This document shows positions 1 to 64,000 of a DNA stretch of 64,000 bases, piece by piece. The DNA is taken from IMG/VR virus record IMGVR_UViG_3300026263_000200, one strand, 5' to 3'. A model generated the notes under the pieces. The model saw only the letters and a program-made list of their open reading frames with translations. It did no database searches and had not been told where the DNA came from. How positions within the stretch are numbered: the first letter of the stretch is position 1; every line of letters starts with the position of its first letter. Origin of the DNA: a virus. The position numbers and the translations under genes are program-made.

Positions 1-1200
1 TATATAAAAGCAATTAAAGACCAATATAAGATTTATGAAAATGTTGTTTTTGACCATTACACACCAACTACAGATGAAATAACTTTAGTACTAGGTAGAA
101 GTATGATAACTTTACCATACCTAGAAAAAGACAAATATACTAAAGACCAATTATTAACTTTACATTTATTATTTACTAATAAAATAATAGCACTTTATTC
201 AGAAAATCATCCTAGAGATTATCAATTAGCTAGAGCATATTTTAATACTGTTTCACCTCCTAAAAAAGTTTATGACTTATGCGATTATGAAGTTTATACA
301 AATGGAGTTGGTAAACAATATCAAAAAATAATTAACTTTGATGTATATAAACCTATAAAAGATGATATTCAATTTAAATATTTATTTTTAGGAACAAATG
401 AAACATATTATAAAGAAATTGAGAAAGTAATTGACAAGTATCCAGACCACGGTATTATAACATATAATGAGAAATGGATTAATCCCAAATTGAATAATCT
501 TTTTGCTCCTATTGATAATATACTAGGTAAATTTGAAACATATGTTTATACAAAACCAAATTTTGATCCAGCACCTAGACTTTTTGTAGAATTTAAATGG
601 TTAGGTAAAAAAATAGAGTATTTACGAGATAAGAATATAAAAGATGGTGGTATGGTGTACTGGAACAGACCTGTACCTACAAAGCAGATATATTCAGACA
701 ACATAAATATTCTTATTGATTTGATTAGGTATTTGGTACCAATGAATGAACGGAAAAAAAAGAGTATGCTTGGTGTAATTCAAGAAGTACAAAAAAAATA
801 TTTACCAGCTATTAAAAAGGGTTGGGACAATAATATCTTACCACAGACTTCTAACTTATATTATAAAAGAGGTTGGGATAAGAATCCAAAATTTCCTAAA
901 GGTCAACAAGAGATAGAATTATCTAAATTATGGATAGATAAGTCTATACAAACTAGTAGGAGTATTGATTCAATAGATAGAATTATAAAAAATTTTAAAC
1001 CTGAAAAATGTTTACCAATTACTTGTATTAAATCTTTAAATGAAGACAAGTATTATGTAATTGATGGACAACATAGAGTTATAATTTTTGGATTATTAGG
1101 TATTACTAAAATACAAGCAGATGTTCAGGAAGAAAAGAGTGTTAAAGATTTTTATTTACCAAATGATGAAATTTTAGTTGACAAAGAAACAGGAATATGA
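1..1200 (+). CDS. 5'-truncated protein: uncharacterised N-terminal region fused to a C-terminal ParB/sulfiredoxin-like domain
   Basis: Frame 1 is open from base 1 (YIKAIKDQY...LGRS) into the listed ORF at 103, so the real start is probably upstream of the window. C-terminal YYVIDGQHRV...LG is a ParB/Srx motif. Confidence 0.55.
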   Translation, partial: YIKAIKDQYKIYENVVFDHYTPTTDEITLVLGRSMITLPYLEKDKYTKDQLLTLHLLFTNKIIALYSENHPRDYQLARAYFNTVSPPKKVYDLCDYEVYTNGVGKQYQKIINFDVYKPIKDDIQFKYLFLGTNETYYKEIEKVIDKYPDHGIITYNEKWINPKLNNLFAPIDNILGKFETYVYTKPNFDPAPRLFVEFKWLGKKIEYLRDKNIKDGGMVYWNRPVPTKQIYSDNINILIDLIRYLVPMNERKKKSMLGVIQEVQKKYLPAIKKGWDNNILPQTSNLYYKRGWDKNPKFPKGQQEIELSKLWIDKSIQTSRSIDSIDRIIKNFKPEKCLPITCIKSLNEDKYYVIDGQHRVIIFGLLGITKIQADVQEEKSVKDFYLPNDEILVDKETGI

Positions 1201-1937
1201 AAAAAATATTATTAGTTAGTGGTTGTAGTTTTACAGATAAACTTTTTATAAGTGATTATCATATCAAGTTAAATACATTTTGGCCTAAATGGCCAGAGAT
1301 ACTAGCAAAAAAATTAGATATGGAAGTTATTAATCTTGGTAAAATGGGAGCGGGTAATGAATATATTTACTCTAGTTTATTGGACGCAATAGAAAGTGTT
1401 GATAATATAGGATTAGTAATACCTGCTTGGTCTCAATCTCAAAGACGTGATTGGAAAGTAAAAAGTAAATGGTTTAATAATTCTTGGTATTGTAATACAG
1501 ATTGGCAGATAAATCAACCTAATAGTAATGATATGTATGCTTACATAGATAAATCTTTAAGATATTATTATAGTCTTCAAGAGTTATGTAAATCTAAAAA
1601 GATACCATATAAAGCATTTCAAATGCTTCATATATTTCGTGGATATACTTGGGATAAATTAACTCAAAGACATATAATAGCACCACAAATAGATTTCAAA
1701 ACAGCAAACAAAGAGTTATTAAATCATATTCATAATAGTATTTATTTTGATAAGATAGATGATAGTTTTTTAGGTTGGCCTGGTGATCCAGATTTAGGTG
1801 GTTTTAGTATTAAAAGTGATATACTAGGTGGTTATGGAAAAGAAAGTTTAGAGTGGGCAATTTCAGCAAGAGATAATCATCCTAATGAAAAAGGACAAGA
1901 AAAAATAGCGGAGTTTTTATATGACAGGTTGGGATAG
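1197..1937 (+). CDS. SGNH/GDSL hydrolase-fold protein (esterase or O-acyltransferase-like)
   Basis: GCSFT block I, GAGN block II, C-terminal DNHPN (DxH). ATGA overlap with the upstream gene. Confidence 0.7.
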   Translation: MKKILLVSGCSFTDKLFISDYHIKLNTFWPKWPEILAKKLDMEVINLGKMGAGNEYIYSSLLDAIESVDNIGLVIPAWSQSQRRDWKVKSKWFNNSWYCNTDWQINQPNSNDMYAYIDKSLRYYYSLQELCKSKKIPYKAFQMLHIFRGYTWDKLTQRHIIAPQIDFKTANKELLNHIHNSIYFDKIDDSFLGWPGDPDLGGFSIKSDILGGYGKESLEWAISARDNHPNEKGQEKIAEFLYDRLG

Positions 1938-3195
1938 AGAATATTTAGCAAACAAAGAAGAGTATTTAAAAATCTTTGATGGTGCTATGCAACAAGAACA
2001 GGAACAAAATGTAGAGTTCCTTGAAAAGAGTCTTACTAAAATAACAGGTAGAAAATATGCTGTTGCTTGTAATAGTGGTACAGACGCATTACATTTTGCT
2101 TTAATTAGTTTAGACATTAAACCTTATGATGAAATATTGACAACAGAATTTTCTTGGATATCTACTGCTTCTTGTATATCAATGGTAGGTGCAACACCTG
2201 TATTTTGTGAACCTAATATTTTAAATTATCATATGGATTTAGACAGTATTAAAAAGATGTATTCACCAAAAGTAAAGGCAATAATTTATCCACATCTATT
2301 TGGTAATATGTCTGATACAAAAGAGATATTAGATTTTTGTAAAGAAAAGAATATCGCATTTATAGAAGACGCCGCTCAATCATTGGGTGCTAGTTTAAAT
2401 GATGTTAAGGCAGGTTCAATAGGAGATGTTAGTTGTTTAAGTTTCAACGCAAATAAAGTTGTTGCTGGTATAGCAGGTGGTGGAGCAATCTTAACAGATG
2501 ATAAAGACAAAGCAGAATTGTTTAGAAAGTTAAGAAGACACGGCAACAATGAAGTGTTAGGTCGTAACTCAAAAATGTTAATGCTTAATGCTTGTTTTAT
2601 TAACTTTAGATTAAAGAAGATGAACGAATGGATATCTAAAAGACAAGAGATAGCAAAACAATATGATGAACAATTAAAAGATTATGTGACCATACAACCT
2701 ACAACAAATGGTCTTAATCATAACTATCACAAATATGTTATTAGATTGCAGAATAAAAAAGTAAGAGATATGGTTAAAGATAAACTAGGTGCGAAAGTAC
2801 ATTATGATAAACCTTTGTCTGAAAATACTATGTATAAAAAAATTGCTCATAGAAAAGATAAAACTTTTATTAGTAAGATTATTTGTGATACTATATTAAC
2901 GTTACCTATACACCCTTATATGAAACAAGAAGAGATTGATGAAGTTATTAATACAATTTTAATTTTATTAGGACACGAAGAAAATAAGTTTGTAAAGAAT
3001 ATGAAAAGAGTATTGGGTGATGATTTATTTGACAAGAGTTTAGTCAACGAAACAACTGAACCTATTTACGATTATATTGTAGAGAAGACATATCAAACAC
3101 CAGGGTATATTGAAGAAGTTGAATTTAAAAATAAAAGAAAGTTGAAGATATCATTTAATAAATTTTATGAAAACATTACAAGAGATACAAGATAA
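1921..3195 (+). CDS. DegT/DnrJ/EryC1/StrS PLP-dependent sugar aminotransferase
   Basis: NSGTDAL, IEDAAQSLGA, SFNANK (PLP lysine) and LTLPIHP motifs, plus an extra C-terminal tail of about 70 aa. Confidence 0.92.
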   Translation: MTGWDREYLANKEEYLKIFDGAMQQEQEQNVEFLEKSLTKITGRKYAVACNSGTDALHFALISLDIKPYDEILTTEFSWISTASCISMVGATPVFCEPNILNYHMDLDSIKKMYSPKVKAIIYPHLFGNMSDTKEILDFCKEKNIAFIEDAAQSLGASLNDVKAGSIGDVSCLSFNANKVVAGIAGGGAILTDDKDKAELFRKLRRHGNNEVLGRNSKMLMLNACFINFRLKKMNEWISKRQEIAKQYDEQLKDYVTIQPTTNGLNHNYHKYVIRLQNKKVRDMVKDKLGAKVHYDKPLSENTMYKKIAHRKDKTFISKIICDTILTLPIHPYMKQEEIDEVINTILILLGHEENKFVKNMKRVLGDDLFDKSLVNETTEPIYDYIVEKTYQTPGYIEEVEFKNKRKLKISFNKFYENITRDTR

Positions 3196-3991
3196 TTACT
3201 TAGCAATAGATTTTTTCTTATCTATGTCCTGTAATAAGGATTGCCACTATTGTACAAGTTATACTTTAGAAATGAGAAACTTGACAGTAGATATGGACTT
3301 CTTAAAACAGACTTTAGAATATTTAAAAAAATATAAGATAAGAATATGTCTACTTGGTGGTGAACCAGGTCTTATTAAAAATTTAAGAGATGTTATTAAT
3401 GAAATTAAAAAATATCCTAATTTTGTTTGTTCAGTATTATCAAACTCGTTTGTTAGAAAGAGATATCCTGAAATATTAGAAGATAAAGAAATATTGTATG
3501 TTGAACATAATATATTAGATTTTTATGAAAATGAGGTAAAGATGTTAGGCAATTTTGATTTTATACCTGAAAATGATATGAACAATTATAATGTTGTTTT
3601 AAAATCACCTAACTATTTTAAATACAAAGACAATCATAAAGAAGTAATAGAAAAATTAAATCATAAGAATACTATGTGGAAAGCATTTAATGGTAGGTCA
3701 CCAGAGTTTACAGATGTTATACAAGCAGATGAAATAGATAGAAAGATGTGTGCTTCTTTTCCAATGGTGCCTGTTATAGATTTTGAAAAGAAACATATTG
3801 TACATTGTAGTAAAAAGTTTGCAAACAATAAAGAATTATCTAAAACTTTTGCATTGACGCAAGAGAACGTTGATAAGATGATGAATTTTAGATTATTTAA
3901 ATATGAAAACTATTGTAAGACTTGTACTGAATGGGTACAACCAAAAGGACATTTTCCTATGAGAAAATATGCGAAGGTATTAAATGACTAA
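3167..3991 (+). CDS. Radical SAM enzyme with C-terminal SPASM/twitch-like Cys cluster
   Basis: CNKDCHYC, LLGGEP; C-terminal C...HC...YCKTC. Confidence 0.85.
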   Translation: MKTLQEIQDNYLAIDFFLSMSCNKDCHYCTSYTLEMRNLTVDMDFLKQTLEYLKKYKIRICLLGGEPGLIKNLRDVINEIKKYPNFVCSVLSNSFVRKRYPEILEDKEILYVEHNILDFYENEVKMLGNFDFIPENDMNNYNVVLKSPNYFKYKDNHKEVIEKLNHKNTMWKAFNGRSPEFTDVIQADEIDRKMCASFPMVPVIDFEKKHIVHCSKKFANNKELSKTFALTQENVDKMMNFRLFKYENYCKTCTEWVQPKGHFPMRKYAKVLND

Positions 3992-5471
3992 AATATTTGC
4001 AGTTGCATTAAATCTACACGACCACAATACATATGACGGTGTTTGGCATAATCAAAGAGAAAGACATACTAGATTTAAACATAATCTTCCTTATAAGGTA
4101 GACTCTTATGCTCATCAGGAGCAATTAGAAACAGGTGATTATAAATTAAATAACGAATTTGTTAAAGAGTATTTTCATAAACCAAGAGAGGGAGTATTAG
4201 GTTTTTCAATGACGGTTGGTGGTATTAGAATGTGTAAAGATATATTACCAAAAGAAGTATTAGATTATAAACCTAAAAAATTATGGGACTATTGTATGGC
4301 AGATGGTATGTATTTTATAGACCATCATCAATCTCACGCTACTTATGCGTTTATCAATTCTGGTTATGAACAATCAGATATAGTTGCTATTGATGGTATA
4401 GGTTATAAACATAGATGTATATTTGTTGATAAAGATTATAATATTAAAGACTTGTCAAAAGAATTGCCTATAGGTTGGTTGTGGAATCAAATGTCAAAAC
4501 GAACTGGATTTGGTTCGTTAGGTGCAAGTAAATTAATGGGGTTAGTTGGTTATGGAAGATTTAGTCCATATTATTATAATGTATTTGAAACAATACTTGA
4601 TGATGTTATAAAAGAAAAAAATTATAAAACTCACGAATTAATTAATGTAGAAGAATATGGTGTACCAGATTTGGCATTTACATTACAAAAATTTACAAAT
4701 GATAAAATTAAAGAACATATCTATCCATTAAAGACTTGCGACAATCTTTGTTTAGCTGGAGGAGTTATATACAATGGTTATTTAAATGAAGAGTTTACAA
4801 AACATTATAAAAATGTTTATATACCACCTGCTGTAGGTGATGAAGGACAGTCATTAGGAGTTTATCAACACGCTGATTATATATTGAATAAGAATAAACA
4901 TAAGACAGAAACTTTTGCTGGAAGAGAACACGAATATACTGGCAATTCACTTGTTAATCTTCAAGATGTTGCTCAAGAAATTGCTAATGGAAAAATAGTA
5001 GGTTGGTTTCAAGGTAAATCAGAAAGTGGTAATCGTGCATTAGGTAATAGATGTATATTAGCAGACCCTAGAAGAAAAGATATTAAAGATGTAATTAATG
5101 ATACAATTAAAGATAGAGAAGACTTTAGACCTTTTGCGCCTGCTGTATTAGAAGAACATTATCAAGAATACTTTGATACAAAAAGTCCTAGTCCTTATAT
5201 GTCAAGAATATGTAAAGTTAAATCTGATAAAGTGCCAGGTATAACTCATATAGATAATACAGCAAGAATACAAACAGTTAATAAGAAATTTAATGAAAAG
5301 TTTTATAATCTTATTAATGAGTTTTATAAGATAACAGGTATACCAATGCTATTAAATACTAGTTTTAATTGCCACGAACCTATTGTTGAGTCACCAGAAG
5401 ACGCAATTAGAACTTTTAAAAGAACAAAACTAGACATATTGGTAATAAACAACTATATAGTAAGAAAATGA
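3984..5471 (+). CDS. Carbamoyltransferase, NodU/CmcH/TobZ family
   Basis: HHQSHA, IDGIG, KLMGL, LAGGV..NG, GDEGQSLG, RALGNR, REDFRPFAP, LLNTSFN motifs. Confidence 0.93.
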   Translation: MTKIFAVALNLHDHNTYDGVWHNQRERHTRFKHNLPYKVDSYAHQEQLETGDYKLNNEFVKEYFHKPREGVLGFSMTVGGIRMCKDILPKEVLDYKPKKLWDYCMADGMYFIDHHQSHATYAFINSGYEQSDIVAIDGIGYKHRCIFVDKDYNIKDLSKELPIGWLWNQMSKRTGFGSLGASKLMGLVGYGRFSPYYYNVFETILDDVIKEKNYKTHELINVEEYGVPDLAFTLQKFTNDKIKEHIYPLKTCDNLCLAGGVIYNGYLNEEFTKHYKNVYIPPAVGDEGQSLGVYQHADYILNKNKHKTETFAGREHEYTGNSLVNLQDVAQEIANGKIVGWFQGKSESGNRALGNRCILADPRRKDIKDVINDTIKDREDFRPFAPAVLEEHYQEYFDTKSPSPYMSRICKVKSDKVPGITHIDNTARIQTVNKKFNEKFYNLINEFYKITGIPMLLNTSFNCHEPIVESPEDAIRTFKRTKLDILVINNYIVRK

Positions 5472-6181
5472 AACATTTTGATTTATTAGAAGGAAGACAT
5501 CACGTAGGTAAATATAGTGATAAGGTTCCACCAAAAAAATTAATAGAAACGGCATTGTGGAAGGCTTGGAAAACAACACCATCTAAAAACAATGCTATGC
5601 CTTATAAAGTATTTGTATTTGGTCCTGAACACAAAGCAGAAAAAGTTAAAGTTTGGAAAATGGTATTCGGTAATCATATTAACGCTGAAAAAAGAGCAGT
5701 AGAAAGAGGTGACGCTGATAAAACTGAAGGTGGTAAACCAAATCCCTTTTATGAACATATAAAATATAATCCTTATTTGTTTTGTATTCACGCTCAACCA
5801 AGAGAACCTAATGAGTTTTATAAAAAACAAGTTGAGTTAGGTATGTTTTTTGACCAAGCGTGGCCAGAAAGAATTGAAAAATTTATGGATACTACTGCTT
5901 TGGAAGTGGGTATGTTTGCTCAAAATTTATCAAGTTATTTGTTAGAAGAAAAAATAGATGTTTCATATACTTCTTGTTTTTTTAGAAATGCTGAGAAATG
6001 GAGATTAATTGGATTAGACCACGCTGAATATAGACCAATAATGTTAATAACTGCTGGTTATGGTGAAGTGTATAGAAAAGATGTATTAAAAAATTGGGGT
6101 TTTGAATGGCAAGTTGAAACTATGGATAGGTCGGGTGAGGATATAAAACCTGAATACAAGGATATGATAAAATGGAAATAG
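5468..6181 (+). CDS. Nitroreductase-family flavoprotein
   Basis: R..V.KY..K.P, AW.TTPSKNN..PY, and G...QNL...L...G-like pattern of the FMN-binding nitroreductase fold. Confidence 0.75.
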   Translation: MKHFDLLEGRHHVGKYSDKVPPKKLIETALWKAWKTTPSKNNAMPYKVFVFGPEHKAEKVKVWKMVFGNHINAEKRAVERGDADKTEGGKPNPFYEHIKYNPYLFCIHAQPREPNEFYKKQVELGMFFDQAWPERIEKFMDTTALEVGMFAQNLSSYLLEEKIDVSYTSCFFRNAEKWRLIGLDHAEYRPIMLITAGYGEVYRKDVLKNWGFEWQVETMDRSGEDIKPEYKDMIKWK

Positions 6182-6756
6182 ATTTACAATTATTTAAAAA
6201 TATAATGCAGGAGGCAAGGACTAATACTGACCTATTAGATTCATATAGTCCTAATCAATTTAAATCTAAAGAGAGATTAATAGATTTAATTAAAAATTTA
6301 AATACAGAATTTCAAGATGTTGTTATATTAGGTTGTTGGTATGGTAGTATTTTAATTCCTGCTCTCAAAGAATCAAAAAGAATTACAGGTATTGATATTG
6401 ATGATAAAGTAATTAGTATTGCTAAGAATAGACTTTTTAAAAATTGGAAAAATGTTGACTTAATAACAAGTGATGTTTTTTCTAAAGATAGATTTGGTAG
6501 AATTAAGAATACAAATTTAATTATTAATACTGCTTGCGAACATATGAAACCAATGAAAGAGTTAGAAGCATTAAGTGAATCTAAATCATACTTTGCTTTT
6601 CAATCAAATGATATGACTGATATAGAAGGACATATTAATTGTGTTAATACTATTGAAGATTTTAAAAAACAATTACCTGATAATGCAAAAGTATTAATTG
6701 AAGATGAAATAAAAGACGATAGAGGTGTTAGATTTACATTGATAGGTAAGTTATGA
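6172..6756 (+). CDS. Class I SAM-dependent methyltransferase
   Basis: VVILGCWYG motif I, ITGIDID, LIINTACEH. Confidence 0.75.
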   Translation: MEIDLQLFKNIMQEARTNTDLLDSYSPNQFKSKERLIDLIKNLNTEFQDVVILGCWYGSILIPALKESKRITGIDIDDKVISIAKNRLFKNWKNVDLITSDVFSKDRFGRIKNTNLIINTACEHMKPMKELEALSESKSYFAFQSNDMTDIEGHINCVNTIEDFKKQLPDNAKVLIEDEIKDDRGVRFTLIGKL

Positions 6757-7601
6757 AAAGAGTAATCTATAGTCTTTATGTTGATGTACCTGCTAAAGAA
6801 CATTATGGTCAATCTAAACAAAGAAATGATACAGTAGCCAAAGCAAAAATAACTGTAAATGCTTTTAAAAAGCATTATAAAAAATTAGTTGAATCTAAAC
6901 GTAAGTATGCTAACAGCATAGGTGCGAGTTTTGTTATGTTTGAAAATGATAAACGTTATGAAACATATGAAAGAAATTTACGTAAAGACTTTCCTCAATT
7001 AACAGGTTATGAAATAGTTAATTTCTATAAGATACATTTACTATATGAATTAGCAAAAAAGTATGATGAGATTTTGTATTTAGATTTTGACGCTGTACCA
7101 TTAACTACTGATTCATTTTTTGATGTATGGGATGTACAAAATCATATTGCTGTTTATAATCAAAACCATATGATTAATAAAGATAGAGATGTTAGACATA
7201 GTATTAGAAGTCCATCGGCAAAGTATTTCAATTGTCAGGCAATGCTTATAGATAAAGGTTTTGATCCTAGAAATGATGTTATCAATACTGCTATTATAGG
7301 TGCGTCAAAAAAACAAATTTTAAAACTAGATTTTTTTGGTGGGTTTAAAGATACGATAGATTTAATGACAAAATTAAGAAATGATAAGAGTGGTTTGTAT
7401 CCACAAAATATTCTTGATATGTTTAGATATGATAATGAAACAATCTTTTCATATAAAGTAAATGTAAATAAAATTGGTATACAATGGTTAGATAGAAGAT
7501 GGCATTACTTCTTTGATACTCAACATTTTATACCAGATGAAGCAAAGATAGTACACGCTGTCTGTAAAGATTTTGATGTTGTATGGAGAAAGTATGCTTA
7601 A
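6753..7601 (+). CDS. GT-A fold glycosyltransferase-like protein
   Basis: YKIHLL...ILYLDFD (DxD), INTAII, DNET, IVH; GT8/GT34-like pattern. Confidence 0.7.
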   Translation: MKRVIYSLYVDVPAKEHYGQSKQRNDTVAKAKITVNAFKKHYKKLVESKRKYANSIGASFVMFENDKRYETYERNLRKDFPQLTGYEIVNFYKIHLLYELAKKYDEILYLDFDAVPLTTDSFFDVWDVQNHIAVYNQNHMINKDRDVRHSIRSPSAKYFNCQAMLIDKGFDPRNDVINTAIIGASKKQILKLDFFGGFKDTIDLMTKLRNDKSGLYPQNILDMFRYDNETIFSYKVNVNKIGIQWLDRRWHYFFDTQHFIPDEAKIVHAVCKDFDVVWRKYA

Positions 7602-8340
7602 AATTTGTACAGTATATTTTGATGGTTATTATACACCAGATTATGTATCAAAGTTATATAGAAGTTTAAAAAGAAATTCATCTATACCTTTTGAGTTTAT
7701 CTGTTTAAGTGATAATAAAGACATTGAAGCAGATGTTATATTACCATATAATCATCACGATAAGATTAAGAAACATTGGCACAAATTAAAATTCTTTAGT
7801 CCACATTTTGCATATCAAAACCCTGGTGATGATATTATAGTTATGGATATAGACCAAGTTATTACAGGCAATGTAGATGAATTAATAGGGCATCCTGTAC
7901 AAGATAATGAATTAGTTACCTATGGTATATGGTGGGAATCAAAGTTAAAAACAAATGGTGGTTTTTATAAATTTAAGTCTGGTAGTTTAAAGCATATATG
8001 GGATGATTTTGCTAAAAATCCTGACTATTGGCAATTACATTATTATAATAATGGTGATGTTCATACAAAATATTATGGTGAACAAAACTATGTTAACTGG
8101 AAGATACAAGAATATAAAACTAAATTAACTAGAACACCTGAAAAATGGATATGTAAATACTCATCCGATTTCAAAGAAAATTTGGTTTTGAATAGTGTTT
8201 ATTGTAGTAAGTTTGATACAGATTATATGATACTTGGTGACGTGCATAAATATATTAAAGTGGTTCATTTCACAGGTCCAGGTAAGACCATACACGAACA
8301 TAATGAATCATTTATAAAGGAACATTGGAATGGATATTGA
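7573..8340 (+). CDS. GT-A fold glycosyltransferase-like protein (start possibly 7594)
   Basis: YV.KL, FICLSD, HWHKLKFF, MDIDQVI (DxD), GEQNYV, VVHFTG. Confidence 0.75.
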   Translation: MMLYGESMLKICTVYFDGYYTPDYVSKLYRSLKRNSSIPFEFICLSDNKDIEADVILPYNHHDKIKKHWHKLKFFSPHFAYQNPGDDIIVMDIDQVITGNVDELIGHPVQDNELVTYGIWWESKLKTNGGFYKFKSGSLKHIWDDFAKNPDYWQLHYYNNGDVHTKYYGEQNYVNWKIQEYKTKLTRTPEKWICKYSSDFKENLVLNSVYCSKFDTDYMILGDVHKYIKVVHFTGPGKTIHEHNESFIKEHWNGY

Positions 8341-9202
8341 AGATAAAATAAAAAATATGTTTTATGATTGGGATGCTGAAAAGACGACACTTCTTCAAAT
8401 GCAGAAATGTCAAAGAAATTGGGACTATGAAAAATTTGATTCAGGAAATCAACCTCTTTTGAAAGAAATGATAAAAGAATTATTATGGATTGCTACTAAC
8501 ACACCTTCAAAACAACACGAAGGATATTATGATGTTTATTGGACAGCAGATAGAGAATTAATACAAGAATTATCCAGATATACTTGGGGTTATACTCATA
8601 GAAGAAATCCACCAGCAACTTGGAGAAACTCACAATCAAACGCAAGTATTTATTTTGTATGGGTTGGAAAAGAACCTAACTCACAATTAAACGCCAACGC
8701 AGACGGTACTTTAAAATCTAATACAGATAAGAATAGATGGCAAAATGCTTATTGTAGTATAGGTATATCAATAGGTTTAACTATGAGAGCGGCAGTCAAA
8801 ATGGGATTTCATACAGGTGCAAATAAAAGTCATAATGATATAAACGGTGATGACTTCTGGCCAAGAAAATTAGGTATTATGGAAGAAGTAAAAAATGGTA
8901 CAAAAGAAATATGTTATGGTATGGGTATAGGTTATCCACAAAAAGGAAGACCTCGTTGGGAATCAGATGAAGACGAAATAATGATTGGCGCTGCTAATGG
9001 TAGTAAGATTACAACTACTGGACAAGAAACACATCCTAGAACAGGTAAAGAAATGAGAAAAGCGAAAATTGTTAAATTATCTGAACACGGTGGTAAGATA
9101 ATGAGAGACCCATATGGTAATATTCACGAAATTCCAAAAAAAGCAGAATTTAAAATTAATTCATTTAGACAGCGTGGTATTGAAATTAAAGAAATAAAAT
9201 GA
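8330..9202 (+). CDS. Nitroreductase-fold protein with long C-terminal extension
   Basis: CQRNWD, ATNTPSKQ, SIGISIG...AAVKMGFHTG, MGIGYP. Confidence 0.65.
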   Translation: MDIEDKIKNMFYDWDAEKTTLLQMQKCQRNWDYEKFDSGNQPLLKEMIKELLWIATNTPSKQHEGYYDVYWTADRELIQELSRYTWGYTHRRNPPATWRNSQSNASIYFVWVGKEPNSQLNANADGTLKSNTDKNRWQNAYCSIGISIGLTMRAAVKMGFHTGANKSHNDINGDDFWPRKLGIMEEVKNGTKEICYGMGIGYPQKGRPRWESDEDEIMIGAANGSKITTTGQETHPRTGKEMRKAKIVKLSEHGGKIMRDPYGNIHEIPKKAEFKINSFRQRGIEIKEIK

Positions 9203-9771
9203 GAATAATTTGTTGTAGATTTGGTGATAAGTTTACTAATTGGCATATTAAAAATTTGAAACATATGATAGACACTTATTCAGGTCTAAAGTATGATGAG
9301 TTTGTTGTTGTATCTTCTGACTTATATGGCAACTGGTATAACAAACTTCAAATGTATGATATCTATAGAGATGGAGAAAACTTATACTTTGATTTAGATG
9401 TGATTATCTATGATAAACTACCTAACTTACAAAGAAAATACTTTACATTGTTAGATGATACTTGGTGGAGAGAACCTGCTCATACACCATTAAACTCTTC
9501 TGTTGTATCTTGGACAGGTGATGTATCATACATATGGAATACATTTAAAACAAATGAAGAATTTTATTTAAAAGAATATAATAAAGGTAGTGATGAGTTT
9601 TATTACCACGAGGTAACATATGATACATACGATAAAGTTTGTCCAAAGTTTAATGCAGATGGACCAGATAAAAATTATAGTATGTGTACACTTGGTCAAT
9701 TACATCACATAATGGAGGAAGGCTGGACTGGTTGGTGGACGCCTTATTTTTTACCATATGAAAAAATTTGA
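9199..9771 (+). CDS. GT-A fold glycosyltransferase-like protein
   Basis: ICCRFGDKF, WYNKLQMY, LYFDLDVII (DxD), LNSSVVSW, GSDEF; resembles 7573..8340. Confidence 0.72.
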   Translation: MRIICCRFGDKFTNWHIKNLKHMIDTYSGLKYDEFVVVSSDLYGNWYNKLQMYDIYRDGENLYFDLDVIIYDKLPNLQRKYFTLLDDTWWREPAHTPLNSSVVSWTGDVSYIWNTFKTNEEFYLKEYNKGSDEFYYHEVTYDTYDKVCPKFNADGPDKNYSMCTLGQLHHIMEEGWTGWWTPYFLPYEKI

Positions 9772-10510
9772 TAGTTTAAAAGATGTTGAAGCAATAGGTA
9801 AAGCAATTTTATCTGATTTAGTTGTTGTCATAAAAAAACAAACATTATCTGAACAAGATGAATTAGATTTTGTTTCTAAAATAGGCAACTTTCAAAAAAC
9901 TATTAGTGACCGTACAAAACATATTCATTTATCAGACGGTATATTAAGAGTAACAGGTCAAAAAAATAAACACGGTGAAGAAGGTTTATTTGGTCATACA
10001 AGCGCTTTAGATTGGCACGCTAACCAAGCAAGTAATAAAAATAGAAAGCCTTTAATTTGGATATATGCCAAAGAATTTTCAAAAGGTAGTAAGACAAGTT
10101 GGATAGACAATGTAGCAAGTTATAATAGTTTGCCTACATCTTTAAAAGAAAAAATCAAAGATGTTAAAATAACATTAGGTTATACAGCAGGTGGTTATTC
10201 TACATCTACTTTCTTTAAAGAGCACCATCATAAAGATGAAACTTTTGATTTAGTATATACAAATGCTGCTGGAAAAACTGGTTTATATTTTCCATTTAAT
10301 CAGATATTTGGTGGTATAGAAAAAGATGTGTTTGAAGAATTAAAAGAACACGTATTACAAGATAGATTTAGATATGACCATTATTGGGAAGATGGTGATG
10401 TTGTTATAAGTGAACAATGGTTATCTATTCATAAGCGTTGGGAGTTTAAAGATATGAACAAAAGAGTATTGCATAGAATAGCATTTGACTATTCAAAGTT
10501 AGGAGTATAA
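9758..10510 (+). CDS. TauD/TfdA-family Fe(II)/2-oxoglutarate dioxygenase (atypical H-x-N)
   Basis: DWHAN, T.WID...Y..LP, H.WEDGDVVI, IHKR, RVLHR. Confidence 0.8.
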   Translation: MKKFDSLKDVEAIGKAILSDLVVVIKKQTLSEQDELDFVSKIGNFQKTISDRTKHIHLSDGILRVTGQKNKHGEEGLFGHTSALDWHANQASNKNRKPLIWIYAKEFSKGSKTSWIDNVASYNSLPTSLKEKIKDVKITLGYTAGGYSTSTFFKEHHHKDETFDLVYTNAAGKTGLYFPFNQIFGGIEKDVFEELKEHVLQDRFRYDHYWEDGDVVISEQWLSIHKRWEFKDMNKRVLHRIAFDYSKLGV

Positions 10511-11130
10511 TGAAAGAATATCATCAATTATTAACATTTGGAGATTGCATAGAATTAAAATTTAAGTGTGATACAAAAAAGCTATTAAAAGAGATAAAAG
10601 ATTTTGAATGGTTGCAATACAATCCTAGAAAGAAAATTAATAGATATGGATTAAGTATAACAAGTTTAGATGGTAAACGAAATGGTATTGATTTAGATTC
10701 TATATGGGAATACAATAAAGAAAATAATACAAAGTATGGTGAAGAGAGTTTTAAAACTAAAACAGATGTTTATTATGCAAGTGAAGAAACAAGAAAATTA
10801 TGTGAACCCTTTGACCCTTGGTTATGTAGAACGCATTTTTTAAATGTTAGAAGAGGTGGATTCTTTCCTTTACATAGAGACCAAAGAACAACTAAATTTT
10901 TTAAAACTTTTAGAGTATTAGTACCTATATCTAATTGTAATCCAGGTCAGTTATACTTTATACACGATAATAAAATATTAAACTTTAATCACGGACACGC
11001 ATATTTTTTAAATACTAATAAAGAACACGCTATATTTTCTTATGATGATAAAGCTATAATGTTAGTTATAAATATAGAATGTACACCTGAATCTGTAGAG
11101 AAAGTTATAACGAATAGTAGATATGCTTAA
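10510..11130 (+). CDS. Aspartyl/asparaginyl beta-hydroxylase-like Fe/2OG oxygenase
   Basis: GGFFPLHRD (HxD), RVLVP, FLNTNKEH (distal His). Confidence 0.7.
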   Translation: MKEYHQLLTFGDCIELKFKCDTKKLLKEIKDFEWLQYNPRKKINRYGLSITSLDGKRNGIDLDSIWEYNKENNTKYGEESFKTKTDVYYASEETRKLCEPFDPWLCRTHFLNVRRGGFFPLHRDQRTTKFFKTFRVLVPISNCNPGQLYFIHDNKILNFNHGHAYFLNTNKEHAIFSYDDKAIMLVINIECTPESVEKVITNSRYA

Positions 11131-11135
11131 TATTT

Positions 11136-11975
11136 ATGAGACCAGAAGATAGTAAATTTAAAGCAGTCTATTGTGATATAGTACATAGATGTAATATGGA
11201 GTGTGCTAATTGTTATTTACCTTTCAGACATTATCCAGATTTAAATACAGATAAAGTTATTGACTTTATAAGAAGATTTAAAGTTAAAACTGAATTTAGA
11301 TTTATTGGTGGTGAACCCACATTACATAAAGATTTAGCAAAGATTATAAAAGAGGCAACATCACTTGGTCATAGAACAACTATTGCAACTAATGGATTAA
11401 GAATTGCCCATTATCATTATTTAAAAGAATTAAAAGACGCTGGATTGAAAACTGTATATTTAAGTATGACTGGTTTTGATGATGATAAAGTATATGAAAT
11501 AACTGATAGATTAAAATGTGCTAAGAAGAAAATGGAAGCATTAGCAAATTGTTTATCTTTAAAATTACGGTTGTCTATTGGTTGTATTGTTATTAAAAAT
11601 TTGAACGAACATATTATAGATAGAATGGTTGCGTATAAAGATAATAATAAAATGCGAATAGGTACATCTTTTGAGTTTAGAAATGTTGGACAAGTAGGAC
11701 GATATATGATTGAAAAGGATCAGAATTATAAGTTTGATGAATTAAAACAGTTGATATCAGACAAGTTTGGTATAAATCCGAATCCAAAAATATTTGAAGA
11801 TAATCAGTATGCTTGGACGGTAATACACGGAAAATATAGAATAAATATAACTAATTGGGAAGGAGCTGATGGAGGATTTAATGATGAAACAAATACCATA
11901 CGTGGTAGATTAACTCAAAATTTTGAAGTTGCTCCTTTTTTAGAACATATCAAAGAAAACGCTGGAGGATATTAA
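11136..11975 (+). CDS. Radical SAM enzyme (MoaA-like core, no SPASM)
   Basis: CNMECANC, FIGGEPTLH, IATNG. Confidence 0.85.
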   Translation: MRPEDSKFKAVYCDIVHRCNMECANCYLPFRHYPDLNTDKVIDFIRRFKVKTEFRFIGGEPTLHKDLAKIIKEATSLGHRTTIATNGLRIAHYHYLKELKDAGLKTVYLSMTGFDDDKVYEITDRLKCAKKKMEALANCLSLKLRLSIGCIVIKNLNEHIIDRMVAYKDNNKMRIGTSFEFRNVGQVGRYMIEKDQNYKFDELKQLISDKFGINPNPKIFEDNQYAWTVIHGKYRINITNWEGADGGFNDETNTIRGRLTQNFEVAPFLEHIKENAGGY

Positions 11976-12733
11976 TGAGTAAAAGTAAAATCAATTTGTG
12001 GTTTATATTTTGGCCTATTCAAATATTAGCTTTATTAGGTATTATTTTTACATCACCTAATTGGTTATATTTGTTATTAGGTTGGATACTTTTTTGTGGA
12101 TTAGGTTCTGCTGTTATTTTACATAAAGTTGTAAGTCATAAATCTATTAAACTAAAGAAGTGGTTGAAAAAACCATTATTATTTTTATCTTGTTTATGTG
12201 TGCAAGGTAGTCCTTTGTGGTGGGCGGCAACGCATAGAGGTAAACATCACCCACACGCTGACAAAGATGGAGACCCACATAGTCCTAAAGATGGTTTCTT
12301 TCACTCTTATATTGGGTGGCTACATAATAGAAAATTAGGTAAGATTAATACTAGATTTATTCCTGATATAAGAAAAGATAAATTTCATCTATGGTTAAAT
12401 CGTAGATACACTTATATTGTTTTGGCAACTTTTATAGTATTAGGTTTAATTAATATAGAATTTATGTTATGGTTTTGGTTGATACCAGCGGTATTATCAT
12501 TTCATCAAGAAGCAATTGTTAATTCAGTTTGTCATTTAGGTAAATTTGGTTATAGAACATTTGACACAAAAGATAAGTCAATGAATATACCTTTACTTGC
12601 ATTATTGACTTGGGGTCAAGCATTACATAATAATCACCATTATGATTATGATTCATATAATTTTGCTAAAAAGAAAAATGAGTTTGATCCTTGTACGTTA
12701 TTTTTACCTTTTATAGAGGAAAAGGTTCGTTAG
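11975..12733 (+). CDS. Membrane acyl-CoA/acyl-lipid delta-9-type fatty acid desaturase
   Basis: Three His boxes (HKVVSH, HRGKHH, HNNHH), DPHSP, NSVCH, and hydrophobic segments. Confidence 0.9.
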   Translation: MSKSKINLWFIFWPIQILALLGIIFTSPNWLYLLLGWILFCGLGSAVILHKVVSHKSIKLKKWLKKPLLFLSCLCVQGSPLWWAATHRGKHHPHADKDGDPHSPKDGFFHSYIGWLHNRKLGKINTRFIPDIRKDKFHLWLNRRYTYIVLATFIVLGLINIEFMLWFWLIPAVLSFHQEAIVNSVCHLGKFGYRTFDTKDKSMNIPLLALLTWGQALHNNHHYDYDSYNFAKKKNEFDPCTLFLPFIEEKVR

Positions 12734-13265
12734 TATCTGATATTTTTTTATATGTAATATGTTGCAAACAATTTCTTTCTGTTCCTTTACATACCCATTT
12801 TTTATCATCACATAAAGACCACCCTGGACTGTATTCATTTGCTTGTTCAGTCCATCTCTTTAAGTAATTTCTTTTCTGACCTTCAATAGATAGAAAGACA
12901 TAATCTTTACCTATACTTTTACAATATTCTATTTGGTGGTCGTGTATTAATTTTGATATGATACCAAATGTGGGATTGACCCAATCAAATTTTTTATTTC
13001 TTAATAAACGATTAAATATTCTACTAACATTTTTAGGCCAAATAGGTCTACTTAATACTGAAGCGAAAGCTACAATATTGCCTTTATAGACAATTAAAGT
13101 AATATCATCTAAACTGTTAAATTTTATATTTTCAGGTGTATAATTACTACTTAACTTATCAGTAGAATTGCTAAACTCATCTAATAATAAATTTAGCTTT
13201 TCTTTATAATGCAAGTAATTATGTTTATTAAAAACCTGATATTGGTTTATATCATTTGGAAGCAT
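12711..13265 (-). CDS. Putative GNAT-fold acyltransferase
   Basis: LIVYKGNIVAFA beta-hairpin, RIFNRL, and helix QIEYCKSIGKDYVFLS resembling GNAT motifs A/B. Convergent with the desaturase. Confidence 0.45.
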   Translation of the reverse strand: MLPNDINQYQVFNKHNYLHYKEKLNLLLDEFSNSTDKLSSNYTPENIKFNSLDDITLIVYKGNIVAFASVLSRPIWPKNVSRIFNRLLRNKKFDWVNPTFGIISKLIHDHQIEYCKSIGKDYVFLSIEGQKRNYLKRWTEQANEYSPGWSLCDDKKWVCKGTERNCLQHITYKKISDTNEPFPL

Positions 13266-13280
13266 AATAAAAATTATATA

Positions 13281-13571
13281 TTAGGAAACGTCTAATGTTT
13301 CTATTATACCATTTTTATCATTATAAGACATCCTACTATTCTCATAATCCGTACATAAATCATTATCTCTAAAAGGTATATAATCTTCATCATTTGGAAA
13401 TGTAAAAGACCGAGTTCTTATTAAACCAGTTTCATCAGTACTACCACCATTATCTATTATTTTTCCACTATCTTCTGCTTCTTTTATTAATGCCAACATT
13501 TCAGCTGAACCTTCGTGAAAGGCAACACCTGTGTTAGGTCTTGTTTGGGTTAAAACTACTGTTATAGCCAT
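13281..13571 (-). CDS. Small acidic hypothetical protein, late-expressed
   Basis: AGGAG RBS (ctcct at 13580-13584) and a reverse late promoter at 13590-13597. Confidence 0.7.
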   Translation of the reverse strand: MAITVVLTQTRPNTGVAFHEGSAEMLALIKEAEDSGKIIDNGGSTDETGLIRTRSFTFPNDEDYIPFRDNDLCTDYENSRMSYNDKNGIIETLDVS

Positions 13572-13589
13572 ATTTTTATCTCCTATATG

Positions 13590-13608
13590 TATTTATATCT
13601 TATAAATA
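13590..13608. promoter_or_regulatory. Back-to-back divergent T4-type late promoters
   Basis: tatttata (13590-13597, minus-strand TATAAATA) and tataaata (13601-13608). Confidence 0.8.
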
Positions 13609-13639
13609 GTATTATGAATAAATTAAATGGAGATATTGT

Positions 13640-13843
13640 ATGATAACAATTGACGGAAAAGAATATGATGAAGCAAAGTTTAGTCCTGAATTACAAAATA
13701 CTATAGCAGTAAGACAAGAAATTCAAGTAAGCAAGACTAGACATATGATTGAGATTGAAAAAATAGATGTTTTAACTAAGCATTATAACGAAAAAATAGT
13801 CAAATTGATTAAAAAAGAAGTACCAGAATCCGAGAAAAAATAA
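13640..13843 (+). CDS. Small coiled-coil hypothetical protein
   Basis: GGAG RBS, downstream of a late promoter. Confidence 0.7.
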   Translation: MITIDGKEYDEAKFSPELQNTIAVRQEIQVSKTRHMIEIEKIDVLTKHYNEKIVKLIKKEVPESEKK

Positions 13844-14182
13844 ATGGCAGCAATAGCTAACTTAACCATAGACCAAGGAACAACCTTTAGTTCAGACGTA
13901 ACTGTAAAGGATGCCAATGGACAACCGTTTGACCTAACAGGTTATACAGCGGCGGCGAAAATGGCAAAGGGTTATGCTTCCACTAGAACAAGATCCAATC
14001 TATCTACTTCCATAGCAACAGACGCTGCTACTGGTGTAGTTACTCTTTCATTGACAGCAACAGAAACATCTGCTTTGGATGCTGAGAGATACGTATATGA
14101 CCTTGAAATTACATCAAGCGTTGGTGCTGTAACTCGGGTTATAGAAGGATTAATTACAGTTAGACCTCAAGTTACTACTTAA
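13844..14182 (+). CDS. Virion structural protein (baseplate/fibre adaptor-like beta-sandwich)
   Basis: ANLTIDQGTTF...DLTGY...RYVYDLEI...RVIEG pattern common in marine T4-like tail regions. Confidence 0.65.
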   Translation: MAAIANLTIDQGTTFSSDVTVKDANGQPFDLTGYTAAAKMAKGYASTRTRSNLSTSIATDAATGVVTLSLTATETSALDAERYVYDLEITSSVGAVTRVIEGLITVRPQVTT

Positions 14183-14198
14183 TCAAACTACTTTTTGT

Positions 14199-14206
14199 TA
14201 TAAATA
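14199..14206 (+). promoter_or_regulatory. T4-type late promoter TATAAATA
   Basis: Exact consensus 21 nt upstream of the ATG at 14227. Confidence 0.75.
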
Positions 14207-14226
14207 TAAGATAAAAGGGAGAGAGA

Positions 14227-14475
14227 ATGTCTGACATTACAGCAAAAATAAATGTAAATACTCAATCTGGTCCACAAAAAGTTTCTGTGACCTTGCCGTC
14301 TAGTAAGGCACTTCAAAATTCTGCCCTTAAATTAGCTCTTCTTGGTGATGTTGATACTACCAATTTAGATGATGGTTCTATGATACAATATAGAGCAAGT
14401 GATGGCAAATTTGTAACTAGAACAGAAATAGTGACCACAACAGGTACACTATTATTTAATTGTGGGAGTTTCTAA
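14227..14475 (+). CDS. Small virion/tail-associated protein
   Basis: L..LGDVD...L.DGS..QY fibre-type motif; C-terminal CGSF resembles the DGGTF end of the next gene. Confidence 0.55.
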   Translation: MSDITAKINVNTQSGPQKVSVTLPSSKALQNSALKLALLGDVDTTNLDDGSMIQYRASDGKFVTRTEIVTTTGTLLFNCGSF

Positions 14476-14478
14476 TAA

Positions 14479-16191
14479 ATGGCAACAGTAATACAGATAA
14501 AACGAAGTTCGGCAACATCAGCACCTAGTACATTAAAATTAGGTGAATTAGCTTATACTTACGGAACAGGTTCTCAAGCAAACCTAGGAGATAGAATCTT
14601 TATAGGGGAAGGCGGAGTTGACGGTAACGGTGACGCAAATAATATTTCAGTAATTGGAGGTCAGTATTTTACAGATATGTTAGACCACGTTGCTGGTACA
14701 TTAACAGCAAGTGGTGCTGTTTTAGTAGATTCAAATAAAGCAGTCAACGAATTAATTGTAGGTAATAATGCAAGTGCAGGTGGAGAATTAAAATTTAATG
14801 AAGGAACAAATAACGGTTCATCATTTATAGGTCTTAAAGCACCTAACAACGTAACTACAACAACAACATTTACATTACCAGACGGAGATGGTTCTGCTGG
14901 TCAGTTTATGAAAACTGACGGTGGTGGAAATTTATCTTTCTCAACAGTTAATCAATTTATAGATTTAGCTGGTGATACAGGAACAGATACTTATAATACT
15001 GCTGAAACATTAACTTTTGCAGGTGGTTCAGGAATGAATACAGTTGTAACTGATAACAATGTAGAAATTCAAGCAACAGCATTAACAAATGCTAACTTAT
15101 CTGGTACTGCTGGAATTACAAATGCTAATTTAGCAAATCCAGCAACAACATTAGGATCATCTACATTAACTTTAGGTGCAACAGAAACAGATTTAGCTGG
15201 ATTAACATCTATAGTAATTGATGACATTACAATTAATGGTCAATCAGTTTCAACAACAGCAAGTAATAAAGATATTCATTTAACACCTCACGGAACTGGT
15301 ACAGTTATTTTACCTAGTGGCTATGAAGATAGAAGTGGATTCCAAGACCAATCAGTTGCAAACAAAGCATACGTTGACCAAGTTGCTCAAGGTTTAGATA
15401 CTAAACCTTCTTGTAAATTAGGTACAACTGCTAATTTATCAGCAACTTATTCAAACGGAACTGCTGGTGTTGGTGCAACATTAACAGCAAGTTCTAACGG
15501 TGCATTATCACTTGATGGATCAACAGCAAGTGCTAATGATAGAATTTTAGTTAAAAATCAAACAGACGCTTCAGAAAACGGTATTTACGTAGTTACAACT
15601 GTTGGTAATGGATCAACTGCTTTTGTATTAACAAGAGCAACTCCAGAAGACCAACCATCTGAATTAAGTGGTGGTGCTTTCGTATTCGTTGAAGAAGGAA
15701 CTTTAAATGCGAATAACGGTTATGTATTTACACACACAGGTGCTCCAACATTTGGAACAACTGATTTAGATGTAGCACAATTTTCTGGTGCAGGTCAAAT
15801 TACTGCAGGTGCAGGATTAGTTAAAGATGGTAATACAATTGATACAAATCCTGATGATAGTTCACTTGAAGTTAGTGGCGACCAATTAAGAGTTAAAGCA
15901 AGTGGTGTTACAAATTCTATGTTAGGTGGTTCAATTACAACTGACAAATTAAATAATCCAGTAATATATTTTAAAGATGAAACTTCAACACAAGGTCAAG
16001 TATCTTTAGAAGGTACTTTAGAATTTATGGCAGGTGAGGGAATTAATACTATTGCAAATGGAAATAAATTAGAGATTGTTGGTGAGTTAGCAAGTAATTT
16101 AAATATAGGAGTTGCTTCTTTTTCTGCTGACAATTTTACAGTTACATCAGGTGATGTAGAAGTTTCAACAGTTGATGGAGGTACTTTCTAA
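14479..16191 (+). CDS. Tail fibre protein
   Basis: N-terminal IQIKRS...GELAY, Gly/Thr/Ala-rich body, ANKAYVD, DRILVKNQT...NGIY fibre domain. Confidence 0.8.
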   Translation: MATVIQIKRSSATSAPSTLKLGELAYTYGTGSQANLGDRIFIGEGGVDGNGDANNISVIGGQYFTDMLDHVAGTLTASGAVLVDSNKAVNELIVGNNASAGGELKFNEGTNNGSSFIGLKAPNNVTTTTTFTLPDGDGSAGQFMKTDGGGNLSFSTVNQFIDLAGDTGTDTYNTAETLTFAGGSGMNTVVTDNNVEIQATALTNANLSGTAGITNANLANPATTLGSSTLTLGATETDLAGLTSIVIDDITINGQSVSTTASNKDIHLTPHGTGTVILPSGYEDRSGFQDQSVANKAYVDQVAQGLDTKPSCKLGTTANLSATYSNGTAGVGATLTASSNGALSLDGSTASANDRILVKNQTDASENGIYVVTTVGNGSTAFVLTRATPEDQPSELSGGAFVFVEEGTLNANNGYVFTHTGAPTFGTTDLDVAQFSGAGQITAGAGLVKDGNTIDTNPDDSSLEVSGDQLRVKASGVTNSMLGGSITTDKLNNPVIYFKDETSTQGQVSLEGTLEFMAGEGINTIANGNKLEIVGELASNLNIGVASFSADNFTVTSGDVEVSTVDGGTF

Positions 16192-16409
16192 TGTTTAAAT
16201 GGCTTAAAAAATTAATTAATAAAACAGTAAGTTCTTACGACCCAATTAAACCAAAAAAAGAAGTTATAGCATTAAAAGAATTATCAAAAAGAACTAAAAA
16301 ACAATTAGAGTCTATTGGTAGAAAAATGGGAATTGAATTAGATAGAAGATTATCAAAATCAAAATTAATAAACAAAATTAAATTTAGAGCTAGATTAAGA
16401 AGAAAATAA
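16191..16409 (+). CDS. Small basic protein with HeH/SAP-like motif
   Basis: TKKQLESIGRKMGIELDRRLSKSKLI; very Lys/Arg-rich. Confidence 0.55.
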   Translation: MFKWLKKLINKTVSSYDPIKPKKEVIALKELSKRTKKQLESIGRKMGIELDRRLSKSKLINKIKFRARLRRK

Positions 16410-16789
16410 TGGCAACAAAAATTAAACCATATCGTTCGGAAGTAGCAACTCGTATTCCATCAGCAAGTAATATGGATATCGGTGAGTTGGCGATGAACGT
16501 CCAAGACGGTAAGTTTTATACAAAAACAAGTGTAGGACAAATTAAAGAATTAGGTGGTGCAGGATCAATTACTTTGCAAGACGTAACTGCTAACGGTTCA
16601 ATTACAGATAGAACAATCACTATGAACGGTGCAAATTTTATTTTTGAAGGTAATTTAGAAGACGCTTTTGAAACTACTTTAACAATAGATGAACCAACAG
16701 CAGACAATCAATTAAAATTACCTAACGCTTCAGGTACTCTTGGTACGCAAGATGACGCATTAGCATATTCTGTAGTATTTGGTTCGTAG
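16409..16789 (+). CDS. Short tail-fibre-like virion protein
   Basis: N-terminal RS...P......GELAMN..DGKFY, similar to the N-terminus of 14479. Confidence 0.6.
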   Translation: MATKIKPYRSEVATRIPSASNMDIGELAMNVQDGKFYTKTSVGQIKELGGAGSITLQDVTANGSITDRTITMNGANFIFEGNLEDAFETTLTIDEPTADNQLKLPNASGTLGTQDDALAYSVVFGS

Positions 16790-16797
16790 GATAAATT

Positions 16798-17169
16798 ATG
16801 GCAAGTATATTTAAGAATTCAGGAATAACAGTTCCAGTAATAGATGATTCATCTGGTGATATGTACCAAGCGTCTAATACTGAAAAAGCGGTAATTCACG
16901 CATTGTTTATTTCAAATAGAAGTGAGTACAGTATAGCAAGAGTTAATGTAAAAGTAACCGTTGATGGTGCGAAAAATACAAATACTAATCCAACTACATT
17001 TAGATTTGTATGTAAAAATTTAGAAATACCTGTAGGTAATACATTGACAATTGATAAACCAATAAATTTAGAAAACAATGATATATTGAGAGTAACTGCT
17101 GAACCTTCTCCTGATTCAAGTTCTGTAGATGTGGAAGCGTTTGCAAGTATTTTGGCAATGACAGAATAG
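16798..17169 (+). CDS. Hypothetical virion protein (beta-sandwich)
   Basis: Located among tail genes; KPINLE..D.L.V pattern. Confidence 0.5.
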   Translation: MASIFKNSGITVPVIDDSSGDMYQASNTEKAVIHALFISNRSEYSIARVNVKVTVDGAKNTNTNPTTFRFVCKNLEIPVGNTLTIDKPINLENNDILRVTAEPSPDSSSVDVEAFASILAMTE

Positions 17170-17209
17170 AAAAAATGAGAAAAATAAATATAACAAATAG
17201 AGAAAATCA

Positions 17210-17836
17210 ATGTCATATACAGTACCAGGCGTAACTGGAATAAAATATTTAAAGAAATTTAACGCATTAAGACGTACAAAAGAAGGTATGTTATACCTAA
17301 CTTCTGTAAATCCTAATCAAAGCAATGAATCAATTGAAGTATCAAAATATTTTGAAGATGGAAAATCAGATAGTGTTGGAAGAGACCAAACAGATTACGT
17401 TGAAGAAAGATTAGAAATGTATGATGTTCAATATTTCACAGGTGACGCTTCAACTAAAGCATTTACTATCTCAAATCCAGTCTTAAATGAAACAAGATTA
17501 GCACTATTTTTAGATGGTGTTATGCAAGTACCTTATTCAGATTGGAGTTTAACAGGTGGTAATCAGATAAATTTCGTACTAATACCTAAAGCTAGTGCTA
17601 GTATTGTGGTAGGGGTAATTAAGAGAAGATACTTAAATAATGATAGCGATAAGTTTCAACAAATTAATTATTCAGACGATACTACAACTAGTTTTCTTAT
17701 AAATAGTACTAGTGGAGATTTAGTTAAAAGAAGTAAAAAGGGAGTTACAAGGTCAGCAGAAGCAACAGATGACTTTGATACTTTTGAAAGCACAACGGCA
17801 AGTGTAGCTACAACAACATACCAAAGTGCTGTTTAA
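17210..17836 (+). CDS. Hypothetical virion protein
   Basis: FTGD...F...LFLDGVMQ.P..D...G..I.F motif typical of myophage baseplate/tail proteins. Confidence 0.55.
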   Translation: MSYTVPGVTGIKYLKKFNALRRTKEGMLYLTSVNPNQSNESIEVSKYFEDGKSDSVGRDQTDYVEERLEMYDVQYFTGDASTKAFTISNPVLNETRLALFLDGVMQVPYSDWSLTGGNQINFVLIPKASASIVVGVIKRRYLNNDSDKFQQINYSDDTTTSFLINSTSGDLVKRSKKGVTRSAEATDDFDTFESTTASVATTTYQSAV

Positions 17837-17840
17837 AATG

Positions 17841-17848
17841 TATAAATA
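17841..17848 (+). promoter_or_regulatory. T4-type late promoter TATAAATA
   Basis: Exact consensus upstream of the ATG at 17868; another copy at 17698-17705. Confidence 0.75.
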
Positions 17849-17867
17849 TTAGGAAAAAAGAGAGAAA

Positions 17868-20800
17868 ATGGCAGATTTCAAACTAGGACGAATAAAATTT
17901 AAATGGAGAGGTGATTGGACATCAAGCTCTTCTTACTTAATTGATGATATAGCAAAATACGGTGGTAATACTTATGTGTGTATTAAAAATCACACTTCAC
18001 CAGCTAATGAAAACTTATTTTATACAAGTCCTGGAACATATACAGAATACTGGCAAGTACACGGCGAATCAGTTTATTTCAAAGGTGCTTATGCCAATAC
18101 AACTTGGTACAAATTAAACGACCTAGTTAGTTATGGTGGTAAACAATACCGTTGTACAACAGCTCACACATCAGCAAGTTTAGTTTTAGACTCTGCTAAA
18201 TTTGAACAGTTTGTAGATAGTATTAACTTTACAGGTGATTACGCTTCTTCAACTCAATACAAATTAAATGATATAGTTAAATACGGTGGAAGACAATATA
18301 GATGTACAACTGAATACACATCAGCAGCTGGTGGTGATCCAAATATAGACTTAACAAAATTTACTTTATTTAGTGAAGGTTTAGCATTTAAAGGCGACTT
18401 CACAGTTTCAACATTTTACAAATTAGATGACGTTGTAAAATTTGGTTCATACCAATATAGATGTACAACTGCTCATACTTCAGGTGCTAATTTATCAGAT
18501 TTTGCTCAAGCAAATTTCGTAGTTTATTCAGAAGGTTTACAATTTGAAGATTCCTATAATGCTACAACTCTTTATTCAAAAGGAGATGTAGTAACTTATG
18601 GTGGTTATTCTTATGCATATATTAATGCTCAAGAATCTACAGGACAAACTCCTGCCGACAATTCTTATTGGGATGTAATAACAACAGGTTTCAATGCAAC
18701 TGGACTTTATGTCCACGGAACATTATACAAAACTGGTGATACAGTTCAGTATGGTGGTAATTCTTATGTCTGTATATTAGACGCACAAAATCAAAGACCA
18801 TCACAAGCAAGTGGTGCTGTTAATTCAACTTATTGGAAAGGTGTTGTAGAAGGATTTAAATGGCAAGGTAACTATAGTGCTGTTACAACATACACTATTG
18901 GCGATACAGTAAGATTTGCTTCAAACTCATATGTTAATTTAAAAGACCAAGTTCTAAATATAGAACCAGGTTCAGACGCAAATACTTGGCAAGCAATTGC
19001 TCAAGGAGATACTGCTGCTGTAATGACATCAATCGGAGATATGATTGTTCAAGATGGTGGTGGTGTTGCAAGATTACCATTAGGTCTTCCAGGTGGAGTA
19101 TTAACTAATGATGGAGATGATATTTTATGGAGTGGTTCTTCAGGTAAAAACGTTTTATGGGTTTCTCCTTCAGGAACAGACGGTGGACCAGGAACAGAAG
19201 CATTGCCTTATAAAACATTGGCATATGCTTGTAAACACGCAAAATCAAATTCAATTAGAGAATATGAAAATGTAACTGGTGGTACAGGTGGAACATCAAA
19301 TTTATATGATGAAGTTCAAGGTATTGCTTCAAAAGAATTAACAGTTTCAGCAGTTCCAAGTACAACAACTTTTGAAGTTTCAATGGGAACTTCAATATAT
19401 GCTCACACTTATGTAAGTGGTGGTACAGTTAGAAAAGCAGACGACAATACATTAGCAGTATCAAATGGTGTTTATAATCATAGTACAGGAATTATAACAA
19501 TCACAACTCCAACACACGGATTATCAGTAGGTAATAAAGTTAGAGTATGGGGATTAAATTATACTTGCGCTAAAGGTGCAAAAACTTATCCTGAAACAGG
19601 AAGTCCTTCTCTTTATAGAGTTGATACATCTGGCGGTGGATTAAAAATAGAAATTGTTAATGGCGGTGCTAACCACAACGTAGGTGATAAAATTAGAATT
19701 GATGGAACAGATATCGGTGGTGCAGTTGCCTTAAATTTTGATGTTAAGAGTGTTGCAGGAGATATAATCAGAATTAAAAACGGTACTTTCAAAGAACAAT
19801 TACCAATGACAGTAGCAGAAAACGTTTCTGTAGTTGGTGAATCTTTAAGAAATACAATAGTAATGCCAGCAAGTGGAACTGGTTCTCAAATTAAAACAGT
19901 AGAATTAACTAAAAACGTAGTTAGTGCTACTAACGGACAATACAAATATTTACACCCGAAGAAAGTAGAAAAACCTTATACAGTTGTAACAGCTGCTAAC
20001 GCAACTACATTTACAATTGATGTTGGTACAGACGCTAGACCTCACACATACGTTGATGGTGGAGTAGTTACGAAGTCTGACTATGCTGAATTAACTATAT
20101 CTAATGCTGTTTATAATAATAGCACAGGAATTATTACAATAACAACTTCATCAGCACATAGTTTATCAGCAAGTGATGTTGTTAAAATATCAGGTATAAA
20201 ATATCATTGTAAAGATGGTGAAAAAGTTTATCCAAAAGTTGGACACGGTTCAGTATGGAGTGTAGTTGTAAAAGGCGGAGTTGCAGAAGAAATTATAACA
20301 TATCACGGTGGGGCAGATTTCCACGTTGGTGATGTAATTACATTAGCGGCTGCTGATGTTGGTAACGGTGGCGACTTAACAATTACAGTTAAATCTTTAG
20401 AAGATAACAACGCTTCAAATATGTTCTTATTAAATGATAAGAACAATATGAGAAATATGACTTTCGTAGGTCTTTCTGGACAAAAACGTTCTGGAGGATT
20501 ATACAAAGTAACACAGGTTGGTTCAACAACTCAATTTGTAGTTTCTTTAGGAACTTCACAACACGCTCACACTTATATTAGTGGCGGTGGAGTAATAAAA
20601 GTTGGCGCAGAAGGAACTAGATTCACTCTTGCTAACGCTAGTTATGCACACTCAAATGGTGATTTAACATTATCTACAAACGAAGTTCACGGTTTAACTG
20701 TTGGCGATTATGTAACTGTTGGAAAAATGAAATTTACTTGCGAATTAGGTGAGAAAATATATCCAAGTGGTCCAATGCAACAAGCGATTATGTCTTTAGA

Positions 20801-22520
20801 CCCTAGTGGTAATATTAAAAACAAATCACCTTATATGCAAAACTGTACATCTGTTAATCCAGGTGCTTGCGGAATTCAAGTTGACGGTAATCTTCACAAA
20901 AATACTCACACCGAATCATTTAAATCAATGTTAGGTAATGACTTTACACAAATCAATGATGATGGTATTGGTATTCACATCCTAGGAAAAGGAAGAGTTG
21001 AAGCAGTATCAGTATTCATATACTATTGTGAAAAAGCTGTTTATGCTGAATCAGGTGGATTTATAAGAGCTCTAAACTGTTCTCACTCTTACGGTGAACA
21101 AGCAGTTGTTGCTTCTGGTACAGACGAAGATGAAACACCAGTCAATGTTCAAACTAGAGGTTTGATGTTAGAGTTTGACCATACAACTTTTGGTTCTGGT
21201 TTTACTGTTAATGATGTAGAAGATTCAATTGCAGTTCAAGGTCAAGGTACTGCTACAATATTAGGTAATACTTCAGCAGCGACTGCTACACTTTTTAGAT
21301 ACAACGTATCACTAAATTACTTACACATAGAAAGTATTACAGGTAATTTCGTACAAGGTGAACAAATTACAATTACAAAAGAAGATACAACATCATTTAC
21401 AGTAAATTTATCTGCTACATTTGGAGATTCTTCAGCTGCTCAAGCAGGTCAAAGAGGACCTATACTAGCAGTTAAATCAGGTACAACAGCATTAACATCT
21501 TCAAGTATAATTAAATTAGCTGCTAATATTAAATTCTCTGGTCTTTCAAAATACTATAGAGTTGGATTAGTTTCAGAAGAAGATTTAACTAACGGAACTG
21601 CTGTAATCAGATTAACAGAAGATATTGGTTTGAGTAAAGCACAACTTGCTAATGTATCAACTAATATATCAGAAAAATTTTCAAACATAAGATTAACAGG
21701 TCACGACTTCTTAAATATTGGTACAGGAAATTCAACTAAAACAAATTATCCAGGAACGCCTACACAAGCAGCTGACCAAGCTGATGAAGTTACAGAAGAA
21801 AACGGCGGAAGAGTTTATTGGGTATCAACTGACCAAACTGGTGACTTTAGAGTTGGTGATTTATTCAAAATTGAACAAGCTACTGGTACTGCTACTCTTA
21901 ACGCAGACGCCTTTAACCTTTCAGGATTAAGTGAATTAAAACTTGGTTCTATCGGTGCAGAATTAGGTGCTGCTGTAAATGAATTTAGTACAGACCAAAC
22001 ATTAGGTGGAAATTCTAATACTGCTGTACCAACAGAAAGTGCTATATTAGGATATATGACAAGAGATAAAGCTGGAACAGGAATGTGGGTTCCTCCAACA
22101 GGAACATCAGCACAAAGACCTGGTACACCTTATTCAGGTGCAATAAGATACAATACAACTTTAGTTGCTTGGGAAGGTTATAACGGATCATCTTGGACAG
22201 GTCTTGGTGGCGGAACACCTTGGAATACAATTATAGGTGACGGTTCAACAACAACAACTGCTTCAAGTGGCGGAAGATATTTAGTAAATACAAGTGTATT
22301 TGCTACTACAGTTAATTTACCTGCTTCTCCATTAACTGGAGATACAGTTACGTTTTTAGATTTAAATGGAACGTTCCAATCAAATCCTTTAACAGTTGGT
22401 AGAAACGGTAATGAAATTATGAATTTAACAGAAGATATGACTGCCGAAGTTAATCACGCAGGATTCACTTTAATATGGACTGGCGGAACAAACGGTTGGA
22501 AATTAGTTGAGGTAGCGTAA
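17868..22520 (+). CDS. Large modular tail fibre/baseplate-associated protein (1550 aa)
   Basis: About 7 N-terminal G.Y...T.Y...D.V.YGG..Y.C repeats, three HTY..GG...H.L...YP repeats, a beta-helix-like core, and a C-terminal TVNLPASP..GD.V...NPLTV.RNG domain. Confidence 0.8.
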   Translation: MADFKLGRIKFKWRGDWTSSSSYLIDDIAKYGGNTYVCIKNHTSPANENLFYTSPGTYTEYWQVHGESVYFKGAYANTTWYKLNDLVSYGGKQYRCTTAHTSASLVLDSAKFEQFVDSINFTGDYASSTQYKLNDIVKYGGRQYRCTTEYTSAAGGDPNIDLTKFTLFSEGLAFKGDFTVSTFYKLDDVVKFGSYQYRCTTAHTSGANLSDFAQANFVVYSEGLQFEDSYNATTLYSKGDVVTYGGYSYAYINAQESTGQTPADNSYWDVITTGFNATGLYVHGTLYKTGDTVQYGGNSYVCILDAQNQRPSQASGAVNSTYWKGVVEGFKWQGNYSAVTTYTIGDTVRFASNSYVNLKDQVLNIEPGSDANTWQAIAQGDTAAVMTSIGDMIVQDGGGVARLPLGLPGGVLTNDGDDILWSGSSGKNVLWVSPSGTDGGPGTEALPYKTLAYACKHAKSNSIREYENVTGGTGGTSNLYDEVQGIASKELTVSAVPSTTTFEVSMGTSIYAHTYVSGGTVRKADDNTLAVSNGVYNHSTGIITITTPTHGLSVGNKVRVWGLNYTCAKGAKTYPETGSPSLYRVDTSGGGLKIEIVNGGANHNVGDKIRIDGTDIGGAVALNFDVKSVAGDIIRIKNGTFKEQLPMTVAENVSVVGESLRNTIVMPASGTGSQIKTVELTKNVVSATNGQYKYLHPKKVEKPYTVVTAANATTFTIDVGTDARPHTYVDGGVVTKSDYAELTISNAVYNNSTGIITITTSSAHSLSASDVVKISGIKYHCKDGEKVYPKVGHGSVWSVVVKGGVAEEIITYHGGADFHVGDVITLAAADVGNGGDLTITVKSLEDNNASNMFLLNDKNNMRNMTFVGLSGQKRSGGLYKVTQVGSTTQFVVSLGTSQHAHTYISGGGVIKVGAEGTRFTLANASYAHSNGDLTLSTNEVHGLTVGDYVTVGKMKFTCELGEKIYPSGPMQQAIMSLDPSGNIKNKSPYMQNCTSVNPGACGIQVDGNLHKNTHTESFKSMLGNDFTQINDDGIGIHILGKGRVEAVSVFIYYCEKAVYAESGGFIRALNCSHSYGEQAVVASGTDEDETPVNVQTRGLMLEFDHTTFGSGFTVNDVEDSIAVQGQGTATILGNTSAATATLFRYNVSLNYLHIESITGNFVQGEQITITKEDTTSFTVNLSATFGDSSAAQAGQRGPILAVKSGTTALTSSSIIKLAANIKFSGLSKYYRVGLVSEEDLTNGTAVIRLTEDIGLSKAQLANVSTNISEKFSNIRLTGHDFLNIGTGNSTKTNYPGTPTQAADQADEVTEENGGRVYWVSTDQTGDFRVGDLFKIEQATGTATLNADAFNLSGLSELKLGSIGAELGAAVNEFSTDQTLGGNSNTAVPTESAILGYMTRDKAGTGMWVPPTGTSAQRPGTPYSGAIRYNTTLVAWEGYNGSSWTGLGGGTPWNTIIGDGSTTTTASSGGRYLVNTSVFATTVNLPASPLTGDTVTFLDLNGTFQSNPLTVGRNGNEIMNLTEDMTAEVNHAGFTLIWTGGTNGWKLVEVA

Positions 22521-22540
22521 TAAATAAATATAGGTAACTT

Positions 22541-23974
22541 ATGTCAAAACTTTCACAATTTAGTATAACATCAAAACAAAAAGATGAATTCTATGGATTT
22601 CATAGAACTAATCCTGGGCAAACTATTAATAGAGATATTAAAGTAATTGCTGGTAACTATTCTGTATATGAATATAATTTAGGTACAGCATTTGATACTT
22701 CTACAGCAACTTATTCAAAAAGTAAATCTATTCAAACAGAAGATACAAATCCAAGAGAAATAAGATTTGGTAATAGTGGAGCTAAAATGTATACTGTTGG
22801 ACATACTGATAAACATATTGATGAATATGATTTAACAACAGCGTATGATGTTTCTACAGCAACTTGGAGAACACACTTCAATGTTGGTAATCAAGATTCA
22901 AGTCCACAAGGATTAAATTTTAATGATGATGGAACTAAAATGTATGTTGTAGGTACAGCAGGAAGACCTGATTTAGGAATTGCTGCTGATAATGTTTATG
23001 AATATGCATTAGGAACTGCTTGGCAAATTGAAACAGCAACTTATACAGATTTATTTTCACTTGCTAATGAAGATACAAGTCCACGTTCAATGAGATTTAA
23101 TGCAGACGGAACATTAATGTTTATTATGGGTGATGACGGAGATGATGTTGGAGAATATTCATTAGGTACAGCATATGATGTTTCTACAGCAACTTTTGTG
23201 GATGCATTTTCTTTTAATGCTGAAGATACTTCACCAATAGGATTTGGTTTCAATACTCTTGGAACTAAAATTTATATTCTTGGTAGTGTTGGTTCAGATG
23301 TTATGGAATATCCATTAGTAACAGGTTTTGATATTTCAACTACACAAGCAATTACTGATACATTAACTTTTGCTGCTGCTACTACACCAAGCGCACCATC
23401 AAGAAATGTAAGAGGAATGGAATTCAATATTACTGGATCTAAAATGTATATTATTATGGATGCTGGTAAGTATATTGTAGATGGTGGAGATGATGAATTA
23501 CCTATCACTCACGAAACAAGATTTAGAAATACTATGAAATTTTATGAAGGTAATACTTACAAATTTGATGTTTCAGATTCAAGTAATACTGGACACGAAT
23601 TTAAATTTTCAACTACTTCTGATGGAACGTGGGGTGGTGGAACTGAATACGTAACAAATGTAACTCCTATTGGAACTGCTGGAAGCGCAGGTGCATATGT
23701 ACAAATAGTTGTTCCAAGAAAAACACCTGATCCAAATCCTGGTAGTGCTGTTGATAAATTATACTATTATAATGGAAAACATCAATTAACAGGTGGAGAT
23801 ATATACACTCCTGAATGGAAAGGAAATTTACAAATTACATACACTAATGCTGTAGATAACATAGATACTAGATATGCAACTAAACATCAAGAAGATATTT
23901 TTGAGGATAGTATAATGTGGAAGTCTGGATTAGAGTGGACTATAGTCAACGGTAACTTAACGGTAGGTCTATAG
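22541..23974 (+). CDS. Virion protein with beta-propeller repeats and a cupredoxin-like domain
   Basis: About five Y.L.TA.D.STAT...F..DGT.MY repeats; C-terminal YKFDVSDSSNTGH...LYYY..H. Confidence 0.65.
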   Translation: MSKLSQFSITSKQKDEFYGFHRTNPGQTINRDIKVIAGNYSVYEYNLGTAFDTSTATYSKSKSIQTEDTNPREIRFGNSGAKMYTVGHTDKHIDEYDLTTAYDVSTATWRTHFNVGNQDSSPQGLNFNDDGTKMYVVGTAGRPDLGIAADNVYEYALGTAWQIETATYTDLFSLANEDTSPRSMRFNADGTLMFIMGDDGDDVGEYSLGTAYDVSTATFVDAFSFNAEDTSPIGFGFNTLGTKIYILGSVGSDVMEYPLVTGFDISTTQAITDTLTFAAATTPSAPSRNVRGMEFNITGSKMYIIMDAGKYIVDGGDDELPITHETRFRNTMKFYEGNTYKFDVSDSSNTGHEFKFSTTSDGTWGGGTEYVTNVTPIGTAGSAGAYVQIVVPRKTPDPNPGSAVDKLYYYNGKHQLTGGDIYTPEWKGNLQITYTNAVDNIDTRYATKHQEDIFEDSIMWKSGLEWTIVNGNLTVGL

Positions 23975-24017
23975 AAATAAATATTTTAACATTTTATAAA
24001 AGTGAGAAAAGAACTAT

Positions 24018-24031
24018 TATAAATATAAATA
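24018..24031 (+). promoter_or_regulatory. Two overlapping late promoters TATAAATA
   Basis: tataaatataaata upstream of the ATG at 24047. Confidence 0.75.
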
Positions 24032-24046
24032 AGGAACAAGAGAATT

Positions 24047-24673
24047 ATGGCAACAATAAATTTAGGCAGAATTAAACCAGTATTCCAAGGTGCTTACAAT
24101 GGCGCAACCGCTTATGTAGTGGATGACATTGTAACTTTTGGTGGAGAGAGTTTTATATGTATTTTGGCGTCAACTGGTAACGCTACTTCAAATGCAACTT
24201 ATTGGTCCAAAATCGCTAAAAAAGGTGATGATGTAACCCAATTAACAACACACGGAGATATCCTTTTTAGAGATGCTTCTGGTGTTCAAAGATTACCTGC
24301 TGGTACAAGCGGAAACGTTTTACAAACAAAAGGTAATGCTACTGACCCAACTTGGGCAAATGCAACTGGAATTAACTGGGAAACTAAAACTGCTAACTTT
24401 ACTGCTGTTTCTGGAGGTGCATATATTTGCAATACAGACGGCGGTGCTTTCACAATGACTTTACCTGCAACTCCATCAGATAACGATTACGTTATGGTAT
24501 CGGACGCAATGGGTAAATTTGGATCTAAAAATCTTACTGTTGATAGAAACGGTAATAATATAGCGGGTAGTGCTACTAATTTAACAGTAGATTCTAACTA
24601 CGCAAATTTCAGACTAACATTTAAAACAACTCCAGACGTGACTTCTTCATTTATTGGATGGTTGTTAACATAA
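24047..24673 (+). CDS. Short fibre/adaptor protein, paralogous to both ends of the 1550-aa fibre
   Basis: LGRIK start, one carbohydrate-binding-like repeat, GD......RLP.G..G.VL, TMTLPATP..ND...NLTVDRNG. Confidence 0.7.
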   Translation: MATINLGRIKPVFQGAYNGATAYVVDDIVTFGGESFICILASTGNATSNATYWSKIAKKGDDVTQLTTHGDILFRDASGVQRLPAGTSGNVLQTKGNATDPTWANATGINWETKTANFTAVSGGAYICNTDGGAFTMTLPATPSDNDYVMVSDAMGKFGSKNLTVDRNGNNIAGSATNLTVDSNYANFRLTFKTTPDVTSSFIGWLLT

Positions 24674-24697
24674 TTTTAAAATGAAAGATATAAACAA

Positions 24698-24705
24698 TAT
24701 AAATA
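24698..24705 (+). promoter_or_regulatory. T4-type late promoter TATAAATA
   Basis: Exact consensus upstream of the ATG at 24737. Confidence 0.75.
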
Positions 24706-24736
24706 GTTTAATAAAAGATTTAGGGAGAAGCAATTA

Positions 24737-26230
24737 ATGAGTAATTATTCAACACTTTTAGGCGGCGGTTCAGCTGGGGCAATTGACCACAGAAAAGAAG
24801 CTATGCCATTATTTGGATTTTGGGGAGATAACTCCGACCAAAATCACCATATGACTTATAGAGTTTTTGATTCTGGTTTCAAAGAAACTGGATCACCTTG
24901 GGGTGCAATATCTAACTCTACTACTAACTACAGATTTGGTATTACTGGTGACGCTTCGTTTTCATATTCACACAATGACCACGGAACTCACGTTTCTCAC
25001 CACGACTTAACAACACAAAGTTATTCATCTTGGACATATTGGAACAAAAGTATGTACCAATGTGACCAATACCCACACGCACAATGGTACACATCTTCAA
25101 GAGATGGAATGGTATCTTGGCATTCATTACACGAATATACTTCAAGTTTTGAATATCAAAACGGATGGTGTAAATTAAATATGGTTTTACCTGAAGGTAT
25201 TAGACCAAGACGTATGTTCTTAAACAGAAGATTTACAATGAGAGAAATGTATCCTGGTAATCACGCTTGTCCTAATATAGATTACTATAACTATTCTTCT
25301 CATATGTTGAATACAGACCAATCATATGCGACTGGTACTGGATACAATGAGAAAACAAAAACTTTAGTTATGATTCACTCTGGTGACGAAGGTGGAAATA
25401 CTTCAAAAACTATTCACATTTTCAAAGGTACGAAATGTTTAAATAAAATAGACAGACTTAAAGAATTCTTTGATAATTTATCTTCAACTGAATACTTTAC
25501 TGACACTTGGACTACACACAATAATAAAGATTGGTGCGTAGTTGTTGGTAATAACGATTTCGTTGGATTCGGTCAAAAGAATTCAAACAGTAAGAGATAC
25601 GGTGTATTTGATTGTGGAGTAAAAGGAACAGGTGTCGCTATAACTGGTGCAAGTAGACAATGGGATTCTTGGCAAACATTCCAAGGATCAACAACAACGT
25701 CTTACGGCGCTTGGGAAGGTCACCAATATTACACAAAATTTAATACTACTTGGGACGGAACTTGGGGAATGATTTATTCACCATATTACTACTACGGAGT
25801 TGGTATCAATGCCTTCTGTATGAGTTTAGAAAATCCTAAAAAATACATAAGTGTTAACCAAACTAAATCAAGTAGAGGAAATCCTTGGTTTGCTTGGGGT
25901 CGTACAGGTTTCCACGGAGGTTGGTCAGACAACACCGACGGTACTTCTCATAGAACGTATGCGTGGTCTTTTGATCCAACGGATTCAGATGAAACTACGA
26001 CAACTAGAGTTTATGACGGTAGCTCTTCAGGTGATGGAGTTATACCTAACAACAATGACCTTGTTGGTGCAGACATAACTAATAAATCTGGTAACCACGG
26101 ATTAACGGCTGCTAGAACTTGGCTACACGGAGGTTTCTATTCAACTGCTTATCCATTGTTAATGCAAATTGACTGGTGGGGTAGTTATGGAAACAACGAT
26201 TCTACTTACGGTGGTAAGTACGGTTCATAA
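24737..26230 (+). CDS. Aromatic-rich late protein, candidate receptor-binding/adhesin tip
   Basis: Late promoter, GGAG RBS, W/Y/H/N/S/G-rich, at the end of the fibre cluster. Confidence 0.5.
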   Translation: MSNYSTLLGGGSAGAIDHRKEAMPLFGFWGDNSDQNHHMTYRVFDSGFKETGSPWGAISNSTTNYRFGITGDASFSYSHNDHGTHVSHHDLTTQSYSSWTYWNKSMYQCDQYPHAQWYTSSRDGMVSWHSLHEYTSSFEYQNGWCKLNMVLPEGIRPRRMFLNRRFTMREMYPGNHACPNIDYYNYSSHMLNTDQSYATGTGYNEKTKTLVMIHSGDEGGNTSKTIHIFKGTKCLNKIDRLKEFFDNLSSTEYFTDTWTTHNNKDWCVVVGNNDFVGFGQKNSNSKRYGVFDCGVKGTGVAITGASRQWDSWQTFQGSTTTSYGAWEGHQYYTKFNTTWDGTWGMIYSPYYYYGVGINAFCMSLENPKKYISVNQTKSSRGNPWFAWGRTGFHGGWSDNTDGTSHRTYAWSFDPTDSDETTTTRVYDGSSSGDGVIPNNNDLVGADITNKSGNHGLTAARTWLHGGFYSTAYPLLMQIDWWGSYGNNDSTYGGKYGS

Positions 26231-26261
26231 TAAAATATATAATTAAGGAGAATTAAAACAA

Positions 26262-26573
26262 ATGGCAACATATTACTTTTTAAACACAGGCGAACCTTTT
26301 ACAGATAAAGCAGGTGCTGGAGATGAAGCAGTTTCATCAGGAAGAGCTGTAAAAAGAACAGACGTACCTGATGGAGTGGAATCTTGGAGATTATCTTGGA
26401 ACGGTTCAGCAGTAGTAGTCTACGCTGAAGGAAAAGACGAAGCGGGTGCGATTGCACAAAAAGCAACAGAAGATGAAGATTTAGCGGTTGCTAATAAAGC
26501 TAAACAAGATGAAATGGTTAAAGCTGAAGTTGTTAAAACTAAAAAACTAAAAGAAGACGGTTTAGAAGTTTAA
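26262..26573 (+). CDS. Hypothetical protein, possible fibre assembly chaperone
   Basis: Strong AAGGAG RBS; directly follows the putative tip gene. Confidence 0.5.
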   Translation: MATYYFLNTGEPFTDKAGAGDEAVSSGRAVKRTDVPDGVESWRLSWNGSAVVVYAEGKDEAGAIAQKATEDEDLAVANKAKQDEMVKAEVVKTKKLKEDGLEV

Positions 26574-26622
26574 TTAATTTACTTGAAGATAGTAATATCT
26601 TCTTACATCTCCTGGTTTTATT

Positions 26623-27285
26623 ATGTACGATATCAAAGAGCTAACAGCAGAAATACATCAAAACGCAGAAAGACAAGAGTTTGTCAAGACTCTTATGTCT
26701 GGTTCTATTGACCCTAATCTTTACGCAACTTATCTTTACAATCAATTACAATGTTATTCTGTACTAGAAAAGTATGGTATGGAGAATTCTTTATTTAGAA
26801 CTACTCCAAACTTACCTAGAGGAGAACATATACATTATGATTATAAAGCATTATGGACAGGTGAAGGCAAACCAACTATAACTCAAAGTACAAAAGATTA
26901 TGTTGCTCATATTGAAACAATCAAAGAAGACGCAGAAAAATTATACGCTCATATCTATACTAGATATTTAGGAGATATATCTGGTGGTCAAATGATAATG
27001 AAAAAAACACCAGGACCTAATCGTTATTACAAATTTAAACATAAAGAAATAAAAGATTATAAACGAATAGTGAGAGAAATGATAAACAGTTATTTAAATG
27101 TTTATCAACTTAATATTTTAAATGAGTGCAAATTTTGTTTTGCAAGTGCTACAGCATTGTTTAAAGAAATGAACGATATGGATACTTCTAAACCTTTAAT
27201 TTTAAACAATGAAGTATTTGATGAAAAAAATAGAGATACAGAAAATGATCCTTTCAAAGGAACTAGTATTGAAGGAAGAGATTAA
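26623..27285 (+). CDS. hemO: Heme oxygenase
   Basis: IKELT...H..AE (proximal His), YATYL, AHIYTRYLGDISGGQ distal helix. Confidence 0.92.
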   Translation: MYDIKELTAEIHQNAERQEFVKTLMSGSIDPNLYATYLYNQLQCYSVLEKYGMENSLFRTTPNLPRGEHIHYDYKALWTGEGKPTITQSTKDYVAHIETIKEDAEKLYAHIYTRYLGDISGGQMIMKKTPGPNRYYKFKHKEIKDYKRIVREMINSYLNVYQLNILNECKFCFASATALFKEMNDMDTSKPLILNNEVFDEKNRDTENDPFKGTSIEGRD

Positions 27286-27962
27286 TGATTTGGGAAAGAT
27301 TAATAAAACTTGAAAAAGATATAATCGCTATACTTGATAGACGTTGTAAAGAATACAATGAAGACGGTATGGATAGATTTAATAATGATACTTGGGTTAA
27401 CCGTACTTGGTCTAATATGAGTGTAAGACGTGCTCACGTAGATGTAGTGGATGCCAGAGAAACAAAAGGTCTTTGGATGGCACACATATGTTTATTTCCA
27501 AATTTAACAAATGGTGGTCCAATTTATGGATTTGATGTTATCGCAGGCAAGAAAAAAGTAACAGGTTGCTTTCACGATTTTAGTCCTCTATTATTAAAAG
27601 AACATCCCTTAACAAAATATTTCATAGAAGAAACAAAGTGGTATAAACCATCTAAAGAAAGAGAATTGCCAGATTGGGCAAAGGAAATCTTTAGTTCAGG
27701 TATGATTGCCGCTGGTAATATAACAGAAGAAAGAGAATTAGAACAAATTTGTACTCTTGCTACTTCTAATTTAGAAAATTATCTTGACAAAATTGGTCAT
27801 TATAATAGTGATTCAAAGGAAGAAGATGTTATAAGAGCACAAAACTTCTATTGTGAACACCAACAACAAAATCCACACACCCCTAGAGTAATGCGATCCC
27901 TTGGATTGCCTGAAGATGATATAACTGTATTCTGTACTGATAATTTGTTTCCGAAGATATAA
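27285..27962 (+). CDS. pcyX: Ferredoxin-dependent bilin reductase, PcyA/PcyX type
   Basis: RRAHV, H.CLFP, PIYGFDVIAG, FHDFSP, RELPDWA..IFS, YCEHQQQNPHT; TAATG-coupled to hemO. Confidence 0.85.
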   Translation: MIWERLIKLEKDIIAILDRRCKEYNEDGMDRFNNDTWVNRTWSNMSVRRAHVDVVDARETKGLWMAHICLFPNLTNGGPIYGFDVIAGKKKVTGCFHDFSPLLLKEHPLTKYFIEETKWYKPSKERELPDWAKEIFSSGMIAAGNITEERELEQICTLATSNLENYLDKIGHYNSDSKEEDVIRAQNFYCEHQQQNPHTPRVMRSLGLPEDDITVFCTDNLFPKI

Positions 27963-27969
27963 TTGTTAT

Positions 27970-27977
27970 TATAAATA
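27970..27977 (+). promoter_or_regulatory. T4-type late promoter TATAAATA
   Basis: Exact consensus upstream of gp13. Confidence 0.8.
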
Positions 27978-27995
27978 TACAATAAAGGAACCAGT

Positions 27996-28817
27996 ATGGC
28001 AAAACCAGCAACCAGAGAACAGTTAAAACAGTACGCTTTAAGAACACTAGGCAAACCTGTCATTGAAATCAACGTAGATGACGACCAATTAGAAGATAGA
28101 ATAGACGAAGCATTACAATATTTCGCTCAATATCACTATGATGGTGTTAAGAGAACGTATCTAAAATACAAATATACTCAAGCAGATAAAGATAGAATTT
28201 TAGGAAATTCAACTGAAACCGCTAGTAAAACTTATGGTGATTCAACTACTGTAACATCTACTTGGTTGGAAGATAATGCTTATATTGTAGTTCCTGAAAC
28301 AGTTATATCAGTAGTTAATATTTTTCCATTTTCAAACAAAGGTAATTTAAATTTATTTGATGTTAGATATCAATTAAGATTAAATGACCTATATGACTTT
28401 TCTTCAACGTCTGTTATTAATTATGATGTTGTATTAAGACATTTAGATTTTTTAGACCATATATTAGTTGGTGAAAAACCAATGAGATTTAATCAACACG
28501 ACAATAGATTGTATATAGATATGGATTGGAAAAATGATTTACAAGTAGATGAATTTCTTGTAATAGAGTGTTTTAGAAAATTAGACCCAGCACAATTTAC
28601 AGATGTTTATGATGATTTATTTTTAAAGAGATATGTAACTGCTTTATTTAAAAAACAATGGGGTGCTAACTTATCTAAATTTGGCGGTGTTCAAATGGTT
28701 GGTGGGGTTACTTTAAACGGTCAAGAAATTTATTCACAAGCACTTTCAGATATAGAAAATTTAGAAAACAGAATTAGGTCACAATACGAATTGAACCCAA
28801 CCTTTATGATAGGATAA
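27996..28817 (+). CDS. gp13: Neck protein gp13
   Basis: L..YALR.LG.PVIEINVDDDQ, K.QWG.NL.KF; synteny. Confidence 0.92.
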   Translation: MAKPATREQLKQYALRTLGKPVIEINVDDDQLEDRIDEALQYFAQYHYDGVKRTYLKYKYTQADKDRILGNSTETASKTYGDSTTVTSTWLEDNAYIVVPETVISVVNIFPFSNKGNLNLFDVRYQLRLNDLYDFSSTSVINYDVVLRHLDFLDHILVGEKPMRFNQHDNRLYIDMDWKNDLQVDEFLVIECFRKLDPAQFTDVYDDLFLKRYVTALFKKQWGANLSKFGGVQMVGGVTLNGQEIYSQALSDIENLENRIRSQYELNPTFMIG

Positions 28818-28821
28818 TGCT

Positions 28822-29640
28822 ATGCCAGTTAATCATTACTTTCAAGGTGGACGAGGCATAGGCAATGCTGCCGAAAAAAGACTACACGAAGATATAATTG
28901 TTGAAGGTCTTAAAATTTACGGTCAGGATGTCTTTTACTTACCACGAACATTAGTCAATAAAGATATAATACTAGGAGAAGATGTAACTAGTAAGTTTGA
29001 CGATTCATTTTCAATAGAAATGTATTTTGAAAACAATACAGGTTTTGCAGGTGAACAAGAAATCATAAGTAAATTCGGATTAGAAATTAGAGATGACACA
29101 ACACTTGTTGTTGCAAAAAGAAGTTTTGATAATTTAGTTGCAAATAAAGCAAACTTAATTGCTGTAGGAAGACCAAATGAAGGAGATGTAATTTACGTTC
29201 CTTTAATGAGTTCTTTCTTTGAAATTTTATTTGTAGAAGACCAGGAACCTTTTTATCAATTAGGAAACTTACCAGTTTATAAATTAAAAGTAACTCGTTG
29301 GGAATATTCAAGTGAGAAACTTGATACAGGTCAAGAAGATATTGACCAACACGAAGATACACATACATTAGACCAATTAGCATATAGAGTTTCATTGGAA
29401 TATGGACAAGAAGTATTAACAGGTGCTGGTTCATTAACGTTAGAAGATTATTTTGACCACGGAACAGGTCAACCATCTTTCTTAATGAAAGAAGATTATT
29501 CAGAATCTAATATACAGACACAATCTCCTTATGCAGATAATTTAGACTTGAATACAGAAGCAGGATATGATACAGTATCAACAGCGGATGATATATTAGA
29601 CTTTACTGAAAGAAATCCGTTTGGGGAGATAGATGAGTAA
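28822..29640 (+). CDS. gp14: Neck protein gp14
   Basis: G.DV.YLPR, SKFGLEIRD, RPNEGD.IY.P, FYQLG, DFTERNPFG. Confidence 0.92.
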   Translation: MPVNHYFQGGRGIGNAAEKRLHEDIIVEGLKIYGQDVFYLPRTLVNKDIILGEDVTSKFDDSFSIEMYFENNTGFAGEQEIISKFGLEIRDDTTLVVAKRSFDNLVANKANLIAVGRPNEGDVIYVPLMSSFFEILFVEDQEPFYQLGNLPVYKLKVTRWEYSSEKLDTGQEDIDQHEDTHTLDQLAYRVSLEYGQEVLTGAGSLTLEDYFDHGTGQPSFLMKEDYSESNIQTQSPYADNLDLNTEAGYDTVSTADDILDFTERNPFGEIDE

Positions 29641-30443
29641 TGTTTGGTAAACACTTTTATAATCAAAGTTTAAGAAGACTAACTATTGCCTTCGGTCAAA
29701 TTTTTAATAACGTTATAGTACAGACGAAATCTAGCACAGGCGCTGTTACTAAAAGAATGCGTGTGCCTTTAGCATATGCACCTAAAGAAAAGTTTATACA
29801 AAGATTAGAACAACAAGCAAATTTAGATAAAGGTAGAACTTTTGCAATTACTTTACCTAGAATGGGATTTGAATTAACAGGTTTAAAGTATGACGCTAAT
29901 AGAAAATTAAATAAAATGCAGAAAACAGTTAGAGTTAGGTCTTCTGATTCTACTGTACATAATTTTAATTATTCACCAGTACCATATGATGTAAGTTTTA
30001 GTCTTTATTCTTTTACTGCTACAGCAGAAAATGGACTACAAATAGTTGAACAAATATTACCTTATTTTCAACCAGACCTTACAGTTACTATCAATGCAAT
30101 ACCAGAATTAAATATTAAACGTGATGTGCCTATTGTTTTAGATGAAGTAAATTATGAAGATACATATGATGGTGATTTTAATAAGCGAAGAGCAGTTATA
30201 TATACTTTAAACTTTACTGCTAAAACTTACTTATATGGACCTATGGCACAAAGTAAAGTTATTAGACAATCACAAGCAGATTTAGGAACATCTACGGATA
30301 CTCCTTTATCAAGAGAAGAAAGAATTATAGTAATACCAAATCCTGAAAGTGCAGACGCAGATGATGATTTTGGATTTACAACAAAGATTAGTTTCTATGA
30401 CGATACAAAGAAATATAATCCAGTAACAGGAGAAGATGAATAA
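29640..30443 (+). CDS. gp15: Tail sheath stabiliser/completion protein gp15
   Basis: FG..FN, VPLAYAPKEK, LPRMGFE, QIVEQILPYFQP. Confidence 0.92.
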   Translation: MFGKHFYNQSLRRLTIAFGQIFNNVIVQTKSSTGAVTKRMRVPLAYAPKEKFIQRLEQQANLDKGRTFAITLPRMGFELTGLKYDANRKLNKMQKTVRVRSSDSTVHNFNYSPVPYDVSFSLYSFTATAENGLQIVEQILPYFQPDLTVTINAIPELNIKRDVPIVLDEVNYEDTYDGDFNKRRAVIYTLNFTAKTYLYGPMAQSKVIRQSQADLGTSTDTPLSREERIIVIPNPESADADDDFGFTTKISFYDDTKKYNPVTGEDE

Positions 30444-30949
30444 TGAGTAAATTGGAAGAAAGTGTTAATGAAATATTAGGTTTGGAAGGTAAAGATAAAG
30501 TTACTGATACTCCTTTAGAACCACCTAAAGAATTTAAAGCTCCAGTACAAAGAAAAAATGGTGAAGTTGCAATAAAAATAGATAAAGATATTAATACAGA
30601 TTATGATTATAGTAGAGAAAATTATTATAATCTTATAGAAAAAGGTCAAGAGGCAATACAAGGTATTTTAGATATTGCAAAAGAAGGTCAACACCCTAGA
30701 GCATATGAAGTTGTTGGTCAACTAATAGGACAAGTTGCTACGTCTGTTGATAAATTACAAGACCTACAAAAGAAATTAAAAGATTTAAAAGAACTACCTG
30801 GTAAAACAAATGCTAATATTAAAAATGCTTTATTTGTAGGTTCAACAGCAGAATTACAAAAGATGTTGAATAAACAAAGTATGGAAACTAAAAAAGAAAA
30901 GAGAATTGAAAATGAAACTATTGACGGCAAATCAGAAAGTAAAGAATAA
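30443..30949 (+). CDS. gp16: Terminase small subunit gp16
   Basis: DYDYSR, HPRAYEV, NALFVGSTAELQK. Confidence 0.9.
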   Translation: MSKLEESVNEILGLEGKDKVTDTPLEPPKEFKAPVQRKNGEVAIKIDKDINTDYDYSRENYYNLIEKGQEAIQGILDIAKEGQHPRAYEVVGQLIGQVATSVDKLQDLQKKLKDLKELPGKTNANIKNALFVGSTAELQKMLNKQSMETKKEKRIENETIDGKSESKE

Positions 30950-31205
30950 AAGACCTATCGCAATAAAAGACTTAAAATATATTAAGTCAATGACACCACT
31001 AAAAGAATTATTAGATGGTGAATCATTAAATTATCCAATAGAAGTAAAAGAACACATTGTATCAGAAGTACCTAGATATGGTGCAATGGGCGTACCATAT
31101 ATAGAAAAAGAATTTAGTGTATGGAGAGGCAGTCAACGAGTGCAGGCAGCTATTAAATTAGGGTATACACATATAGAAGGAGTAATAATAAATGAAAGAA
31201 CATAA
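30906..31205 (+). CDS. Small ParB/Srx-like protein
   Basis: PIEV...VWRGSQRVQAAIKLGYTHI, a degenerate ParB motif; start uncertain. Confidence 0.45.
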   Translation: MKMKLLTANQKVKNKRPIAIKDLKYIKSMTPLKELLDGESLNYPIEVKEHIVSEVPRYGAMGVPYIEKEFSVWRGSQRVQAAIKLGYTHIEGVIINERT

Positions 31206-31764
31206 ATTACCTTTAGAAAGTTTTATCGGTGGTTGGTATATTGATCCAAAAATTTGTGATGGTTTAATAAATTTATTCAAAGAAAATCCACAAGAACAAA
31301 GACCAGGAGTTATAGGTGGACCTTATAGTGTTAATAAGAAACATAAAGATTCAATAGATATTGGAATTGATCCACATTGGAAAGAACCAAGATATTGGGC
31401 GTGGAAACAAGCATTAAAAGAGTGTTGTACTTTATACGAAGAGAAATATCCTGAACTTGCTCATTTTAAACCTTGGGGTTTAGTTGAAGGAGTTAATATA
31501 CAATATTATCCACCAGGAGGTGGTTATTTTGTTGAGCATTTTGAACGAGGAAGTATCCACGAAAATCGTAATTTAGTTTTTCTGACTTATTTAAATGATG
31601 TACCTAATGGTGGTACACATTTTAAATATCAAAAATTAACATCACCAGCTAAAAAAGGATTAACATTGATTTGGCCGACTGACTTTACACACGTACATAA
31701 TGGTCAAATATCAAAAGAACACGAAAAATATATCATAACTGGTTGGTTTGGTTTTTTAAAGTAG
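31192..31764 (+). CDS. 2OG-Fe(II) oxygenase (prolyl-hydroxylase-like)
   Basis: IQYYPPGGGY..HFE, TYLNDV..GGT.F, IWP..FTH.H.G, KYIITGW. Confidence 0.85.
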   Translation: MKEHKLPLESFIGGWYIDPKICDGLINLFKENPQEQRPGVIGGPYSVNKKHKDSIDIGIDPHWKEPRYWAWKQALKECCTLYEEKYPELAHFKPWGLVEGVNIQYYPPGGGYFVEHFERGSIHENRNLVFLTYLNDVPNGGTHFKYQKLTSPAKKGLTLIWPTDFTHVHNGQISKEHEKYIITGWFGFLK

Positions 31765-31782
31765 AATCAGATAAATAGTATT

Positions 31783-33420
31783 ATGAGTATAACAAATGAC
31801 GCATATTTAGGAAATCCTAATCTTAAAAAAGTAAATACACCAGTTGAATTTACTAAAGAGGAGATTGTAGAATTTCAAAAATGTAAAGAAAATCCAATCT
31901 ATTTTATGGAGAAATTTATGAAAATAGTTTCCCTAGATGAAGGTTTAGTGCATTTTAAAATGTATGATTTTCAAAAAAAGATTGTAACTACAATAGATAA
32001 AGAAAGATTTACTATTTGCAAACTACCTAGACAATCAGGTAAATCAACAACAACAATTGCATACTTATTACACTATGCAATATTTAATCCAAATTCAAAC
32101 ATAGCTATTCTTGCCAATAAATCTTCTACTGCTAGAGATATATTAGGAAGATTACAATTAGCATATGAAAACTTACCAAAATATATACAACAAGGTGTTA
32201 TCAATTGGAACAAAGGTAATATAGAGTTAGAAAATAAATCAACTATTATAGCGGCTGCTACATCTTCAAGTGCAATAAGAGGTGGTTCATTTAATATAAT
32301 ATTTCTTGATGAGTTTGCTTTCGTACCTGCTAATATTGCTGAACAATTTTTTAGTTCAGTTTATCCTACTATTACATCTGGTAAAACTACAAAGGTTATT
32401 ATTGTATCAACACCTCACGGTATGAATCAGTTTTATAAATTATGGACAGACGCTGAAAATAAAAGAAATGATTATGTACCAATTGAAGTACATTGGTCAG
32501 AAGTTCCAGGTAGAGATGAAAAATGGAAAGAAACAACTATACGTAATACATCACAGGAACAATTCCAACAAGAGTTTGAGTGTGAATTTTTAGGTTCAGT
32601 AGATACGTTAATCTCACCAGTAAAAATTAAAGCAACACCTTATATGACACCATTAACTTCAAGTGGTGGTTTAGATGTATTTGAAAAAGTTGTAAATGGT
32701 AGAAATTATGTGGCTACTGTTGATGTAGCAAGAGGTGTAGATAGAGATTATTCAGCATTTTTAATATTTGATGTAACTCAAATGCCTTATAGAGTTGTTG
32801 CCAAATATAGAAGTAATGAAGTTAAACCAATTTTGTTTCCACACTTAATACAAAAAGCGTGTAAGGGTTATAATAAGGCAGATATTCTTTGTGAAACAAA
32901 TGATATAGGTCAACAAATAGGTGAATCATTAAACTATGAATTAGAATATCCTAATCTATTAATGACTACTCAAAGAGGAAGAGCAGGTCAGATATTAGGT
33001 GCTGGTTATAGTGGAAGAGGTTCTGGTTTCGGTGTTCGTATGACAAAACAGATTAAAAAAATTGGTTGTTCTAATATTAAGACATTAATTGAAGGCGATA
33101 AAATGGTTATAAATGATTTTAATATCATAGAAGAAATGTCAACTTATGCTCGTAAAGCAAATTCTTGGCAGGCAGAAGAAGGTTGTAATGATGATTTAAT
33201 GACTTGCCTTGTATTATTTGGATGGTTATCCAATCAACCTTATTTCAAAGAAATGACTAATACTAACGCCAGACAACAATTATATGAAGAACAAGAAAAA
33301 TTAATAGAGCAAGATATGGCACCTTTTGGTTTTGTAGATGATGGAACACCTGAATGGGAAAAACCAGAAGTAGATGAATATGGTACAGTCTGGCACCCAG
33401 TTGTTAGAAAAGGGTTATAA
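31783..33420 (+). CDS. gp17: Terminase large subunit gp17
   Basis: YLGNPNLK, PRQSGKST (Walker A), IFLDEFAF (Walker B), STPHG, DDL. Confidence 0.97.
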   Translation: MSITNDAYLGNPNLKKVNTPVEFTKEEIVEFQKCKENPIYFMEKFMKIVSLDEGLVHFKMYDFQKKIVTTIDKERFTICKLPRQSGKSTTTIAYLLHYAIFNPNSNIAILANKSSTARDILGRLQLAYENLPKYIQQGVINWNKGNIELENKSTIIAAATSSSAIRGGSFNIIFLDEFAFVPANIAEQFFSSVYPTITSGKTTKVIIVSTPHGMNQFYKLWTDAENKRNDYVPIEVHWSEVPGRDEKWKETTIRNTSQEQFQQEFECEFLGSVDTLISPVKIKATPYMTPLTSSGGLDVFEKVVNGRNYVATVDVARGVDRDYSAFLIFDVTQMPYRVVAKYRSNEVKPILFPHLIQKACKGYNKADILCETNDIGQQIGESLNYELEYPNLLMTTQRGRAGQILGAGYSGRGSGFGVRMTKQIKKIGCSNIKTLIEGDKMVINDFNIIEEMSTYARKANSWQAEEGCNDDLMTCLVLFGWLSNQPYFKEMTNTNARQQLYEEQEKLIEQDMAPFGFVDDGTPEWEKPEVDEYGTVWHPVVRKGL

Positions 33421-33431
33421 ATTACGCTTAT

Positions 33432-33439
33432 TATAAATA
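33432..33439 (+). promoter_or_regulatory. T4-type late promoter TATAAATA
   Basis: Exact consensus upstream of gp18. Confidence 0.8.
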
Positions 33440-33533
33440 TCCATAGTAATGAAATTTGACTATGGTCGTATGAAAACATACGGAATATGTGAATATAAAG
33501 AAGTTAATTAGCTAATTATAAGGAGAAAACCTA

Positions 33534-35453
33534 ATGGCATTTCAAGTATCACCAGGTGTTCTCGTACAGGAAAAAGACTTAACAAGAATTATTCCTGCCG
33601 TTTCATCTTCTTCTGGAGCTTTTGCTGGAACTTTCAGTAAAGGACCTCTTGATGAAGTTATAAGTATCGGTAGCGAATCTGATTTGGTATCAACGTTTGG
33701 GAAACCAGATAACTCTAATTTTGAGAGTTATTTTAGTGCCTCAAACTTCTTGCAATACTCAAATAACTTGAAAGTAGTTCGTGTACAGAATTCATCTGTT
33801 TCAAACGCAACTGAAAGTGGTAGTTCGTTTGTAATAAAAAATACTACTGATTACCAAAACAACTATGCTGACGGTTCTGCTTCTGTAGGAATGTGGGCTA
33901 GTAGAACAGCTGGAGATTGGGGAAATAATTTAAGTATTTCTCAATGTCCTTCTGCTACTGCTTACGAAGAAATTAACAAAACAACTGTTGCTGACGCTTC
34001 AACAAGTGTCGGAGATACAGTAGTTTCAGTTACTTCTGCTACAGGAATAAGTGCTGGAGATATAGTTAACTTTGGTGATGAATATGAATATAGAGTTATT
34101 AGTATATCAACTAATGACTTGAACATTGTACGAAAAGAAGAACCTTCTTATTATGGTACTTCTGACTCATCTGGATTACAAGCGACAATTACAAATGGCG
34201 CTCAAGTAAGACGTAGATGGAGATATTATGATTTATTTAACAAGGCACCAGGAACATCTACTTACGCTCAAACAAGAGGTGGTAGTAATGACGAAATGCA
34301 TATTGCAATCGTTGATGAAGACGGTGGAATTAATGGCGTTAAAGGCGATATACTAGAAAAATTTGAAGCAGTTTCAAAAGCTTCAGATGGTAAATCACCT
34401 CAAGGCGACAGTAATTACTATTCAGACGTAATTTACAAATCAAGTAATTATGTTTATTGGATGGATCACAATTCTTCTGGTTCAAATTGGGGCACGGCGG
34501 CAGCTGGAACAACTTATACAGACGTAACTGCTATAAGTGATGTATCATTAATAAATGGTGCAAACGGTTCAGCAGCAACTACTGCTCAAACTAAAACTGC
34601 TTATGAAAAATACCAAGACGCTGAAACAACAGACGTTGGTCTTTTAATTGCAGGTTCAGGTGACGCAACACATATAGATAACTTAATTACAATCGCTGAG
34701 AAAAGAAAAGACGTAGTAGTTTTTGCTTCTCCAGAGAGAAGTGATGTAGTTAATGTATCAAATTCAAATACGCAAAAAGATAATGTTATAAATTTCTTTA
34801 ATGGAATTTCTTCATCTTCTTATGTGTTCTTTGATAGTGGATACAAATATATGTACGATAGATATAATGATGTCTATAGATATGTTCCTTTAAACGGAGA
34901 TATGGCTGGACTAGCGGCAAGAACCGATATGGTTGCTGACGCTTGGTATTCACCTGCCGGTTTAAATAGAGGTATCGTTAGAGGTGCAGTTAAACTAGCA
35001 TTTAATCCAACACAAACACAAAGAGATGAATTATACAGAGCAAGAGTAAATCCTGTGACTACGTTCCCAGGACAAGGAACTGTATTATTCGGTGATAAAA
35101 CTGGATTATCAAATCCTAGTGCATTTGATAGAGTTAATGTCAGAAGATTGTTCATAATTTTAGAAAAGGCAATTTCAACTGCTTCTAAAGTCCAACTATT
35201 TGAATTCAATGATGAATTCACTAGAGCTGGTTTTAGAAATATGGTAGAACCTTTTTTAAGAGAAGTACAAGGACGAAGAGGGATTACAGACTACCTAGTA
35301 GTTTGTGATGAAACTAACAACACAGGCGAAGTAATAGATAGAAATGAATTTGTAGCAGAAATTTTTGTAAAACCTGCTAGAAGTATCAACTTTATCTCAT
35401 TGCAATTCGTTGCAACAAGAACAGGCGTTTCTTTTGAAGAAGTCGCAGGATAA
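33534..35453 (+). CDS. gp18: Tail sheath protein gp18
   Basis: SPGV...E.D, WYSPAG.NRG, FDRVNVRRLF, FEFNDEFTR, KPARSINFI. Confidence 0.97.
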   Translation: MAFQVSPGVLVQEKDLTRIIPAVSSSSGAFAGTFSKGPLDEVISIGSESDLVSTFGKPDNSNFESYFSASNFLQYSNNLKVVRVQNSSVSNATESGSSFVIKNTTDYQNNYADGSASVGMWASRTAGDWGNNLSISQCPSATAYEEINKTTVADASTSVGDTVVSVTSATGISAGDIVNFGDEYEYRVISISTNDLNIVRKEEPSYYGTSDSSGLQATITNGAQVRRRWRYYDLFNKAPGTSTYAQTRGGSNDEMHIAIVDEDGGINGVKGDILEKFEAVSKASDGKSPQGDSNYYSDVIYKSSNYVYWMDHNSSGSNWGTAAAGTTYTDVTAISDVSLINGANGSAATTAQTKTAYEKYQDAETTDVGLLIAGSGDATHIDNLITIAEKRKDVVVFASPERSDVVNVSNSNTQKDNVINFFNGISSSSYVFFDSGYKYMYDRYNDVYRYVPLNGDMAGLAARTDMVADAWYSPAGLNRGIVRGAVKLAFNPTQTQRDELYRARVNPVTTFPGQGTVLFGDKTGLSNPSAFDRVNVRRLFIILEKAISTASKVQLFEFNDEFTRAGFRNMVEPFLREVQGRRGITDYLVVCDETNNTGEVIDRNEFVAEIFVKPARSINFISLQFVATRTGVSFEEVAG

Positions 35454-35473
35454 TTTAGGGGAGAAATAAAACA

Positions 35474-36001
35474 ATGGCAAACATAAATGATTTCAAAGCT
35501 AAACTTTCAGGTGGCGGAGCAAGAAGTAACCAATACAAAGTGGTTATGCCTTTTCCTGGCTACGCTCAAGTTGGCGGAGAAATAGAAGACCTAGCATTTT
35601 TATGTCAAGGCGCTGAACTACCTGGTATGGCAATCACAACGATTGAAGTACCTTTTAGAGGCAGAGCAATAAAAATCGCTGGAGATAGAACAATAGCGGA
35701 TTGGACTATCAAAGTAATAAATGATACCAATTTCAAATTGCGTAATGCATTTGAAAGATGGATGAACGGTATAAACAATATGACTGATAACGAGGGATTA
35801 ACTAATCCAGTTGATTACCAAGTTGACGCATTTGTAGACCAATTAGATAGAAACGGAAATACTATTAAGTCATACACTTTAAGAGGTGTATTTCCTTCAA
35901 GTATTAACGCAATTTCTTTGGATTACACTGCTAAAAACGACTTATCAGAAACAAGTGTAACTTTAGCGTTCCAATACTTTGAAAGTAACACAACTACTTA
36001 A
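35474..36001 (+). CDS. gp19: Tail tube protein gp19
   Basis: GGAR.N, LPG, FRGR..KIAGDRT..DW, FE.W. Confidence 0.95.
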   Translation: MANINDFKAKLSGGGARSNQYKVVMPFPGYAQVGGEIEDLAFLCQGAELPGMAITTIEVPFRGRAIKIAGDRTIADWTIKVINDTNFKLRNAFERWMNGINNMTDNEGLTNPVDYQVDAFVDQLDRNGNTIKSYTLRGVFPSSINAISLDYTAKNDLSETSVTLAFQYFESNTTT

Positions 36002-36008
36002 AAACTAC

Positions 36009-36016
36009 TATAAATA
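36009..36016 (+). promoter_or_regulatory. T4-type late promoter TATAAATA
   Basis: Exact consensus upstream of gp20. Confidence 0.8.
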
Positions 36017-36042
36017 GTAGTGATATTTTAAGGAGATAAATT

Positions 36043-37572
36043 ATGGCTGAATTATTTGGATTTTCTATAACTCGGGTTAAAAAACCTACAGATCCAAAAC
36101 AAGCATTTACACAACCACAAGCGGATGATGGAACACAAACCATCGCCGCTGGTGGGTACTATGGTCAATACTTGGATATGGAAGGTCAGACAAAGACTGA
36201 ACAAGACCTTATCAGACGTTATAGAGAAATCGCTTTACACCCAGAATGTGATATGGCGATTGAAGATATTATAAACGAATCTATTGTTGCAAACGAAATG
36301 AAGGATGCAATTAGATTAAACCTAGATAACTTACCATTCGGTAAGGACGTTAGACGAAAAATAGAAGACGAGTTTAGAGAAGTTTTAAGATTAATGAACT
36401 TCCATACTAGAGGTCACGATATCTTTAGAAGATGGTACGTGGACGGTAGATTATATTATCATAAAGTAATTGATAGAGAATCTACAAGAAAAGGTATTAC
36501 AGAATTAAGATACATAGACCCTAGAAAAATTAAAAAGATTAGAGAAGTAAGAAAGAAAAGACCAGACGGACCTACTCCATATGGTTTAAATGTTATTGAT
36601 GATGTTAAAGAATACTTTTTATTTAATGAAAAGGGTGTAACTAATACAACATCAGGTGGAATTAAAATTGCTGTTGACGCAATAGCATTTTGTCCAAGTG
36701 GACTAATAGACCAAAACAAAAATATGGTCTTATCATATTTACATAAAGCAATTAAACCTGTTAATCAATTACGTATGATTGAGGACGCAAGTGTTATTTA
36801 CAGAATAGCAAGAGCACCTGAAAGACGTATATTTAAAATTGATGTTGGTAATTTACCTAAAGTAAAAGCAGAACAATACTTACGTGATGTTATGGCAAGA
36901 TATAGAAATAAACTTGTCTATGACGCAAGTACAGGTGAGATACGTGATGACAGAAACTATATGTCAATGCTTGAAGACTTTTGGTTACCAAGTAGAGAAG
37001 GTGGAAGAGGTACAGATATTACCACTTTACCAGGCGGTGCAAATTTAGGAGAGATGGCAGATTTAGAATACTTTAGAGCAAAACTTTATCGTTCTTTAAA
37101 TGTTCCAGCTAGTAGATTAGAAGCGTCAAGTGGATTTAATTTAGGTCGTTCAACAGAAATAACAAGAGATGAACTTAAATTTACAAAATTTGTACAAAGA
37201 TTAAGAAAGAAATTTACTGAAATATTTAACGATATATTAAGAACTCAATTAGTTTTAAAAGCCGTTATTACGGATGAAGATTGGTTAGTCATAAGGGATG
37301 TTCTCCAGTATGACTTTTTGCAAGATGGACACTTTGCTGAACTAAAAGATTCTGAAATGTTATTAGAAAGAATAAGACTTGCTAATGAAGTTAGAGATTA
37401 TGTTGGAAAGTATTTTTCAGTAGAGTACGTAAGAAAAAAAATCTTACGTCAAAACAATAGGGAGATTGAAGATATTAATAATCAAATTAAAAAAGAAGTT
37501 AAAGATGGTGTTATTGCTGACCCTATGCAACAATATCAATCTAGTAAAGATACTATAGAAGGAGATATGTAA
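36043..37572 (+). CDS. gp20: Portal protein gp20
   Basis: FRRWYVDGR, YRIARAPERRIF.IDVGNLP, EDFWLP.REGGRGT.I.TLPGG. Confidence 0.97.
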   Translation: MAELFGFSITRVKKPTDPKQAFTQPQADDGTQTIAAGGYYGQYLDMEGQTKTEQDLIRRYREIALHPECDMAIEDIINESIVANEMKDAIRLNLDNLPFGKDVRRKIEDEFREVLRLMNFHTRGHDIFRRWYVDGRLYYHKVIDRESTRKGITELRYIDPRKIKKIREVRKKRPDGPTPYGLNVIDDVKEYFLFNEKGVTNTTSGGIKIAVDAIAFCPSGLIDQNKNMVLSYLHKAIKPVNQLRMIEDASVIYRIARAPERRIFKIDVGNLPKVKAEQYLRDVMARYRNKLVYDASTGEIRDDRNYMSMLEDFWLPSREGGRGTDITTLPGGANLGEMADLEYFRAKLYRSLNVPASRLEASSGFNLGRSTEITRDELKFTKFVQRLRKKFTEIFNDILRTQLVLKAVITDEDWLVIRDVLQYDFLQDGHFAELKDSEMLLERIRLANEVRDYVGKYFSVEYVRKKILRQNNREIEDINNQIKKEVKDGVIADPMQQYQSSKDTIEGDM

Positions 37573-37928
37573 TGGCAGACGCAAGTATTCCAAGTAAGAC
37601 AGCGGAATTTATTGACAAATTGCAACAAGGTAAAAATGCAGACGCAGGAGAAGCGTTTAAGGATGCTTTAAGAGATAAAGTAGCAAGTGCTCTTGATAAA
37701 CAAAGAGTAGATGTAGCAGCTAAAGTTTTTAAAGGTGTAGAACCTGAAAAATTTAGTGCTGATAAACCAGCGGTAACTGAACCTAGTGCAAGAACAGATA
37801 AAATTATGGACACAAGTGGAAACGAAATTGCTTTTGAACCGACTAAAGAGCCGGCTCCAACAGCACCAGAACCTGAAGCGCCAACTATGGCACCAGGTCA
37901 CGAAACACCACCAGACGCAGGTGTATAG
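37572..37928 (+). CDS. Prohead core protein, gp67-like
   Basis: Follows gp20; helical N-terminus and acidic, Pro-rich tail. Confidence 0.55.
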   Translation: MADASIPSKTAEFIDKLQQGKNADAGEAFKDALRDKVASALDKQRVDVAAKVFKGVEPEKFSADKPAVTEPSARTDKIMDTSGNEIAFEPTKEPAPTAPEPEAPTMAPGHETPPDAGV

Positions 37929-37930
37929 AA

Positions 37931-38185
37931 ATGGATAACGAATATTTTTTTACAAGTAAAATATTTGAAGATACAAAGTATCTTGACTCTAAAACATATG
38001 GAGATTTATCTCCTAAAATGAAATTAGCAGTACAAGATACTTTTAAACTTATTGAAAGAACGTCTGGAGATATTGTAAGTAAATTTGAAAATTCAGTAGA
38101 TAAAGTTGCTGAAGCAAGAAAAATAAATAAAGAAGAATTATATCAATACTTTGATGACGAAGTAAACGAACAATTAGGAGCATAA
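37931..38185 (+). CDS. Hypothetical head-region protein
   Basis: Compact coupled ORF between gp20 and gp21. Confidence 0.55.
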   Translation: MDNEYFFTSKIFEDTKYLDSKTYGDLSPKMKLAVQDTFKLIERTSGDIVSKFENSVDKVAEARKINKEELYQYFDDEVNEQLGA

Positions 38186-38422
38186 ATGGCGTGGGTAGAT
38201 GTACCAGGATCAAATAGTGTTTGGCAATATGAAAATACTGCCACAGGTTCTAATACCTATTCAAGTGCTCCTGGAACATATTCAGGTGGTATAAGAACTT
38301 ATACTCAACCTGGAACTAGCGTAGCAACAAAAGTTTATGCTAGATGTAGAAAAAAAGGAACAACAGTAGAACGTGGCGAATTATCAAAAGATTTTTTTGA
38401 CGCTACACACGTAGGATTCTAA
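38186..38422 (+). CDS. Hypothetical head-region protein
   Basis: AGGAG RBS; coupled to neighbours. Confidence 0.55.
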   Translation: MAWVDVPGSNSVWQYENTATGSNTYSSAPGTYSGGIRTYTQPGTSVATKVYARCRKKGTTVERGELSKDFFDATHVGF

Positions 38423-38423
38423 T

Positions 38424-38816
38424 ATGGCAGATACAGTAGCAACACAAACAATAGCAGATACATCTGGAGTTAAATATGTTATAAAAATGACTAACTTTTC
38501 AGACGGTTCTGGAGAAACTAACGTACAAAAAATAGACGCTTCAGCGACTACTTTTATGAGTGAAGATGGTGAAAGACGTATAGCAAGAGTATATTATTCA
38601 GTTAATGTATCAGACGCAAAATCTGGTGTGGAATTAATATGGGACGGTGCTACAAATGCTACTGCTTTATTCCTTTCAGGACAAGGAACAATAGATTTAA
38701 GAACTGATGGAAACTCATTTAAAAATGACGCAACTACACCAACAGGTGATGTATTGTTAAGTACAAAGAACTTTGCTAAAGGCGATAACTACTCATTAAT
38801 CGTTGAATTTAGATAA
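38424..38816 (+). CDS. Hypothetical virion protein
   Basis: MADTV..Q...D, DGSGE, TGDVLLST...GD.Y pattern; late region. Confidence 0.6.
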   Translation: MADTVATQTIADTSGVKYVIKMTNFSDGSGETNVQKIDASATTFMSEDGERRIARVYYSVNVSDAKSGVELIWDGATNATALFLSGQGTIDLRTDGNSFKNDATTPTGDVLLSTKNFAKGDNYSLIVEFR

Positions 38817-38823
38817 GAAATCT

Positions 38824-38831
38824 TATAAATA
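38824..38831 (+). promoter_or_regulatory. T4-type late promoter TATAAATA
   Basis: Exact consensus upstream of gp21; another copy at 39498-39505 upstream of gp22. Confidence 0.8.
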
Positions 38832-38846
38832 GTAAGAGAGAGAACT

Positions 38847-39494
38847 ATGAAACTAATTACCGAAGAAGCATTTGACTCAAAATTTCTTATAGAAGAAATT
38901 GACGGCAAAAAACAATTTAAAATTAAAGGTGTCTTTTTACAAGCAGATATCAAAAATAGGAACGGCAGAGTCTATCCTAAAGAGATATTGCAGAAAGAAG
39001 TATCAAGATACAATAGAGAATTTATCAATAAAAGACGTGCATTTGGCGAGTTAGGACATCCTGATGGACCAGTTGTAAATCTTGAAAGAGTAAGTCATAT
39101 GATAACGGACTTACATCCAGATGGATCAAATTTTGTTGGTGAAGCAAAAGTGATGGACACACCCTATGGTAAGATTGTTAAAAATCTTATCAACGAAGGT
39201 GCTCAATTAGGAGTATCTTCAAGAGGTATGGGATCACTAGTGCGTGGAAGAGGTGGCATTAATGAAGTAGGAAGAGATTTTTACTTAGCAACTGCCGCTG
39301 ACATTGTAGCAGACCCAAGCGCTCCAGACGCTTTCGTAGAAGGCATTATGGAGAATAAAGAGTGGGTATGGGACAATGGAGTTATCAAAGAGAGAGATAT
39401 TGAAGAGTGGAAACAGTATATAAATGAAGCAAAAAGACTACGTTTAGCGGAAGTGAAGGCGGATGTGTTTAAAAAATTCATTGAAAAACTATAA
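38847..39494 (+). CDS. gp21: Prohead protease gp21
   Basis: NRNGRVYP, GELGHP, GVSSRG.GS, DIVADPSAPDAFV. Confidence 0.96.
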   Translation: MKLITEEAFDSKFLIEEIDGKKQFKIKGVFLQADIKNRNGRVYPKEILQKEVSRYNREFINKRRAFGELGHPDGPVVNLERVSHMITDLHPDGSNFVGEAKVMDTPYGKIVKNLINEGAQLGVSSRGMGSLVRGRGGINEVGRDFYLATAADIVADPSAPDAFVEGIMENKEWVWDNGVIKERDIEEWKQYINEAKRLRLAEVKADVFKKFIEKL

Positions 39495-39563
39495 TCTTAT
39501 AAATATCTATTAACAAAGAGAGAACTAATTTAAACGTTTAAATTAATTAAGGAGAGTTTTCAA

Positions 39564-40787
39564 ATGGCTGAAACAGGAAAAATAGAAGCGTTAGAAGCAA
39601 AAGCAGTGCAAGAGGCGAATTCACCAAATGCACAAGCGGATGCTCCTAAAAAGAATGCTGTAGCGGCTGAACCTTCTCATATTGCTAAAATGAGTGAATA
39701 TGAAGATTTAGGTAAGGCAGTAGTTAAACCTACAGACAGCAATCCAGACGCAACTAAAAAAGTTACAAAAGTTTCTGGACAAGCTCCTCAAAAACATCAA
39801 GGCGCTGCTGACGCAATGCCTAAATTGACTGGTAGCAATACCAAGTTGGAGAATAAAGAAACTAAAAAAGACGAAGACGGTAAAGAAATAAAAGAAGGCG
39901 ACTTACCACCAGCACTTCAAAAAGCTATTGACGCTAAAAAAGATAAAAAAGATGTCAAAGAATCTGACGAAAAGAAAGATGAAAAAGCTAAAAAAGATGA
40001 TGACGCTGAAGTAAGAACAGAAGACGAAGACAAAGAAAAGAAAAAAGAGATTGACGTAAAAGAACACGTTGACGCTCTTATCGCTGGCGAAAAAGACTTA
40101 ACCGAAGAGTTTAAGACTAAAGCTGCTACCATTTTTGAAGCAGCAATCAAATCTAAAGTAAAAGAGATTGCAGAAGAAATGGAAACAGATTATAATAATA
40201 AATTAGAGCAAGAAAGTTCTAAAGCAAAATCTGAATTAACTGAAAAAGTTGATTCTTACCTTGCATACGTTGTTGAAGAGTGGATGAAAGAAAACGAAAT
40301 CGCTCTTGAAAGAGGTATCAAAGGGGAAATTGCTGAAGACTTTATTAATGGTTTGAAAAAATTATTTGAAGACCATTATATTGATGTTCCAGATGAAAAA
40401 TATAACGTGCTTGAAGACCAAGCAGGTAAAATTGAAAAACTGGAAAAAGACCTCAATGAGCAAATAGAAAAAAATGTTGAGTTAAACAAGGAAGTTGGAA
40501 CTAAAGTTAAAGATGAAATCAAAGCTAAAGTTTCTGAAGACCTTGCTGACACAGCAAAAGAAAAATTTGCTAAACTTGCTGAAGAAATTGAATACTCTAA
40601 CGCAAAAGACTATCAGAAGAAATTAGAAACTGTTAAAGAATCTTATTTTGGTAAGAAAGTTGAAACGAAAGAGAATCTAGATGATGTGGCGGCAGATGGA
40701 TCAGTTAATCCTGATTTATCAAATTCTATGGCTGCTTACAGCGCCGCTATAAGCAAAACTAAAGACATTAAGTTGTCTATTAAGTAA
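39564..40787 (+). CDS. gp22: Prohead scaffold protein gp22
   Basis: EEFK.KAATIFEAA, VD.YL.YVVEEW; long charged N-terminus. Confidence 0.92.
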   Translation: MAETGKIEALEAKAVQEANSPNAQADAPKKNAVAAEPSHIAKMSEYEDLGKAVVKPTDSNPDATKKVTKVSGQAPQKHQGAADAMPKLTGSNTKLENKETKKDEDGKEIKEGDLPPALQKAIDAKKDKKDVKESDEKKDEKAKKDDDAEVRTEDEDKEKKKEIDVKEHVDALIAGEKDLTEEFKTKAATIFEAAIKSKVKEIAEEMETDYNNKLEQESSKAKSELTEKVDSYLAYVVEEWMKENEIALERGIKGEIAEDFINGLKKLFEDHYIDVPDEKYNVLEDQAGKIEKLEKDLNEQIEKNVELNKEVGTKVKDEIKAKVSEDLADTAKEKFAKLAEEIEYSNAKDYQKKLETVKESYFGKKVETKENLDDVAADGSVNPDLSNSMAAYSAAISKTKDIKLSIK

Positions 40788-40809
40788 ATATATAGGGAGA
40801 TAAACACAT

Positions 40810-42150
40810 ATGTACTTATCTGAAACACACGAAAAAAAATGGCAGCCAGTACTAGAGCATCCTGATTTACCAAAAATTACTGATGCTTATAGACGTGCCG
40901 TTACTTCTGTGATATTAGAAAACCAAGAACGTGCTTCTAAAGAAGACAGCGCTTACTTGGCTGAAGCAGCTCCGACTAACGCAACAGGTAGTGCTGTTGC
41001 TAATTGGGATCCAATCCTAATTAGTTTAGTTAGAAGAGCTATGCCTAATCTAATAGCATACGACATTGCAGGAGTTCAACCAATGACAGGTCCTACAGGA
41101 CTTATTTTCGCTATGAGAAGTAGATATACTTCACAAGCTGGTGGAGAATCATTCTTTGACGAAGCTGATACAGATTTTAGTGGTAGAAATGCTGCTGGAT
41201 CATCTGTTGATGGTTTCTCGGAAAATGCTCACTCTGGTAGCAACCCAGGAGTCCTAAACGATGGATCACCTGGAACTTATACAACTGGTGGCGCAATGAC
41301 TACAGCGAAAGCTGAAGCATTAGGTGACGCTAGTGGTAATGCATTTGCTGAAATGGCTTTCTCAATTGAGAAATCTACGGTAACTGCTAAATCAAGAGCT
41401 CTTAAAGCTGAATACACTATGGAACTTGCTCAAGACTTAAAAGCAATCCACGGTTTAGACGCAGAAACAGAACTTGCAAACATCTTATCAGCAGAAATAC
41501 TTGCTGAAATTAATAGAGAAGTTGTAAGAACTATCTACATCAATTCAGAAAAAGGTGCTCAAACTGGTAACGTAACTACAGCGGGAATTTTTGACCTAGA
41601 TACTGACTCAAACGGACGTTGGTCTGTTGAGAGATTCAAAGGTCTTATGTTCCAACTTGAAAGAGATGCTAATAGAATAGCACAAAGAACAAGACGTGGA
41701 AAAGGTAATATAATTATCTGCTCTTCTGACGTTGCTTCTGCTCTTCAAATGGCTGGAGTATTAGATTACACACCAGCTCTTAACAACAATCTAAATGTTG
41801 ATGACACAGGTAATACTTTTGCAGGTGTTCTTAACGGTAGATTTAAAGTATACATAGACCCATACTCAGCAAACAGTAATGCTAAACAGTATTACGTTGT
41901 TGGATATAAAGGAACATCACCATACGACGCTGGTTTGTTCTATTGTCCTTATGTACCTTTACAAATGGTTAGAGCTGTTGGACAAGACACTTTCCAACCG
42001 AAAATCGGTTTTAAAACGAGATATGGCCTAGTTGCTAATCCGTTTGCTGAAACTGGTGCTCAGTCAGGTGCTGCTACAGCAGTAAATGACGCTGGAAGTG
42101 CTAACTCTAATAGATACTACCAAAAAGTTCAAGTTGCTAACTTGATGTAA
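40810..42150 (+). CDS. gp23: Major capsid protein gp23
   Basis: KW.PVL, GVQPMTGPTGLIFAMR, SRALKAEY..ELAQDLKAIHGLDAE, FQPKIGFKTRYG. Confidence 0.98.
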   Translation: MYLSETHEKKWQPVLEHPDLPKITDAYRRAVTSVILENQERASKEDSAYLAEAAPTNATGSAVANWDPILISLVRRAMPNLIAYDIAGVQPMTGPTGLIFAMRSRYTSQAGGESFFDEADTDFSGRNAAGSSVDGFSENAHSGSNPGVLNDGSPGTYTTGGAMTTAKAEALGDASGNAFAEMAFSIEKSTVTAKSRALKAEYTMELAQDLKAIHGLDAETELANILSAEILAEINREVVRTIYINSEKGAQTGNVTTAGIFDLDTDSNGRWSVERFKGLMFQLERDANRIAQRTRRGKGNIIICSSDVASALQMAGVLDYTPALNNNLNVDDTGNTFAGVLNGRFKVYIDPYSANSNAKQYYVVGYKGTSPYDAGLFYCPYVPLQMVRAVGQDTFQPKIGFKTRYGLVANPFAETGAQSGAATAVNDAGSANSNRYYQKVQVANLM

Positions 42151-42183
42151 TATCATTGGTTAGAAACATTTTCTAACAGAATT

Positions 42184-42216
42184 AAGGGAGGGCGTTCTTA
42201 CGTCCTCCTTTTTTTT
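42184..42216 (+). terminator. Rho-independent terminator after gp23
   Basis: aagggagggcg-ttctta-cgtcctcctt stem followed by a T-run; small hairpin upstream at 42159-42177. Confidence 0.85.
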
Positions 42217-42231
42217 GGCCTAAAGTTCACA

Positions 42232-42239
42232 TATAAATA
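42232..42239 (+). promoter_or_regulatory. T4-type late promoter TATAAATA
   Basis: Exact consensus ending 5 nt before the gp3 ATG. Confidence 0.75.
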
Positions 42240-42244
42240 GTACT

Positions 42245-42871
42245 ATGACAATAAAACAATCATACAAAAGGCAACCAACAAAGTTTGATTATGCCGCTCC
42301 AACGCAGTTTAGATTTACTATTACAAAACTTCCTAAAGTAGAATTCTTTTGTACAGCAGTAAATTTACCAGGCATAACATTAGAAGGTAATATGGAACAG
42401 GAAACGCCATTGAAAAATATACCTTTACCTGGAGATAAATTAGCATACAGTCCATTAAGTATGGATTTTATGGTTGATGAAAATTTAGAAAACTATAGAG
42501 AGATACACGGTTGGTTAACTGGTTTAGGTTTTCCTAAAGATAGAGCACAATTTAGAAATTTACTTGGTGGTGGTGCAGATAGATTCCCAACATCTACTGG
42601 TGCAAAGCAAGAAACAGACGCAGGTATTGTAAGAAACGAAGCAGGTGCCACAGGTGCTGTTTATTCAGACGCAACATTAAGTATATTAACAAGCAAAAAT
42701 ACAACAAATATTCAAGTCAGATTTGCAGACGTATTTCCTACAGCATTATCTGGATTGAATTATAATCAACAACAAACGGATGTAAACTATTTAATAGCAA
42801 CAGTAACTTTCCAATACAAAATATATGAATTTGCAGAAGGAAGTGGTAAGGTAACCGAAACAATTACGTAA
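42245..42871 (+). CDS. gp3: Tail tube terminator/completion protein gp3
   Basis: F.F.I.KLP.V.FF...NLPG, F.VDE.LENY.EI..W, SDATL.IL, FP..LS. Confidence 0.88.
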   Translation: MTIKQSYKRQPTKFDYAAPTQFRFTITKLPKVEFFCTAVNLPGITLEGNMEQETPLKNIPLPGDKLAYSPLSMDFMVDENLENYREIHGWLTGLGFPKDRAQFRNLLGGGADRFPTSTGAKQETDAGIVRNEAGATGAVYSDATLSILTSKNTTNIQVRFADVFPTALSGLNYNQQQTDVNYLIATVTFQYKIYEFAEGSGKVTETIT

Positions 42872-42876
42872 GAAAC

Positions 42877-42905
42877 TTTACTTTTCTATTATAATATGTT
42901 ATAGT
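42877..42905 (+). promoter_or_regulatory. Sigma70-type promoter of uvsY
   Basis: TTTACT-N17-TATAGT with extended -10 TG; ATG at 42913. Confidence 0.55.
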
Positions 42906-42912
42906 GATAATT

Positions 42913-43341
42913 ATGGATTTAGAACAATTACAAGAACAAGCAGACAAAGATTTAAAAATTAACGATAGTGAACTTGATTTAGAATCAATCAAAACACCTC
43001 AATTACACAACCAATATATGAAACACTTAACAAAGTTTAAGTTAATGTTAAGTAGAGCGGAAAGTGAATTATATATTAAGAAAAGAGAAAAGTGGGAATA
43101 CTATACAGGTAAAGCAGACTCTACTGTATATGTTGAAAAACCTTTTAACTTAAAAATATTAAGACAAGATGTAGATAAGTATATTGATTCAGACGAAGAA
43201 GTTATTAGAGCAAAACAAAAAGTTGATTATCTCAATACAGTTGTTGATTTTTTAGATAGAAGTATTAAACAAATTTCAAATAGAACATTTACTATTAAGA
43301 ACGCAATTGATTGGAAGAAGTTTACATCAGGAGCTATTTAA
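42913..43341 (+). CDS. uvsY: Recombination mediator UvsY
   Basis: DL.I....LD.ES...P.LH, YY.GKA, R.F.IKNAI.W.KF..G. ATG 42913 preferred over GTG 42904. Confidence 0.9.
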   Translation: MDLEQLQEQADKDLKINDSELDLESIKTPQLHNQYMKHLTKFKLMLSRAESELYIKKREKWEYYTGKADSTVYVEKPFNLKILRQDVDKYIDSDEEVIRAKQKVDYLNTVVDFLDRSIKQISNRTFTIKNAIDWKKFTSGAI

Positions 43342-43391
43342 TGGAACAAGAAAAATCAGAAGGAGCTATTTATGGAACAAGAAAAATCAGA
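43329..43391 (+). repeat. Tandem 32/31-bp duplication spanning uvsY stop, RBS and next start codon
   Basis: aggagctatttaatggaacaagaaaaatcaga followed by aggagctatttatggaacaagaaaaatcaga. Confidence 0.9.
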
Positions 43392-44079
43392 AGTTAAAAT
43401 AACAGCATTTAAAAGTGACCCTAAAAAATCTTTTTTTGCACCCGAATATGATTATAGAATATTTGAAACTACAGTAAAAAAAGTTAATTTTAAAGATTTA
43501 GCAAAACTTCTTTTAAGCAAAGAAAAAGAAATAATAAAATTACCTAAATCAACTGTAGCAGCTGGAGCTGTAAATGCTTACACAGGACTAAAAGGGGAGA
43601 GTACAACACAAAGATTTGATAAGTATAATGTTTTAAAATGGGAAGATGAAAATATAAAGCATTTAAAAGGAAATATAATACACTTTCATAATGGAGTTAT
43701 GCAATACTTTAAACAACCAATTCCAAAAGAATTGTATATACAATGTTGGTATAATGTTATGCGTAAAGGAGAACAAATAAAAACTCATTTACACGATATA
43801 GGATCACATTGTTATTTGGGAGGTCATATTTGTGTACAAGCAGATAATACATCTACTCATTATATCAATCCAATAAATCAACTTAATGACCCTATGATAT
43901 ATAGTAGTGAAAATATTGTAGGTAAAATGACTTTATTTCCAAATAATGTACCACACTATACGGATGTGTATGAAGGAAATACAGAAAGAATAACAATTGC
44001 ATTTGATATATTTCCAGAAAATCCAGAATTAATAAAAGGTGGAAACTTACATTCAGGAAATTATTTAAAGATAGTATGA
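43372..44079 (+). CDS. Putative 2OG-Fe(II) oxygenase (HxH type)
   Basis: W.NV...G.....HLH, LFP...PHYT, RITIAFD. Confidence 0.7.
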   Translation: MEQEKSEVKITAFKSDPKKSFFAPEYDYRIFETTVKKVNFKDLAKLLLSKEKEIIKLPKSTVAAGAVNAYTGLKGESTTQRFDKYNVLKWEDENIKHLKGNIIHFHNGVMQYFKQPIPKELYIQCWYNVMRKGEQIKTHLHDIGSHCYLGGHICVQADNTSTHYINPINQLNDPMIYSSENIVGKMTLFPNNVPHYTDVYEGNTERITIAFDIFPENPELIKGGNLHSGNYLKIV

Positions 44080-45569
44080 AAAATGTAAGATATCTTGTAA
44101 TAGACAAAAAGGATGATGTCTATTTAAAGATAGAAGCAGAAGATTCCATTAGAAGAGAATTAGGTCAACACTTTACTTTTGAAGTACCTGGTTTTCGTTT
44201 TATGCCACAATTTCGTAATAGGGTATGGGACGGAAAGATAAGACTATTTTCATATGCAACTGGTCAAATATATGTTGGATTATATCCATATGTACTTAAT
44301 TGGTGTAAAGAAAATGATGTAGAAGTTGTTGATGGAACGAAGATAGAAGACACTAAAGTAGATGATGATAAGGTAGAAAAATTTATTAATGCTCTTAAAA
44401 TTCCTATGGAAGTAAGAGATTATCAAAAAGAAGCATTTTCATATTCAGTTAAAAAGAATAGATGTTTATTACTATCACCAACTGCTAGTGGTAAATCACT
44501 TATTCTATATCTATTAGTACGTTTTAATCTATTAAGACTTCCCAAAAACAAAAAAATATTAATCATAGTACCTACTACATCATTAGTAGAACAATTGTAT
44601 AAAGATTTTAAAGACTATGGCTATGATAGTAATAGAAATGTACATAGAATCTATGAAGGACATAGTAAGATAACACCTAAAAGAGTAGTTATATCTACTT
44701 GGCAATCAATTTATAATCTATCAAAGAACTATTTTAGCGACTATGGTATGATAATTGGTGACGAAGCACATCTATTTAAAGCAGTATCATTAACAAAGAT
44801 AATGACGAAGTTAGTTAATTGTAAATATAAGATAGGTTGTACAGGTACCCTAGATGATAGTAAAACACATAAGCTAGTATTAGAAGGACTGTTTGGTGCA
44901 GTCAATAAGGTTACTACTACAACTGAATTACAAGATAAAGAACACCTAGCAAAACTTAAAATTTTCTGTTTAGTATTACAATATGGTAAAGCACAAATAG
45001 ATTTCTTGAAAAATAAAACTTATCAAGAAGAAATGGACTTTTTAGTTAGAAATGAGAAAAGAAATAAATACATTAAAAATCTGGTCACTGGTTTACACGG
45101 CAACACTTTATGCTTATTTCAGTATGTAGAAAAGCACGGTAAGTTATTATATGAATTAATTAAAGAAAAGGCAGGTGACCGACCTATTTTCTATATCCAC
45201 GGAGGAGTGGAAGCTGATGAACGAGAACAAGTCCGAGCCATTACCGAAAAGTCTGACGGAGCGATTATTGTCGCTTCTTATGGGACGTTCAGTACTGGTA
45301 TTAATATCCGTAACTTACACAATATTGTTTTTAGTAGCCCTAGTAAATCTCGTATAAGAAATTTACAATCAATAGGACGAGGATTAAGATTAAAAGATAA
45401 CGATTCACACGCAACGTTATATGACATTGCTGATGACCTTTCCTATGGCGAAAAGGAAAATTATACTTTACAACACTTTAGAGAACGTATAAATATTTAC
45501 AATAGTGAAGATTTTGACTATGAAATTCACAATATAGAATTGGAGAGAAATGGACAAAGTAAAAGCTAA
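44076..45569 (+). CDS. uvsW: DNA helicase UvsW
   Basis: WDGKIRL, SPTASGKS, GDEAH, FSTGINI.NLH, QSIGRGLR. Confidence 0.96.
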   Translation: MKNVRYLVIDKKDDVYLKIEAEDSIRRELGQHFTFEVPGFRFMPQFRNRVWDGKIRLFSYATGQIYVGLYPYVLNWCKENDVEVVDGTKIEDTKVDDDKVEKFINALKIPMEVRDYQKEAFSYSVKKNRCLLLSPTASGKSLILYLLVRFNLLRLPKNKKILIIVPTTSLVEQLYKDFKDYGYDSNRNVHRIYEGHSKITPKRVVISTWQSIYNLSKNYFSDYGMIIGDEAHLFKAVSLTKIMTKLVNCKYKIGCTGTLDDSKTHKLVLEGLFGAVNKVTTTTELQDKEHLAKLKIFCLVLQYGKAQIDFLKNKTYQEEMDFLVRNEKRNKYIKNLVTGLHGNTLCLFQYVEKHGKLLYELIKEKAGDRPIFYIHGGVEADEREQVRAITEKSDGAIIVASYGTFSTGINIRNLHNIVFSSPSKSRIRNLQSIGRGLRLKDNDSHATLYDIADDLSYGEKENYTLQHFRERINIYNSEDFDYEIHNIELERNGQSKS

Positions 45570-45981
45570 CATAAAAATAATCAAACTAATAAATGGTGAT
45601 GATGTTGTTGCACATATGCCAATAGGTGAGAAACAACTACCAGATAAATCTCCTTTGCTTAGAATAGCAAAACCATTACAGATTAAATATATCCCACAAA
45701 TGACCCCTACAGGCATAAGAGATTATATTGCTCTTATTAAATGGGTTAACTATACACCAGATAAATTAATAACTATACCGAAAGATAAGATAATGACTAT
45801 AACTATGGCGTCGGAAGATATGACTAAAAACTATGCCAATTTAGCAAATGATTATGACAGATTGGATCAACCGAAAAAGGCCAAAAAGGGTGACTTTATA
45901 CAAGAACAAATCTCGCAAGAAGATAATGAATTGTTGAACGAAATATTTAAGGATAAATTAACGAAGAGAACTCTCCACTAG
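45550..45981 (+). CDS. Conserved T4-like hypothetical protein (Sm-like fold) between uvsW and gp55
   Basis: IIKLINGDDVVA, P.....W..Y....I.I.KDKI; synteny. Confidence 0.6.
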   Translation: MDKVKANIKIIKLINGDDVVAHMPIGEKQLPDKSPLLRIAKPLQIKYIPQMTPTGIRDYIALIKWVNYTPDKLITIPKDKIMTITMASEDMTKNYANLANDYDRLDQPKKAKKGDFIQEQISQEDNELLNEIFKDKLTKRTLH

Positions 45982-46015
45982 TTACTAAAGCGTTCTCCAC
46001 CAGACTACATAGTCT

Positions 46016-46043
46016 ATTATATACAAAAAACGTGAAAAGTCAA
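46016..46043 (-). promoter_or_regulatory. Antisense sigma70-type promoter
   Basis: Minus strand TTGACT-N16-TATAAT. Confidence 0.5.
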
Positions 46044-46155
46044 GTGCCATTCAAATCTAAAAAACTCGCTCATATTGCTAAGCAATGGCAGATAGGAGAA
46101 ATTATTCCTGTCAAAAAATTATCTAAAGCAATCAAAAGATTATTACGTCCTAGCA

Positions 46156-46184
46156 TTGACAAAGGGAGTAAATTGTAGTAATAT
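46156..46184 (+). promoter_or_regulatory. Sigma70-type promoter of gp55
   Basis: TTGACA-N17-TAATAT; ATG 9 nt after the -10 box. Confidence 0.6.
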
Positions 46185-46193
46185 GTAATCATT

Positions 46194-46730
46194 ATGCCAG
46201 GAATTAGAATTAAAAAAAAACCAGAACATTATGTAAATAATAAAGAATTTTTTGCTGCTATGGTGGACTATAAAAAGTCTGTTAATAAAGCGAAAAGATT
46301 AAAGCAAAATAAACCAGTTGTACCAGACTACGTTGGTGAGTGTTTTTTAAAGATAGCGAATCATTTATCCTTTAGACCAAATTTTATAAACTATACTTAT
46401 CGGGACGATATGATAAGTGATGGTATTGAAAACTGTTTACAGTATCTTGATAACTTCAATCCTAAAAAAACTAATAATCCTTTTGCTTATTTCACACAAA
46501 TTATCTATTATGCTTTTGTACGGAGAATACAGAAAGAGAAAAAACAAACAACTATTAAACACCGTATGATTCAAAACGCAAACTATGATGATATGACTTT
46601 GCAACCAGGAGAAGATGGAGAATTCAAAAATCAATTTACAGAATTTCTACGTAAGAATATACCAGCGGAAGAACCAGTTAAGAAAACAACACCTAAAAAG
46701 AAAAAGAAAATAGTTAAGAAGAAAAAATAA
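46194..46730 (+). CDS. gp55: Late-transcription sigma factor gp55
   Basis: HYVNNKEF, IA.HLS.RPNF.NY, DMISDGIENC, NPFAYFTQI..AF.RRI.KEK. Confidence 0.96.
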   Translation: MPGIRIKKKPEHYVNNKEFFAAMVDYKKSVNKAKRLKQNKPVVPDYVGECFLKIANHLSFRPNFINYTYRDDMISDGIENCLQYLDNFNPKKTNNPFAYFTQIIYYAFVRRIQKEKKQTTIKHRMIQNANYDDMTLQPGEDGEFKNQFTEFLRKNIPAEEPVKKTTPKKKKKIVKKKK

Positions 46731-46735
46731 TTATT

Positions 46736-48304
46736 ATGAAGAGTGATAAGATTTTAATAGTCGGCGGAGGTTCTGCTGGCTGGATGACTGCTGCTACTTT
46801 AATTAAAGCATTTCCAAATAAAGATATAACAGTAATAGAATCACCAAATATACCAACTGTTGGTGTTGGTGAAAGTACAATATCAAAAGTTAAACAATGG
46901 ACAAAATTTTTGGGCATTGATGATAAAGAATTTTTAAAACATACAGATGGCACTATTAAGTTTAGTATTAAGTTTACAGACTTTAATGGAAAAGACGAGG
47001 CGGCATTTCATTATCCTTTTGGTCCAATTAGAACAGACGGAACTCAATTAAAGTATAATGATTGGTGGATGAAAAAAGAATTTTATCCAGAAACACCTGT
47101 TTCAGATTATGCTGATAGTTTTGCTCCTAATATGGCATTAGTTAATCAAGGTAAAGGTGCTTTCAACTTTCACGGTTTTGAACTTGACCGAGATTCTGCT
47201 TATCAGTTTGACGCAACTAAATTTAGTATATGGTTAAGAGACCATTATTGTTTACCAAGAGGTGTTAAACATATACAAGAAGATATTATTGATGTGCCTA
47301 CAGATGAGAATGGTATCAAGTGTGTAGTTACAAAAACATATAGTTACTATGCAGATTTATTTGTTGATTGTACAGGTTTTAAATCAATGCTTTTAGGTGG
47401 TGCATTAAAAGAACCTTTTGAAACTATACAAAATCTACCAAACAATAAAGCGTGGGCAACTAAAATTCCTTATGTTGATAAAGAAAAAGAAGTAGAGTGT
47501 TTTACCAATTGCACAGCAATAGAGAACGGTTGGGTGTGGAACATACCATTATGGAGTAGAGTTGGTACAGGTTATGTTTATTCAGATAAATTTGTAGATG
47601 ATGAAACTGCTTTAAAAGAATTTAAAAATCATTTAGCAGGTGTACGACCTGGTTTTGGTAATGAAGAACACGAATTTAGAAACATTACAATGAGAACTGG
47701 TATACACAAAAGATTATTTGTTAAAAATGTTGTTGCTATAGGACTATCTGCTGGATTTATTGAACCATTAGAGAGTAATGGTTTGTTTTCAGTACACGAA
47801 TTTTTAATGATGTTAGTAAGAAATTTAAGAAGAGGTGAAATTACACGTTGGGATAAAGATAACTTTACGTTTGCTTGTAAATCTATCTTTAAAGGATTTG
47901 AGGAATTTGTTGGTTTGCATTATGCATTATCAACAAGAAATGATACACCATATTGGAAAGCAAATAATGAAAAAGTATGGGAAGAAAGTTTATATACTTT
48001 TAAACCTAAAATTATGTTAGGATATTTACAAGCTGCTTTACAAAGAAATATGGCGTCGGAGTTTCCTGTTGATCCTACAGATAGACCAGGTAAATATGGA
48101 TTGCATTATATAGCAGCTGGTTTTAATTGGTGCCCAATGGATTTACCTAACTTAATAAATCTAACACATAAGAGTGAACAAGAAATAAGAGAACGTATGG
48201 AACCATTTATAAAGAAATTAGATGAACGCAAACAACAATGGAATAAAGAAGTTGAAAAGTTTCCAAGTTATCACGATTTTATACAGGAGAATTATTACAA
48301 GTGA
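46736..48304 (+). CDS. Flavin-dependent (tryptophan-type) halogenase
   Basis: GGGSAGW, GVGEST, catalytic Lys in TIKFSI, DCTGF, GWVWNIP (WxWxIP), FIEPLESNG. Confidence 0.9.
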   Translation: MKSDKILIVGGGSAGWMTAATLIKAFPNKDITVIESPNIPTVGVGESTISKVKQWTKFLGIDDKEFLKHTDGTIKFSIKFTDFNGKDEAAFHYPFGPIRTDGTQLKYNDWWMKKEFYPETPVSDYADSFAPNMALVNQGKGAFNFHGFELDRDSAYQFDATKFSIWLRDHYCLPRGVKHIQEDIIDVPTDENGIKCVVTKTYSYYADLFVDCTGFKSMLLGGALKEPFETIQNLPNNKAWATKIPYVDKEKEVECFTNCTAIENGWVWNIPLWSRVGTGYVYSDKFVDDETALKEFKNHLAGVRPGFGNEEHEFRNITMRTGIHKRLFVKNVVAIGLSAGFIEPLESNGLFSVHEFLMMLVRNLRRGEITRWDKDNFTFACKSIFKGFEEFVGLHYALSTRNDTPYWKANNEKVWEESLYTFKPKIMLGYLQAALQRNMASEFPVDPTDRPGKYGLHYIAAGFNWCPMDLPNLINLTHKSEQEIRERMEPFIKKLDERKQQWNKEVEKFPSYHDFIQENYYK

Positions 48305-49359
48305 AAATAGCATTATTAAATGATACACACTTTGGATGTAGAAATGATAGTCCTCATTTTGTACAGTATCAAGAACGATTTTATGATGAAGTCTTTTTTC
48401 CATATTTAAAAGAACATAATATTAAGACATTAATACATTTAGGTGACGTAGTTGATAGACGTAAATTTATAAACTATAAGACTGCTAATTTTTTTCGCCA
48501 AAAGTTTATGAAAAGACTTTGGAAAGAAAAGGTTGATACACATATTATATTAGGTAACCACGATACTTATTATAAGAATACAAATAAAGTAAATGCAATT
48601 ACTGAATTATGTACAACGTATGATGGTCAAAATGAACCTTGGATATATGCAAGTCCAAAAGAAGTTACCTTTGATGGATTGCCTATATTGTTTATGCCTT
48701 GGATATGTGATGATACGTATGAAGAGTCTTTATATGCTATTGAAAATTCAAATGCGGAAATATGTATGGGGCATTTAGAAATTAAAGGGTTTGAAATGAA
48801 TAGAGGATTTATGAACGAACAAGGTTTAGATAGGACAACGTTTCATAGATTTGAAAAAGTTATATCAGGACATTTTCATAAAAAATCAGATGATGGTCAG
48901 ATATATTATTTAGGAACACAATATGAAATTACGTGGAACGATTATAAAGACCCTAAAGGTTTCCATATTTTTGATACGGAAACTAGAGAGTTAACTAGGG
49001 TTCCTAATCCAATAAGAATCTTCAAAAAGATAGTGTATGATGATACACAACACGATTATAATACATTAGACATATCAAGATTTGATAATAGTTATATCAA
49101 ACTGTTTATATCTCAAAAAACAGATGAAGATATGTATGATAAGTTTATCAATAGGTTGTATAGTACATTAAACATATACGAACTAAATATATTTGAGGAT
49201 ACTAGTGATGTAACTGCTAGTGTAAAAGAAGACTTAATAGAACAAGGTGAAGATACACTTACATTTTTGGGCAAGTATATAGACCAACTTGATACAGACC
49301 TTGACAAAAATAAATTAAAAGAGTATACTAAAGAATTATATAGCGAGGTAAATCAATGA
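48301..49359 (+). CDS. gp47: Recombination endonuclease subunit gp47 (Mre11-like)
   Basis: DTHFG, HLGD..D.RK, GNHD, GHLE, SGHFH. Confidence 0.95.
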   Translation: MKIALLNDTHFGCRNDSPHFVQYQERFYDEVFFPYLKEHNIKTLIHLGDVVDRRKFINYKTANFFRQKFMKRLWKEKVDTHIILGNHDTYYKNTNKVNAITELCTTYDGQNEPWIYASPKEVTFDGLPILFMPWICDDTYEESLYAIENSNAEICMGHLEIKGFEMNRGFMNEQGLDRTTFHRFEKVISGHFHKKSDDGQIYYLGTQYEITWNDYKDPKGFHIFDTETRELTRVPNPIRIFKKIVYDDTQHDYNTLDISRFDNSYIKLFISQKTDEDMYDKFINRLYSTLNIYELNIFEDTSDVTASVKEDLIEQGEDTLTFLGKYIDQLDTDLDKNKLKEYTKELYSEVNQ

Positions 49360-50210
49360 GTATAGACGAAAAGAAAATGAAAGATATGGTAGATTCCATT
49401 AATAAAGAACAATTCCAAGGTAATAGTGACCAATATTCATATAACTTTGACAACAATAAAAATTATGATCCAAATGATCCAATACCTACAAGAATTGAAA
49501 CACAAGGACATTTAAATTTTGGTCCATATGTTGCTTATTTTAAAGTACATCAAGCATTATTAGATGGACTTTTACAAAGAGGTAACAATCTAACACAAGG
49601 TACAAGTAATAGTAGATTAGTAGGATTATTAAGTGACCAAAGAGCTTATAGTGATGAAGATAAAGATTGGTTCATAAGACACTTTCAACCATACATAGAT
49701 GAATATGTTGAAGGACATTGTAGATTTGTTGGTGCCCGATATGATGAAGCACAATTTTCAAAATCATATACGTTAATGGATTTATGGATTAATATGATGA
49801 AAGAACGTGAATATAATCCTCAACACTCTCACGGTGGACAATTTTCTTGGGTTATATATTTAAAAACACCAGACATAAGAGAAGAAAGAAAAGCATTTAG
49901 AGGAACTGGTTTAGGTCCTGGAGTTATAGGTTTTCATTATGGTGAAAATACAGCACCAAAATGGGCAGAACACACATACAAATACGAACCAATAGTAGGA
50001 TATATGTGGATATTTCCTGCTCAATTAAGACACGAAGTATTACCTTATACAACTAAAGGAGAAAGAATAAGTGTGTCTGGAAATTGTTATATGAATCCAC
50101 CTAATCAACAAACAAAGTTTTTAAAAACTGGTAATGAACCGTATGTTGGATTAGGACGCAAAGGTAAAATAACTGGAGATTATGTCGGATTAGGCAAAGA
50201 TAGAAAATAA
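49356..50210 (+). CDS. Putative 2OG-Fe(II) oxygenase (HxH type)
   Basis: WIN.M...EYNP.HSH, S.VIYL, IFPA.LRH.V.P, RISVSGN. Confidence 0.75.
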   Translation: MSIDEKKMKDMVDSINKEQFQGNSDQYSYNFDNNKNYDPNDPIPTRIETQGHLNFGPYVAYFKVHQALLDGLLQRGNNLTQGTSNSRLVGLLSDQRAYSDEDKDWFIRHFQPYIDEYVEGHCRFVGARYDEAQFSKSYTLMDLWINMMKEREYNPQHSHGGQFSWVIYLKTPDIREERKAFRGTGLGPGVIGFHYGENTAPKWAEHTYKYEPIVGYMWIFPAQLRHEVLPYTTKGERISVSGNCYMNPPNQQTKFLKTGNEPYVGLGRKGKITGDYVGLGKDRK

Positions 50211-50226
50211 TTTTTAGTTTTATATT

Positions 50227-51942
50227 ATGATACAGTTTAAGAGAATATCTTATAAGAATTTTTTATCTACAGGTAATGTACCAATAGAAGTAGATTTAAG
50301 AAAATCACAATTAACATTAGTCATAGGAGCAAACGGAAGTGGTAAGTCTACTTTGTTAGACGCATTATGTTTTGCTTTATTCAATAGACCATTTCGTATT
50401 ATTAAAAAAGACCAAATGGTTAATACTATTAACAATGGTGGTTGTGAGGTTGAATTAGAATTTAATGTAGGACCAAAAGAGTATAAAGTTATAAGAGGTG
50501 TTAAACCAAACATCTTTGAAATACATTGTGATGGACAATTAATGAGTCAAGACGCAAGCGCAATTGATTATCAAAAGTATCTTGAAAGTAATATTATGAG
50601 GTGCAATTATAGGTCGTTTTGTCAAGTAGTATTATTAGGGTCTTCTTCTTATATGCCATTTATGAAAATGAGAGCAAGTTTCAGAAGAGAGGTCGTTGAA
50701 GAGATTTTAGACATAAGAGCATTTAGTAGAATGGATACTATATTGAGTGGTCAACAAAGAGATTTACAGAATAAAATAACAGAAACAAGACATCAATGTG
50801 AGTTAATTGAAACCAAGTATCAGACTGAAGCAAAGTACCTGGATACTCTTCTCCACAAGGATATAGACGTCCAAACGCATAAAAATAGGGTGCTTGAGAA
50901 GAATACCAAGGATAGACTAGAATATGAGAACAAGGTATCACTACTCAATAAAGAGATAGATTCAGCTAAAGAGTGTGTAAAAGATAGAGATATAGTTGAT
51001 GATAAATCAAAAAAATTAACCAAGATAGAAGCGAAGATTGAACAGAATTTAGAAAGACATAAGACCTCTTTAAAATTTTTTGAAGAAAATGATGTGTGTC
51101 CAACTTGTACTCAACCATTATCTACAGAATTTAAACATCAAAAATGTGATGAAGAAAAGAATAAGATTAATACATTACAAGATGGTATGGAAAAGTTATT
51201 AAAAGAACTTGTAAGTATGGGTGAGAAAACAAAAGAATATGACGCAGTAGCAGATAAGATTTATAATTTAAATGTTGATTTATCAAAAGTAAATACATCA
51301 CTAGAAGGTCTTAAAAATCAAAGTGATAATATAGAAGAAGATTTAAAAGTCTTTCAGAATAAAGATGAAGATATAGCAAATATTAGAAAACAATTAGATG
51401 AAATGAAAGACCAATTAAGACATTGTAAAATAGAATTAGATAAAATTGTTGAAGAGAAAATGTATCAAGATGTATTAAGACAAGTATTAAATGACAAAGG
51501 TGCTAAGGCACAAATTATTAAGAAGTATATACCTATAATGAATCAATTGATTAATAAGTATCTACAAGCAATGGAGTTTTATGTATCATTTCATTTAGAT
51601 GAAGAGTTTAATGAAACAGTTAAGAGTAGATATAGAGATACATTTAATTATAATAACTTCAGCGAAGGTGAGAAAATGAGAATAGATTTAGCATTGTTAT
51701 TTACTTGGAGAGATATAGCTAAACTTAAAAACTCTACTAATACAAATCTATTAATACTAGATGAGATATTTGATTCAAGTTTAGACCTTGCAGGTACAGA
51801 TGATTTCTTTAAAATAATACAGAAATTATCAAACGAAAATGTCTTTATTATTTCACATAAAGGTGATATATTATTTGATAAATTTACAAATATAATTAAG
51901 TACAAAAAAGACCAGAACTTTACAGTACTAGATAGGATATAA
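50227..51942 (+). CDS. gp46: Recombination ATPase gp46 (Rad50-like)
   Basis: NFLSTGN, G.NGSGKST, CPTC zinc hook, FSEGEKMRIDL, LDEIFD. Confidence 0.96.
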   Translation: MIQFKRISYKNFLSTGNVPIEVDLRKSQLTLVIGANGSGKSTLLDALCFALFNRPFRIIKKDQMVNTINNGGCEVELEFNVGPKEYKVIRGVKPNIFEIHCDGQLMSQDASAIDYQKYLESNIMRCNYRSFCQVVLLGSSSYMPFMKMRASFRREVVEEILDIRAFSRMDTILSGQQRDLQNKITETRHQCELIETKYQTEAKYLDTLLHKDIDVQTHKNRVLEKNTKDRLEYENKVSLLNKEIDSAKECVKDRDIVDDKSKKLTKIEAKIEQNLERHKTSLKFFEENDVCPTCTQPLSTEFKHQKCDEEKNKINTLQDGMEKLLKELVSMGEKTKEYDAVADKIYNLNVDLSKVNTSLEGLKNQSDNIEEDLKVFQNKDEDIANIRKQLDEMKDQLRHCKIELDKIVEEKMYQDVLRQVLNDKGAKAQIIKKYIPIMNQLINKYLQAMEFYVSFHLDEEFNETVKSRYRDTFNYNNFSEGEKMRIDLALLFTWRDIAKLKNSTNTNLLILDEIFDSSLDLAGTDDFFKIIQKLSNENVFIISHKGDILFDKFTNIIKYKKDQNFTVLDRI

Positions 51943-52532
51943 TGACAGAAGAAAAAAAGATAGATAAAATTTTAAAACTTGTACCTCCTACTGATCCTAG
52001 AGTTAGGTCAGCAGTAGCACCTTTTACAGATGATATGTTAAAGGAACACAATTTTAAAGATAGAAAAGAACTATCAGAAGAAATGTTTAAATCAATGGCA
52101 AGATATGGTGGTATAGGTTTATCTGCTAATCAAGTAGGGTTACCATTTAATATGTTTGTAGTAGGTAATCATATGTCATTAGAAAATGGTTTAAAAATGG
52201 CTTGTTTTAATCCTATGATAGTTAGTACAAGTGAAGAAACTATAATGATGAAAGAAGGTTGCTTAACATATCCTTTCTTATTTTTAAGTATTAAAAGACC
52301 TAGAAAATGTGTAGTAAAATATACAGATGAAAATGGTGATTTAAAAGAAGGTAATTTAGATGGTATGATAAGTAGAATATTCCAACACGAATATGAACAT
52401 ATGTTAGGTAGAAATTTTACTGAACACGCAAGTAAAATGAAACTAGATATGGCAGAAAAAAAGGCAAAGAAACAGTTTAAAATCTGGCAGAAAACTATGG
52501 AAGCTAGACACGGAAAAATGAAAAATGATTAA
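51942..52532 (+). CDS. def: Peptide deformylase
   Basis: GIGLSANQVG, EGCLT, QHEYEH. Confidence 0.93.
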   Translation: MTEEKKIDKILKLVPPTDPRVRSAVAPFTDDMLKEHNFKDRKELSEEMFKSMARYGGIGLSANQVGLPFNMFVVGNHMSLENGLKMACFNPMIVSTSEETIMMKEGCLTYPFLFLSIKRPRKCVVKYTDENGDLKEGNLDGMISRIFQHEYEHMLGRNFTEHASKMKLDMAEKKAKKQFKIWQKTMEARHGKMKND

Positions 52533-53139
52533 AGTAGTAAAAGATTTTTTACCACAACCTCTTTTTAAATTTATAAAAGATTATGTTGAAGACGAAAAAG
52601 TATCTTGGAAATGGCAAGATAATTCAACATATCATAAAGATACAGCAGCGGTTAAAGCGGATAAAATGTTTAAGTTTGGTAAAACAATATATACACACCC
52701 TGCTTTAAATCCAGAGAATAAAGAATTTATAAATGAAAAATATATGTCTATATTTGGAGTGTTTGTAGACTTTCAAAACGAACATCAAAGTCATAAAACA
52801 GAACATTTAATTAAAATGAAATTAAATTTATATCCAAATGAAGGTAAACAAGTACAACACGGAACACATAAGGATATATATTCTGCTCATATTCCTTTGA
52901 GTCCAAAACATATGACTCGTATGGGTGAAGATGTTTTAGATAAAACTACCTTAACTTCTGTATTTAATTTTCATACTTGTAATGGTTATACTTGTATTGG
53001 AAAAGAAAAGATACCATCTGTTGCTAATCAGATAGTAATATTTAATCAAACTGAACATTATGGAGTTACTCAATCAGATATTCCAAGAAGAATAGTATTT
53101 AATATGAACGTAAGTATAAATGAAAAAACTAACAAATAA
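52525..53139 (+). CDS. Putative 2OG-Fe(II) oxygenase
   Basis: DFLP, K.NLY, HKD (HxD), NGYT, S.AN....F....H, R.V.N. Confidence 0.65.
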   Translation: MIKVVKDFLPQPLFKFIKDYVEDEKVSWKWQDNSTYHKDTAAVKADKMFKFGKTIYTHPALNPENKEFINEKYMSIFGVFVDFQNEHQSHKTEHLIKMKLNLYPNEGKQVQHGTHKDIYSAHIPLSPKHMTRMGEDVLDKTTLTSVFNFHTCNGYTCIGKEKIPSVANQIVIFNQTEHYGVTQSDIPRRIVFNMNVSINEKTNK

Positions 53140-54271
53140 AACTGATACAATGAATGCTTTAGAAGCATTTGGTGTAGAAACAACAGGTGATGAACTTATT
53201 ACAAGTAAGGGCAATCTAAAAGGTGTTGTTCAAGATGAAGAGGAATTAAACTCTAATATTGATATGATATATGAGTATTGGAAGAAGAGAGGATTTCCTT
53301 ATTATGCTACAGATAAACAGTATAGAGAAGCACAGTTTAAAACATTACAATCTACAGATTTCAAAGGATTATTAACGCAAGATAAAGTTATAAAACCGAA
53401 TCAGACAGGTCTATCTTTAGCTTGGTCGTATATGCCACATAGTTTTGGTATACGTTGTGGTAAAATGAGAACTCCTATGGAGATATATGAAAATGAAGAA
53501 CACTTTAAAAAAGGTATTAAAAAATTATTAACAGGCAGTTTCTTTGGTAAACAATCAGTAGATACTTTAATGCCTATTGCAAGTAATTTAGATGGAGAAA
53601 TAACTGAAATATCTCCTGAATCAAAACACAAATCAGAAAGTGTTATGAGGTCTTTATTAAGAAGATATACAGGAACTCAATGTGTATCTAATTTTAGACC
53701 TACAGCAGCGGCGTGTTTATATTCACACTTTGCCCACCCAGGTGCTATGGTATGGGATATGTCAATGGGATATGGTGGTCGTATATTAGGTGCAATTATA
53801 TCAGATATTAACTATGTAGGTACTGATCCAGCTGAATTAACATTTAAAGGTTTAACTGAAATTAAGAAAGATTTTGGTAGAGAGAATAGACATTACTTTT
53901 TAAACAAGTGTGGTAGTGAAGTATTTGAACCTAAAGAAAATACATTAGATTTTGCATTTACAAGTCCACCTTATTTCAATTGGGAACAATATGGTGAAGA
54001 AGAAGGACAATCATTTAATCAATATAGTGGTAATGAAGAGTGGAACAATGGCTTTTTAAGAAAGACTATACAAAATGCATATAAAGGATTAAAGAAAGAT
54101 AAGTATATGGGTTTAAATGTAGCAAACATTAAATCACATAAGACTTTTGAAGATGATACAGTACGAATCGCTGTAGAAGAAGGATTTACACACACGGATA
54201 CTTACAAATTACAGTTATCCTCGCAAGAATCTGGTGCAAAATATGAGCCAGTTTTCATATTTCAGAAATAG
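53120..54271 (+). CDS. DNA amino-methyltransferase (m4C/m6A)
   Basis: NFRPTAA, WDMSMGYGGR (SAM binding), FTSPPYF (motif IV). Confidence 0.8.
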   Translation: MKKLTNKTDTMNALEAFGVETTGDELITSKGNLKGVVQDEEELNSNIDMIYEYWKKRGFPYYATDKQYREAQFKTLQSTDFKGLLTQDKVIKPNQTGLSLAWSYMPHSFGIRCGKMRTPMEIYENEEHFKKGIKKLLTGSFFGKQSVDTLMPIASNLDGEITEISPESKHKSESVMRSLLRRYTGTQCVSNFRPTAAACLYSHFAHPGAMVWDMSMGYGGRILGAIISDINYVGTDPAELTFKGLTEIKKDFGRENRHYFLNKCGSEVFEPKENTLDFAFTSPPYFNWEQYGEEEGQSFNQYSGNEEWNNGFLRKTIQNAYKGLKKDKYMGLNVANIKSHKTFEDDTVRIAVEEGFTHTDTYKLQLSSQESGAKYEPVFIFQK

Positions 54272-54290
54272 GATCGTCTGGAAGCCGCAT

Positions 54291-54340
54291 AAAATAAGGG
54301 AAAATTAACTATTGACTTTCCCGATTTTTTCCTGTATGAT
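54291..54340 (+). promoter_or_regulatory. Early sigma70-type promoter with upstream AAAATAAGGG box
   Basis: TTGACT(54312)-N17-TATGAT(54335). Confidence 0.75.
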
Positions 54341-54351
54341 ATACACATACT

Positions 54352-56673
54352 ATGAAAAAAAGCACTACAATAAATTTAGATACTAAAAGTCAGTTAGCTA
54401 AATTAATTGCAACAGAAAATATAATCATACAACACAACAACGTTTCAACAGCAAGTTTTAATACAAAGACTCGTGTATTAACTCTTCCTATATTTAAAGA
54501 ATCACACGGTGATGTTTATGATATGTTGATTGCTCACGAATGTGCTCACGCATTATTTACTCCACAAGACGGATGGAAAAAAATTCAAGATGATGATGAG
54601 TTAAGAACTTACGTTAATGTATTAGAAGATACTAGAATAGACAAAAAAATTCAAAAGAAATACCCAGGAGTTGTTAGAAACTATATCAACGGTTTTGATA
54701 TATTAGAAAAACAAAACTTCTTCGGTATGAATAACAAAGATTTAAATAAAGAACTTATGTTAATTGATAAGATTAATTTAAGAAGTAAATCAAGTAACAG
54801 AATACCATTTATATTTACTCCCGATAACGACAATTGGTTAGCAAAAGTTGACGCCATCAAAACTTTTGCTGACGTTGTTAGAGTTGCTAAAGATATGTTA
54901 AATTGGCAGAAAAAACAAGTTGAACAAATGAAGAAATTGCCAGACTTTGATAACCACCCATTAATACAGAATTACGATTTATCAGATGAAGACGGAACTG
55001 ATCCAGAAGATACAAAAGAATTAGACCAAAAAACTAATAGTGCTGATAATCCAGATGAACAAGATGAAAAAAATGATAAAAGAGATTCAGAAGATAAAGG
55101 AACAGACAAAGATTTAAAAGATAAAGAAGAAGAAGATAAAAAAGAAAAAGATAAAACAGCAACACAACACGCCAAAGGTGCTGACGGAGAACCTGCTCAG
55201 AAAAAACTTAAAGCAATTACAAATGATTTCTTTGAAGAAAAAAAAGAACAGTTGTTAGATAAAAAAACTTCTTATGTATATGGAACATTACCTACTCCAA
55301 ATTATAATCAAGTTTTAGTATCATATAAAGAATTTATAAACGATTTCAGAAAACATATTAATGTTGAAATGGGAAAATATCCAGATGAAACATTAAAATA
55401 TAAAAGATGGTTGTTAGATAAGTTTAAAAAATTTAGAACTGAAAACAAGAAAACAGTTATGTATCTTGTTAAAGAATTTGAAATGAAAAAAGCTGCTAGT
55501 GCTTACAAAAGAGCTAGTACTGATAAAACAGGAATTATTGATCCTTTAAAATTAAAAAATTACAAATTTAGTGAAGATATATTTAAAAGAATATCTATTG
55601 TACCTGACGGTAAGAACCACGGTATGATTATGTTATTAGATTGGTCAGGTAGTATGAGTGATTGTATTGCTGATACTGTTAATCAATTAATTAACCTAGT
55701 TGAATTTACTAGAAAAGTTAATATACCATTTGAAGTATATTTTTTCACTAGTGAAAGAGATTATAATGAAAGAGATAAAGAATATTGGAAATACAAATAC
55801 GGTGACTTTGCTTTTGATGAATTTAAATTAGTAAATTGTGTTAGTCATAGAATGAAAAAAAATGAATTTGAAGAATCATTATTATATCTATATCATATGG
55901 CAAAAGATTATGACCAACGTTGGGGAAGAAGAGACTCAATGGATTATCCAGAAGGACATAATTATAATATACCAGAAAAATACTATTTAGGAAATACTCC
56001 TTTAAATGAAGCATTAGTAGTATGTCATAAGTTAATACCAGAATTTCAAAAGAAATATAGTATTGAAAAACTTACTTTTATTACTTTAACTGACGGAGGT
56101 GCCAATAGTTTCAGACACAATCAGATACAACCTTTACCAGATAAACCTACTAGAGCTATTGATGAGTATGATATTAAAGACGCAAAAGCAAAAGGAAGAA
56201 ATTATACTAAAAAGAATATTCCTTTTGAATCTAAAGTAGTTATTAATCATAAGAATAAAAAGATAGTTTTAACAGACGGTTGGTACGGTACTGCTATGAC
56301 CGATACATTATTAGATATGATTAAACAAGATTACGATCCTACAATAATCGGTTTCTACATTGTTAAAAGAATTAGACGTTGGGATTTAGATAGATTTATC
56401 GGTTCATATATTGATTATGAAGACAAAGAAAAAAAGAGATTAAAAATACAAAAAGAATTTAGAACTGAAAACGCTGCTGTAGTAAAACAACAAAGTTATG
56501 ACAAGTATTTCTTATTGAACGGTAAGAAAATGCGTATTGAGAACTTTAATCTACAAGACGCAACAGTTAAAAAAGGAACTGCTGCTGAATTAAAAAGCAT
56601 CTTCGGTAAGAGTATGAAGAATCGACTAGTTTCCAGAGTAGTTTTAAACAAATTTATAGCCGAGGTGGCATAA
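54352..56673 (+). CDS. CobT-like protein: zincin peptidase-like N-domain, acidic linker, vWA domain
   Basis: AHECAH (HExxH), NVLED.RI, LLDWSGSM (MIDAS), TPLN, LTDG. Confidence 0.82.
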   Translation: MKKSTTINLDTKSQLAKLIATENIIIQHNNVSTASFNTKTRVLTLPIFKESHGDVYDMLIAHECAHALFTPQDGWKKIQDDDELRTYVNVLEDTRIDKKIQKKYPGVVRNYINGFDILEKQNFFGMNNKDLNKELMLIDKINLRSKSSNRIPFIFTPDNDNWLAKVDAIKTFADVVRVAKDMLNWQKKQVEQMKKLPDFDNHPLIQNYDLSDEDGTDPEDTKELDQKTNSADNPDEQDEKNDKRDSEDKGTDKDLKDKEEEDKKEKDKTATQHAKGADGEPAQKKLKAITNDFFEEKKEQLLDKKTSYVYGTLPTPNYNQVLVSYKEFINDFRKHINVEMGKYPDETLKYKRWLLDKFKKFRTENKKTVMYLVKEFEMKKAASAYKRASTDKTGIIDPLKLKNYKFSEDIFKRISIVPDGKNHGMIMLLDWSGSMSDCIADTVNQLINLVEFTRKVNIPFEVYFFTSERDYNERDKEYWKYKYGDFAFDEFKLVNCVSHRMKKNEFEESLLYLYHMAKDYDQRWGRRDSMDYPEGHNYNIPEKYYLGNTPLNEALVVCHKLIPEFQKKYSIEKLTFITLTDGGANSFRHNQIQPLPDKPTRAIDEYDIKDAKAKGRNYTKKNIPFESKVVINHKNKKIVLTDGWYGTAMTDTLLDMIKQDYDPTIIGFYIVKRIRRWDLDRFIGSYIDYEDKEKKRLKIQKEFRTENAAVVKQQSYDKYFLLNGKKMRIENFNLQDATVKKGTAAELKSIFGKSMKNRLVSRVVLNKFIAEVA

Positions 56674-56692
56674 ACAATGAAAAAAACATTGA

Positions 56693-56741
56693 AAAATAAG
56701 GGTATTATTTACTTGACTTTTCTAAAAAATTCCTGTATAAT
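56693..56741 (+). promoter_or_regulatory. Early sigma70-type promoter with upstream AAAATAAGGG box
   Basis: TTGACT(56713)-N17-TATAAT(56736). Confidence 0.8.
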
Positions 56742-56758
56742 ATATCTATAAACACAAT

Positions 56759-58006
56759 ATGAAAGGACGAAAAAACACTATGTTAAATCAGAAACAAATA
56801 GACTTTGTTAAACACGCTAAGAAGTTGTTTCCAAACAAAGTTGAGTTAACACTTGCTGATTTAGTACTTGCCAATAAAGAATTTGGACATAAGTACGAAC
56901 CGCAATGGTTAACAAAAGATAAGACTCTAAAAGTTGATAGGGGATTATTTAAATTACCAAACATAGATGATACCGTTTCAGAAGAAACAAAAGTTTCTAA
57001 AACTGAAACTGTTAAAGATGAAAAAGTAAGTGAAGCAGCTTATATTGTTTCTTCTTTGACTGGCGACATTGTTCCTAAAAAAGACAAAGTTTTCGTATCA
57101 TTTGGTAATTATCCAGACGTAAAATCAATCGTCAAATCCAGAATGTTTTATCCTGTTTTTATTACAGGACTTTCGGGAAACGGTAAGACTATGGGAGTTA
57201 CCCAAGCTTGTGCCGAAAACAGACGAGAAATGATTAGAGTCAATATAACAATTGAAACAGACGAAGATGACTTGCTCGGCGGTTACAGACTTAAAGACGG
57301 TCAAACTGTTTGGCAAAACGGACCTGTTATAGAAGCAATGGAGAGAGGTGCTATTCTATTACTTGATGAGATTGACCTTGCAAGTAATAAGATTATGTGT
57401 CTTCAACCTATTCTTGAAGGTTCAGGAATCTTTGTTAAAAAGATTAATAAATTTGTGAAACCTGCCGACGGATTCAACGTTGTTGCTACTGCCAATACTA
57501 AAGGACAAGGTAGTGAAGACGGAAAATTTATCGGAACTAATGTGCTTAACGAAGCATTTTTAGAAAGATTTCCAATTACATTTGAACAGAAATATCCAAG
57601 TGTTAAGATTGAAGAAAAAATCTTGATTAAGACTCTTGAAAAAAGTGGCAAAAAAGACGCCGCCTTTTGTAAGAAGTTAGTCACTTGGGCAGACGTTATA
57701 AGAAAAACTTTCTTTGACGGAGGCGTAGATGAGATTATCTCCACAAGAAGATTAGTCCACATTGTTCAAGCATTTACTATCTTTAAAGATAAGATAAAAG
57801 CTATTGAAGTATGTACTAATAGATTTGATGAAGATACAAAAAATTCTTTTGTTGAGTTATATACTAAAGTTGACGGAGGTGCTACAGCAGATTCAATTGC
57901 TGAAGACCAAAGAAAAGCTGAAGTAGCTGCTCAAGTAAAAGAAGACAAAGAGAGTGAGTCAGAAGACGCTGATGAATCAGATAATGATACTTCAGCTCAT
58001 ATCTAA
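56759..58006 (+). CDS. cobS: CobS-like MoxR-family AAA+ ATPase
   Basis: GLSGNGKT, ETDEDDLLGG, LLLDEID, ATANTKG.G, NEAFLERF, STRRL. Confidence 0.9.
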   Translation: MKGRKNTMLNQKQIDFVKHAKKLFPNKVELTLADLVLANKEFGHKYEPQWLTKDKTLKVDRGLFKLPNIDDTVSEETKVSKTETVKDEKVSEAAYIVSSLTGDIVPKKDKVFVSFGNYPDVKSIVKSRMFYPVFITGLSGNGKTMGVTQACAENRREMIRVNITIETDEDDLLGGYRLKDGQTVWQNGPVIEAMERGAILLLDEIDLASNKIMCLQPILEGSGIFVKKINKFVKPADGFNVVATANTKGQGSEDGKFIGTNVLNEAFLERFPITFEQKYPSVKIEEKILIKTLEKSGKKDAAFCKKLVTWADVIRKTFFDGGVDEIISTRRLVHIVQAFTIFKDKIKAIEVCTNRFDEDTKNSFVELYTKVDGGATADSIAEDQRKAEVAAQVKEDKESESEDADESDNDTSAHI

Positions 58007-58031
58007 AACCTCTCAATCATAGTGTAAGTCC

Positions 58032-58057
58032 TGAAGCGGAGGTAGTGCTCCGCTTCA
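58032..58057 (+). other. Perfect 10-bp GC-rich hairpin after cobS
   Basis: tgaagcggag-gtagtg-ctccgcttca, no U-tract. Confidence 0.65.
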
Positions 58058-58077
58058 CTAAAACACTAGAAAGAATT

Positions 58078-58785
58078 ATGAATATGAATAGAAGTTTAGA
58101 AGCAATTAAAAATTCAAATATGTCAAAAGAACAAAAGGCAAAAGCCATTATGGGACATTTTGGTGAAGAAGTTGGTAAAAAAGTATTAGAAAGAATATAT
58201 AATGATAGAACATATAATATATTAAAAAATTGGTTTGCTTCAATTGATATGACATATAAATTAGATGATAAAATAATTACAGTTGATATGAAATACCAAA
58301 CGCTTTGGCAAAAAGCCAATGCTATTTCATTAAAATGGTCACAATATTGGGCAAAATTTTATAAGAAAAAACTTCCTAGTGAGTATATCTTTATAACTGC
58401 TCCATTTTATAATGATAATGGAGAACCTGAATATCACAAACATATGTATAAATTATGGATTATGATGTCAGATGATATGACAATGTATCGTAATAAATTA
58501 AAAACAAAAGAGGAACCAAACAATCCAAAATCTAAAAGATTTACTATTCCATTACCAAGTGATACTATTGATAATTTTAAACCTTATTTTGATAGTACTT
58601 ATATTAGAAATTCGGAAGGTTATCTTAATCCTAGATTATTAATAAATGAAATTGCAACATTAAATGAAGAAGAAATTAAAAAGTTAAAAGAAATCCAATT
58701 TGTATTACACGATTTAGGAATAAGAAATTGTGTTACTGCTTATGGAAAAAATAAAAACGGATTTTATAAAAAGGAGGCAAGTTAA
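58078..58785 (+). CDS. Hypothetical protein, possible PD-(D/E)xK nuclease
   Basis: G.FGEE helix, SID...VDMK. The ORF-track GTG start (58045) lies inside the hairpin, so ATG 58078 is preferred. Confidence 0.45.
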   Translation: MNMNRSLEAIKNSNMSKEQKAKAIMGHFGEEVGKKVLERIYNDRTYNILKNWFASIDMTYKLDDKIITVDMKYQTLWQKANAISLKWSQYWAKFYKKKLPSEYIFITAPFYNDNGEPEYHKHMYKLWIMMSDDMTMYRNKLKTKEEPNNPKSKRFTIPLPSDTIDNFKPYFDSTYIRNSEGYLNPRLLINEIATLNEEEIKKLKEIQFVLHDLGIRNCVTAYGKNKNGFYKKEAS

Positions 58786-58944
58786 ATGAGTGATTTTTAT
58801 GGAGAATATATGAAGAAACAAAGTAAGAGAAATAAATTAGAAAGATTTTTAGATAGATATAACCATACAATGGAGTTAATTAGAACTATACTTCCAATTA
58901 TATTGTTAGTTATGCAATTAATAATTTTATGGAAGATTTTTTAG
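58786..58944 (+). CDS. Small membrane protein (52 aa), not in the ORF track
   Basis: AAGGAGG RBS; MSDFYGEY...IRTILPIILLVMQLIILWKIF. Confidence 0.6.
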   Translation: MSDFYGEYMKKQSKRNKLERFLDRYNHTMELIRTILPIILLVMQLIILWKIF

Positions 58945-59066
58945 AACACGCAAAAAAGGAACAAGAAGAATTAGATGAATCTATGAAAGAATCATTTAGA
59001 CAGCGTGATGAACGTAAGAAAAAAGAATTAGAAGAAAAGAAAGGAAAGGAGGATAAAATTGAGTAG
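58929..59066 (+). CDS. Small highly charged protein (45 aa), not in the ORF track
   Basis: MEDFLEHAKKEQEELDESMKESFRQRDERKKKELEEKKGKEDKIE; overlaps both neighbours. Confidence 0.5.
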   Translation: MEDFLEHAKKEQEELDESMKESFRQRDERKKKELEEKKGKEDKIE

Positions 59067-59268
59067 AGGTATTACAGTTGAAGTAAGACACGGTAATGTA
59101 GAGAAAGCTATGAGAGTGCTTAAGAAAAAATTACTTAAAGCAGGTACGTTAAGAGAGTATAGAGAAAAGCAATACTACAGAAAACCATCTGAAATTAAAA
59201 GAGAAAAGAAAAAAGAAGGTATAAAGAATTACAAAAAGCAACAGAAATTAAGAGAATCAAGATTATAG
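59059..59268 (+). CDS. rpsU: Ribosomal protein bS21
   Basis: V.V..GNVEKAMRVLKKK, E.R.KQYY.KPSE.KR; TTG start after AGGAGG. Confidence 0.92.
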   Translation: MSRGITVEVRHGNVEKAMRVLKKKLLKAGTLREYREKQYYRKPSEIKREKKKEGIKNYKKQQKLRESRL

Positions 59269-59270
59269 AA

Positions 59271-59548
59271 TTTCCAACGCCTGTGCTTTGATAACATAAA
59301 TATATTATACCAGGCAATTCATAAGTCCTGGGGCGTGGAAAGGTGCCAGTCCTACATATTTTAAATATGAAAACTGGTAGTAGTTTGAGGTCTACTATAA
59401 CAAAACCTCAATGAATTTAGTTATTCAGGAGCGGTAGCCTTAACCTGATGTGTTTGTTTAGCAGTTGCGCTTCGTTCAACACCCCAAAAAGAACTAAAGT
59501 AGCAGACTATTTTTGGTAGTTTTGAAGTCTATAACTCAAAAAACTACC
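59271..59548 (+). ncRNA. Candidate structured non-coding RNA (several stems, two H-type pseudoknots)
   Basis: Locally GC-richer intergenic region with at least seven complementary pairs (listed in findings); family not recognised. Confidence 0.5.
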
Positions 59549-59555
59549 TTAACTA

Positions 59556-59583
59556 CTTGTAATTTGGAAAATAGTACATATAT
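59556..59583 (+). promoter_or_regulatory. Alphaproteobacterial RpoH (sigma32)-like promoter of hsp20
   Basis: CTTG-N17-CATATAT versus consensus CTTG-N17/18-CYTATNT. Confidence 0.5.
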
Positions 59584-59592
59584 AAGTAGTAG

Positions 59593-59652
59593 TGAGTTGC
59601 CATTAAGGGACTCATATAATTAAAATAACTTTGCTTAATAAAGGAGGTTTAT
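59593..59652 (+). promoter_or_regulatory. ROSE-like RNA thermometer in the hsp20 5'UTR
   Basis: Hairpin 59593-59614, then AACUUUGCUU-AAUA-AAGGAGGUU (59627-59649) with UUGCU and a bulged G opposite the SD. Confidence 0.65.
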
Positions 59653-60102
59653 ATGACCAATAAAGCATTATCTATTTTTAATCAATTAAGACCAGTATCA
59701 ATAGGATTTGATAATATCTTTGACCATTTTGAAAGAATGTTTGAAGATGATTTTTCATTACCTACGATACCAAATTATCCGCCATACAATATCGTTAAAA
59801 CAGGCAAGAACAAGTACGATATTGAAGTAGCTCTTGCTGGATATTCTAAAAAGGATATTCAAGTGAACTATGAGGACGGTCTTTTGACTATCAAATCTGC
59901 TAAAACAGAAAAAGACGAAAGTAAAGATGACAATGGTAATATCTTACATAAAGGTATCGCTAAAAGATTCTTTTCTAAAGCTTTCACGGTTGCTGATGAT
60001 TGCGAAATCAAAGGTGCTGAATTGAAAGATGGTCTTTTGAAAGTATCTATGGAGAAGATTATTCCAGAGAGCAGAAAAGCAAAAACAATAGACGTTAAGT
60101 AA
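59653..60102 (+). CDS. hsp20: Small heat-shock protein Hsp20 (IbpA-like)
   Basis: IGFD, NYPPYNI, IEVALAG, LHKGIA.R.F...F, A.L.DGLL. Confidence 0.95.
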   Translation: MTNKALSIFNQLRPVSIGFDNIFDHFERMFEDDFSLPTIPNYPPYNIVKTGKNKYDIEVALAGYSKKDIQVNYEDGLLTIKSAKTEKDESKDDNGNILHKGIAKRFFSKAFTVADDCEIKGAELKDGLLKVSMEKIIPESRKAKTIDVK

Positions 60103-60114
60103 TAACGTATAGAT

Positions 60115-60158
60115 AGTGGCGAGGATAGCATAAACTATTGACTCGCCACTTATAAATA
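60115..60158 (+). promoter_or_regulatory. Hairpin after hsp20 abutting a late promoter
   Basis: agtggcgag...ctcgccact (60115-60150), then TATAAATA (60151-60158). Confidence 0.65.
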
Positions 60159-60163
60159 AGTAT

Positions 60164-60358
60164 ATGAATAAAATATTAATAATCTTAATGAGTTTGATTC
60201 TTGTTAGTTGCTCAGTAGCAAATCCTAAACTATCATTTGGTAAGAAATGCGTGGATAAAGGTGACCAGGTTCACTATTCCTACGTATGGATATATGATAA
60301 AAACGCAGGGTTAGTAGCTGATGAAATTACTTGCGAGTTGATAGACAACCAGGATTGA
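60164..60358 (+). CDS. Small lipoprotein
   Basis: MNK, hydrophobic stretch, LVSC lipobox; two further Cys. Confidence 0.65.
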   Translation: MNKILIILMSLILVSCSVANPKLSFGKKCVDKGDQVHYSYVWIYDKNAGLVADEITCELIDNQD

Positions 60359-60383
60359 CATTAGCTAGGGTTGGTGATATATT
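60355..60383 (+). promoter_or_regulatory. Sigma70-type promoter of prx (leaderless)
   Basis: TTGACA-N17-TATATT with extended -10 TG; ATG 6 nt after the -10 box. Confidence 0.65.
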
Positions 60384-60389
60384 AACTCT

Positions 60390-60893
60390 ATGAATAAAGA
60401 TATAACTAAAAGTATACCATACGTGGTATTCAAAGAGCGAGTAGCAGGCAAGTGGACTACATTTACAAGTAATGATGTATTTCAAGCAGGCAAACAAGTA
60501 GTCTTTTCTTTACCAGGTGCATTTACACCAACGTGTTCTAGCAAACAATTACCAAATTTTGAAAGACTCTATGAAGAGTTTAAATCAAAAGGTATAGATG
60601 AAGTTTATTGTATATCAGTAAATGATTCTTTTGTAATGAACGCTTGGTTTGATAGTCTTAAAGTAAATAACGTTAAGGCAATACCTGATGGAAATGGACA
60701 CTTTACTAGACGAATGGGTATGTTAATAAACAAAACTCATTTAGGATTTGGTATGAGGTCTTGGAGATATGCTATGGTAGTTGAAGATGGACAAATTATT
60801 AAATGGTTTGAAGAAGAAGGTATCAATGACCGAGGAAAAGGTGAAGACCCTTATGTTGCTACTGATCCAGAGAACATTTTAAAAAGTTTATAG
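60390..60893 (+). CDS. Peroxiredoxin, Prx5/redoxin type
   Basis: LPGAFTPTCS, C.SVND.FVM.AW, DGNG.FT, RSWRYAM. Confidence 0.93.
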   Translation: MNKDITKSIPYVVFKERVAGKWTTFTSNDVFQAGKQVVFSLPGAFTPTCSSKQLPNFERLYEEFKSKGIDEVYCISVNDSFVMNAWFDSLKVNNVKAIPDGNGHFTRRMGMLINKTHLGFGMRSWRYAMVVEDGQIIKWFEEEGINDRGKGEDPYVATDPENILKSL

Positions 60894-60895
60894 CA

Positions 60896-60924
60896 TTGAC
60901 ATTTAGTTAATAAAAGTATATAAT
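60896..60924 (+). promoter_or_regulatory. Consensus sigma70 promoter of gp45
   Basis: TTGACA-N17-TATAAT. Confidence 0.85.
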
Positions 60925-60946
60925 TATAAATTATGAAGGAGTTGAT

Positions 60947-61612
60947 ATGAATCTATCAAACAGTACAGTTGCAATCTTAAAGAATTTTGCTGATATTAAT
61001 AAAAATATATTAGTAAAACCTGGAAAGCAATTACAAACTATTTCTACTTTAAAGAATATTCTTGCCGAAGCAGATATAGACCAAAAATTTGAGCAAGAAT
61101 TTGCGATATATGATTTGCCAGAATTTTTAAGGGCAGTTGAATTATTTTCTAAATCAGATATCAAATTTAATGGTACTAACAAATTGGTTATTTCAGACAC
61201 CAATTCAAAACAATCAGTTAAGTATTTCTTTGCAGATAAATCAGTAATTGTTGCACCAACTAAATCAATTAATATGCCTGATAAGTATGTAACTTTTACA
61301 TTAAAGAGTAAATGTTTTGCTGATTTACAAAAAGGTATAGTTACGTTGAACTTACCAGACATTGCAGTAAAAGGTGATGGTAAAAACATTACAATGATTG
61401 CAACTGATAAGAAAAATAAATCTTCAAATGATTATTCTGCTGTAGTAGGCACAACTGATAAAGAGTTTGTAGCATATTTCAAAGCAGAAAACTTGAAAAT
61501 AATACCAGATGATTATGATATTGCGATTTCTAAACAAAGAATAAGTCATTTTGTTAATAGAAATAAACCAGTACAATATTGGATAGCATTAGAACCTGAT
61601 TCTGAATTTTAA
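60947..61612 (+). CDS. gp45: Sliding clamp gp45
   Basis: T..ILKNFA.IN, FAIYDL.EFL, ENLKI, YWIALE. Confidence 0.95.
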   Translation: MNLSNSTVAILKNFADINKNILVKPGKQLQTISTLKNILAEADIDQKFEQEFAIYDLPEFLRAVELFSKSDIKFNGTNKLVISDTNSKQSVKYFFADKSVIVAPTKSINMPDKYVTFTLKSKCFADLQKGIVTLNLPDIAVKGDGKNITMIATDKKNKSSNDYSAVVGTTDKEFVAYFKAENLKIIPDDYDIAISKQRISHFVNRNKPVQYWIALEPDSEF

Positions 61613-61626
61613 ATGATGAGTATATT

Positions 61627-62571
61627 ATGGCAGAAAATTTATGGGTTGAGAAATACCGACCTAGAACAATTGACGATTGTATTTTAACAAGTGAATTAAA
61701 AGAAACTTTTAAAGAATTTGTAAAACAAAAAGAACTTCCAAACTTATTACTATCAGGTACAGCAGGTACAGGTAAGACTACTGTAGCACGTGCTTTATGT
61801 GAAGAATTAGGTTGTGATTACATTATCATTAATGGATCAGATGAAGGTAGACAAATTGATACACTCCGAAATAAGATTAAAAATTTTGCGTCAACTGTAT
61901 CTTTAACTGAAACAGCAGGTCATAAAGTTGTTATAGTTGATGAAGCAGATTATATGAACGCTGATAGTGTTCAACCTGCATTAAGAAATTTTATAGAAAC
62001 ATTTTATAAGAATTGTAGATTTATCTTTACTTGTAATTATAAGAATAAGATATTACCAGCATTACATAGTAGATGTACCGTTATTGATTTTTCAATTACT
62101 AATGGTCAGAAAGTTAAAACAGCAACACAACTTATGAATAGGTTGTGTAATATCTTAACAGATGAAAAGATAGAGTTTGATAAAAAAGTACTTGCAGAAT
62201 TAATACAAAAACATTTTCCAGATTTCAGAAGAACTATTAATGAACTTCAAAGATATTCAGTAAGAGGTAAAATTGATAGTGGTATATTATTCAGTATAAC
62301 TGAAGCAGATACTAAACAACTTGTAGCAATTTTAAAAGAAAAAAGATTTAATGATATGAGAAAATGGGTTATTCAAAACCTAGATAAAGAACCATCATCA
62401 TTGTTTTCAACTGTATATGAAATACTATACAAGAACTTACAACCACAATCTATACCACAAGCAGTTTTAGTTATAGCTGGATATCAATATAAATCCGCTT
62501 TTGTAGCAGACCAAGAGATTAATATGGTCGCTTGTTTAACAGAAGTAATGGCAAACTGTAAGTTTAAATAA
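61627..62571 (+). CDS. gp44: Clamp loader large subunit gp44
   Basis: LWVEKYRP, GTGKTT, INGSDE, DEAD, SRC, FPDFRR. Confidence 0.96.
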   Translation: MAENLWVEKYRPRTIDDCILTSELKETFKEFVKQKELPNLLLSGTAGTGKTTVARALCEELGCDYIIINGSDEGRQIDTLRNKIKNFASTVSLTETAGHKVVIVDEADYMNADSVQPALRNFIETFYKNCRFIFTCNYKNKILPALHSRCTVIDFSITNGQKVKTATQLMNRLCNILTDEKIEFDKKVLAELIQKHFPDFRRTINELQRYSVRGKIDSGILFSITEADTKQLVAILKEKRFNDMRKWVIQNLDKEPSSLFSTVYEILYKNLQPQSIPQAVLVIAGYQYKSAFVADQEINMVACLTEVMANCKFK

Positions 62572-63210
62572 ATGAAAAGTTTAGTTGAGGATTGGGATAA
62601 ATTTTTTAAAGAACATCCAACTGGTGGACCTTGGGATTATAAAAATCCTAGCAATGAACGAAAGTTACAAGATGGACACGTTGTTGATTTTATAAAGTAT
62701 TATAATTTTGAAAAAAATTTAAAGGTTTTGGATTGTGGATGTGCAGATGGTAGAAATTCTGAATATCTTATCAATCAAGGGTTTGAGGTAACAGGTGTAG
62801 ATTTTTCACAAACGGTTATAGAAAGAACTCAAAAGCGTTTACCAAAAGGAAAATTTCTTGTTGGAGATATAAGAAAATTAGATAAGATTGAAGAAAATAG
62901 TTTTGATTTTCTTATTGACGCTGGTGCTTTCCACGTGAATTATCCACAAGATACTCTATCCATTATAAAAGAGTATCATAGAATATTAAAACCTTCTGGA
63001 AAAATGTTTATTAGAGTTTTCAATAAAGAAGACAATCAACCTCACCTTATTTTTTTTGTAAATAAAGATACTATGCCTGTATTTGGATATAGTGAGTCTG
63101 TATTTACTAATCATATTAAAAATTATTTTAATGTTAAACATAAAAAATATGATTCTGTTTATGGTATGCACGGTGAAGGATGTAATTATTATTATTTGGA
63201 AAGTAAATGA
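62572..63210 (+). CDS. Class I SAM methyltransferase inserted between gp44 and gp62
   Basis: PW, VLDCGCADGRN, GVDFS, FD...D.G.FH, LKPSG. Confidence 0.85.
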   Translation: MKSLVEDWDKFFKEHPTGGPWDYKNPSNERKLQDGHVVDFIKYYNFEKNLKVLDCGCADGRNSEYLINQGFEVTGVDFSQTVIERTQKRLPKGKFLVGDIRKLDKIEENSFDFLIDAGAFHVNYPQDTLSIIKEYHRILKPSGKMFIRVFNKEDNQPHLIFFVNKDTMPVFGYSESVFTNHIKNYFNVKHKKYDSVYGMHGEGCNYYYLESK

Positions 63211-63216
63211 AATTAA

Positions 63217-63612
63217 ATGTATGAATTAAAAGATTATCTTAAAGCAATTAATGAATCAAAAGAGAACTTATTAGACACACCCGACCCGACTTGGGAAAAG
63301 AAGTACCCACCATTTGTAATTAACCGTTGTCTATCTATGTTCTATGATACCATAATGCATAGCAATGAAATGAACGGATTACATTTCCTACCAAAGCGTA
63401 TGCAGTTTCACTATTTCATAAATAGTATACGAAAGAAAAGGCGATTTGGAGGTAAGTGGCTATCAAAAACCAAGTTGAAGAACCTAGATGTTATTAAGAA
63501 GTATTATGGATATAGTAATTCAAAGGCAAAGGAAACTCTCAACATTCTTACAGACGACCAAATTGAAATTATTAAAAATAAACTTATACAAGGTGGGAGA
63601 AAGTTTAAATGA
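63217..63612 (+). CDS. gp62: Clamp loader small subunit gp62
   Basis: YPPFVINR.LS, NEMN, Q..Y..N......RF..W, YYGYS..KA. Confidence 0.93.
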   Translation: MYELKDYLKAINESKENLLDTPDPTWEKKYPPFVINRCLSMFYDTIMHSNEMNGLHFLPKRMQFHYFINSIRKKRRFGGKWLSKTKLKNLDVIKKYYGYSNSKAKETLNILTDDQIEIIKNKLIQGGRKFK

Positions 63613-64000
63613 GCGAAGATATTATTAGTTGGTCGGCTAGCGATATGCTAGAAGTGACCATAAAGCAACCTGATGACTTTCTAAAAGTCAGGGAAACATT
63701 AACAAGAATCGGTGTAGCAAGTAGAAAAGATAAGACACTTTATCAATCGTGTCATATACTACACAAACAAGGTAAATATTACATAGTCCATTTCAAGGAA
63801 CTATTTGCATTAGACGGTAAAAAATCAACATTAACTCAAAACGATATTCAAAGAAGAAATACCATATCTTTATTATTACAAGATTGGAACTTAATTGATG
63901 TAGTTAAAAAGGACGCAACGGAAGATAAAGCACCGTTAAGTCAGATAAAAGTATTACCATTTAAAGAGAAAAAAGAATGGACATTATCTGCTAAATATAA
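63609..64000 (+). CDS. regA: Translational repressor RegA, 3'-truncated by window end (not in the ORF track)
   Basis: My translation: MSEDIISW...PDDFLKVRETLTRIGVASRKDKTLYQSCHILHKQGKYYIVHFKELFALDGK; ATGA overlap with gp62. Confidence 0.95.
   Translation, partial: MSEDIISWSASDMLEVTIKQPDDFLKVRETLTRIGVASRKDKTLYQSCHILHKQGKYYIVHFKELFALDGKKSTLTQNDIQRRNTISLLLQDWNLIDVVKKDATEDKAPLSQIKVLPFKEKKEWTLSAKY

Follow-up and report, generated by a model that had tools for sequence, protein, structure and literature searches.

A syntenic module of probable sugar-building and sugar-decorating genes in the host recognition cluster of a pelagimyophage

Related systems and the position of the operon

Virus-encoded glycosylation of the virion is found in chloroviruses and mimiviruses, where glycosyltransferases encoded near structural genes decorate capsid or fibre proteins; giant viruses additionally encode DegT-type aminotransferases and methyltransferases for their virion glycans. 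Mycobacteriophages provide a phage precedent of the same kind (Freeman et al. 2023, PMC10527164, as cited in PMC12801897). None of these systems is known to involve radical SAM, carbamoyltransferase or nitroreductase partners. In pelagimyophages, Zaragoza-Solas et al. (2020, PMC7029224) described a hypervariable island, the host recognition cluster, which extends from VrlC to a neck gene and includes tail fibres, GT8 genes and radical-SAM cassettes. That outline treated the enzymes as a variable lipopolysaccharide-related set; the structure of the enzyme module is new here, and we add its conservation, its inversion as a block, a sub-core of wider distribution and its promoters.

The window (the whole stretch analyzed, 64,000 nt of IMG/VR record IMGVR_UViG_3300026263_000200) derives from a pelagimyophage (a T4-like phage that infects SAR11 bacteria in the ocean) and has Pelagibacter phage Mosig among its relatives. 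Positions 1 through 12733 hold 15 ORFs in the program-made ORF list, all on the + strand; 13 of the 14 junctions between adjoining ORFs overlap by 1 to 29 nt and the remaining one is a 5-nt gap, as a first-pass annotation of co-oriented, nearly all overlapping or abutting ORFs had it. Neither sigma70-like sites (94 observed, 101 expected) nor terminator-like sites (3 observed, 3.2 expected) are enriched inside this interval, consistent with a single long operon. This operon falls inside the host recognition cluster as published, with VrlC, which adjoins the cluster in relatives, on one side and the neck gene on the other (gp14-like; 28822 through 29640). The tail-fibre genes, correctly named as neighbors in that annotation, lie downstream, and heme oxygenase and bilin reductase genes (26623 through 27962) share the same hypervariable region. 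The features are as follows.

1-1200 (open at the 5' end), +: ORF1, GT-B-fold glycosyltransferase-like protein with a C-terminal ParB/sulfiredoxin-like DGQHR domain; conserved core gene truncated by the window start
1197-1937, +: ORF2, SGNH/GDSL-like hydrolase candidate; GCS block at residues 9-11 (GxS), invariant D226/H228 (D-x-H)
1921-3195, +: ORF3, DegT/DnrJ/EryC1-family sugar aminotransferase (Pfam 2.8e-79)
3167-3991, +: ORF4, radical SAM protein of a phage-restricted family with four additional invariant cysteines (Pfam 1.3e-8)
3984-5471, +: ORF5, NodU/TobZ-type O-carbamoyltransferase (Pfam C domain 3.5e-67, N domain 1.5e-17)
5468-6181, +: ORF6, nitroreductase-fold flavoenzyme, optional core gene (Pfam 9.1e-11)
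6172-6756, +: ORF7, class-I SAM methyltransferase (six methyltransferase Pfam families, E 4e-5 to 6e-3, all sub-cut-off)
6753-7601, +: ORF8, GT8-family glycosyltransferase (Pfam Glyco_transf_8, 33.0 bits, cut-off 24.3; E 6e-8)
7573-8340, +: ORF9, phage glycosyltransferase family (phrog_1962, 1.7e-17)
8330-9202, +: ORF10, nitroreductase-like, optional (Pfam E 0.0096 in the window; orthologue in lineage L003 24.3 bits, cut-off 23.5)
9199-9771, +: ORF11, highly conserved protein with an invariant YFDLD (DxD-like) motif; last conserved-core gene
9758-10510, +: ORF12, TauD-family protein, variable cassette (Pfam 9.8e-25)
10510-11130, +: ORF13, cupin Fe/2OG dioxygenase-like, Asp/Asn beta-hydroxylase-like, variable cassette (invariant H122, D124, H173)
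11136-11975, +: ORF14, MoaA/TrsS-like radical SAM, variable cassette (Pfam 6e-21; NCBIfam matches)
11975-12733, +: ORF15, membrane fatty-acid desaturase/hydroxylase family, variable cassette (FA_desaturase Pfam 2.9e-19)
14479-26230, +: tail-fibre gene array (PHROG tail-fibre families, e.g., phrog_9851, 1.2e-220 for 17868-22520)

Mosig EXVC030M, the only cultured phage with an orthologous cluster (Mosig_00082-00094; MT647606), shares 77% nucleotide identity with the window over 38% of the query and 57 to 85% protein identity for the nine always-present core genes. It differs in its convergent arrangement, an additional radical SAM/SPASM pair, the absence of the ParB-like fusion and a different, larger redox cassette on the minus strand; its genome announcement does not discuss the cluster. 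Full-length homologs (at least 80% of the query) of ORF4 and ORF11 occur in no GenBank phage record but Mosig. Cyanomyophages offer a further comparison in their Nol-like carbamoyltransferases and LPS-type gene clusters: cyanophages account for most of the 141 phage records with ORF5 homologs, at <60% identity (30 to 39% among the matches listed), whereas ORF4 and ORF11 find no match in cyanophage records. In both cyanophage records inspected, P-SSM7 and S-CAM8, the carbamoyltransferase is solo, in S-CAM8 amid 2OG oxygenases and tail-fibre genes. Although the region had been described and the Mosig genes annotated, the statement that no characterized phage pathway has this combination of enzymes stands.

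Enzymes of the core and the variable cassettes

Profile matches bear out the first-pass assignments of the DegT aminotransferase, the carbamoyltransferase, the glycosyltransferases ORF8 and ORF9, the radical SAM proteins ORF4 and ORF14, the nitroreductase ORF6, the TauD protein and the desaturase. For ORF3, the closest NCBIfam models are PseC and LegC, with scores far under the equivalog cut-offs. ORF5 matches NovN, GdmN and TobZ in the PDB (1e-43 to 4e-49) and is closest to O-carbamoyltransferases that target sugar or macrolactam hydroxyls. The ORF4 family is rare (146 representatives among 1.84 billion proteins) and keeps CX3CX2C, GGE (GGEP in at least 90%), C195, C214, C250 and C253 invariant; its nearest solved relatives include, as weak matches, BtrN-type radical SAM and viperin-like enzymes. 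Together, ORF4, ORF3, ORF5 and ORF1 recall BtrN/BtrS and TobZ in setting a small auxiliary-cysteine radical SAM enzyme beside a DegT aminotransferase, an O-carbamoyltransferase and a GT-B protein, but ORF4 resembles BtrN only marginally, over the N-terminal core alone (E 2e-4).

ORF1 had been left unnamed. Residues 1 through 293 of the predicted model of its L003 orthologue match PimA (2gej; VIA Z 15.2), and the T4 alpha- and beta-glucosyltransferases match the GT-B fold with Z 12.9 and 10.4. The DGQHR domain (approximately residues 290 through 399 of the window fragment) matches sulfiredoxin (3hy2), with weak ParB matches; the fusion is restricted to the window, L003 and L010.

Four other assignments are weaker. 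Several class-I families match the methyltransferase ORF7, all under Pfam cut-offs; the second nitroreductase, ORF10, is weak in the window and above cut-off in L003. The GxS block, the invariant D-x-H and an Atlas lead to SGNH/DUF6071 clusters favor an SGNH protein for ORF2, which has no match among Pfam or PDB sequences. In ORF13, the second Fe/2OG enzyme, an HxD...H motif is invariant and the PDB gives a weak beta-hydroxylase match (E 0.008); the protein is 54% identical to a stretch annotated Mosig_00081 (Asp_Arg_Hydrox domain). The reading of ORF11 as a third GT-A protein was not borne out: its mean column identity is 79 to 80%, and beyond the YFDLD motif it has no Pfam or PDB match and an unusable predicted model (pLDDT 43), with a Pfam domain in none of the best-scoring 120 of its 714 relatives.

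Among the cassette proteins, ORF12 has H-A-N in place of H-x-D, with WHAN/WHSN kept in seven homologs. ORF15, with three hydrophobic segments and three His boxes (HKVVSH, HRGKHH, HNNHH), is the sole membrane protein of the operon; no core protein has a hydrophobic segment.

Synteny and promoters of the module

ORF1 through ORF11 are one syntenic unit, probably sugar-building and sugar-decorating, present in hundreds of marine phage contigs. After dereplication, ORF1 through ORF4 are present in 24 to 26 of 26 evaluable lineages and ORF7, ORF8, ORF9 and ORF11 in all 31, with ORF6 in 26 and ORF10 in 15 of the 31. Across 49 dereplicated lineages, ORF1 through ORF5, ORF7, ORF8, ORF9 and ORF11 show near-universal co-occurrence and constant gene order, and these nine stay ordered at protein identities down to ~40%; the ORF3-ORF4 linkage is still seen where ORF4 relatives share only 26 to 29% identity. 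The identities of ORF1, ORF3, ORF4, ORF5 and ORF7 co-vary (rho 0.60 to 0.82), and the ORF1-ORF11 block flips between lineages as one unit relative to VrlC-h295-h309-SDR-h158.

ORF12 through ORF15 are swappable cassettes: only 2 to 7 of 14 evaluable lineages have them, both their strand and the end of the block at which they lie vary, and other genes take their place in a relative 85 to 91% identical. The first-pass annotation had taken all 15 genes as one pathway, to be checked by gene-neighborhood co-occurrence; the core travels together and fits that view, while the four cassettes, varying between relatives, do not.

A sub-core (GT-B, DegT, radical SAM, carbamoyltransferase and methyltransferase) recurs in a second T4-like lineage, probably with a larger genome. 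Of 80 loci of that lineage, 59 hold it, with neither VrlC nor large fibre genes inside ~10 kb; it sits there in islands of at least 20 kb with more radical SAM proteins, an ATP-grasp ligase and a B12-binding radical SAM.

In Mosig, L028, L033 and L056, a palindrome, TATTTATATAAATA, which reads as a T4-late-type box either way, stands 5 nt ahead of the first ATG. Of 17 TATAAATA boxes in the window, 16 are on the + strand, most at most ~40 nt upstream of structural genes. In the closest relatives, VrlC and a fibre-like gene run gaplessly into the operon, and the orientation of the SDR gene always follows the structural VrlC block. A conserved sigma70-type TTGAY-N17-18-TATAAT precedes the ORF1 ATG by 5 nt in 12 of 16 convergent-arrangement loci examined, suggesting early expression as well. 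These motifs suggest that the operon is expressed late and often early too.

Proposed pathway and its acceptor

ORF1 through ORF11 probably constitute a soluble cytoplasmic pathway that builds a short aminated, carbamoylated and methylated glycan from host sugar nucleotides. All steps are proposed from family membership and gene linkage. A nucleotide-sugar epimerase/dehydratase gene, which adjoins the block in relatives and would lie just upstream of the window, may join the pathway. ORF1 would attach the first sugar to the acceptor; ORF4 and ORF3, always linked, would convert a sugar hydroxyl or keto position to an amine by BtrN/BtrS or DesI/DesII logic; ORF5 would O-carbamoylate a sugar hydroxyl, ORF7 methylate, and ORF2 remove or move an acyl group. 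The chain would be extended by ORF8, ORF9 and possibly ORF11, with the nitroreductase-fold proteins as putative accessory redox partners; ORF12 through ORF15 could vary the product as exchangeable redox cassettes or have another role. Complete relatives encode no sugar-1-phosphate nucleotidyltransferase, so host NDP-sugars must be used, and NeuB is absent from related genomes.

The acceptor may be virion proteins, either tail fibres or VrlC-associated baseplate proteins encoded on both flanks of the operon, in which case the phage particle would bear a lineage-specific glycan coat. This is the target we tentatively favor, as did the first-pass annotation from position. Fibre genes lie directly downstream, the operon is continuous with VrlC in the closest relatives, and late-type boxes and SDR orientation agree, as does the mycobacteriophage precedent. 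However, position and late co-transcription are weak predictors because unrelated metabolic genes (heme oxygenase, bilin reductase) share the hypervariable region, and the second lineage carries the sub-core away from VrlC and large fibre genes. The sigma70-type promoter at ORF1 and the membrane-bound, lipid-acting ORF15 also count against virion proteins, and the published proposal is host O-chain modification (PMC7029224).

Alternatively, the same pathway might remodel the host envelope, working at the inner membrane from its cytoplasmic side and acting on lipid A-core or a different envelope glycolipid of the infected SAR11 cell; we rate this as somewhat less likely. The altered surface would block superinfection by rival pelagiphages and stop progeny adsorbing to doomed cells or debris, and acyl chains would be the substrates of the AspH-like, TauD-like and desaturase cassettes. 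Early expression from the sigma70-type promoter and the three His boxes of ORF15 fit such a role. The GT8, GT4-like, DegT/ArnB-like and NodU-type families all include lipopolysaccharide-synthesis members, and known lipopolysaccharide enzymes of related families include ArnB (DegT family), WaaG (GT4), LpxO (Asp/Asn beta-hydroxylase family) and the NodU-type carbamoyltransferase of the Pseudomonas core cluster. Yet flippase, polymerase, ligase and polyprenyl-phosphate transferase genes are absent in and beside the cluster, the core proteins lack membrane segments, lipopolysaccharide pathways seldom use radical SAM, SPASM or nitroreductase enzymes, and both the late-type promoters and the way the operon runs on directly from structural genes point elsewhere; seroconversion through glycan modification is known as a trait of temperate phages and not of lytic T4-like ones. 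The solubility of the proposed enzymes, their aminoglycoside-like logic (ORF4 weakly resembling BtrN; ORF5 resembling TobZ, NovN and GdmN) and the radical SAM- and ligase-rich islands of the second lineage would also suit a natural-product-type cluster, in which the sub-core (its radical SAM being twitch-like), the flavoenzymes and the radical SAM/SPASM pair would make a product aimed at the host or at competitors, either a pseudo-oligosaccharide with decorations or a glycosylated, cofactor-like molecule of peptide origin. We consider this improbable: a 2-deoxy-scyllo-inosose/dehydroquinate-synthase-type cyclase is absent in five related genomes, the gapless operon leaves no room for a precursor-peptide-sized ORF, no export or self-resistance gene was identified, and we know of no phage-made metabolite of such kind.

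Least probable, in our judgment, is hypermodification of phage DNA bases (or tRNA) against host nucleases, comparable to T4 glucosyl-hmC or 5-carbamoyloxymethylcytosine, which the first-pass annotation had kept as an alternative. A phage-borne enzyme of the NodU family, to which ORF5 belongs, does carbamoylate 5-hydroxymethylcytosine in phage DNA (Yang et al. 2021, PMC8670742), the GT-B fold of ORF1 resembles the T4 glucosyltransferases and in the window is fused to a DGQHR domain, often tied to DNA, and early-type promoters are present. However, what defines the Yang et al. enzyme is that it occurs together with a dCMP hydroxymethylase of thymidylate-synthase-like type, and none of six related records has an intact copy of the latter: it is absent in Mosig, in the 100%-complete G001 and in G002, G003 and G007, and the distant copy in G006 is interrupted by two in-frame stops. 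Carbamoyltransferase and synthase homolog co-occur only in modified contigs, carbamoyltransferases flanked by glycosyltransferases coming from unmodified ones (PMC8670742), and restriction systems are almost never found in SAR11 (PMC7029224). The ParB-like fusion is limited to three lineages; a Tet/JBP search gave no match, its control being likewise silent. Scarcely more credible is a mosaic, gathered in a hyperplastic region, of auxiliary genes that are each useful by themselves and share no product: ORF6, ORF10, ORF12 through ORF15, the ParB-like domain and the radical SAM/SPASM pair do come and go among close relatives, and the cyanophage ORF5 homologs are solo genes in unrelated contexts, but the nine core genes keep the same order in 24 to 26 of 26 or 31 of 31 lineages and invert as one block.

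Organization and genomic setting of the operon

The first-pass annotation had placed 15 plus-strand ORFs between base 1 and 12733, and the ORF listing bears this out. Fourteen junctions separate these ORFs: by their coordinates, 13 are overlaps of 1 to 29 nt and the remaining one is a gap of 5 nt; the GC content (27 to 30%) is at the low end of the range for the window. Neither sigma70-like sites (94 vs. 101 in shuffled sequences) nor terminator-like sites (3 vs. 3.2) are enriched within the operon, which fits a single long transcription unit. The operon and the features downstream of it are as follows.

1-12733, plus strand: 15-gene operon, ORF1 to ORF15
12711-13571, minus strand: two convergent ORFs (184 and 96 aa) overlapping the end of ORF15
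13590-13597, minus strand: late-type box just upstream of the 184-aa and 96-aa ORFs
14479-26230: tail fibres
26623-27962: heme oxygenase (PF01126, 2.4e-21) and ferredoxin-dependent bilin reductase (PF05996, 2.8e-15)
28822-29640: neck protein

Neither of the two minus-strand ORFs has a Pfam or PHROG match. The window also encodes T4-type neck, gp15, terminase, sheath, and scaffold proteins. When 50,697 phage records were compared with it at the nucleotide level, a single relative emerged, Pelagibacter phage Mosig EXVC030M (77% identity, covering 38% of the query). The Mosig cluster is orthologous to that of the window but larger and is not discussed in the Mosig genome announcement. The heme oxygenase and bilin reductase pair is flanked by the fibre genes on one side and the neck genes on the other; relatives of this phage have a nonphotosynthetic host.

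The region between VrlC and the neck gene gp14 has been defined as the pelagimyophage “host recognition cluster”, a hypervariable island containing fibres, GT8 glycosyltransferases, and radical-SAM cassettes, for which a role in host O-chain modification against co-infection was proposed (Zaragoza-Solas et al. 2020, PMC7029224). Structural variants were found again in this region in a 2025 long-read study (PMC12379486). The operon sits in this cluster, with VrlC directly upstream in the closest relatives (loci L002 and L003).

Predicted enzymes of ORF1 to ORF15

Domain searches mostly supported the family names given in the first-pass annotation: DegT (ORF3), carbamoyltransferase (ORF5), nitroreductase (ORF6), GT8 (ORF8), TauD (ORF12), radical SAM (ORF4 and ORF14), and fatty-acid desaturase (ORF15). 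ORF3 is a predicted member of the DegT/DnrJ/EryC1 sugar aminotransferase family (PF01041, 267.4 bits vs. a cut-off of 19.8, 2.8e-79; residues 28 through 346 of 424). All equivalog scores (PseC, LegC, ArnB, and DesI) are far below cut-off, the best being PseC at 187.6 bits vs. 423.5, and ORF3 is thus assigned to the family and to no particular equivalog or substrate. ORF5 carries both domains expected of a NodU/CmcH/TobZ-type O-carbamoyltransferase, Kae1-like at the N terminus and YrdC-like at the C terminus (PF02543, 64.5 bits; PF16861, 225.7 bits; both above cut-off), and this putative assignment agrees with PDB matches to NovN, GdmN, and TobZ; against the NodU equivalog (NCBIfam NF041651) it scores 121.7 bits, where more than 1000 are required. 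ORF4 and ORF14 are radical SAM superfamily members, the latter with a Pfam match of 75.8 bits. ORF4 has an invariant CX3CX2C motif (C22, C26, C29), G64-G65-E66, and four more invariant cysteines (C195, C214, C250, C253); it has no SPASM match in Pfam.

ORF8 (PF01501, 33.0 bits vs. a cut-off of 24.3) belongs to the GT8 glycosyltransferase family. Of the three GT-A proteins named earlier, this one and ORF9, a member of a phage glycosyltransferase family, stand; ORF11, presumably the third, offers only an invariant YFDLD motif in which D65-L-D67 is DxD-like. Its predicted model has a pLDDT of 43, and no Pfam domain was found in any of the 120 best-scoring of 714 relatives. Aligned by hhalign with a DXD glycosyltransferase from locus L085, it matches over 20 columns covering the DxD stretch only, and tblastn returns one match to a phage glycosyltransferase (25% identity, E 1e-3).

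Weaker assignments apply to the methyltransferase, SGNH protein, second nitroreductase, and second Fe/2OG dioxygenase of the first-pass annotation. Class-I methyltransferase matches to ORF7 are all subthreshold. An Atlas lead points from ORF2 to SGNH; the protein has GCS at residues 9 through 11 and an invariant D226-x-H228, spaced one residue below the textbook block V Asp-x-x-His, and neither a Pfam nor a PDB match. Sequence and profile searches of the PDB with ORF2, ORF8, ORF9, and ORF11 gave nothing useful. The nitroreductase-like match of ORF10 is weak in the window and above cut-off in the L003 orthologue, and ORF13 combines an invariant HxD...H with a weak beta-hydroxylase match.

By sequence, ORF12 falls in the TauD family (TauD/TfdA, 88.4 bits) with an altered canonical metal site: the first iron motif reads W-H-A-N in place of H-x-D, so that the H-x-D/E...H triad appears incomplete. 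The window and 7/7 homologues from related phage contigs read H-A-N or H-S-N; conservation of the Asn in all seven excludes a sequencing error. In ORF15, three His boxes (HKVVSH, HRGKHH, HNNHH) are accompanied by three hydrophobic segments and a Pfam match of 70.3 bits, as would be expected of a membrane fatty-acid desaturase or hydroxylase. No hydrophobic segment was found in ORF1 through ORF11.

ORF1, left unnamed in the first-pass annotation, is truncated by the window start and comprises a GT-B-fold protein fused to a putative ParB/sulfiredoxin-like domain. In the predicted model (pLDDT 75 to 93 over most of residues 1 through 290), the N-terminal ∼290 residues superpose on PimA (PDB: 2gej) with a VIA Z of 15.2 and an rmsd of 3.7 over 258 residues, and the top 50 structural matches are GT-B enzymes or epimerases. 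The model thus predicts a GT-B glycosyltransferase fold of two Rossmann-like domains superposable on solved enzymes. In the GT4 EX7E motif, E240 is invariant and the second acidic residue is not conserved. The C terminus carries a VIDGQHR motif and, in a low-confidence region of the model, resembles sulfiredoxin-like 3hy2 (Foldseek TM 0.56 on the target); the ParB-like domain scores 20.6 bits against an NCBIfam cut-off of 58.45 and is fused to ORF1 only in the window, L003, and L010.

Conservation, mobility, and predicted promoters of the gene block

To survey conservation, all 15 proteins were mapped onto the best 80 of the 221 viral contigs with a close ORF5, dereplicated to 49 lineages; each gene was judged only on contigs of sufficient length.

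Table. Lineages carrying each gene of the operon
ORF1: 25 of 26
ORF2: 24 of 26
ORF3: 26 of 26
ORF4: 25 of 26
ORF6: 26 of 31
ORF7, ORF8, ORF9, ORF11: 31 of 31 each
ORF10: 15 of 31
ORF12: 3 of 14
ORF13: 7 of 14
ORF14: 2 of 14
ORF15: 5 of 14

The order ORF1-2-3-4-5-(6)-7-8-9-(10)-11 is held down to ∼40% protein identity, with ORF6 elsewhere in a few lineages. This core always adjoins a second conserved block comprising VrlC, a fibre-like 295-aa gene, a 309-aa gene, an SDR gene (nucleotide-sugar epimerase/dehydratase), and a 158-aa gene. The two are co-directional in L002, L003, L010, and L042, and in the window as judged by its 85 to 91% nucleotide identity to L003, and convergent in Mosig and most others; the occurrence of both orientations implies that ORF1 through ORF11 inverted as one piece. 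The L003 core is 77 to 91% identical to the window at the nucleotide level, and ORF12 through ORF15 are replaced there by other genes; in L081 the ORF14-15 pair lies on the opposite strand at the opposite end. A movable pair of radical SAM and SPASM genes, absent from the window, occurs in 48 to 50 of 81 loci (not dereplicated). The earlier reading of all 15 genes as one pathway, which independent assortment across relatives would contradict, is therefore supported for the linked ORF1 through ORF11 and not for ORF12 through ORF15, which assort independently.

Across lineages, identities of 67 to 97% (ORF4) and 62 to 87% (ORF11), with other genes drifted to 40%, point to strong conservation of the module genes; marine metagenome protein clusters number 1047 for ORF4 and 714 for ORF11. 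The ORF4 family is narrow (146 representatives among 1.84 billion proteins), and a cellular origin or counterpart of the cluster was rejected because every ORF4 relative originates from a metagenome or a contig of phage size. A close ORF5 occurs on just three “bacterial” contigs, all of them short and bearing the phage cluster itself; they are binned as Pelagibacter (L082, PAFP01000047.1), Rhodobiaceae (L083, PAHC01000009.1), and Gammaproteobacteria (L084, NYWC01000079.1) metagenome-assembled genomes. L083 has VrlC as well, and all three have the appearance of phage contigs assigned to bacterial bins by mistake.

A second survey, anchored on a 57%-identical ORF4 relative, yielded 123 further viral contigs, of which the best 80 were kept. 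In counts not corrected for contig ends, the ORF4 relative is accompanied by ORF3 in 73 of these loci, ORF5 in 77, ORF7 in 72, and ORF1 in 61; ORF2, ORF8, ORF9, ORF11, and the VrlC block are present in only ∼20. Loci without the latter genes consist of enzyme-sized genes in islands at least 20 kb long. One such island includes further radical SAMs, a nitroreductase, an ATP-grasp enzyme, a B12-binding radical SAM, and ABC-transporter genes; islands of this kind, adjoining an ABC-transporter permease and a solute-binding protein, were noted at L124 (12886 through 19044) and in contigs G003 through G005. The presence of gp23 marks the second-lineage contigs as T4-like, and CheckV completeness estimates imply genomes of ∼350 kb. 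The identities of ORF1, ORF3, ORF4, ORF5, and ORF7 co-vary across loci (rho 0.60 to 0.82, values not independent of phylogeny). A more distant ORF4 relative (26 to 29% identical) lies in a row of radical SAM genes; a DegT gene is found ∼6 kb upstream of it, and the gene immediately downstream encodes a small DXD glycosyltransferase. Cyanophage homologues of ORF5 (141 records) are 30 to 39% identical among those listed; P-SSM7 and S-CAM8, which were inspected, each carry the homologue as a lone gene.

The window contains 17 TATAAATA boxes, 16 of them on the plus strand and most of them 13 to 40 nt before structural genes. Their total equals chance (17 vs. 16.7), and weight attaches only to the strand bias and to the placement before genes. 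At 11067, before ORF14, one box lacks an equivalent wherever else that cassette occurs and is probably a chance occurrence. Elsewhere, a 14-nt palindrome, TATTTATATAAATA, which places a T4-late-type TATAAATA box on each strand, lies between divergent gene blocks (L001, 5928 through 5941; L028, 3677; L033, 4807; L056, 4709; Mosig is among the bearers). Its distance to the start codon of the first plus-strand cluster gene is exactly 5 nt, so the transcript is predicted to be nearly leaderless. In 12 of 16 convergent loci examined (L012, L020, L023, L038, L041, L044, L049, L061, L062, L068, L076, and L079), ORF1 is preceded by TTGAY-N17-18-TATAAT, often with TG before the −10 element and ending ∼5 nt before the ATG. 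A NATAAATA late-type box usually falls inside the spacer or just upstream of this sigma70-type promoter, an arrangement in which early and late promoters would overlap and leave hardly any leader. The co-directional arrangement has neither a gap nor a motif before ORF1, which would therefore be read through from the VrlC block, as inferred for the window. These motifs suggest that the operon is expressed late in the lineages examined, and early as well in many.

Sugar- and LPS-type clusters are an established feature of plastic regions in marine T4-like phages, and a published account of this particular region, including the presence of such genes in it, already exists. What appears to be new, as not found in the pelagimyophage literature examined, is the delineation of an 11-gene unit moving as a block, the five-gene subcore (plus optional partners) common to a second T4-like lineage, the association of a DegT enzyme with a radical SAM family confined to phages, and the predicted dual promoter architecture.

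Candidate pathway and acceptor

The core is a conserved soluble set of up to four glycosyltransferase-like proteins, an O-carbamoyltransferase, a methyltransferase, an esterase-like protein, and flavoenzymes, together with a sugar aminotransferase always linked to the phage-specific radical SAM enzyme. Several known routes were considered for it. In the characterized phage system, the 5hmC carbamoyltransferase is recognized by the presence of a thymidylate-synthase-like hydroxymethylase alongside it, and carbamoyltransferases flanked by glycosyltransferases come from unmodified contigs (PMC8670742). Among six related records searched, PF00303 is absent from Mosig, G001 (100% complete), G002, G003, and G007; a distant thymidylate-synthase-like frame in G006 (L174, G006:C1:120747-121409) has two in-frame TAA stops. 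With no intact hydroxymethylase in the six records, the 5hmC-carbamoyl DNA route was rejected. A search for Tet/JBP gave no match, as did its control, and carries no weight. Searches of five related records found no dehydroquinate-synthase-type cyclase (PF01761; the search control matched in 11 of 14 genomes), no NeuB (PF03102), and no sugar nucleotidyltransferase. A 2-deoxystreptamine (aminocyclitol) pathway was rejected without the cyclase, as was, without NeuB, the nonulosonic-acid pathway prompted by the PseC/LegC-like best matches of ORF3 and a small PseG-like GT-B. The lack of a nucleotidyltransferase means that host NDP-sugars must feed the pathway.

We propose that a short glycan would be assembled on an acceptor from these host NDP-sugars. 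Amination would proceed by radical SAM oxidation or rearrangement followed by transamination, and the glycan would be O-carbamoylated and methylated.

Virion fibre or baseplate proteins are our tentative choice of acceptor, a reading that is possible rather than probable. It is favored by promoters of the late type, by the way the operon continues directly from structural genes, by the all-soluble chemistry, by the SDR gene fixed in the VrlC block, and by precedents of virus-encoded virion glycans. The position next to the fibres, which the first-pass annotation had used to argue for a virion target, proves a weak argument, given the heme oxygenase and bilin reductase in the same island and the occurrence of the subcore elsewhere in other phages. 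Remodelling of the host envelope, rather unlikely on its own yet rated nearly as good, draws on the early-type promoter of most lineages and on ORF15 as a putative membrane lipid enzyme. Lipopolysaccharide pathways include GT8, GT4-like, ArnB-like, LpxO-like, and NodU-like members, which also counts for the envelope, and the same has been proposed in print (PMC7029224).

A far more speculative reading makes the subcore a virus-encoded natural-product pathway for a free carbamoylated amino-sugar metabolite, directed against host translation or competing phages. It would, improbably, enlist the GT-B protein, DegT, the phage-only radical SAM, the O-carbamoyltransferase, the methyltransferase, the flavoenzymes, and the radical SAM/SPASM pair; the metabolite might, at a long stretch, be aminoglycoside-like or a glycosylated peptide-derived cofactor. 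If true, the subcore would rank among the most abundant uncharacterized biosynthetic gene clusters of the surface ocean.

SAR11 is the ocean's most abundant bacterial group, and its myophages spend ∼10 kb, roughly 7% of the genome, on this module. The fate of the product, be it a coat on the virion, a changed surface of the infected cell, or release, would bear on host range, on competition between pelagiphages, and on the chemistry of organic matter from lysis. Mosig and its host are culturable, making the question directly testable for a module that is very abundant in the ocean, and its phage-only radical SAM family, always paired with a sugar aminotransferase, gives enzymologists a concrete target.

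What the first reader, a model, noticed from the sequence alone, without database searches (positions are those of the whole stretch)
59271..59548. Candidate novel ncRNA with two related pseudoknots between rpsU and hsp20
Seen, in the largest non-coding gap of a dense genome: tttcc-a-acgcc/ggcgtggaaa (59271-81/59332-41) enclosing ccagg/cctgg (59310-14/59327-31); tgccagt/actggta (59344-50/59373-79) with inner catatt/aatatg; pseudoknot A, tagtag/ctacta (59378-83/59392-97) crossed by ttgaggt/acctcaa (59385-91/59405-11); tcagg/cctga (59425-29/59444-48); pseudoknot B, agact/agtct (59504-08/59526-30) crossed by ggtagtttt/aaaactacc (59515-23/59540-48). A and B share GGTAGT..TTTGARGTCT..ATAAC..AAAA. 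A near-consensus late box CATAAATA lies at 59295-59302. Inference: an undescribed phage structured RNA, perhaps ribosome/bS21-related, a ligand sensor or a nuclease-resistant decoy.
Basis: partly seen in the sequence, partly recalled or inferred. Interest (0 to 1): 0.75.

Follow-up and report, generated by a model that had tools for sequence, protein, structure and literature searches.

The report
Pseudoknot-rich RNA trailing phage S21
The 280 bases after the ribosomal-protein S21 gene of this SAR11-type ocean phage encode a real folded RNA with three pseudoknots, supported by compensatory base changes and absent from Rfam; it follows the S21 gene in nearly every related phage, but its job is still only inferred.

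Summary
Each one tested against relatives is kept by compensatory base changes. The window is a pelagimyophage (HTVC008M/Mosig relative). I collected 92 distinct homologues from viral and metagenome contigs. All 90 that can be tested lie directly behind a phage bS21 gene, on its strand, one copy per genome.

On a 91-sequence alignment of the 5' half, 90.8% of cells pair against 77% in shuffles, and the top mutual-information column pairs are the proposed base pairs. The likeness between pseudoknots A and B is superficial.

The conserved core is P1, a junction with a late-promoter-like box, P2 and PK0. Pseudoknot A, two hairpins and pseudoknot B are accessory modules that diverged lineages lack.

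Rfam, ARAGORN and 185,579 prokaryote genomes gave nothing. There is no conserved ORF and no terminator.

Function is untested. The best reading is a structured trailer of the rpsU message with a second, late, 5'-truncated isoform, possibly a bS21-binding RNA.

This scan has found the same family before on other genomes, and earlier follow-ups reached similar verdicts.

The parts
59059..59268 (+). rpsU (phage ribosomal protein bS21), 69 aa; its stop codon ends 2 nt before P1
   Evidence: Pfam Ribosomal_S21, E 4.6e-14; ORF list.
59271..59281 (+). P1, 5' strand (one bulged A)
   Evidence: Pairs with 59332-41. Helix 1 is 91.2% paired, and 4 of its 8 pairs change on both sides. Indel compensation is seen in L047/L050. 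The strand lies 0-11 nt from the rpsU stop in 91 homologues.
59279..59286 (+). Junction motif GCCUGUGC, invariant in the main clade (its first three bases close P1)
   Evidence: Invariant columns. The invariance is partly forced by my search patterns, but the motif was also near-invariant in loci collected through the S21 protein alone. It is relaxed in diverged lineages.
59295..59302 (+). Late-promoter-like box (CATAAATA) in the P1/P2 junction, 7 nt before P2
   Evidence: The 7-mer core is invariant in the main clade although its flanks vary, and it sits 5-7 nt from P2. Diverged lineages have a TATATA-type box at the same place. The full T4-type 8-mer occurs 16 times on + and once on - in this window. 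No transcript data.
59310..59331 (+). P2 hairpin with the most conserved loop of the family
   Evidence: 100% paired, 4 of 6 pairs change on both sides. It is kept even in HTVC008M, where the rest of the core is lost.
59332..59341 (+). P1, 3' strand (purine-rich)
   Evidence: See the P1 5' strand entry.
59341..59378 (+). Stem 1 is 59341-43/59351-53. An inner hairpin at 59355-69 lies in its third loop.
   Evidence: Stem 2 is 90.4% paired and all 5 pairs change on both sides. Stem 1 is 72% paired in one alignment register, with three covarying forms read from the alignment. Stem 2 pairs are among the top MI pairs. PK0 is present in all diverged lineages.
59378..59411 (+). Pseudoknot A (H-type): stem 1 59379-83/59392-96, stem 2 59385-91/59405-11, A-rich third loop
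   Evidence: Stem 2 is 99.2% paired and all 6 pairs change on both sides. Stem 1 is 79.9% paired with 4 of 5 changing. It is absent in L080, L054 and L260.
59425..59448 (+). Hairpin H4 with a 14-nt conserved loop
   Evidence: 13 distinct variants, with compensatory changes in the stem and one covarying pair inside the loop.
59450..59482 (+). Hairpin H5: outer stem 59450-56/59477-82, inner 3-bp stem 59460-62/59469-71 with a hexaloop
   Evidence: 26 variants in relatives. The outer pair of the inner stem switches A-U to G-C without exception, and the outer stem covaries. The window's own copy was read by eye.
59504..59548 (+). Pseudoknot B (H-type) closing the RNA: stem 1 59504-08/59526-30, stem 2 59515-23/59540-48, U-rich first loop, A-rich third loop
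   Evidence: Model R2 finds one copy per locus and only here in the window. A PK B-like module is also seen upstream of hsp20 in HTVC008M.
59553..59652 (+). Context, not part of the RNA: hsp20's own promoter-like site (TTGTAA, 16 nt, TATATA at 59557-59584) and its conserved 5' UTR
   Evidence: Conserved directly after pseudoknot B in 62 homologues. It stays with hsp20 when an ORF is inserted, as in Mosig.
59653..60102 (+). hsp20 (small heat-shock protein), downstream neighbour
   Evidence: Pfam HSP20, E 7.3e-16. It lies downstream in 70 of 73 homologous loci: adjacent in 54, behind an inserted ORF of about 1 kb in 16.

Best explanation
Shown: window 59271-59548 (+) is one member of a conserved, non-coding, modular RNA family of pelagimyophages. 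Its core is a closing helix P1, a junction carrying a late-promoter-like box, hairpin P2 stacked on P1, and pseudoknot PK0. In this phage the core is followed by pseudoknot A, hairpins H4 and H5, and pseudoknot B.

Inferred from anatomy:
- The RNA is made as the 3' trailer of the rpsU (bS21) message. The 5' strand of P1 starts 0-11 nt after the rpsU stop, leaving no room for a promoter of its own, yet P1 is kept by compensatory changes.
- A ribosome terminating on rpsU must therefore melt P1.
- The junction box would start a second, late transcript 5-7 nt further on, at the foot of P2. That isoform lacks the 5' strand of P1 and leaves the purine-rich 3' strand free. T4 uses the same layout for genes e, soc, 49 and I-TevI (from my own knowledge).
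- With no terminator before hsp20, both forms run on.

Most likely job (inference, about 1 in 3): a cis-acting regulatory and stabilising domain of the rpsU transcript. Its fold reports whether rpsU is being translated and the stage of infection, and it binds a protein, with bS21 itself the prime candidate.
For: - Fold: covariation in six helices of the 5' half, independent RNAalifold and MI ranking; pseudoknot B, H4 and H5.
- Strand: many G-U pairs that would be A-C mismatches on the other strand.
- Non-coding: about 7 stops per frame in 280 nt, and no ORF shared between lineages.
- Link to rpsU: 90 of 90 testable homologues. The link extends to S21 genes only 52-54% identical. The RNA stays with rpsU when an ORF is inserted before hsp20. 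One copy per genome.
- P1 abuts the stop codon.
- Box: conserved while its flanks vary, at fixed distance from P2. The T4-type late box is strand-biased 16:1 in this phage.
- No terminator between rpsU and hsp20.
- Precedent that bS21 binds a structured ncRNA: OLE RNA (PMC12054373).
Against: - There are no transcript ends, no expression data and no binding data; everything about function is inference.
- HTVC008M keeps rpsU but has lost P1, PK0 and pseudoknot A behind an inserted ORF. Its bS21 enters E. coli ribosomes when expressed alone (PMC6375957). The RNA is therefore not needed for bS21 to work.
- Known ribosomal-protein operators sit at the 5' RBS, not 3' of the ORF.
- In the T4 layout the freed strand carries the RBS of a gene. 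Here no conserved ORF follows.
- The box could instead be an RNA-level motif.
- Synteny among relatives can persist by descent alone.
Confidence: 0.5

Rival explanations
1. It is a stand-alone, stable, trans-acting small RNA, cut out of the rpsU read-through transcript or started at the junction box. It acts on the host translation apparatus, for instance as a binding platform or decoy for host or phage bS21 or for 30S subunits.
For: - Dense, pseudoknot-capped architecture with defined 5' and 3' structures.
- Highly conserved single-stranded motifs typical of protein or RNA contact sites.
- One copy per genome.
- bS21 is known to bind a structured ncRNA.
- In this window, stem 2 of pseudoknot A reads like a Shine-Dalgarno/anti-SD core duplex.
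- T4 makes stable small RNAs of unknown role (rnaC, rnaD; my own knowledge).
Against: - No terminator or known processing signal.
- The SD-like reading of pseudoknot A stem 2 covaries away in other lineages.
- Apparent matches to the 3' end of 16S rRNA are not conserved across lineages.
- HTVC008M does without most of the RNA.
- Viral bS21 enters ribosomes alone.
Confidence: 0.2
2. It is a long 5' leader of late transcripts for hsp20 (or whatever gene follows), and it tunes that gene's expression, for example as a sensor of temperature or of a ligand.
For: - hsp20 follows in 70 of 73 loci.
- The box would start a transcript that runs into hsp20 with no terminator between.
- A closing helix with conserved junction bases resembles an aptamer.
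Against: - hsp20 has its own conserved promoter and 5' UTR, which stay with it when an ORF is inserted, while the RNA stays with rpsU.
- P1 needs sequence upstream of the box.
- There is no expression platform next to the hsp20 RBS that pairs with the RNA.
Confidence: 0.12
3. It is a self-cleaving ribozyme or a nuclease processing site that separates the rpsU message from downstream RNA.
For: It lies directly after a stop codon. Pseudoknotted compact folds are typical of small ribozymes, and phages carry HDV-like and other ribozymes (my own knowledge).
Against: - No match to any ribozyme family in Rfam, even at E<=10.
- The order of strands does not fit the HDV-like nested double pseudoknot. 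The strand that would have to pair with the junction covaries with a different partner.
Confidence: 0.05
4. The region is protein-coding (small ORFs, as annotated in phage Mosig), or it is a DNA-level element such as a promoter cluster or origin, and the hairpins are incidental.
For: Mosig carries two annotated 38-39 aa CDS over the homologous stretch. The region holds promoter-like boxes.
Against: - ORFs differ in frame, place and length between lineages, and all frames are full of stops.
- Substitutions are compensatory across helices, and G-U pairs mark the + strand RNA.
Confidence: 0.03
5. It is a tmRNA-like or tRNA-like RNA, since a string of H-type pseudoknots is also found in tmRNA.
For: Three to four serial H-type pseudoknots. 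The host clade (Alphaproteobacteria) has two-piece tmRNA (my own knowledge).
Against: - ARAGORN finds no tRNA or tmRNA, and Rfam gives no tmRNA hit.
- There is no T-arm or acceptor/CCA end next to P1.
- No reading frame is conserved (indels).
Confidence: 0.02

Closest known systems
T4 late promoters placed inside hairpins of read-through transcripts
   Same: A late-promoter box lies between the two strands of a helix (P1). The early read-through RNA can close the helix, while a late RNA starting 5-7 nt after the box cannot.
   Different: In T4 the freed 3' strand carries the ribosome-binding site of the gene being controlled. Here no conserved ORF follows, and the helix closes a large folded RNA.
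bS21 binding site in OLE RNA (Wencker, Lyon and Breaker 2025, PMC12054373)
   Same: A large structured non-coding RNA tied to ribosomal protein bS21. In the window, stem 2 of pseudoknot A looks like an SD/anti-SD duplex, the feature bS21 recognises in OLE.
   Different: There is no sequence or fold similarity and no Rfam OLE hit. The SD-like letters are not conserved across lineages. Binding is untested. OLE is bacterial, about 600 nt, and not next to rpsU.
Orphan structured RNAs of marine T4-like phages (manA RF01745, wcaG RF01761)
   Same: Conserved folded RNAs in intergenic regions of marine myophages, known from comparative analysis only, with unknown function.
   Different: No match to either model. 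The architecture differs (serial H-type pseudoknots), and so does the fixed position behind rpsU.
tmRNA
   Same: A string of H-type pseudoknots with A-rich third loops.
   Different: No tRNA-like domain and no tag reading frame; ARAGORN and Rfam are negative.
Pseudoknotted operators in ribosomal-protein and phage mRNAs (S4 alpha operon, S15, T4 gene 32 leader; my own knowledge)
   Same: A pseudoknot in the message of an RNA-binding protein that could be bound by its own product.
   Different: Those lie in the 5' leader at the start site. This one begins after the stop codon.
T4 stable RNAs species 1 and 2 (rnaC, rnaD; my own knowledge)
   Same: Small non-coding RNAs of a T4-like phage with no known role.
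   Different: No sequence relation was tested or is expected. Those lie in the tRNA cluster.

Membership tests
Any Rfam 15 family (4227 models) | Covariance-model score at or above the family's gathering score | tested here: not met
   0 hits in the whole window. Only noise at E<=10 in 59000-59900. Only tRNAs elsewhere in nine homologous loci.
H-type pseudoknot (structural class) | Two stems whose strands interleave, each kept by compensatory changes | tested here: met
   PK0 and pseudoknot A: with crossing brackets. Pseudoknot B.
tmRNA | tRNA-like domain (acceptor stem, T-arm, CCA end) | tested here: not met
   ARAGORN finds none. No tmRNA model matches. No T-arm lies next to P1.
tmRNA | Conserved tag reading frame between pseudoknots | tested here: not met
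   No shared ORF or frame; frame-breaking indels between lineages.
T4-type late promoter inside a hairpin | Late box located between the two strands of a helix formed by the read-through transcript | tested here: met
   The box at 59295-59302 lies between the P1 strands, and P1 covaries.
T4-type late promoter inside a hairpin | The 3' strand holds the ribosome-binding site of a downstream gene | tested here: not met
   The strand is purine-rich, but no conserved ORF follows.
T4-type late promoter inside a hairpin | A late transcript starts a few bases after the box | not testable with these tools
   No transcript data are held. The pelagiphage transcriptome paper that the search turned up does not mention HTVC008M; I did not read it.
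HDV-like ribozyme | Nested double pseudoknot with strand order P1, P2, P3, P3', P1', P4, P2' | tested here: not met
   The strand after the inner hairpin pairs with 59345-50, not with the junction, and covaries with it.
OLE-type bS21 binding site | SD/anti-SD-like duplex with conserved G-C pairs, bound by bS21 | tested here: inconclusive
   Stem 2 of pseudoknot A reads SD-like in the window, but its middle pairs covary freely in other lineages. Binding cannot be tested here.
Ribosomal-protein autoregulatory operator | Lies at the translation start of the regulated message | tested here: not met
   The element starts 2 nt after the rpsU stop codon.

The most novel reading that the evidence does not exclude
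The RNA is a dedicated partner of virus-encoded bS21. The core (P1/P2/PK0) would be a specific bS21 binding platform made from the same transcript. It could let the phage titrate or sequester bS21 (its own or the host's), or build a small RNP that retunes SAR11 ribosomes during infection. That would be a virus-encoded ribosomal-protein/ncRNA pair.
Probability: 0.18. Interest if true: 0.85.

Novelty: new variant of a known kind. Interest (0 to 1): 0.7.

Why it matters
Pelagimyophages infect SAR11, the most abundant marine bacteria, and bS21 is the ribosomal protein most often carried by viruses.

[quoted passage not shown] A large, intricately folded RNA fixed to the 3' end of that gene in nearly every relative, down to 52% protein identity, qualifies that statement. 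It also gives a concrete, testable handle on what viral bS21 is for.

It adds an uncatalogued multi-pseudoknot RNA family, with enough natural variation for a good model, to the few structured RNAs known from marine phages. It also shows that two 'hypothetical protein' genes annotated in phage Mosig are probably not genes.

Tried and rejected
- **Rfam:** nothing at gathering score or at E<=10, on the window and on nine diverse homologous loci.
- **ARAGORN:** no tRNA or tmRNA.
- **Prokaryote genomes:** the conserved-core pattern has 0 exact hits in 185,579 genomes. The S21-protein scan of the same collection gave only five loci. One (L260) is a phage-like contig binned as Planctomycetota and carries a minimal version of the RNA. 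No SAR11 rpsU locus was reached, so I could not check whether the host gene has a similar trailer.
- **16S rRNA mimicry:** three short matches to the 3' minor domain (read by eye, from memory of the rRNA sequence) are each expected by chance and are not conserved between lineages; dropped.
- **tmRNA and HDV-like folds:** rejected (see membership tests).
- **Stop-codon read-through extension of bS21:** the frame relative to the conserved bases varies.
- **T4 MotA-box middle promoter over the junction motif:** pelagimyophages lack motA/asiA, and the letters that would matter vary.
- **Small ORFs:** not conserved.
- **Long-range pairing of the invariant junction motif with a conserved GCGC elsewhere:** possible, but both sides are invariant, so covariation cannot test it.
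- **Extra tertiary pairs:** none stood out in the MI scan.
- **Second copies of the core or of the P2 loop in the window:** none.
- **My own error:** model R2 was built with the 3' strand of stem 2 set one column off. Its alignment A5 was still usable, and I recounted it with the correct columns.
- **Column-wise counting of pseudoknot B stem 1:** not possible because loop lengths differ, so I used per-sequence parsing with a shuffle control instead.
- **Distant S21 phages (L081-L099):** no match to the core model. Two have a different gap of about 220 nt before hsp20.

Full report
**What the window is**

The stretch lies in a T4-like phage of SAR11. The best public matches are Pelagibacter phages HTVC008M and Mosig EXVC030M. 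The ORF at 59059-59268 is ribosomal protein bS21 and the one at 59653-60102 is Hsp20. The 384-nt gap between them is mildly G+C-enriched, 0.385 against 0.23-0.33 around it. It folds better than shuffles on both strands.

**The observation**

I checked each coordinate pair of the finding on the sequence, and all are exact. To ask whether the stems are more than chance, I collected relatives in four ways:
- an exact pattern from the P2 region in IMG/VR;
- loci encoding relatives of the S21 protein;
- a looser core pattern in IMG/VR;
- the same looser pattern in metagenomes.

An nhmmer profile kept 172 loci, and these reduce to 92 distinct elements.

A MAFFT alignment of the first 165 nt (A1) already let RNAalifold find P2 and stem 2 of pseudoknot A, each with several pair types. 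A covariance model of the 5' half (R1) aligned 91 sequences (A2). On A2, 33 pairs in six helices (P1, P2, both PK0 stems, both pseudoknot A stems) gave these figures:

| Measure | Observed | Shuffled |
|---|---|---|
| Cells forming a standard pair | 90.8% | 77.0% |
| Cells changed on both sides | 313 | 83 |
| Covariation score | 0.372 | 0.141 |

No shuffle out of 500 reached the observed values, and sliding the partners by 1-3 columns gives only 35-51% paired. An MI/APC scan that knows nothing of the structure puts the proposed pairs at the top of the list. The many G-U pairs would be A-C mismatches on the other strand, so the RNA is read from the + strand.

- **PK0.** The stem 59344-50/59373-79 is not a plain hairpin. 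The bases flanking its 5' strand (59341-43 and 59351-53) pair with each other and covary in three forms.
- **H5.** A further hairpin lies at 59450-82. Among relatives its inner 3-bp stem switches A-U to G-C without exception.
- **H4.** The hairpin at 59425-48 is confirmed by compensatory variants.
- **Pseudoknot B.** It is confirmed. Stem 2 is 92.7% paired on an alignment that had been fitted to a wrong register, so the alignment was not biased towards the right one. At least a dozen distinct combinations of stem 1 and stem 2 keep the same topology. In 36 of 44 distinct sequences, at most 3 of 60 dinucleotide shuffles reach the observed pseudoknot score.
- **Likeness of A and B.** The shared letters fall on non-equivalent strands and vanish in other lineages, so I do not read A and B as related copies.

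**Architecture of the family**

The element is modular. Diverged versions behind S21 genes that are only 52-69% identical keep P1, the boxed junction, P2 and PK0, but not the rest:

| Lineage | Modules kept |
|---|---|
| L080/L079 | Core plus pseudoknot B |
| L054 | Core plus a G+C-rich hairpin |
| L260/L052 | Core only |

Other lineages insert about 100 nt of extra hairpins and another pseudoknot, and in L051 the modules come in a different order. HTVC008M has an ORF (gp110) after S21. It keeps only the box, P2, a hairpin and a B-like pseudoknot. The core is thus P1/junction/P2/PK0, and pseudoknots A and B are accessories.

**Context**

- All 90 homologues with enough upstream sequence have S21 directly upstream.
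- The 5' strand of P1 begins 0-11 nt after the stop codon, and 0-1 nt after it in most.
- hsp20 follows in 70 of 73 loci. In the 16 loci where an ORF of about 1 kb is inserted, Mosig shows the RNA staying with rpsU and hsp20 keeping its own promoter and leader.
- There is one copy per genome in two phage records and two long IMG/VR contigs, and one in this window.
- There are no exact matches to the core pattern in 185,579 prokaryote genomes.
- There is no intrinsic terminator between rpsU and hsp20.
- No ORF is conserved, and all frames carry about 7 stops in 280 nt. The two small CDS annotated over the homologous stretch of Mosig are probably artefacts.

**The box**

The 7-mer core of the late-type box is invariant in the main clade although its flanks vary in length and sequence. 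It always ends 5-7 nt before the first pair of P2. Diverged lineages have a TATATA-type box at the same place. In this window the full T4-type 8-mer occurs no more often than chance, but 16 of its 17 copies are on the gene strand. That fits use as a late promoter.

If the box fires, the late RNA begins at the foot of P2 and lacks the 5' strand of P1. P1 nevertheless covaries, so the read-through RNA from rpsU is also under selection. The difference is that no gene start follows here.

**How it most likely works**

- **Shown:** a conserved, non-coding, + strand, pseudoknot-rich fold fixed to the end of rpsU.
- **Inferred:**
  - It is transcribed as the rpsU trailer.
  - A terminating ribosome, which covers a dozen or so bases past the stop (established knowledge), must open P1.
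  - A late isoform starts at P2.
- **Speculative, about 1 in 3:** the folded core regulates or stabilises the rpsU transcript and binds a protein, bS21 being the obvious candidate. bS21 is known to bind a structured ncRNA through an SD/anti-SD-like duplex (PMC12054373).

Two facts argue against a strict dependence. HTVC008M has lost most of the RNA yet keeps rpsU. Its bS21 enters E. coli ribosomes when expressed alone (PMC6375957).

The rivals, with their odds, are in the rival list: a processed trans-acting small RNA, a late leader for hsp20, a ribozyme or processing site, coding or DNA-level features, and a tmRNA-like RNA.

**Comparison with what is known, and novelty**

Nothing in Rfam 15 matches. 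The pelagimyophage genomics paper states that S21 belongs to no gene cluster and needs no other viral factor. The viral ribosomal-protein paper does not mention an RNA. Full-text searches for bS21 with phage and non-coding RNA turned up only the OLE work.

It is therefore an uncatalogued RNA family. I rate it a new variant of a known kind: orphan structured RNAs of marine T4-like phages, built of ordinary H-type pseudoknots, with a T4-like promoter-in-hairpin layout. I do not rate it categorically new, because no new mechanism has been shown.

This scan has met the same family on several other genomes. Earlier follow-ups also judged it real, uncatalogued and of unknown function. One of them found only one of two pseudoknots to hold in its genome. 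Here both hold.

**Limits**

- Part of the collection was drawn with patterns that contain the 'invariant' bases, so their invariance is overstated. The S21-based collection shows the same picture, with exceptions in diverged lineages.
- A2 was fitted to a model that contained four of the six helices.
- Pair counts are not corrected for phylogeny.
- Stem 1 of PK0, of A and of B shift register between lineages, so the column counts understate them.
- No expression, probing or binding data exist.

Noticed in passing
window 59590-59652: The hsp20 5' UTR is conserved across HTVC008M, Mosig and many contigs, and in outline even in distant myophages (L081, L083). It has a hairpin with a fixed GCCAUNAGGG-type loop. 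After it comes a U-rich stretch that could pair with the Shine-Dalgarno sequence, which would make a possible RNA thermometer.
   Followed up: partly
window 59553-59589: An imperfect inverted repeat brackets the hsp20 promoter-like site (TTGTAA, 16 nt, TATATA). The same arrangement follows pseudoknot B in most relatives.
   Followed up: partly
L002:1099-1347 (Mosig EXVC030M, MT647606.1): Two annotated hypothetical CDS (Mosig_00015 and Mosig_00014, 39 and 38 aa) lie entirely inside the homologous RNA. Neither is conserved as an ORF in relatives, so they are probably mis-annotations.
   Followed up: yes
window, whole: The T4-type late box TATAAATA occurs 17 times, about the chance number, but 16 copies are on the + strand. 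This suggests real late promoters along a one-directional gene block.
   Followed up: no
L077:4202-4351, L062:4184-4254, L044:4209-4279: In some relatives one or two tRNA genes lie about 0.7-1 kb downstream of the RNA, so this part of the genome gathers RNA genes. The window itself has no tRNA.
   Followed up: no
L081:3217-3432 and L083:3211-3440: More distant marine myophages (S21 about 53% identical) also place hsp20 after rpsU. The gap of about 220 nt does not match the core model and appears to hold different hairpins. I did not analyse it.
   Followed up: no
L260 (NYSS01000132.1, labelled Planctomycetota MAG): This 10.8-kb contig carries phage-type S21, a minimal version of the RNA and the hsp20 leader. 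It is likely a phage contig mis-binned into a bacterial MAG.
   Followed up: partly
L061, L062, L049, L051 and others: Long forms of the RNA carry an extra block of about 100 nt: a conserved CAUUGGUC-type stretch, a hairpin with a GUAAGA loop, and another pseudoknot. The block is absent from the window. In L051 it lies after, not before, the B-like pseudoknot, so modules are shuffled.
   Followed up: partly
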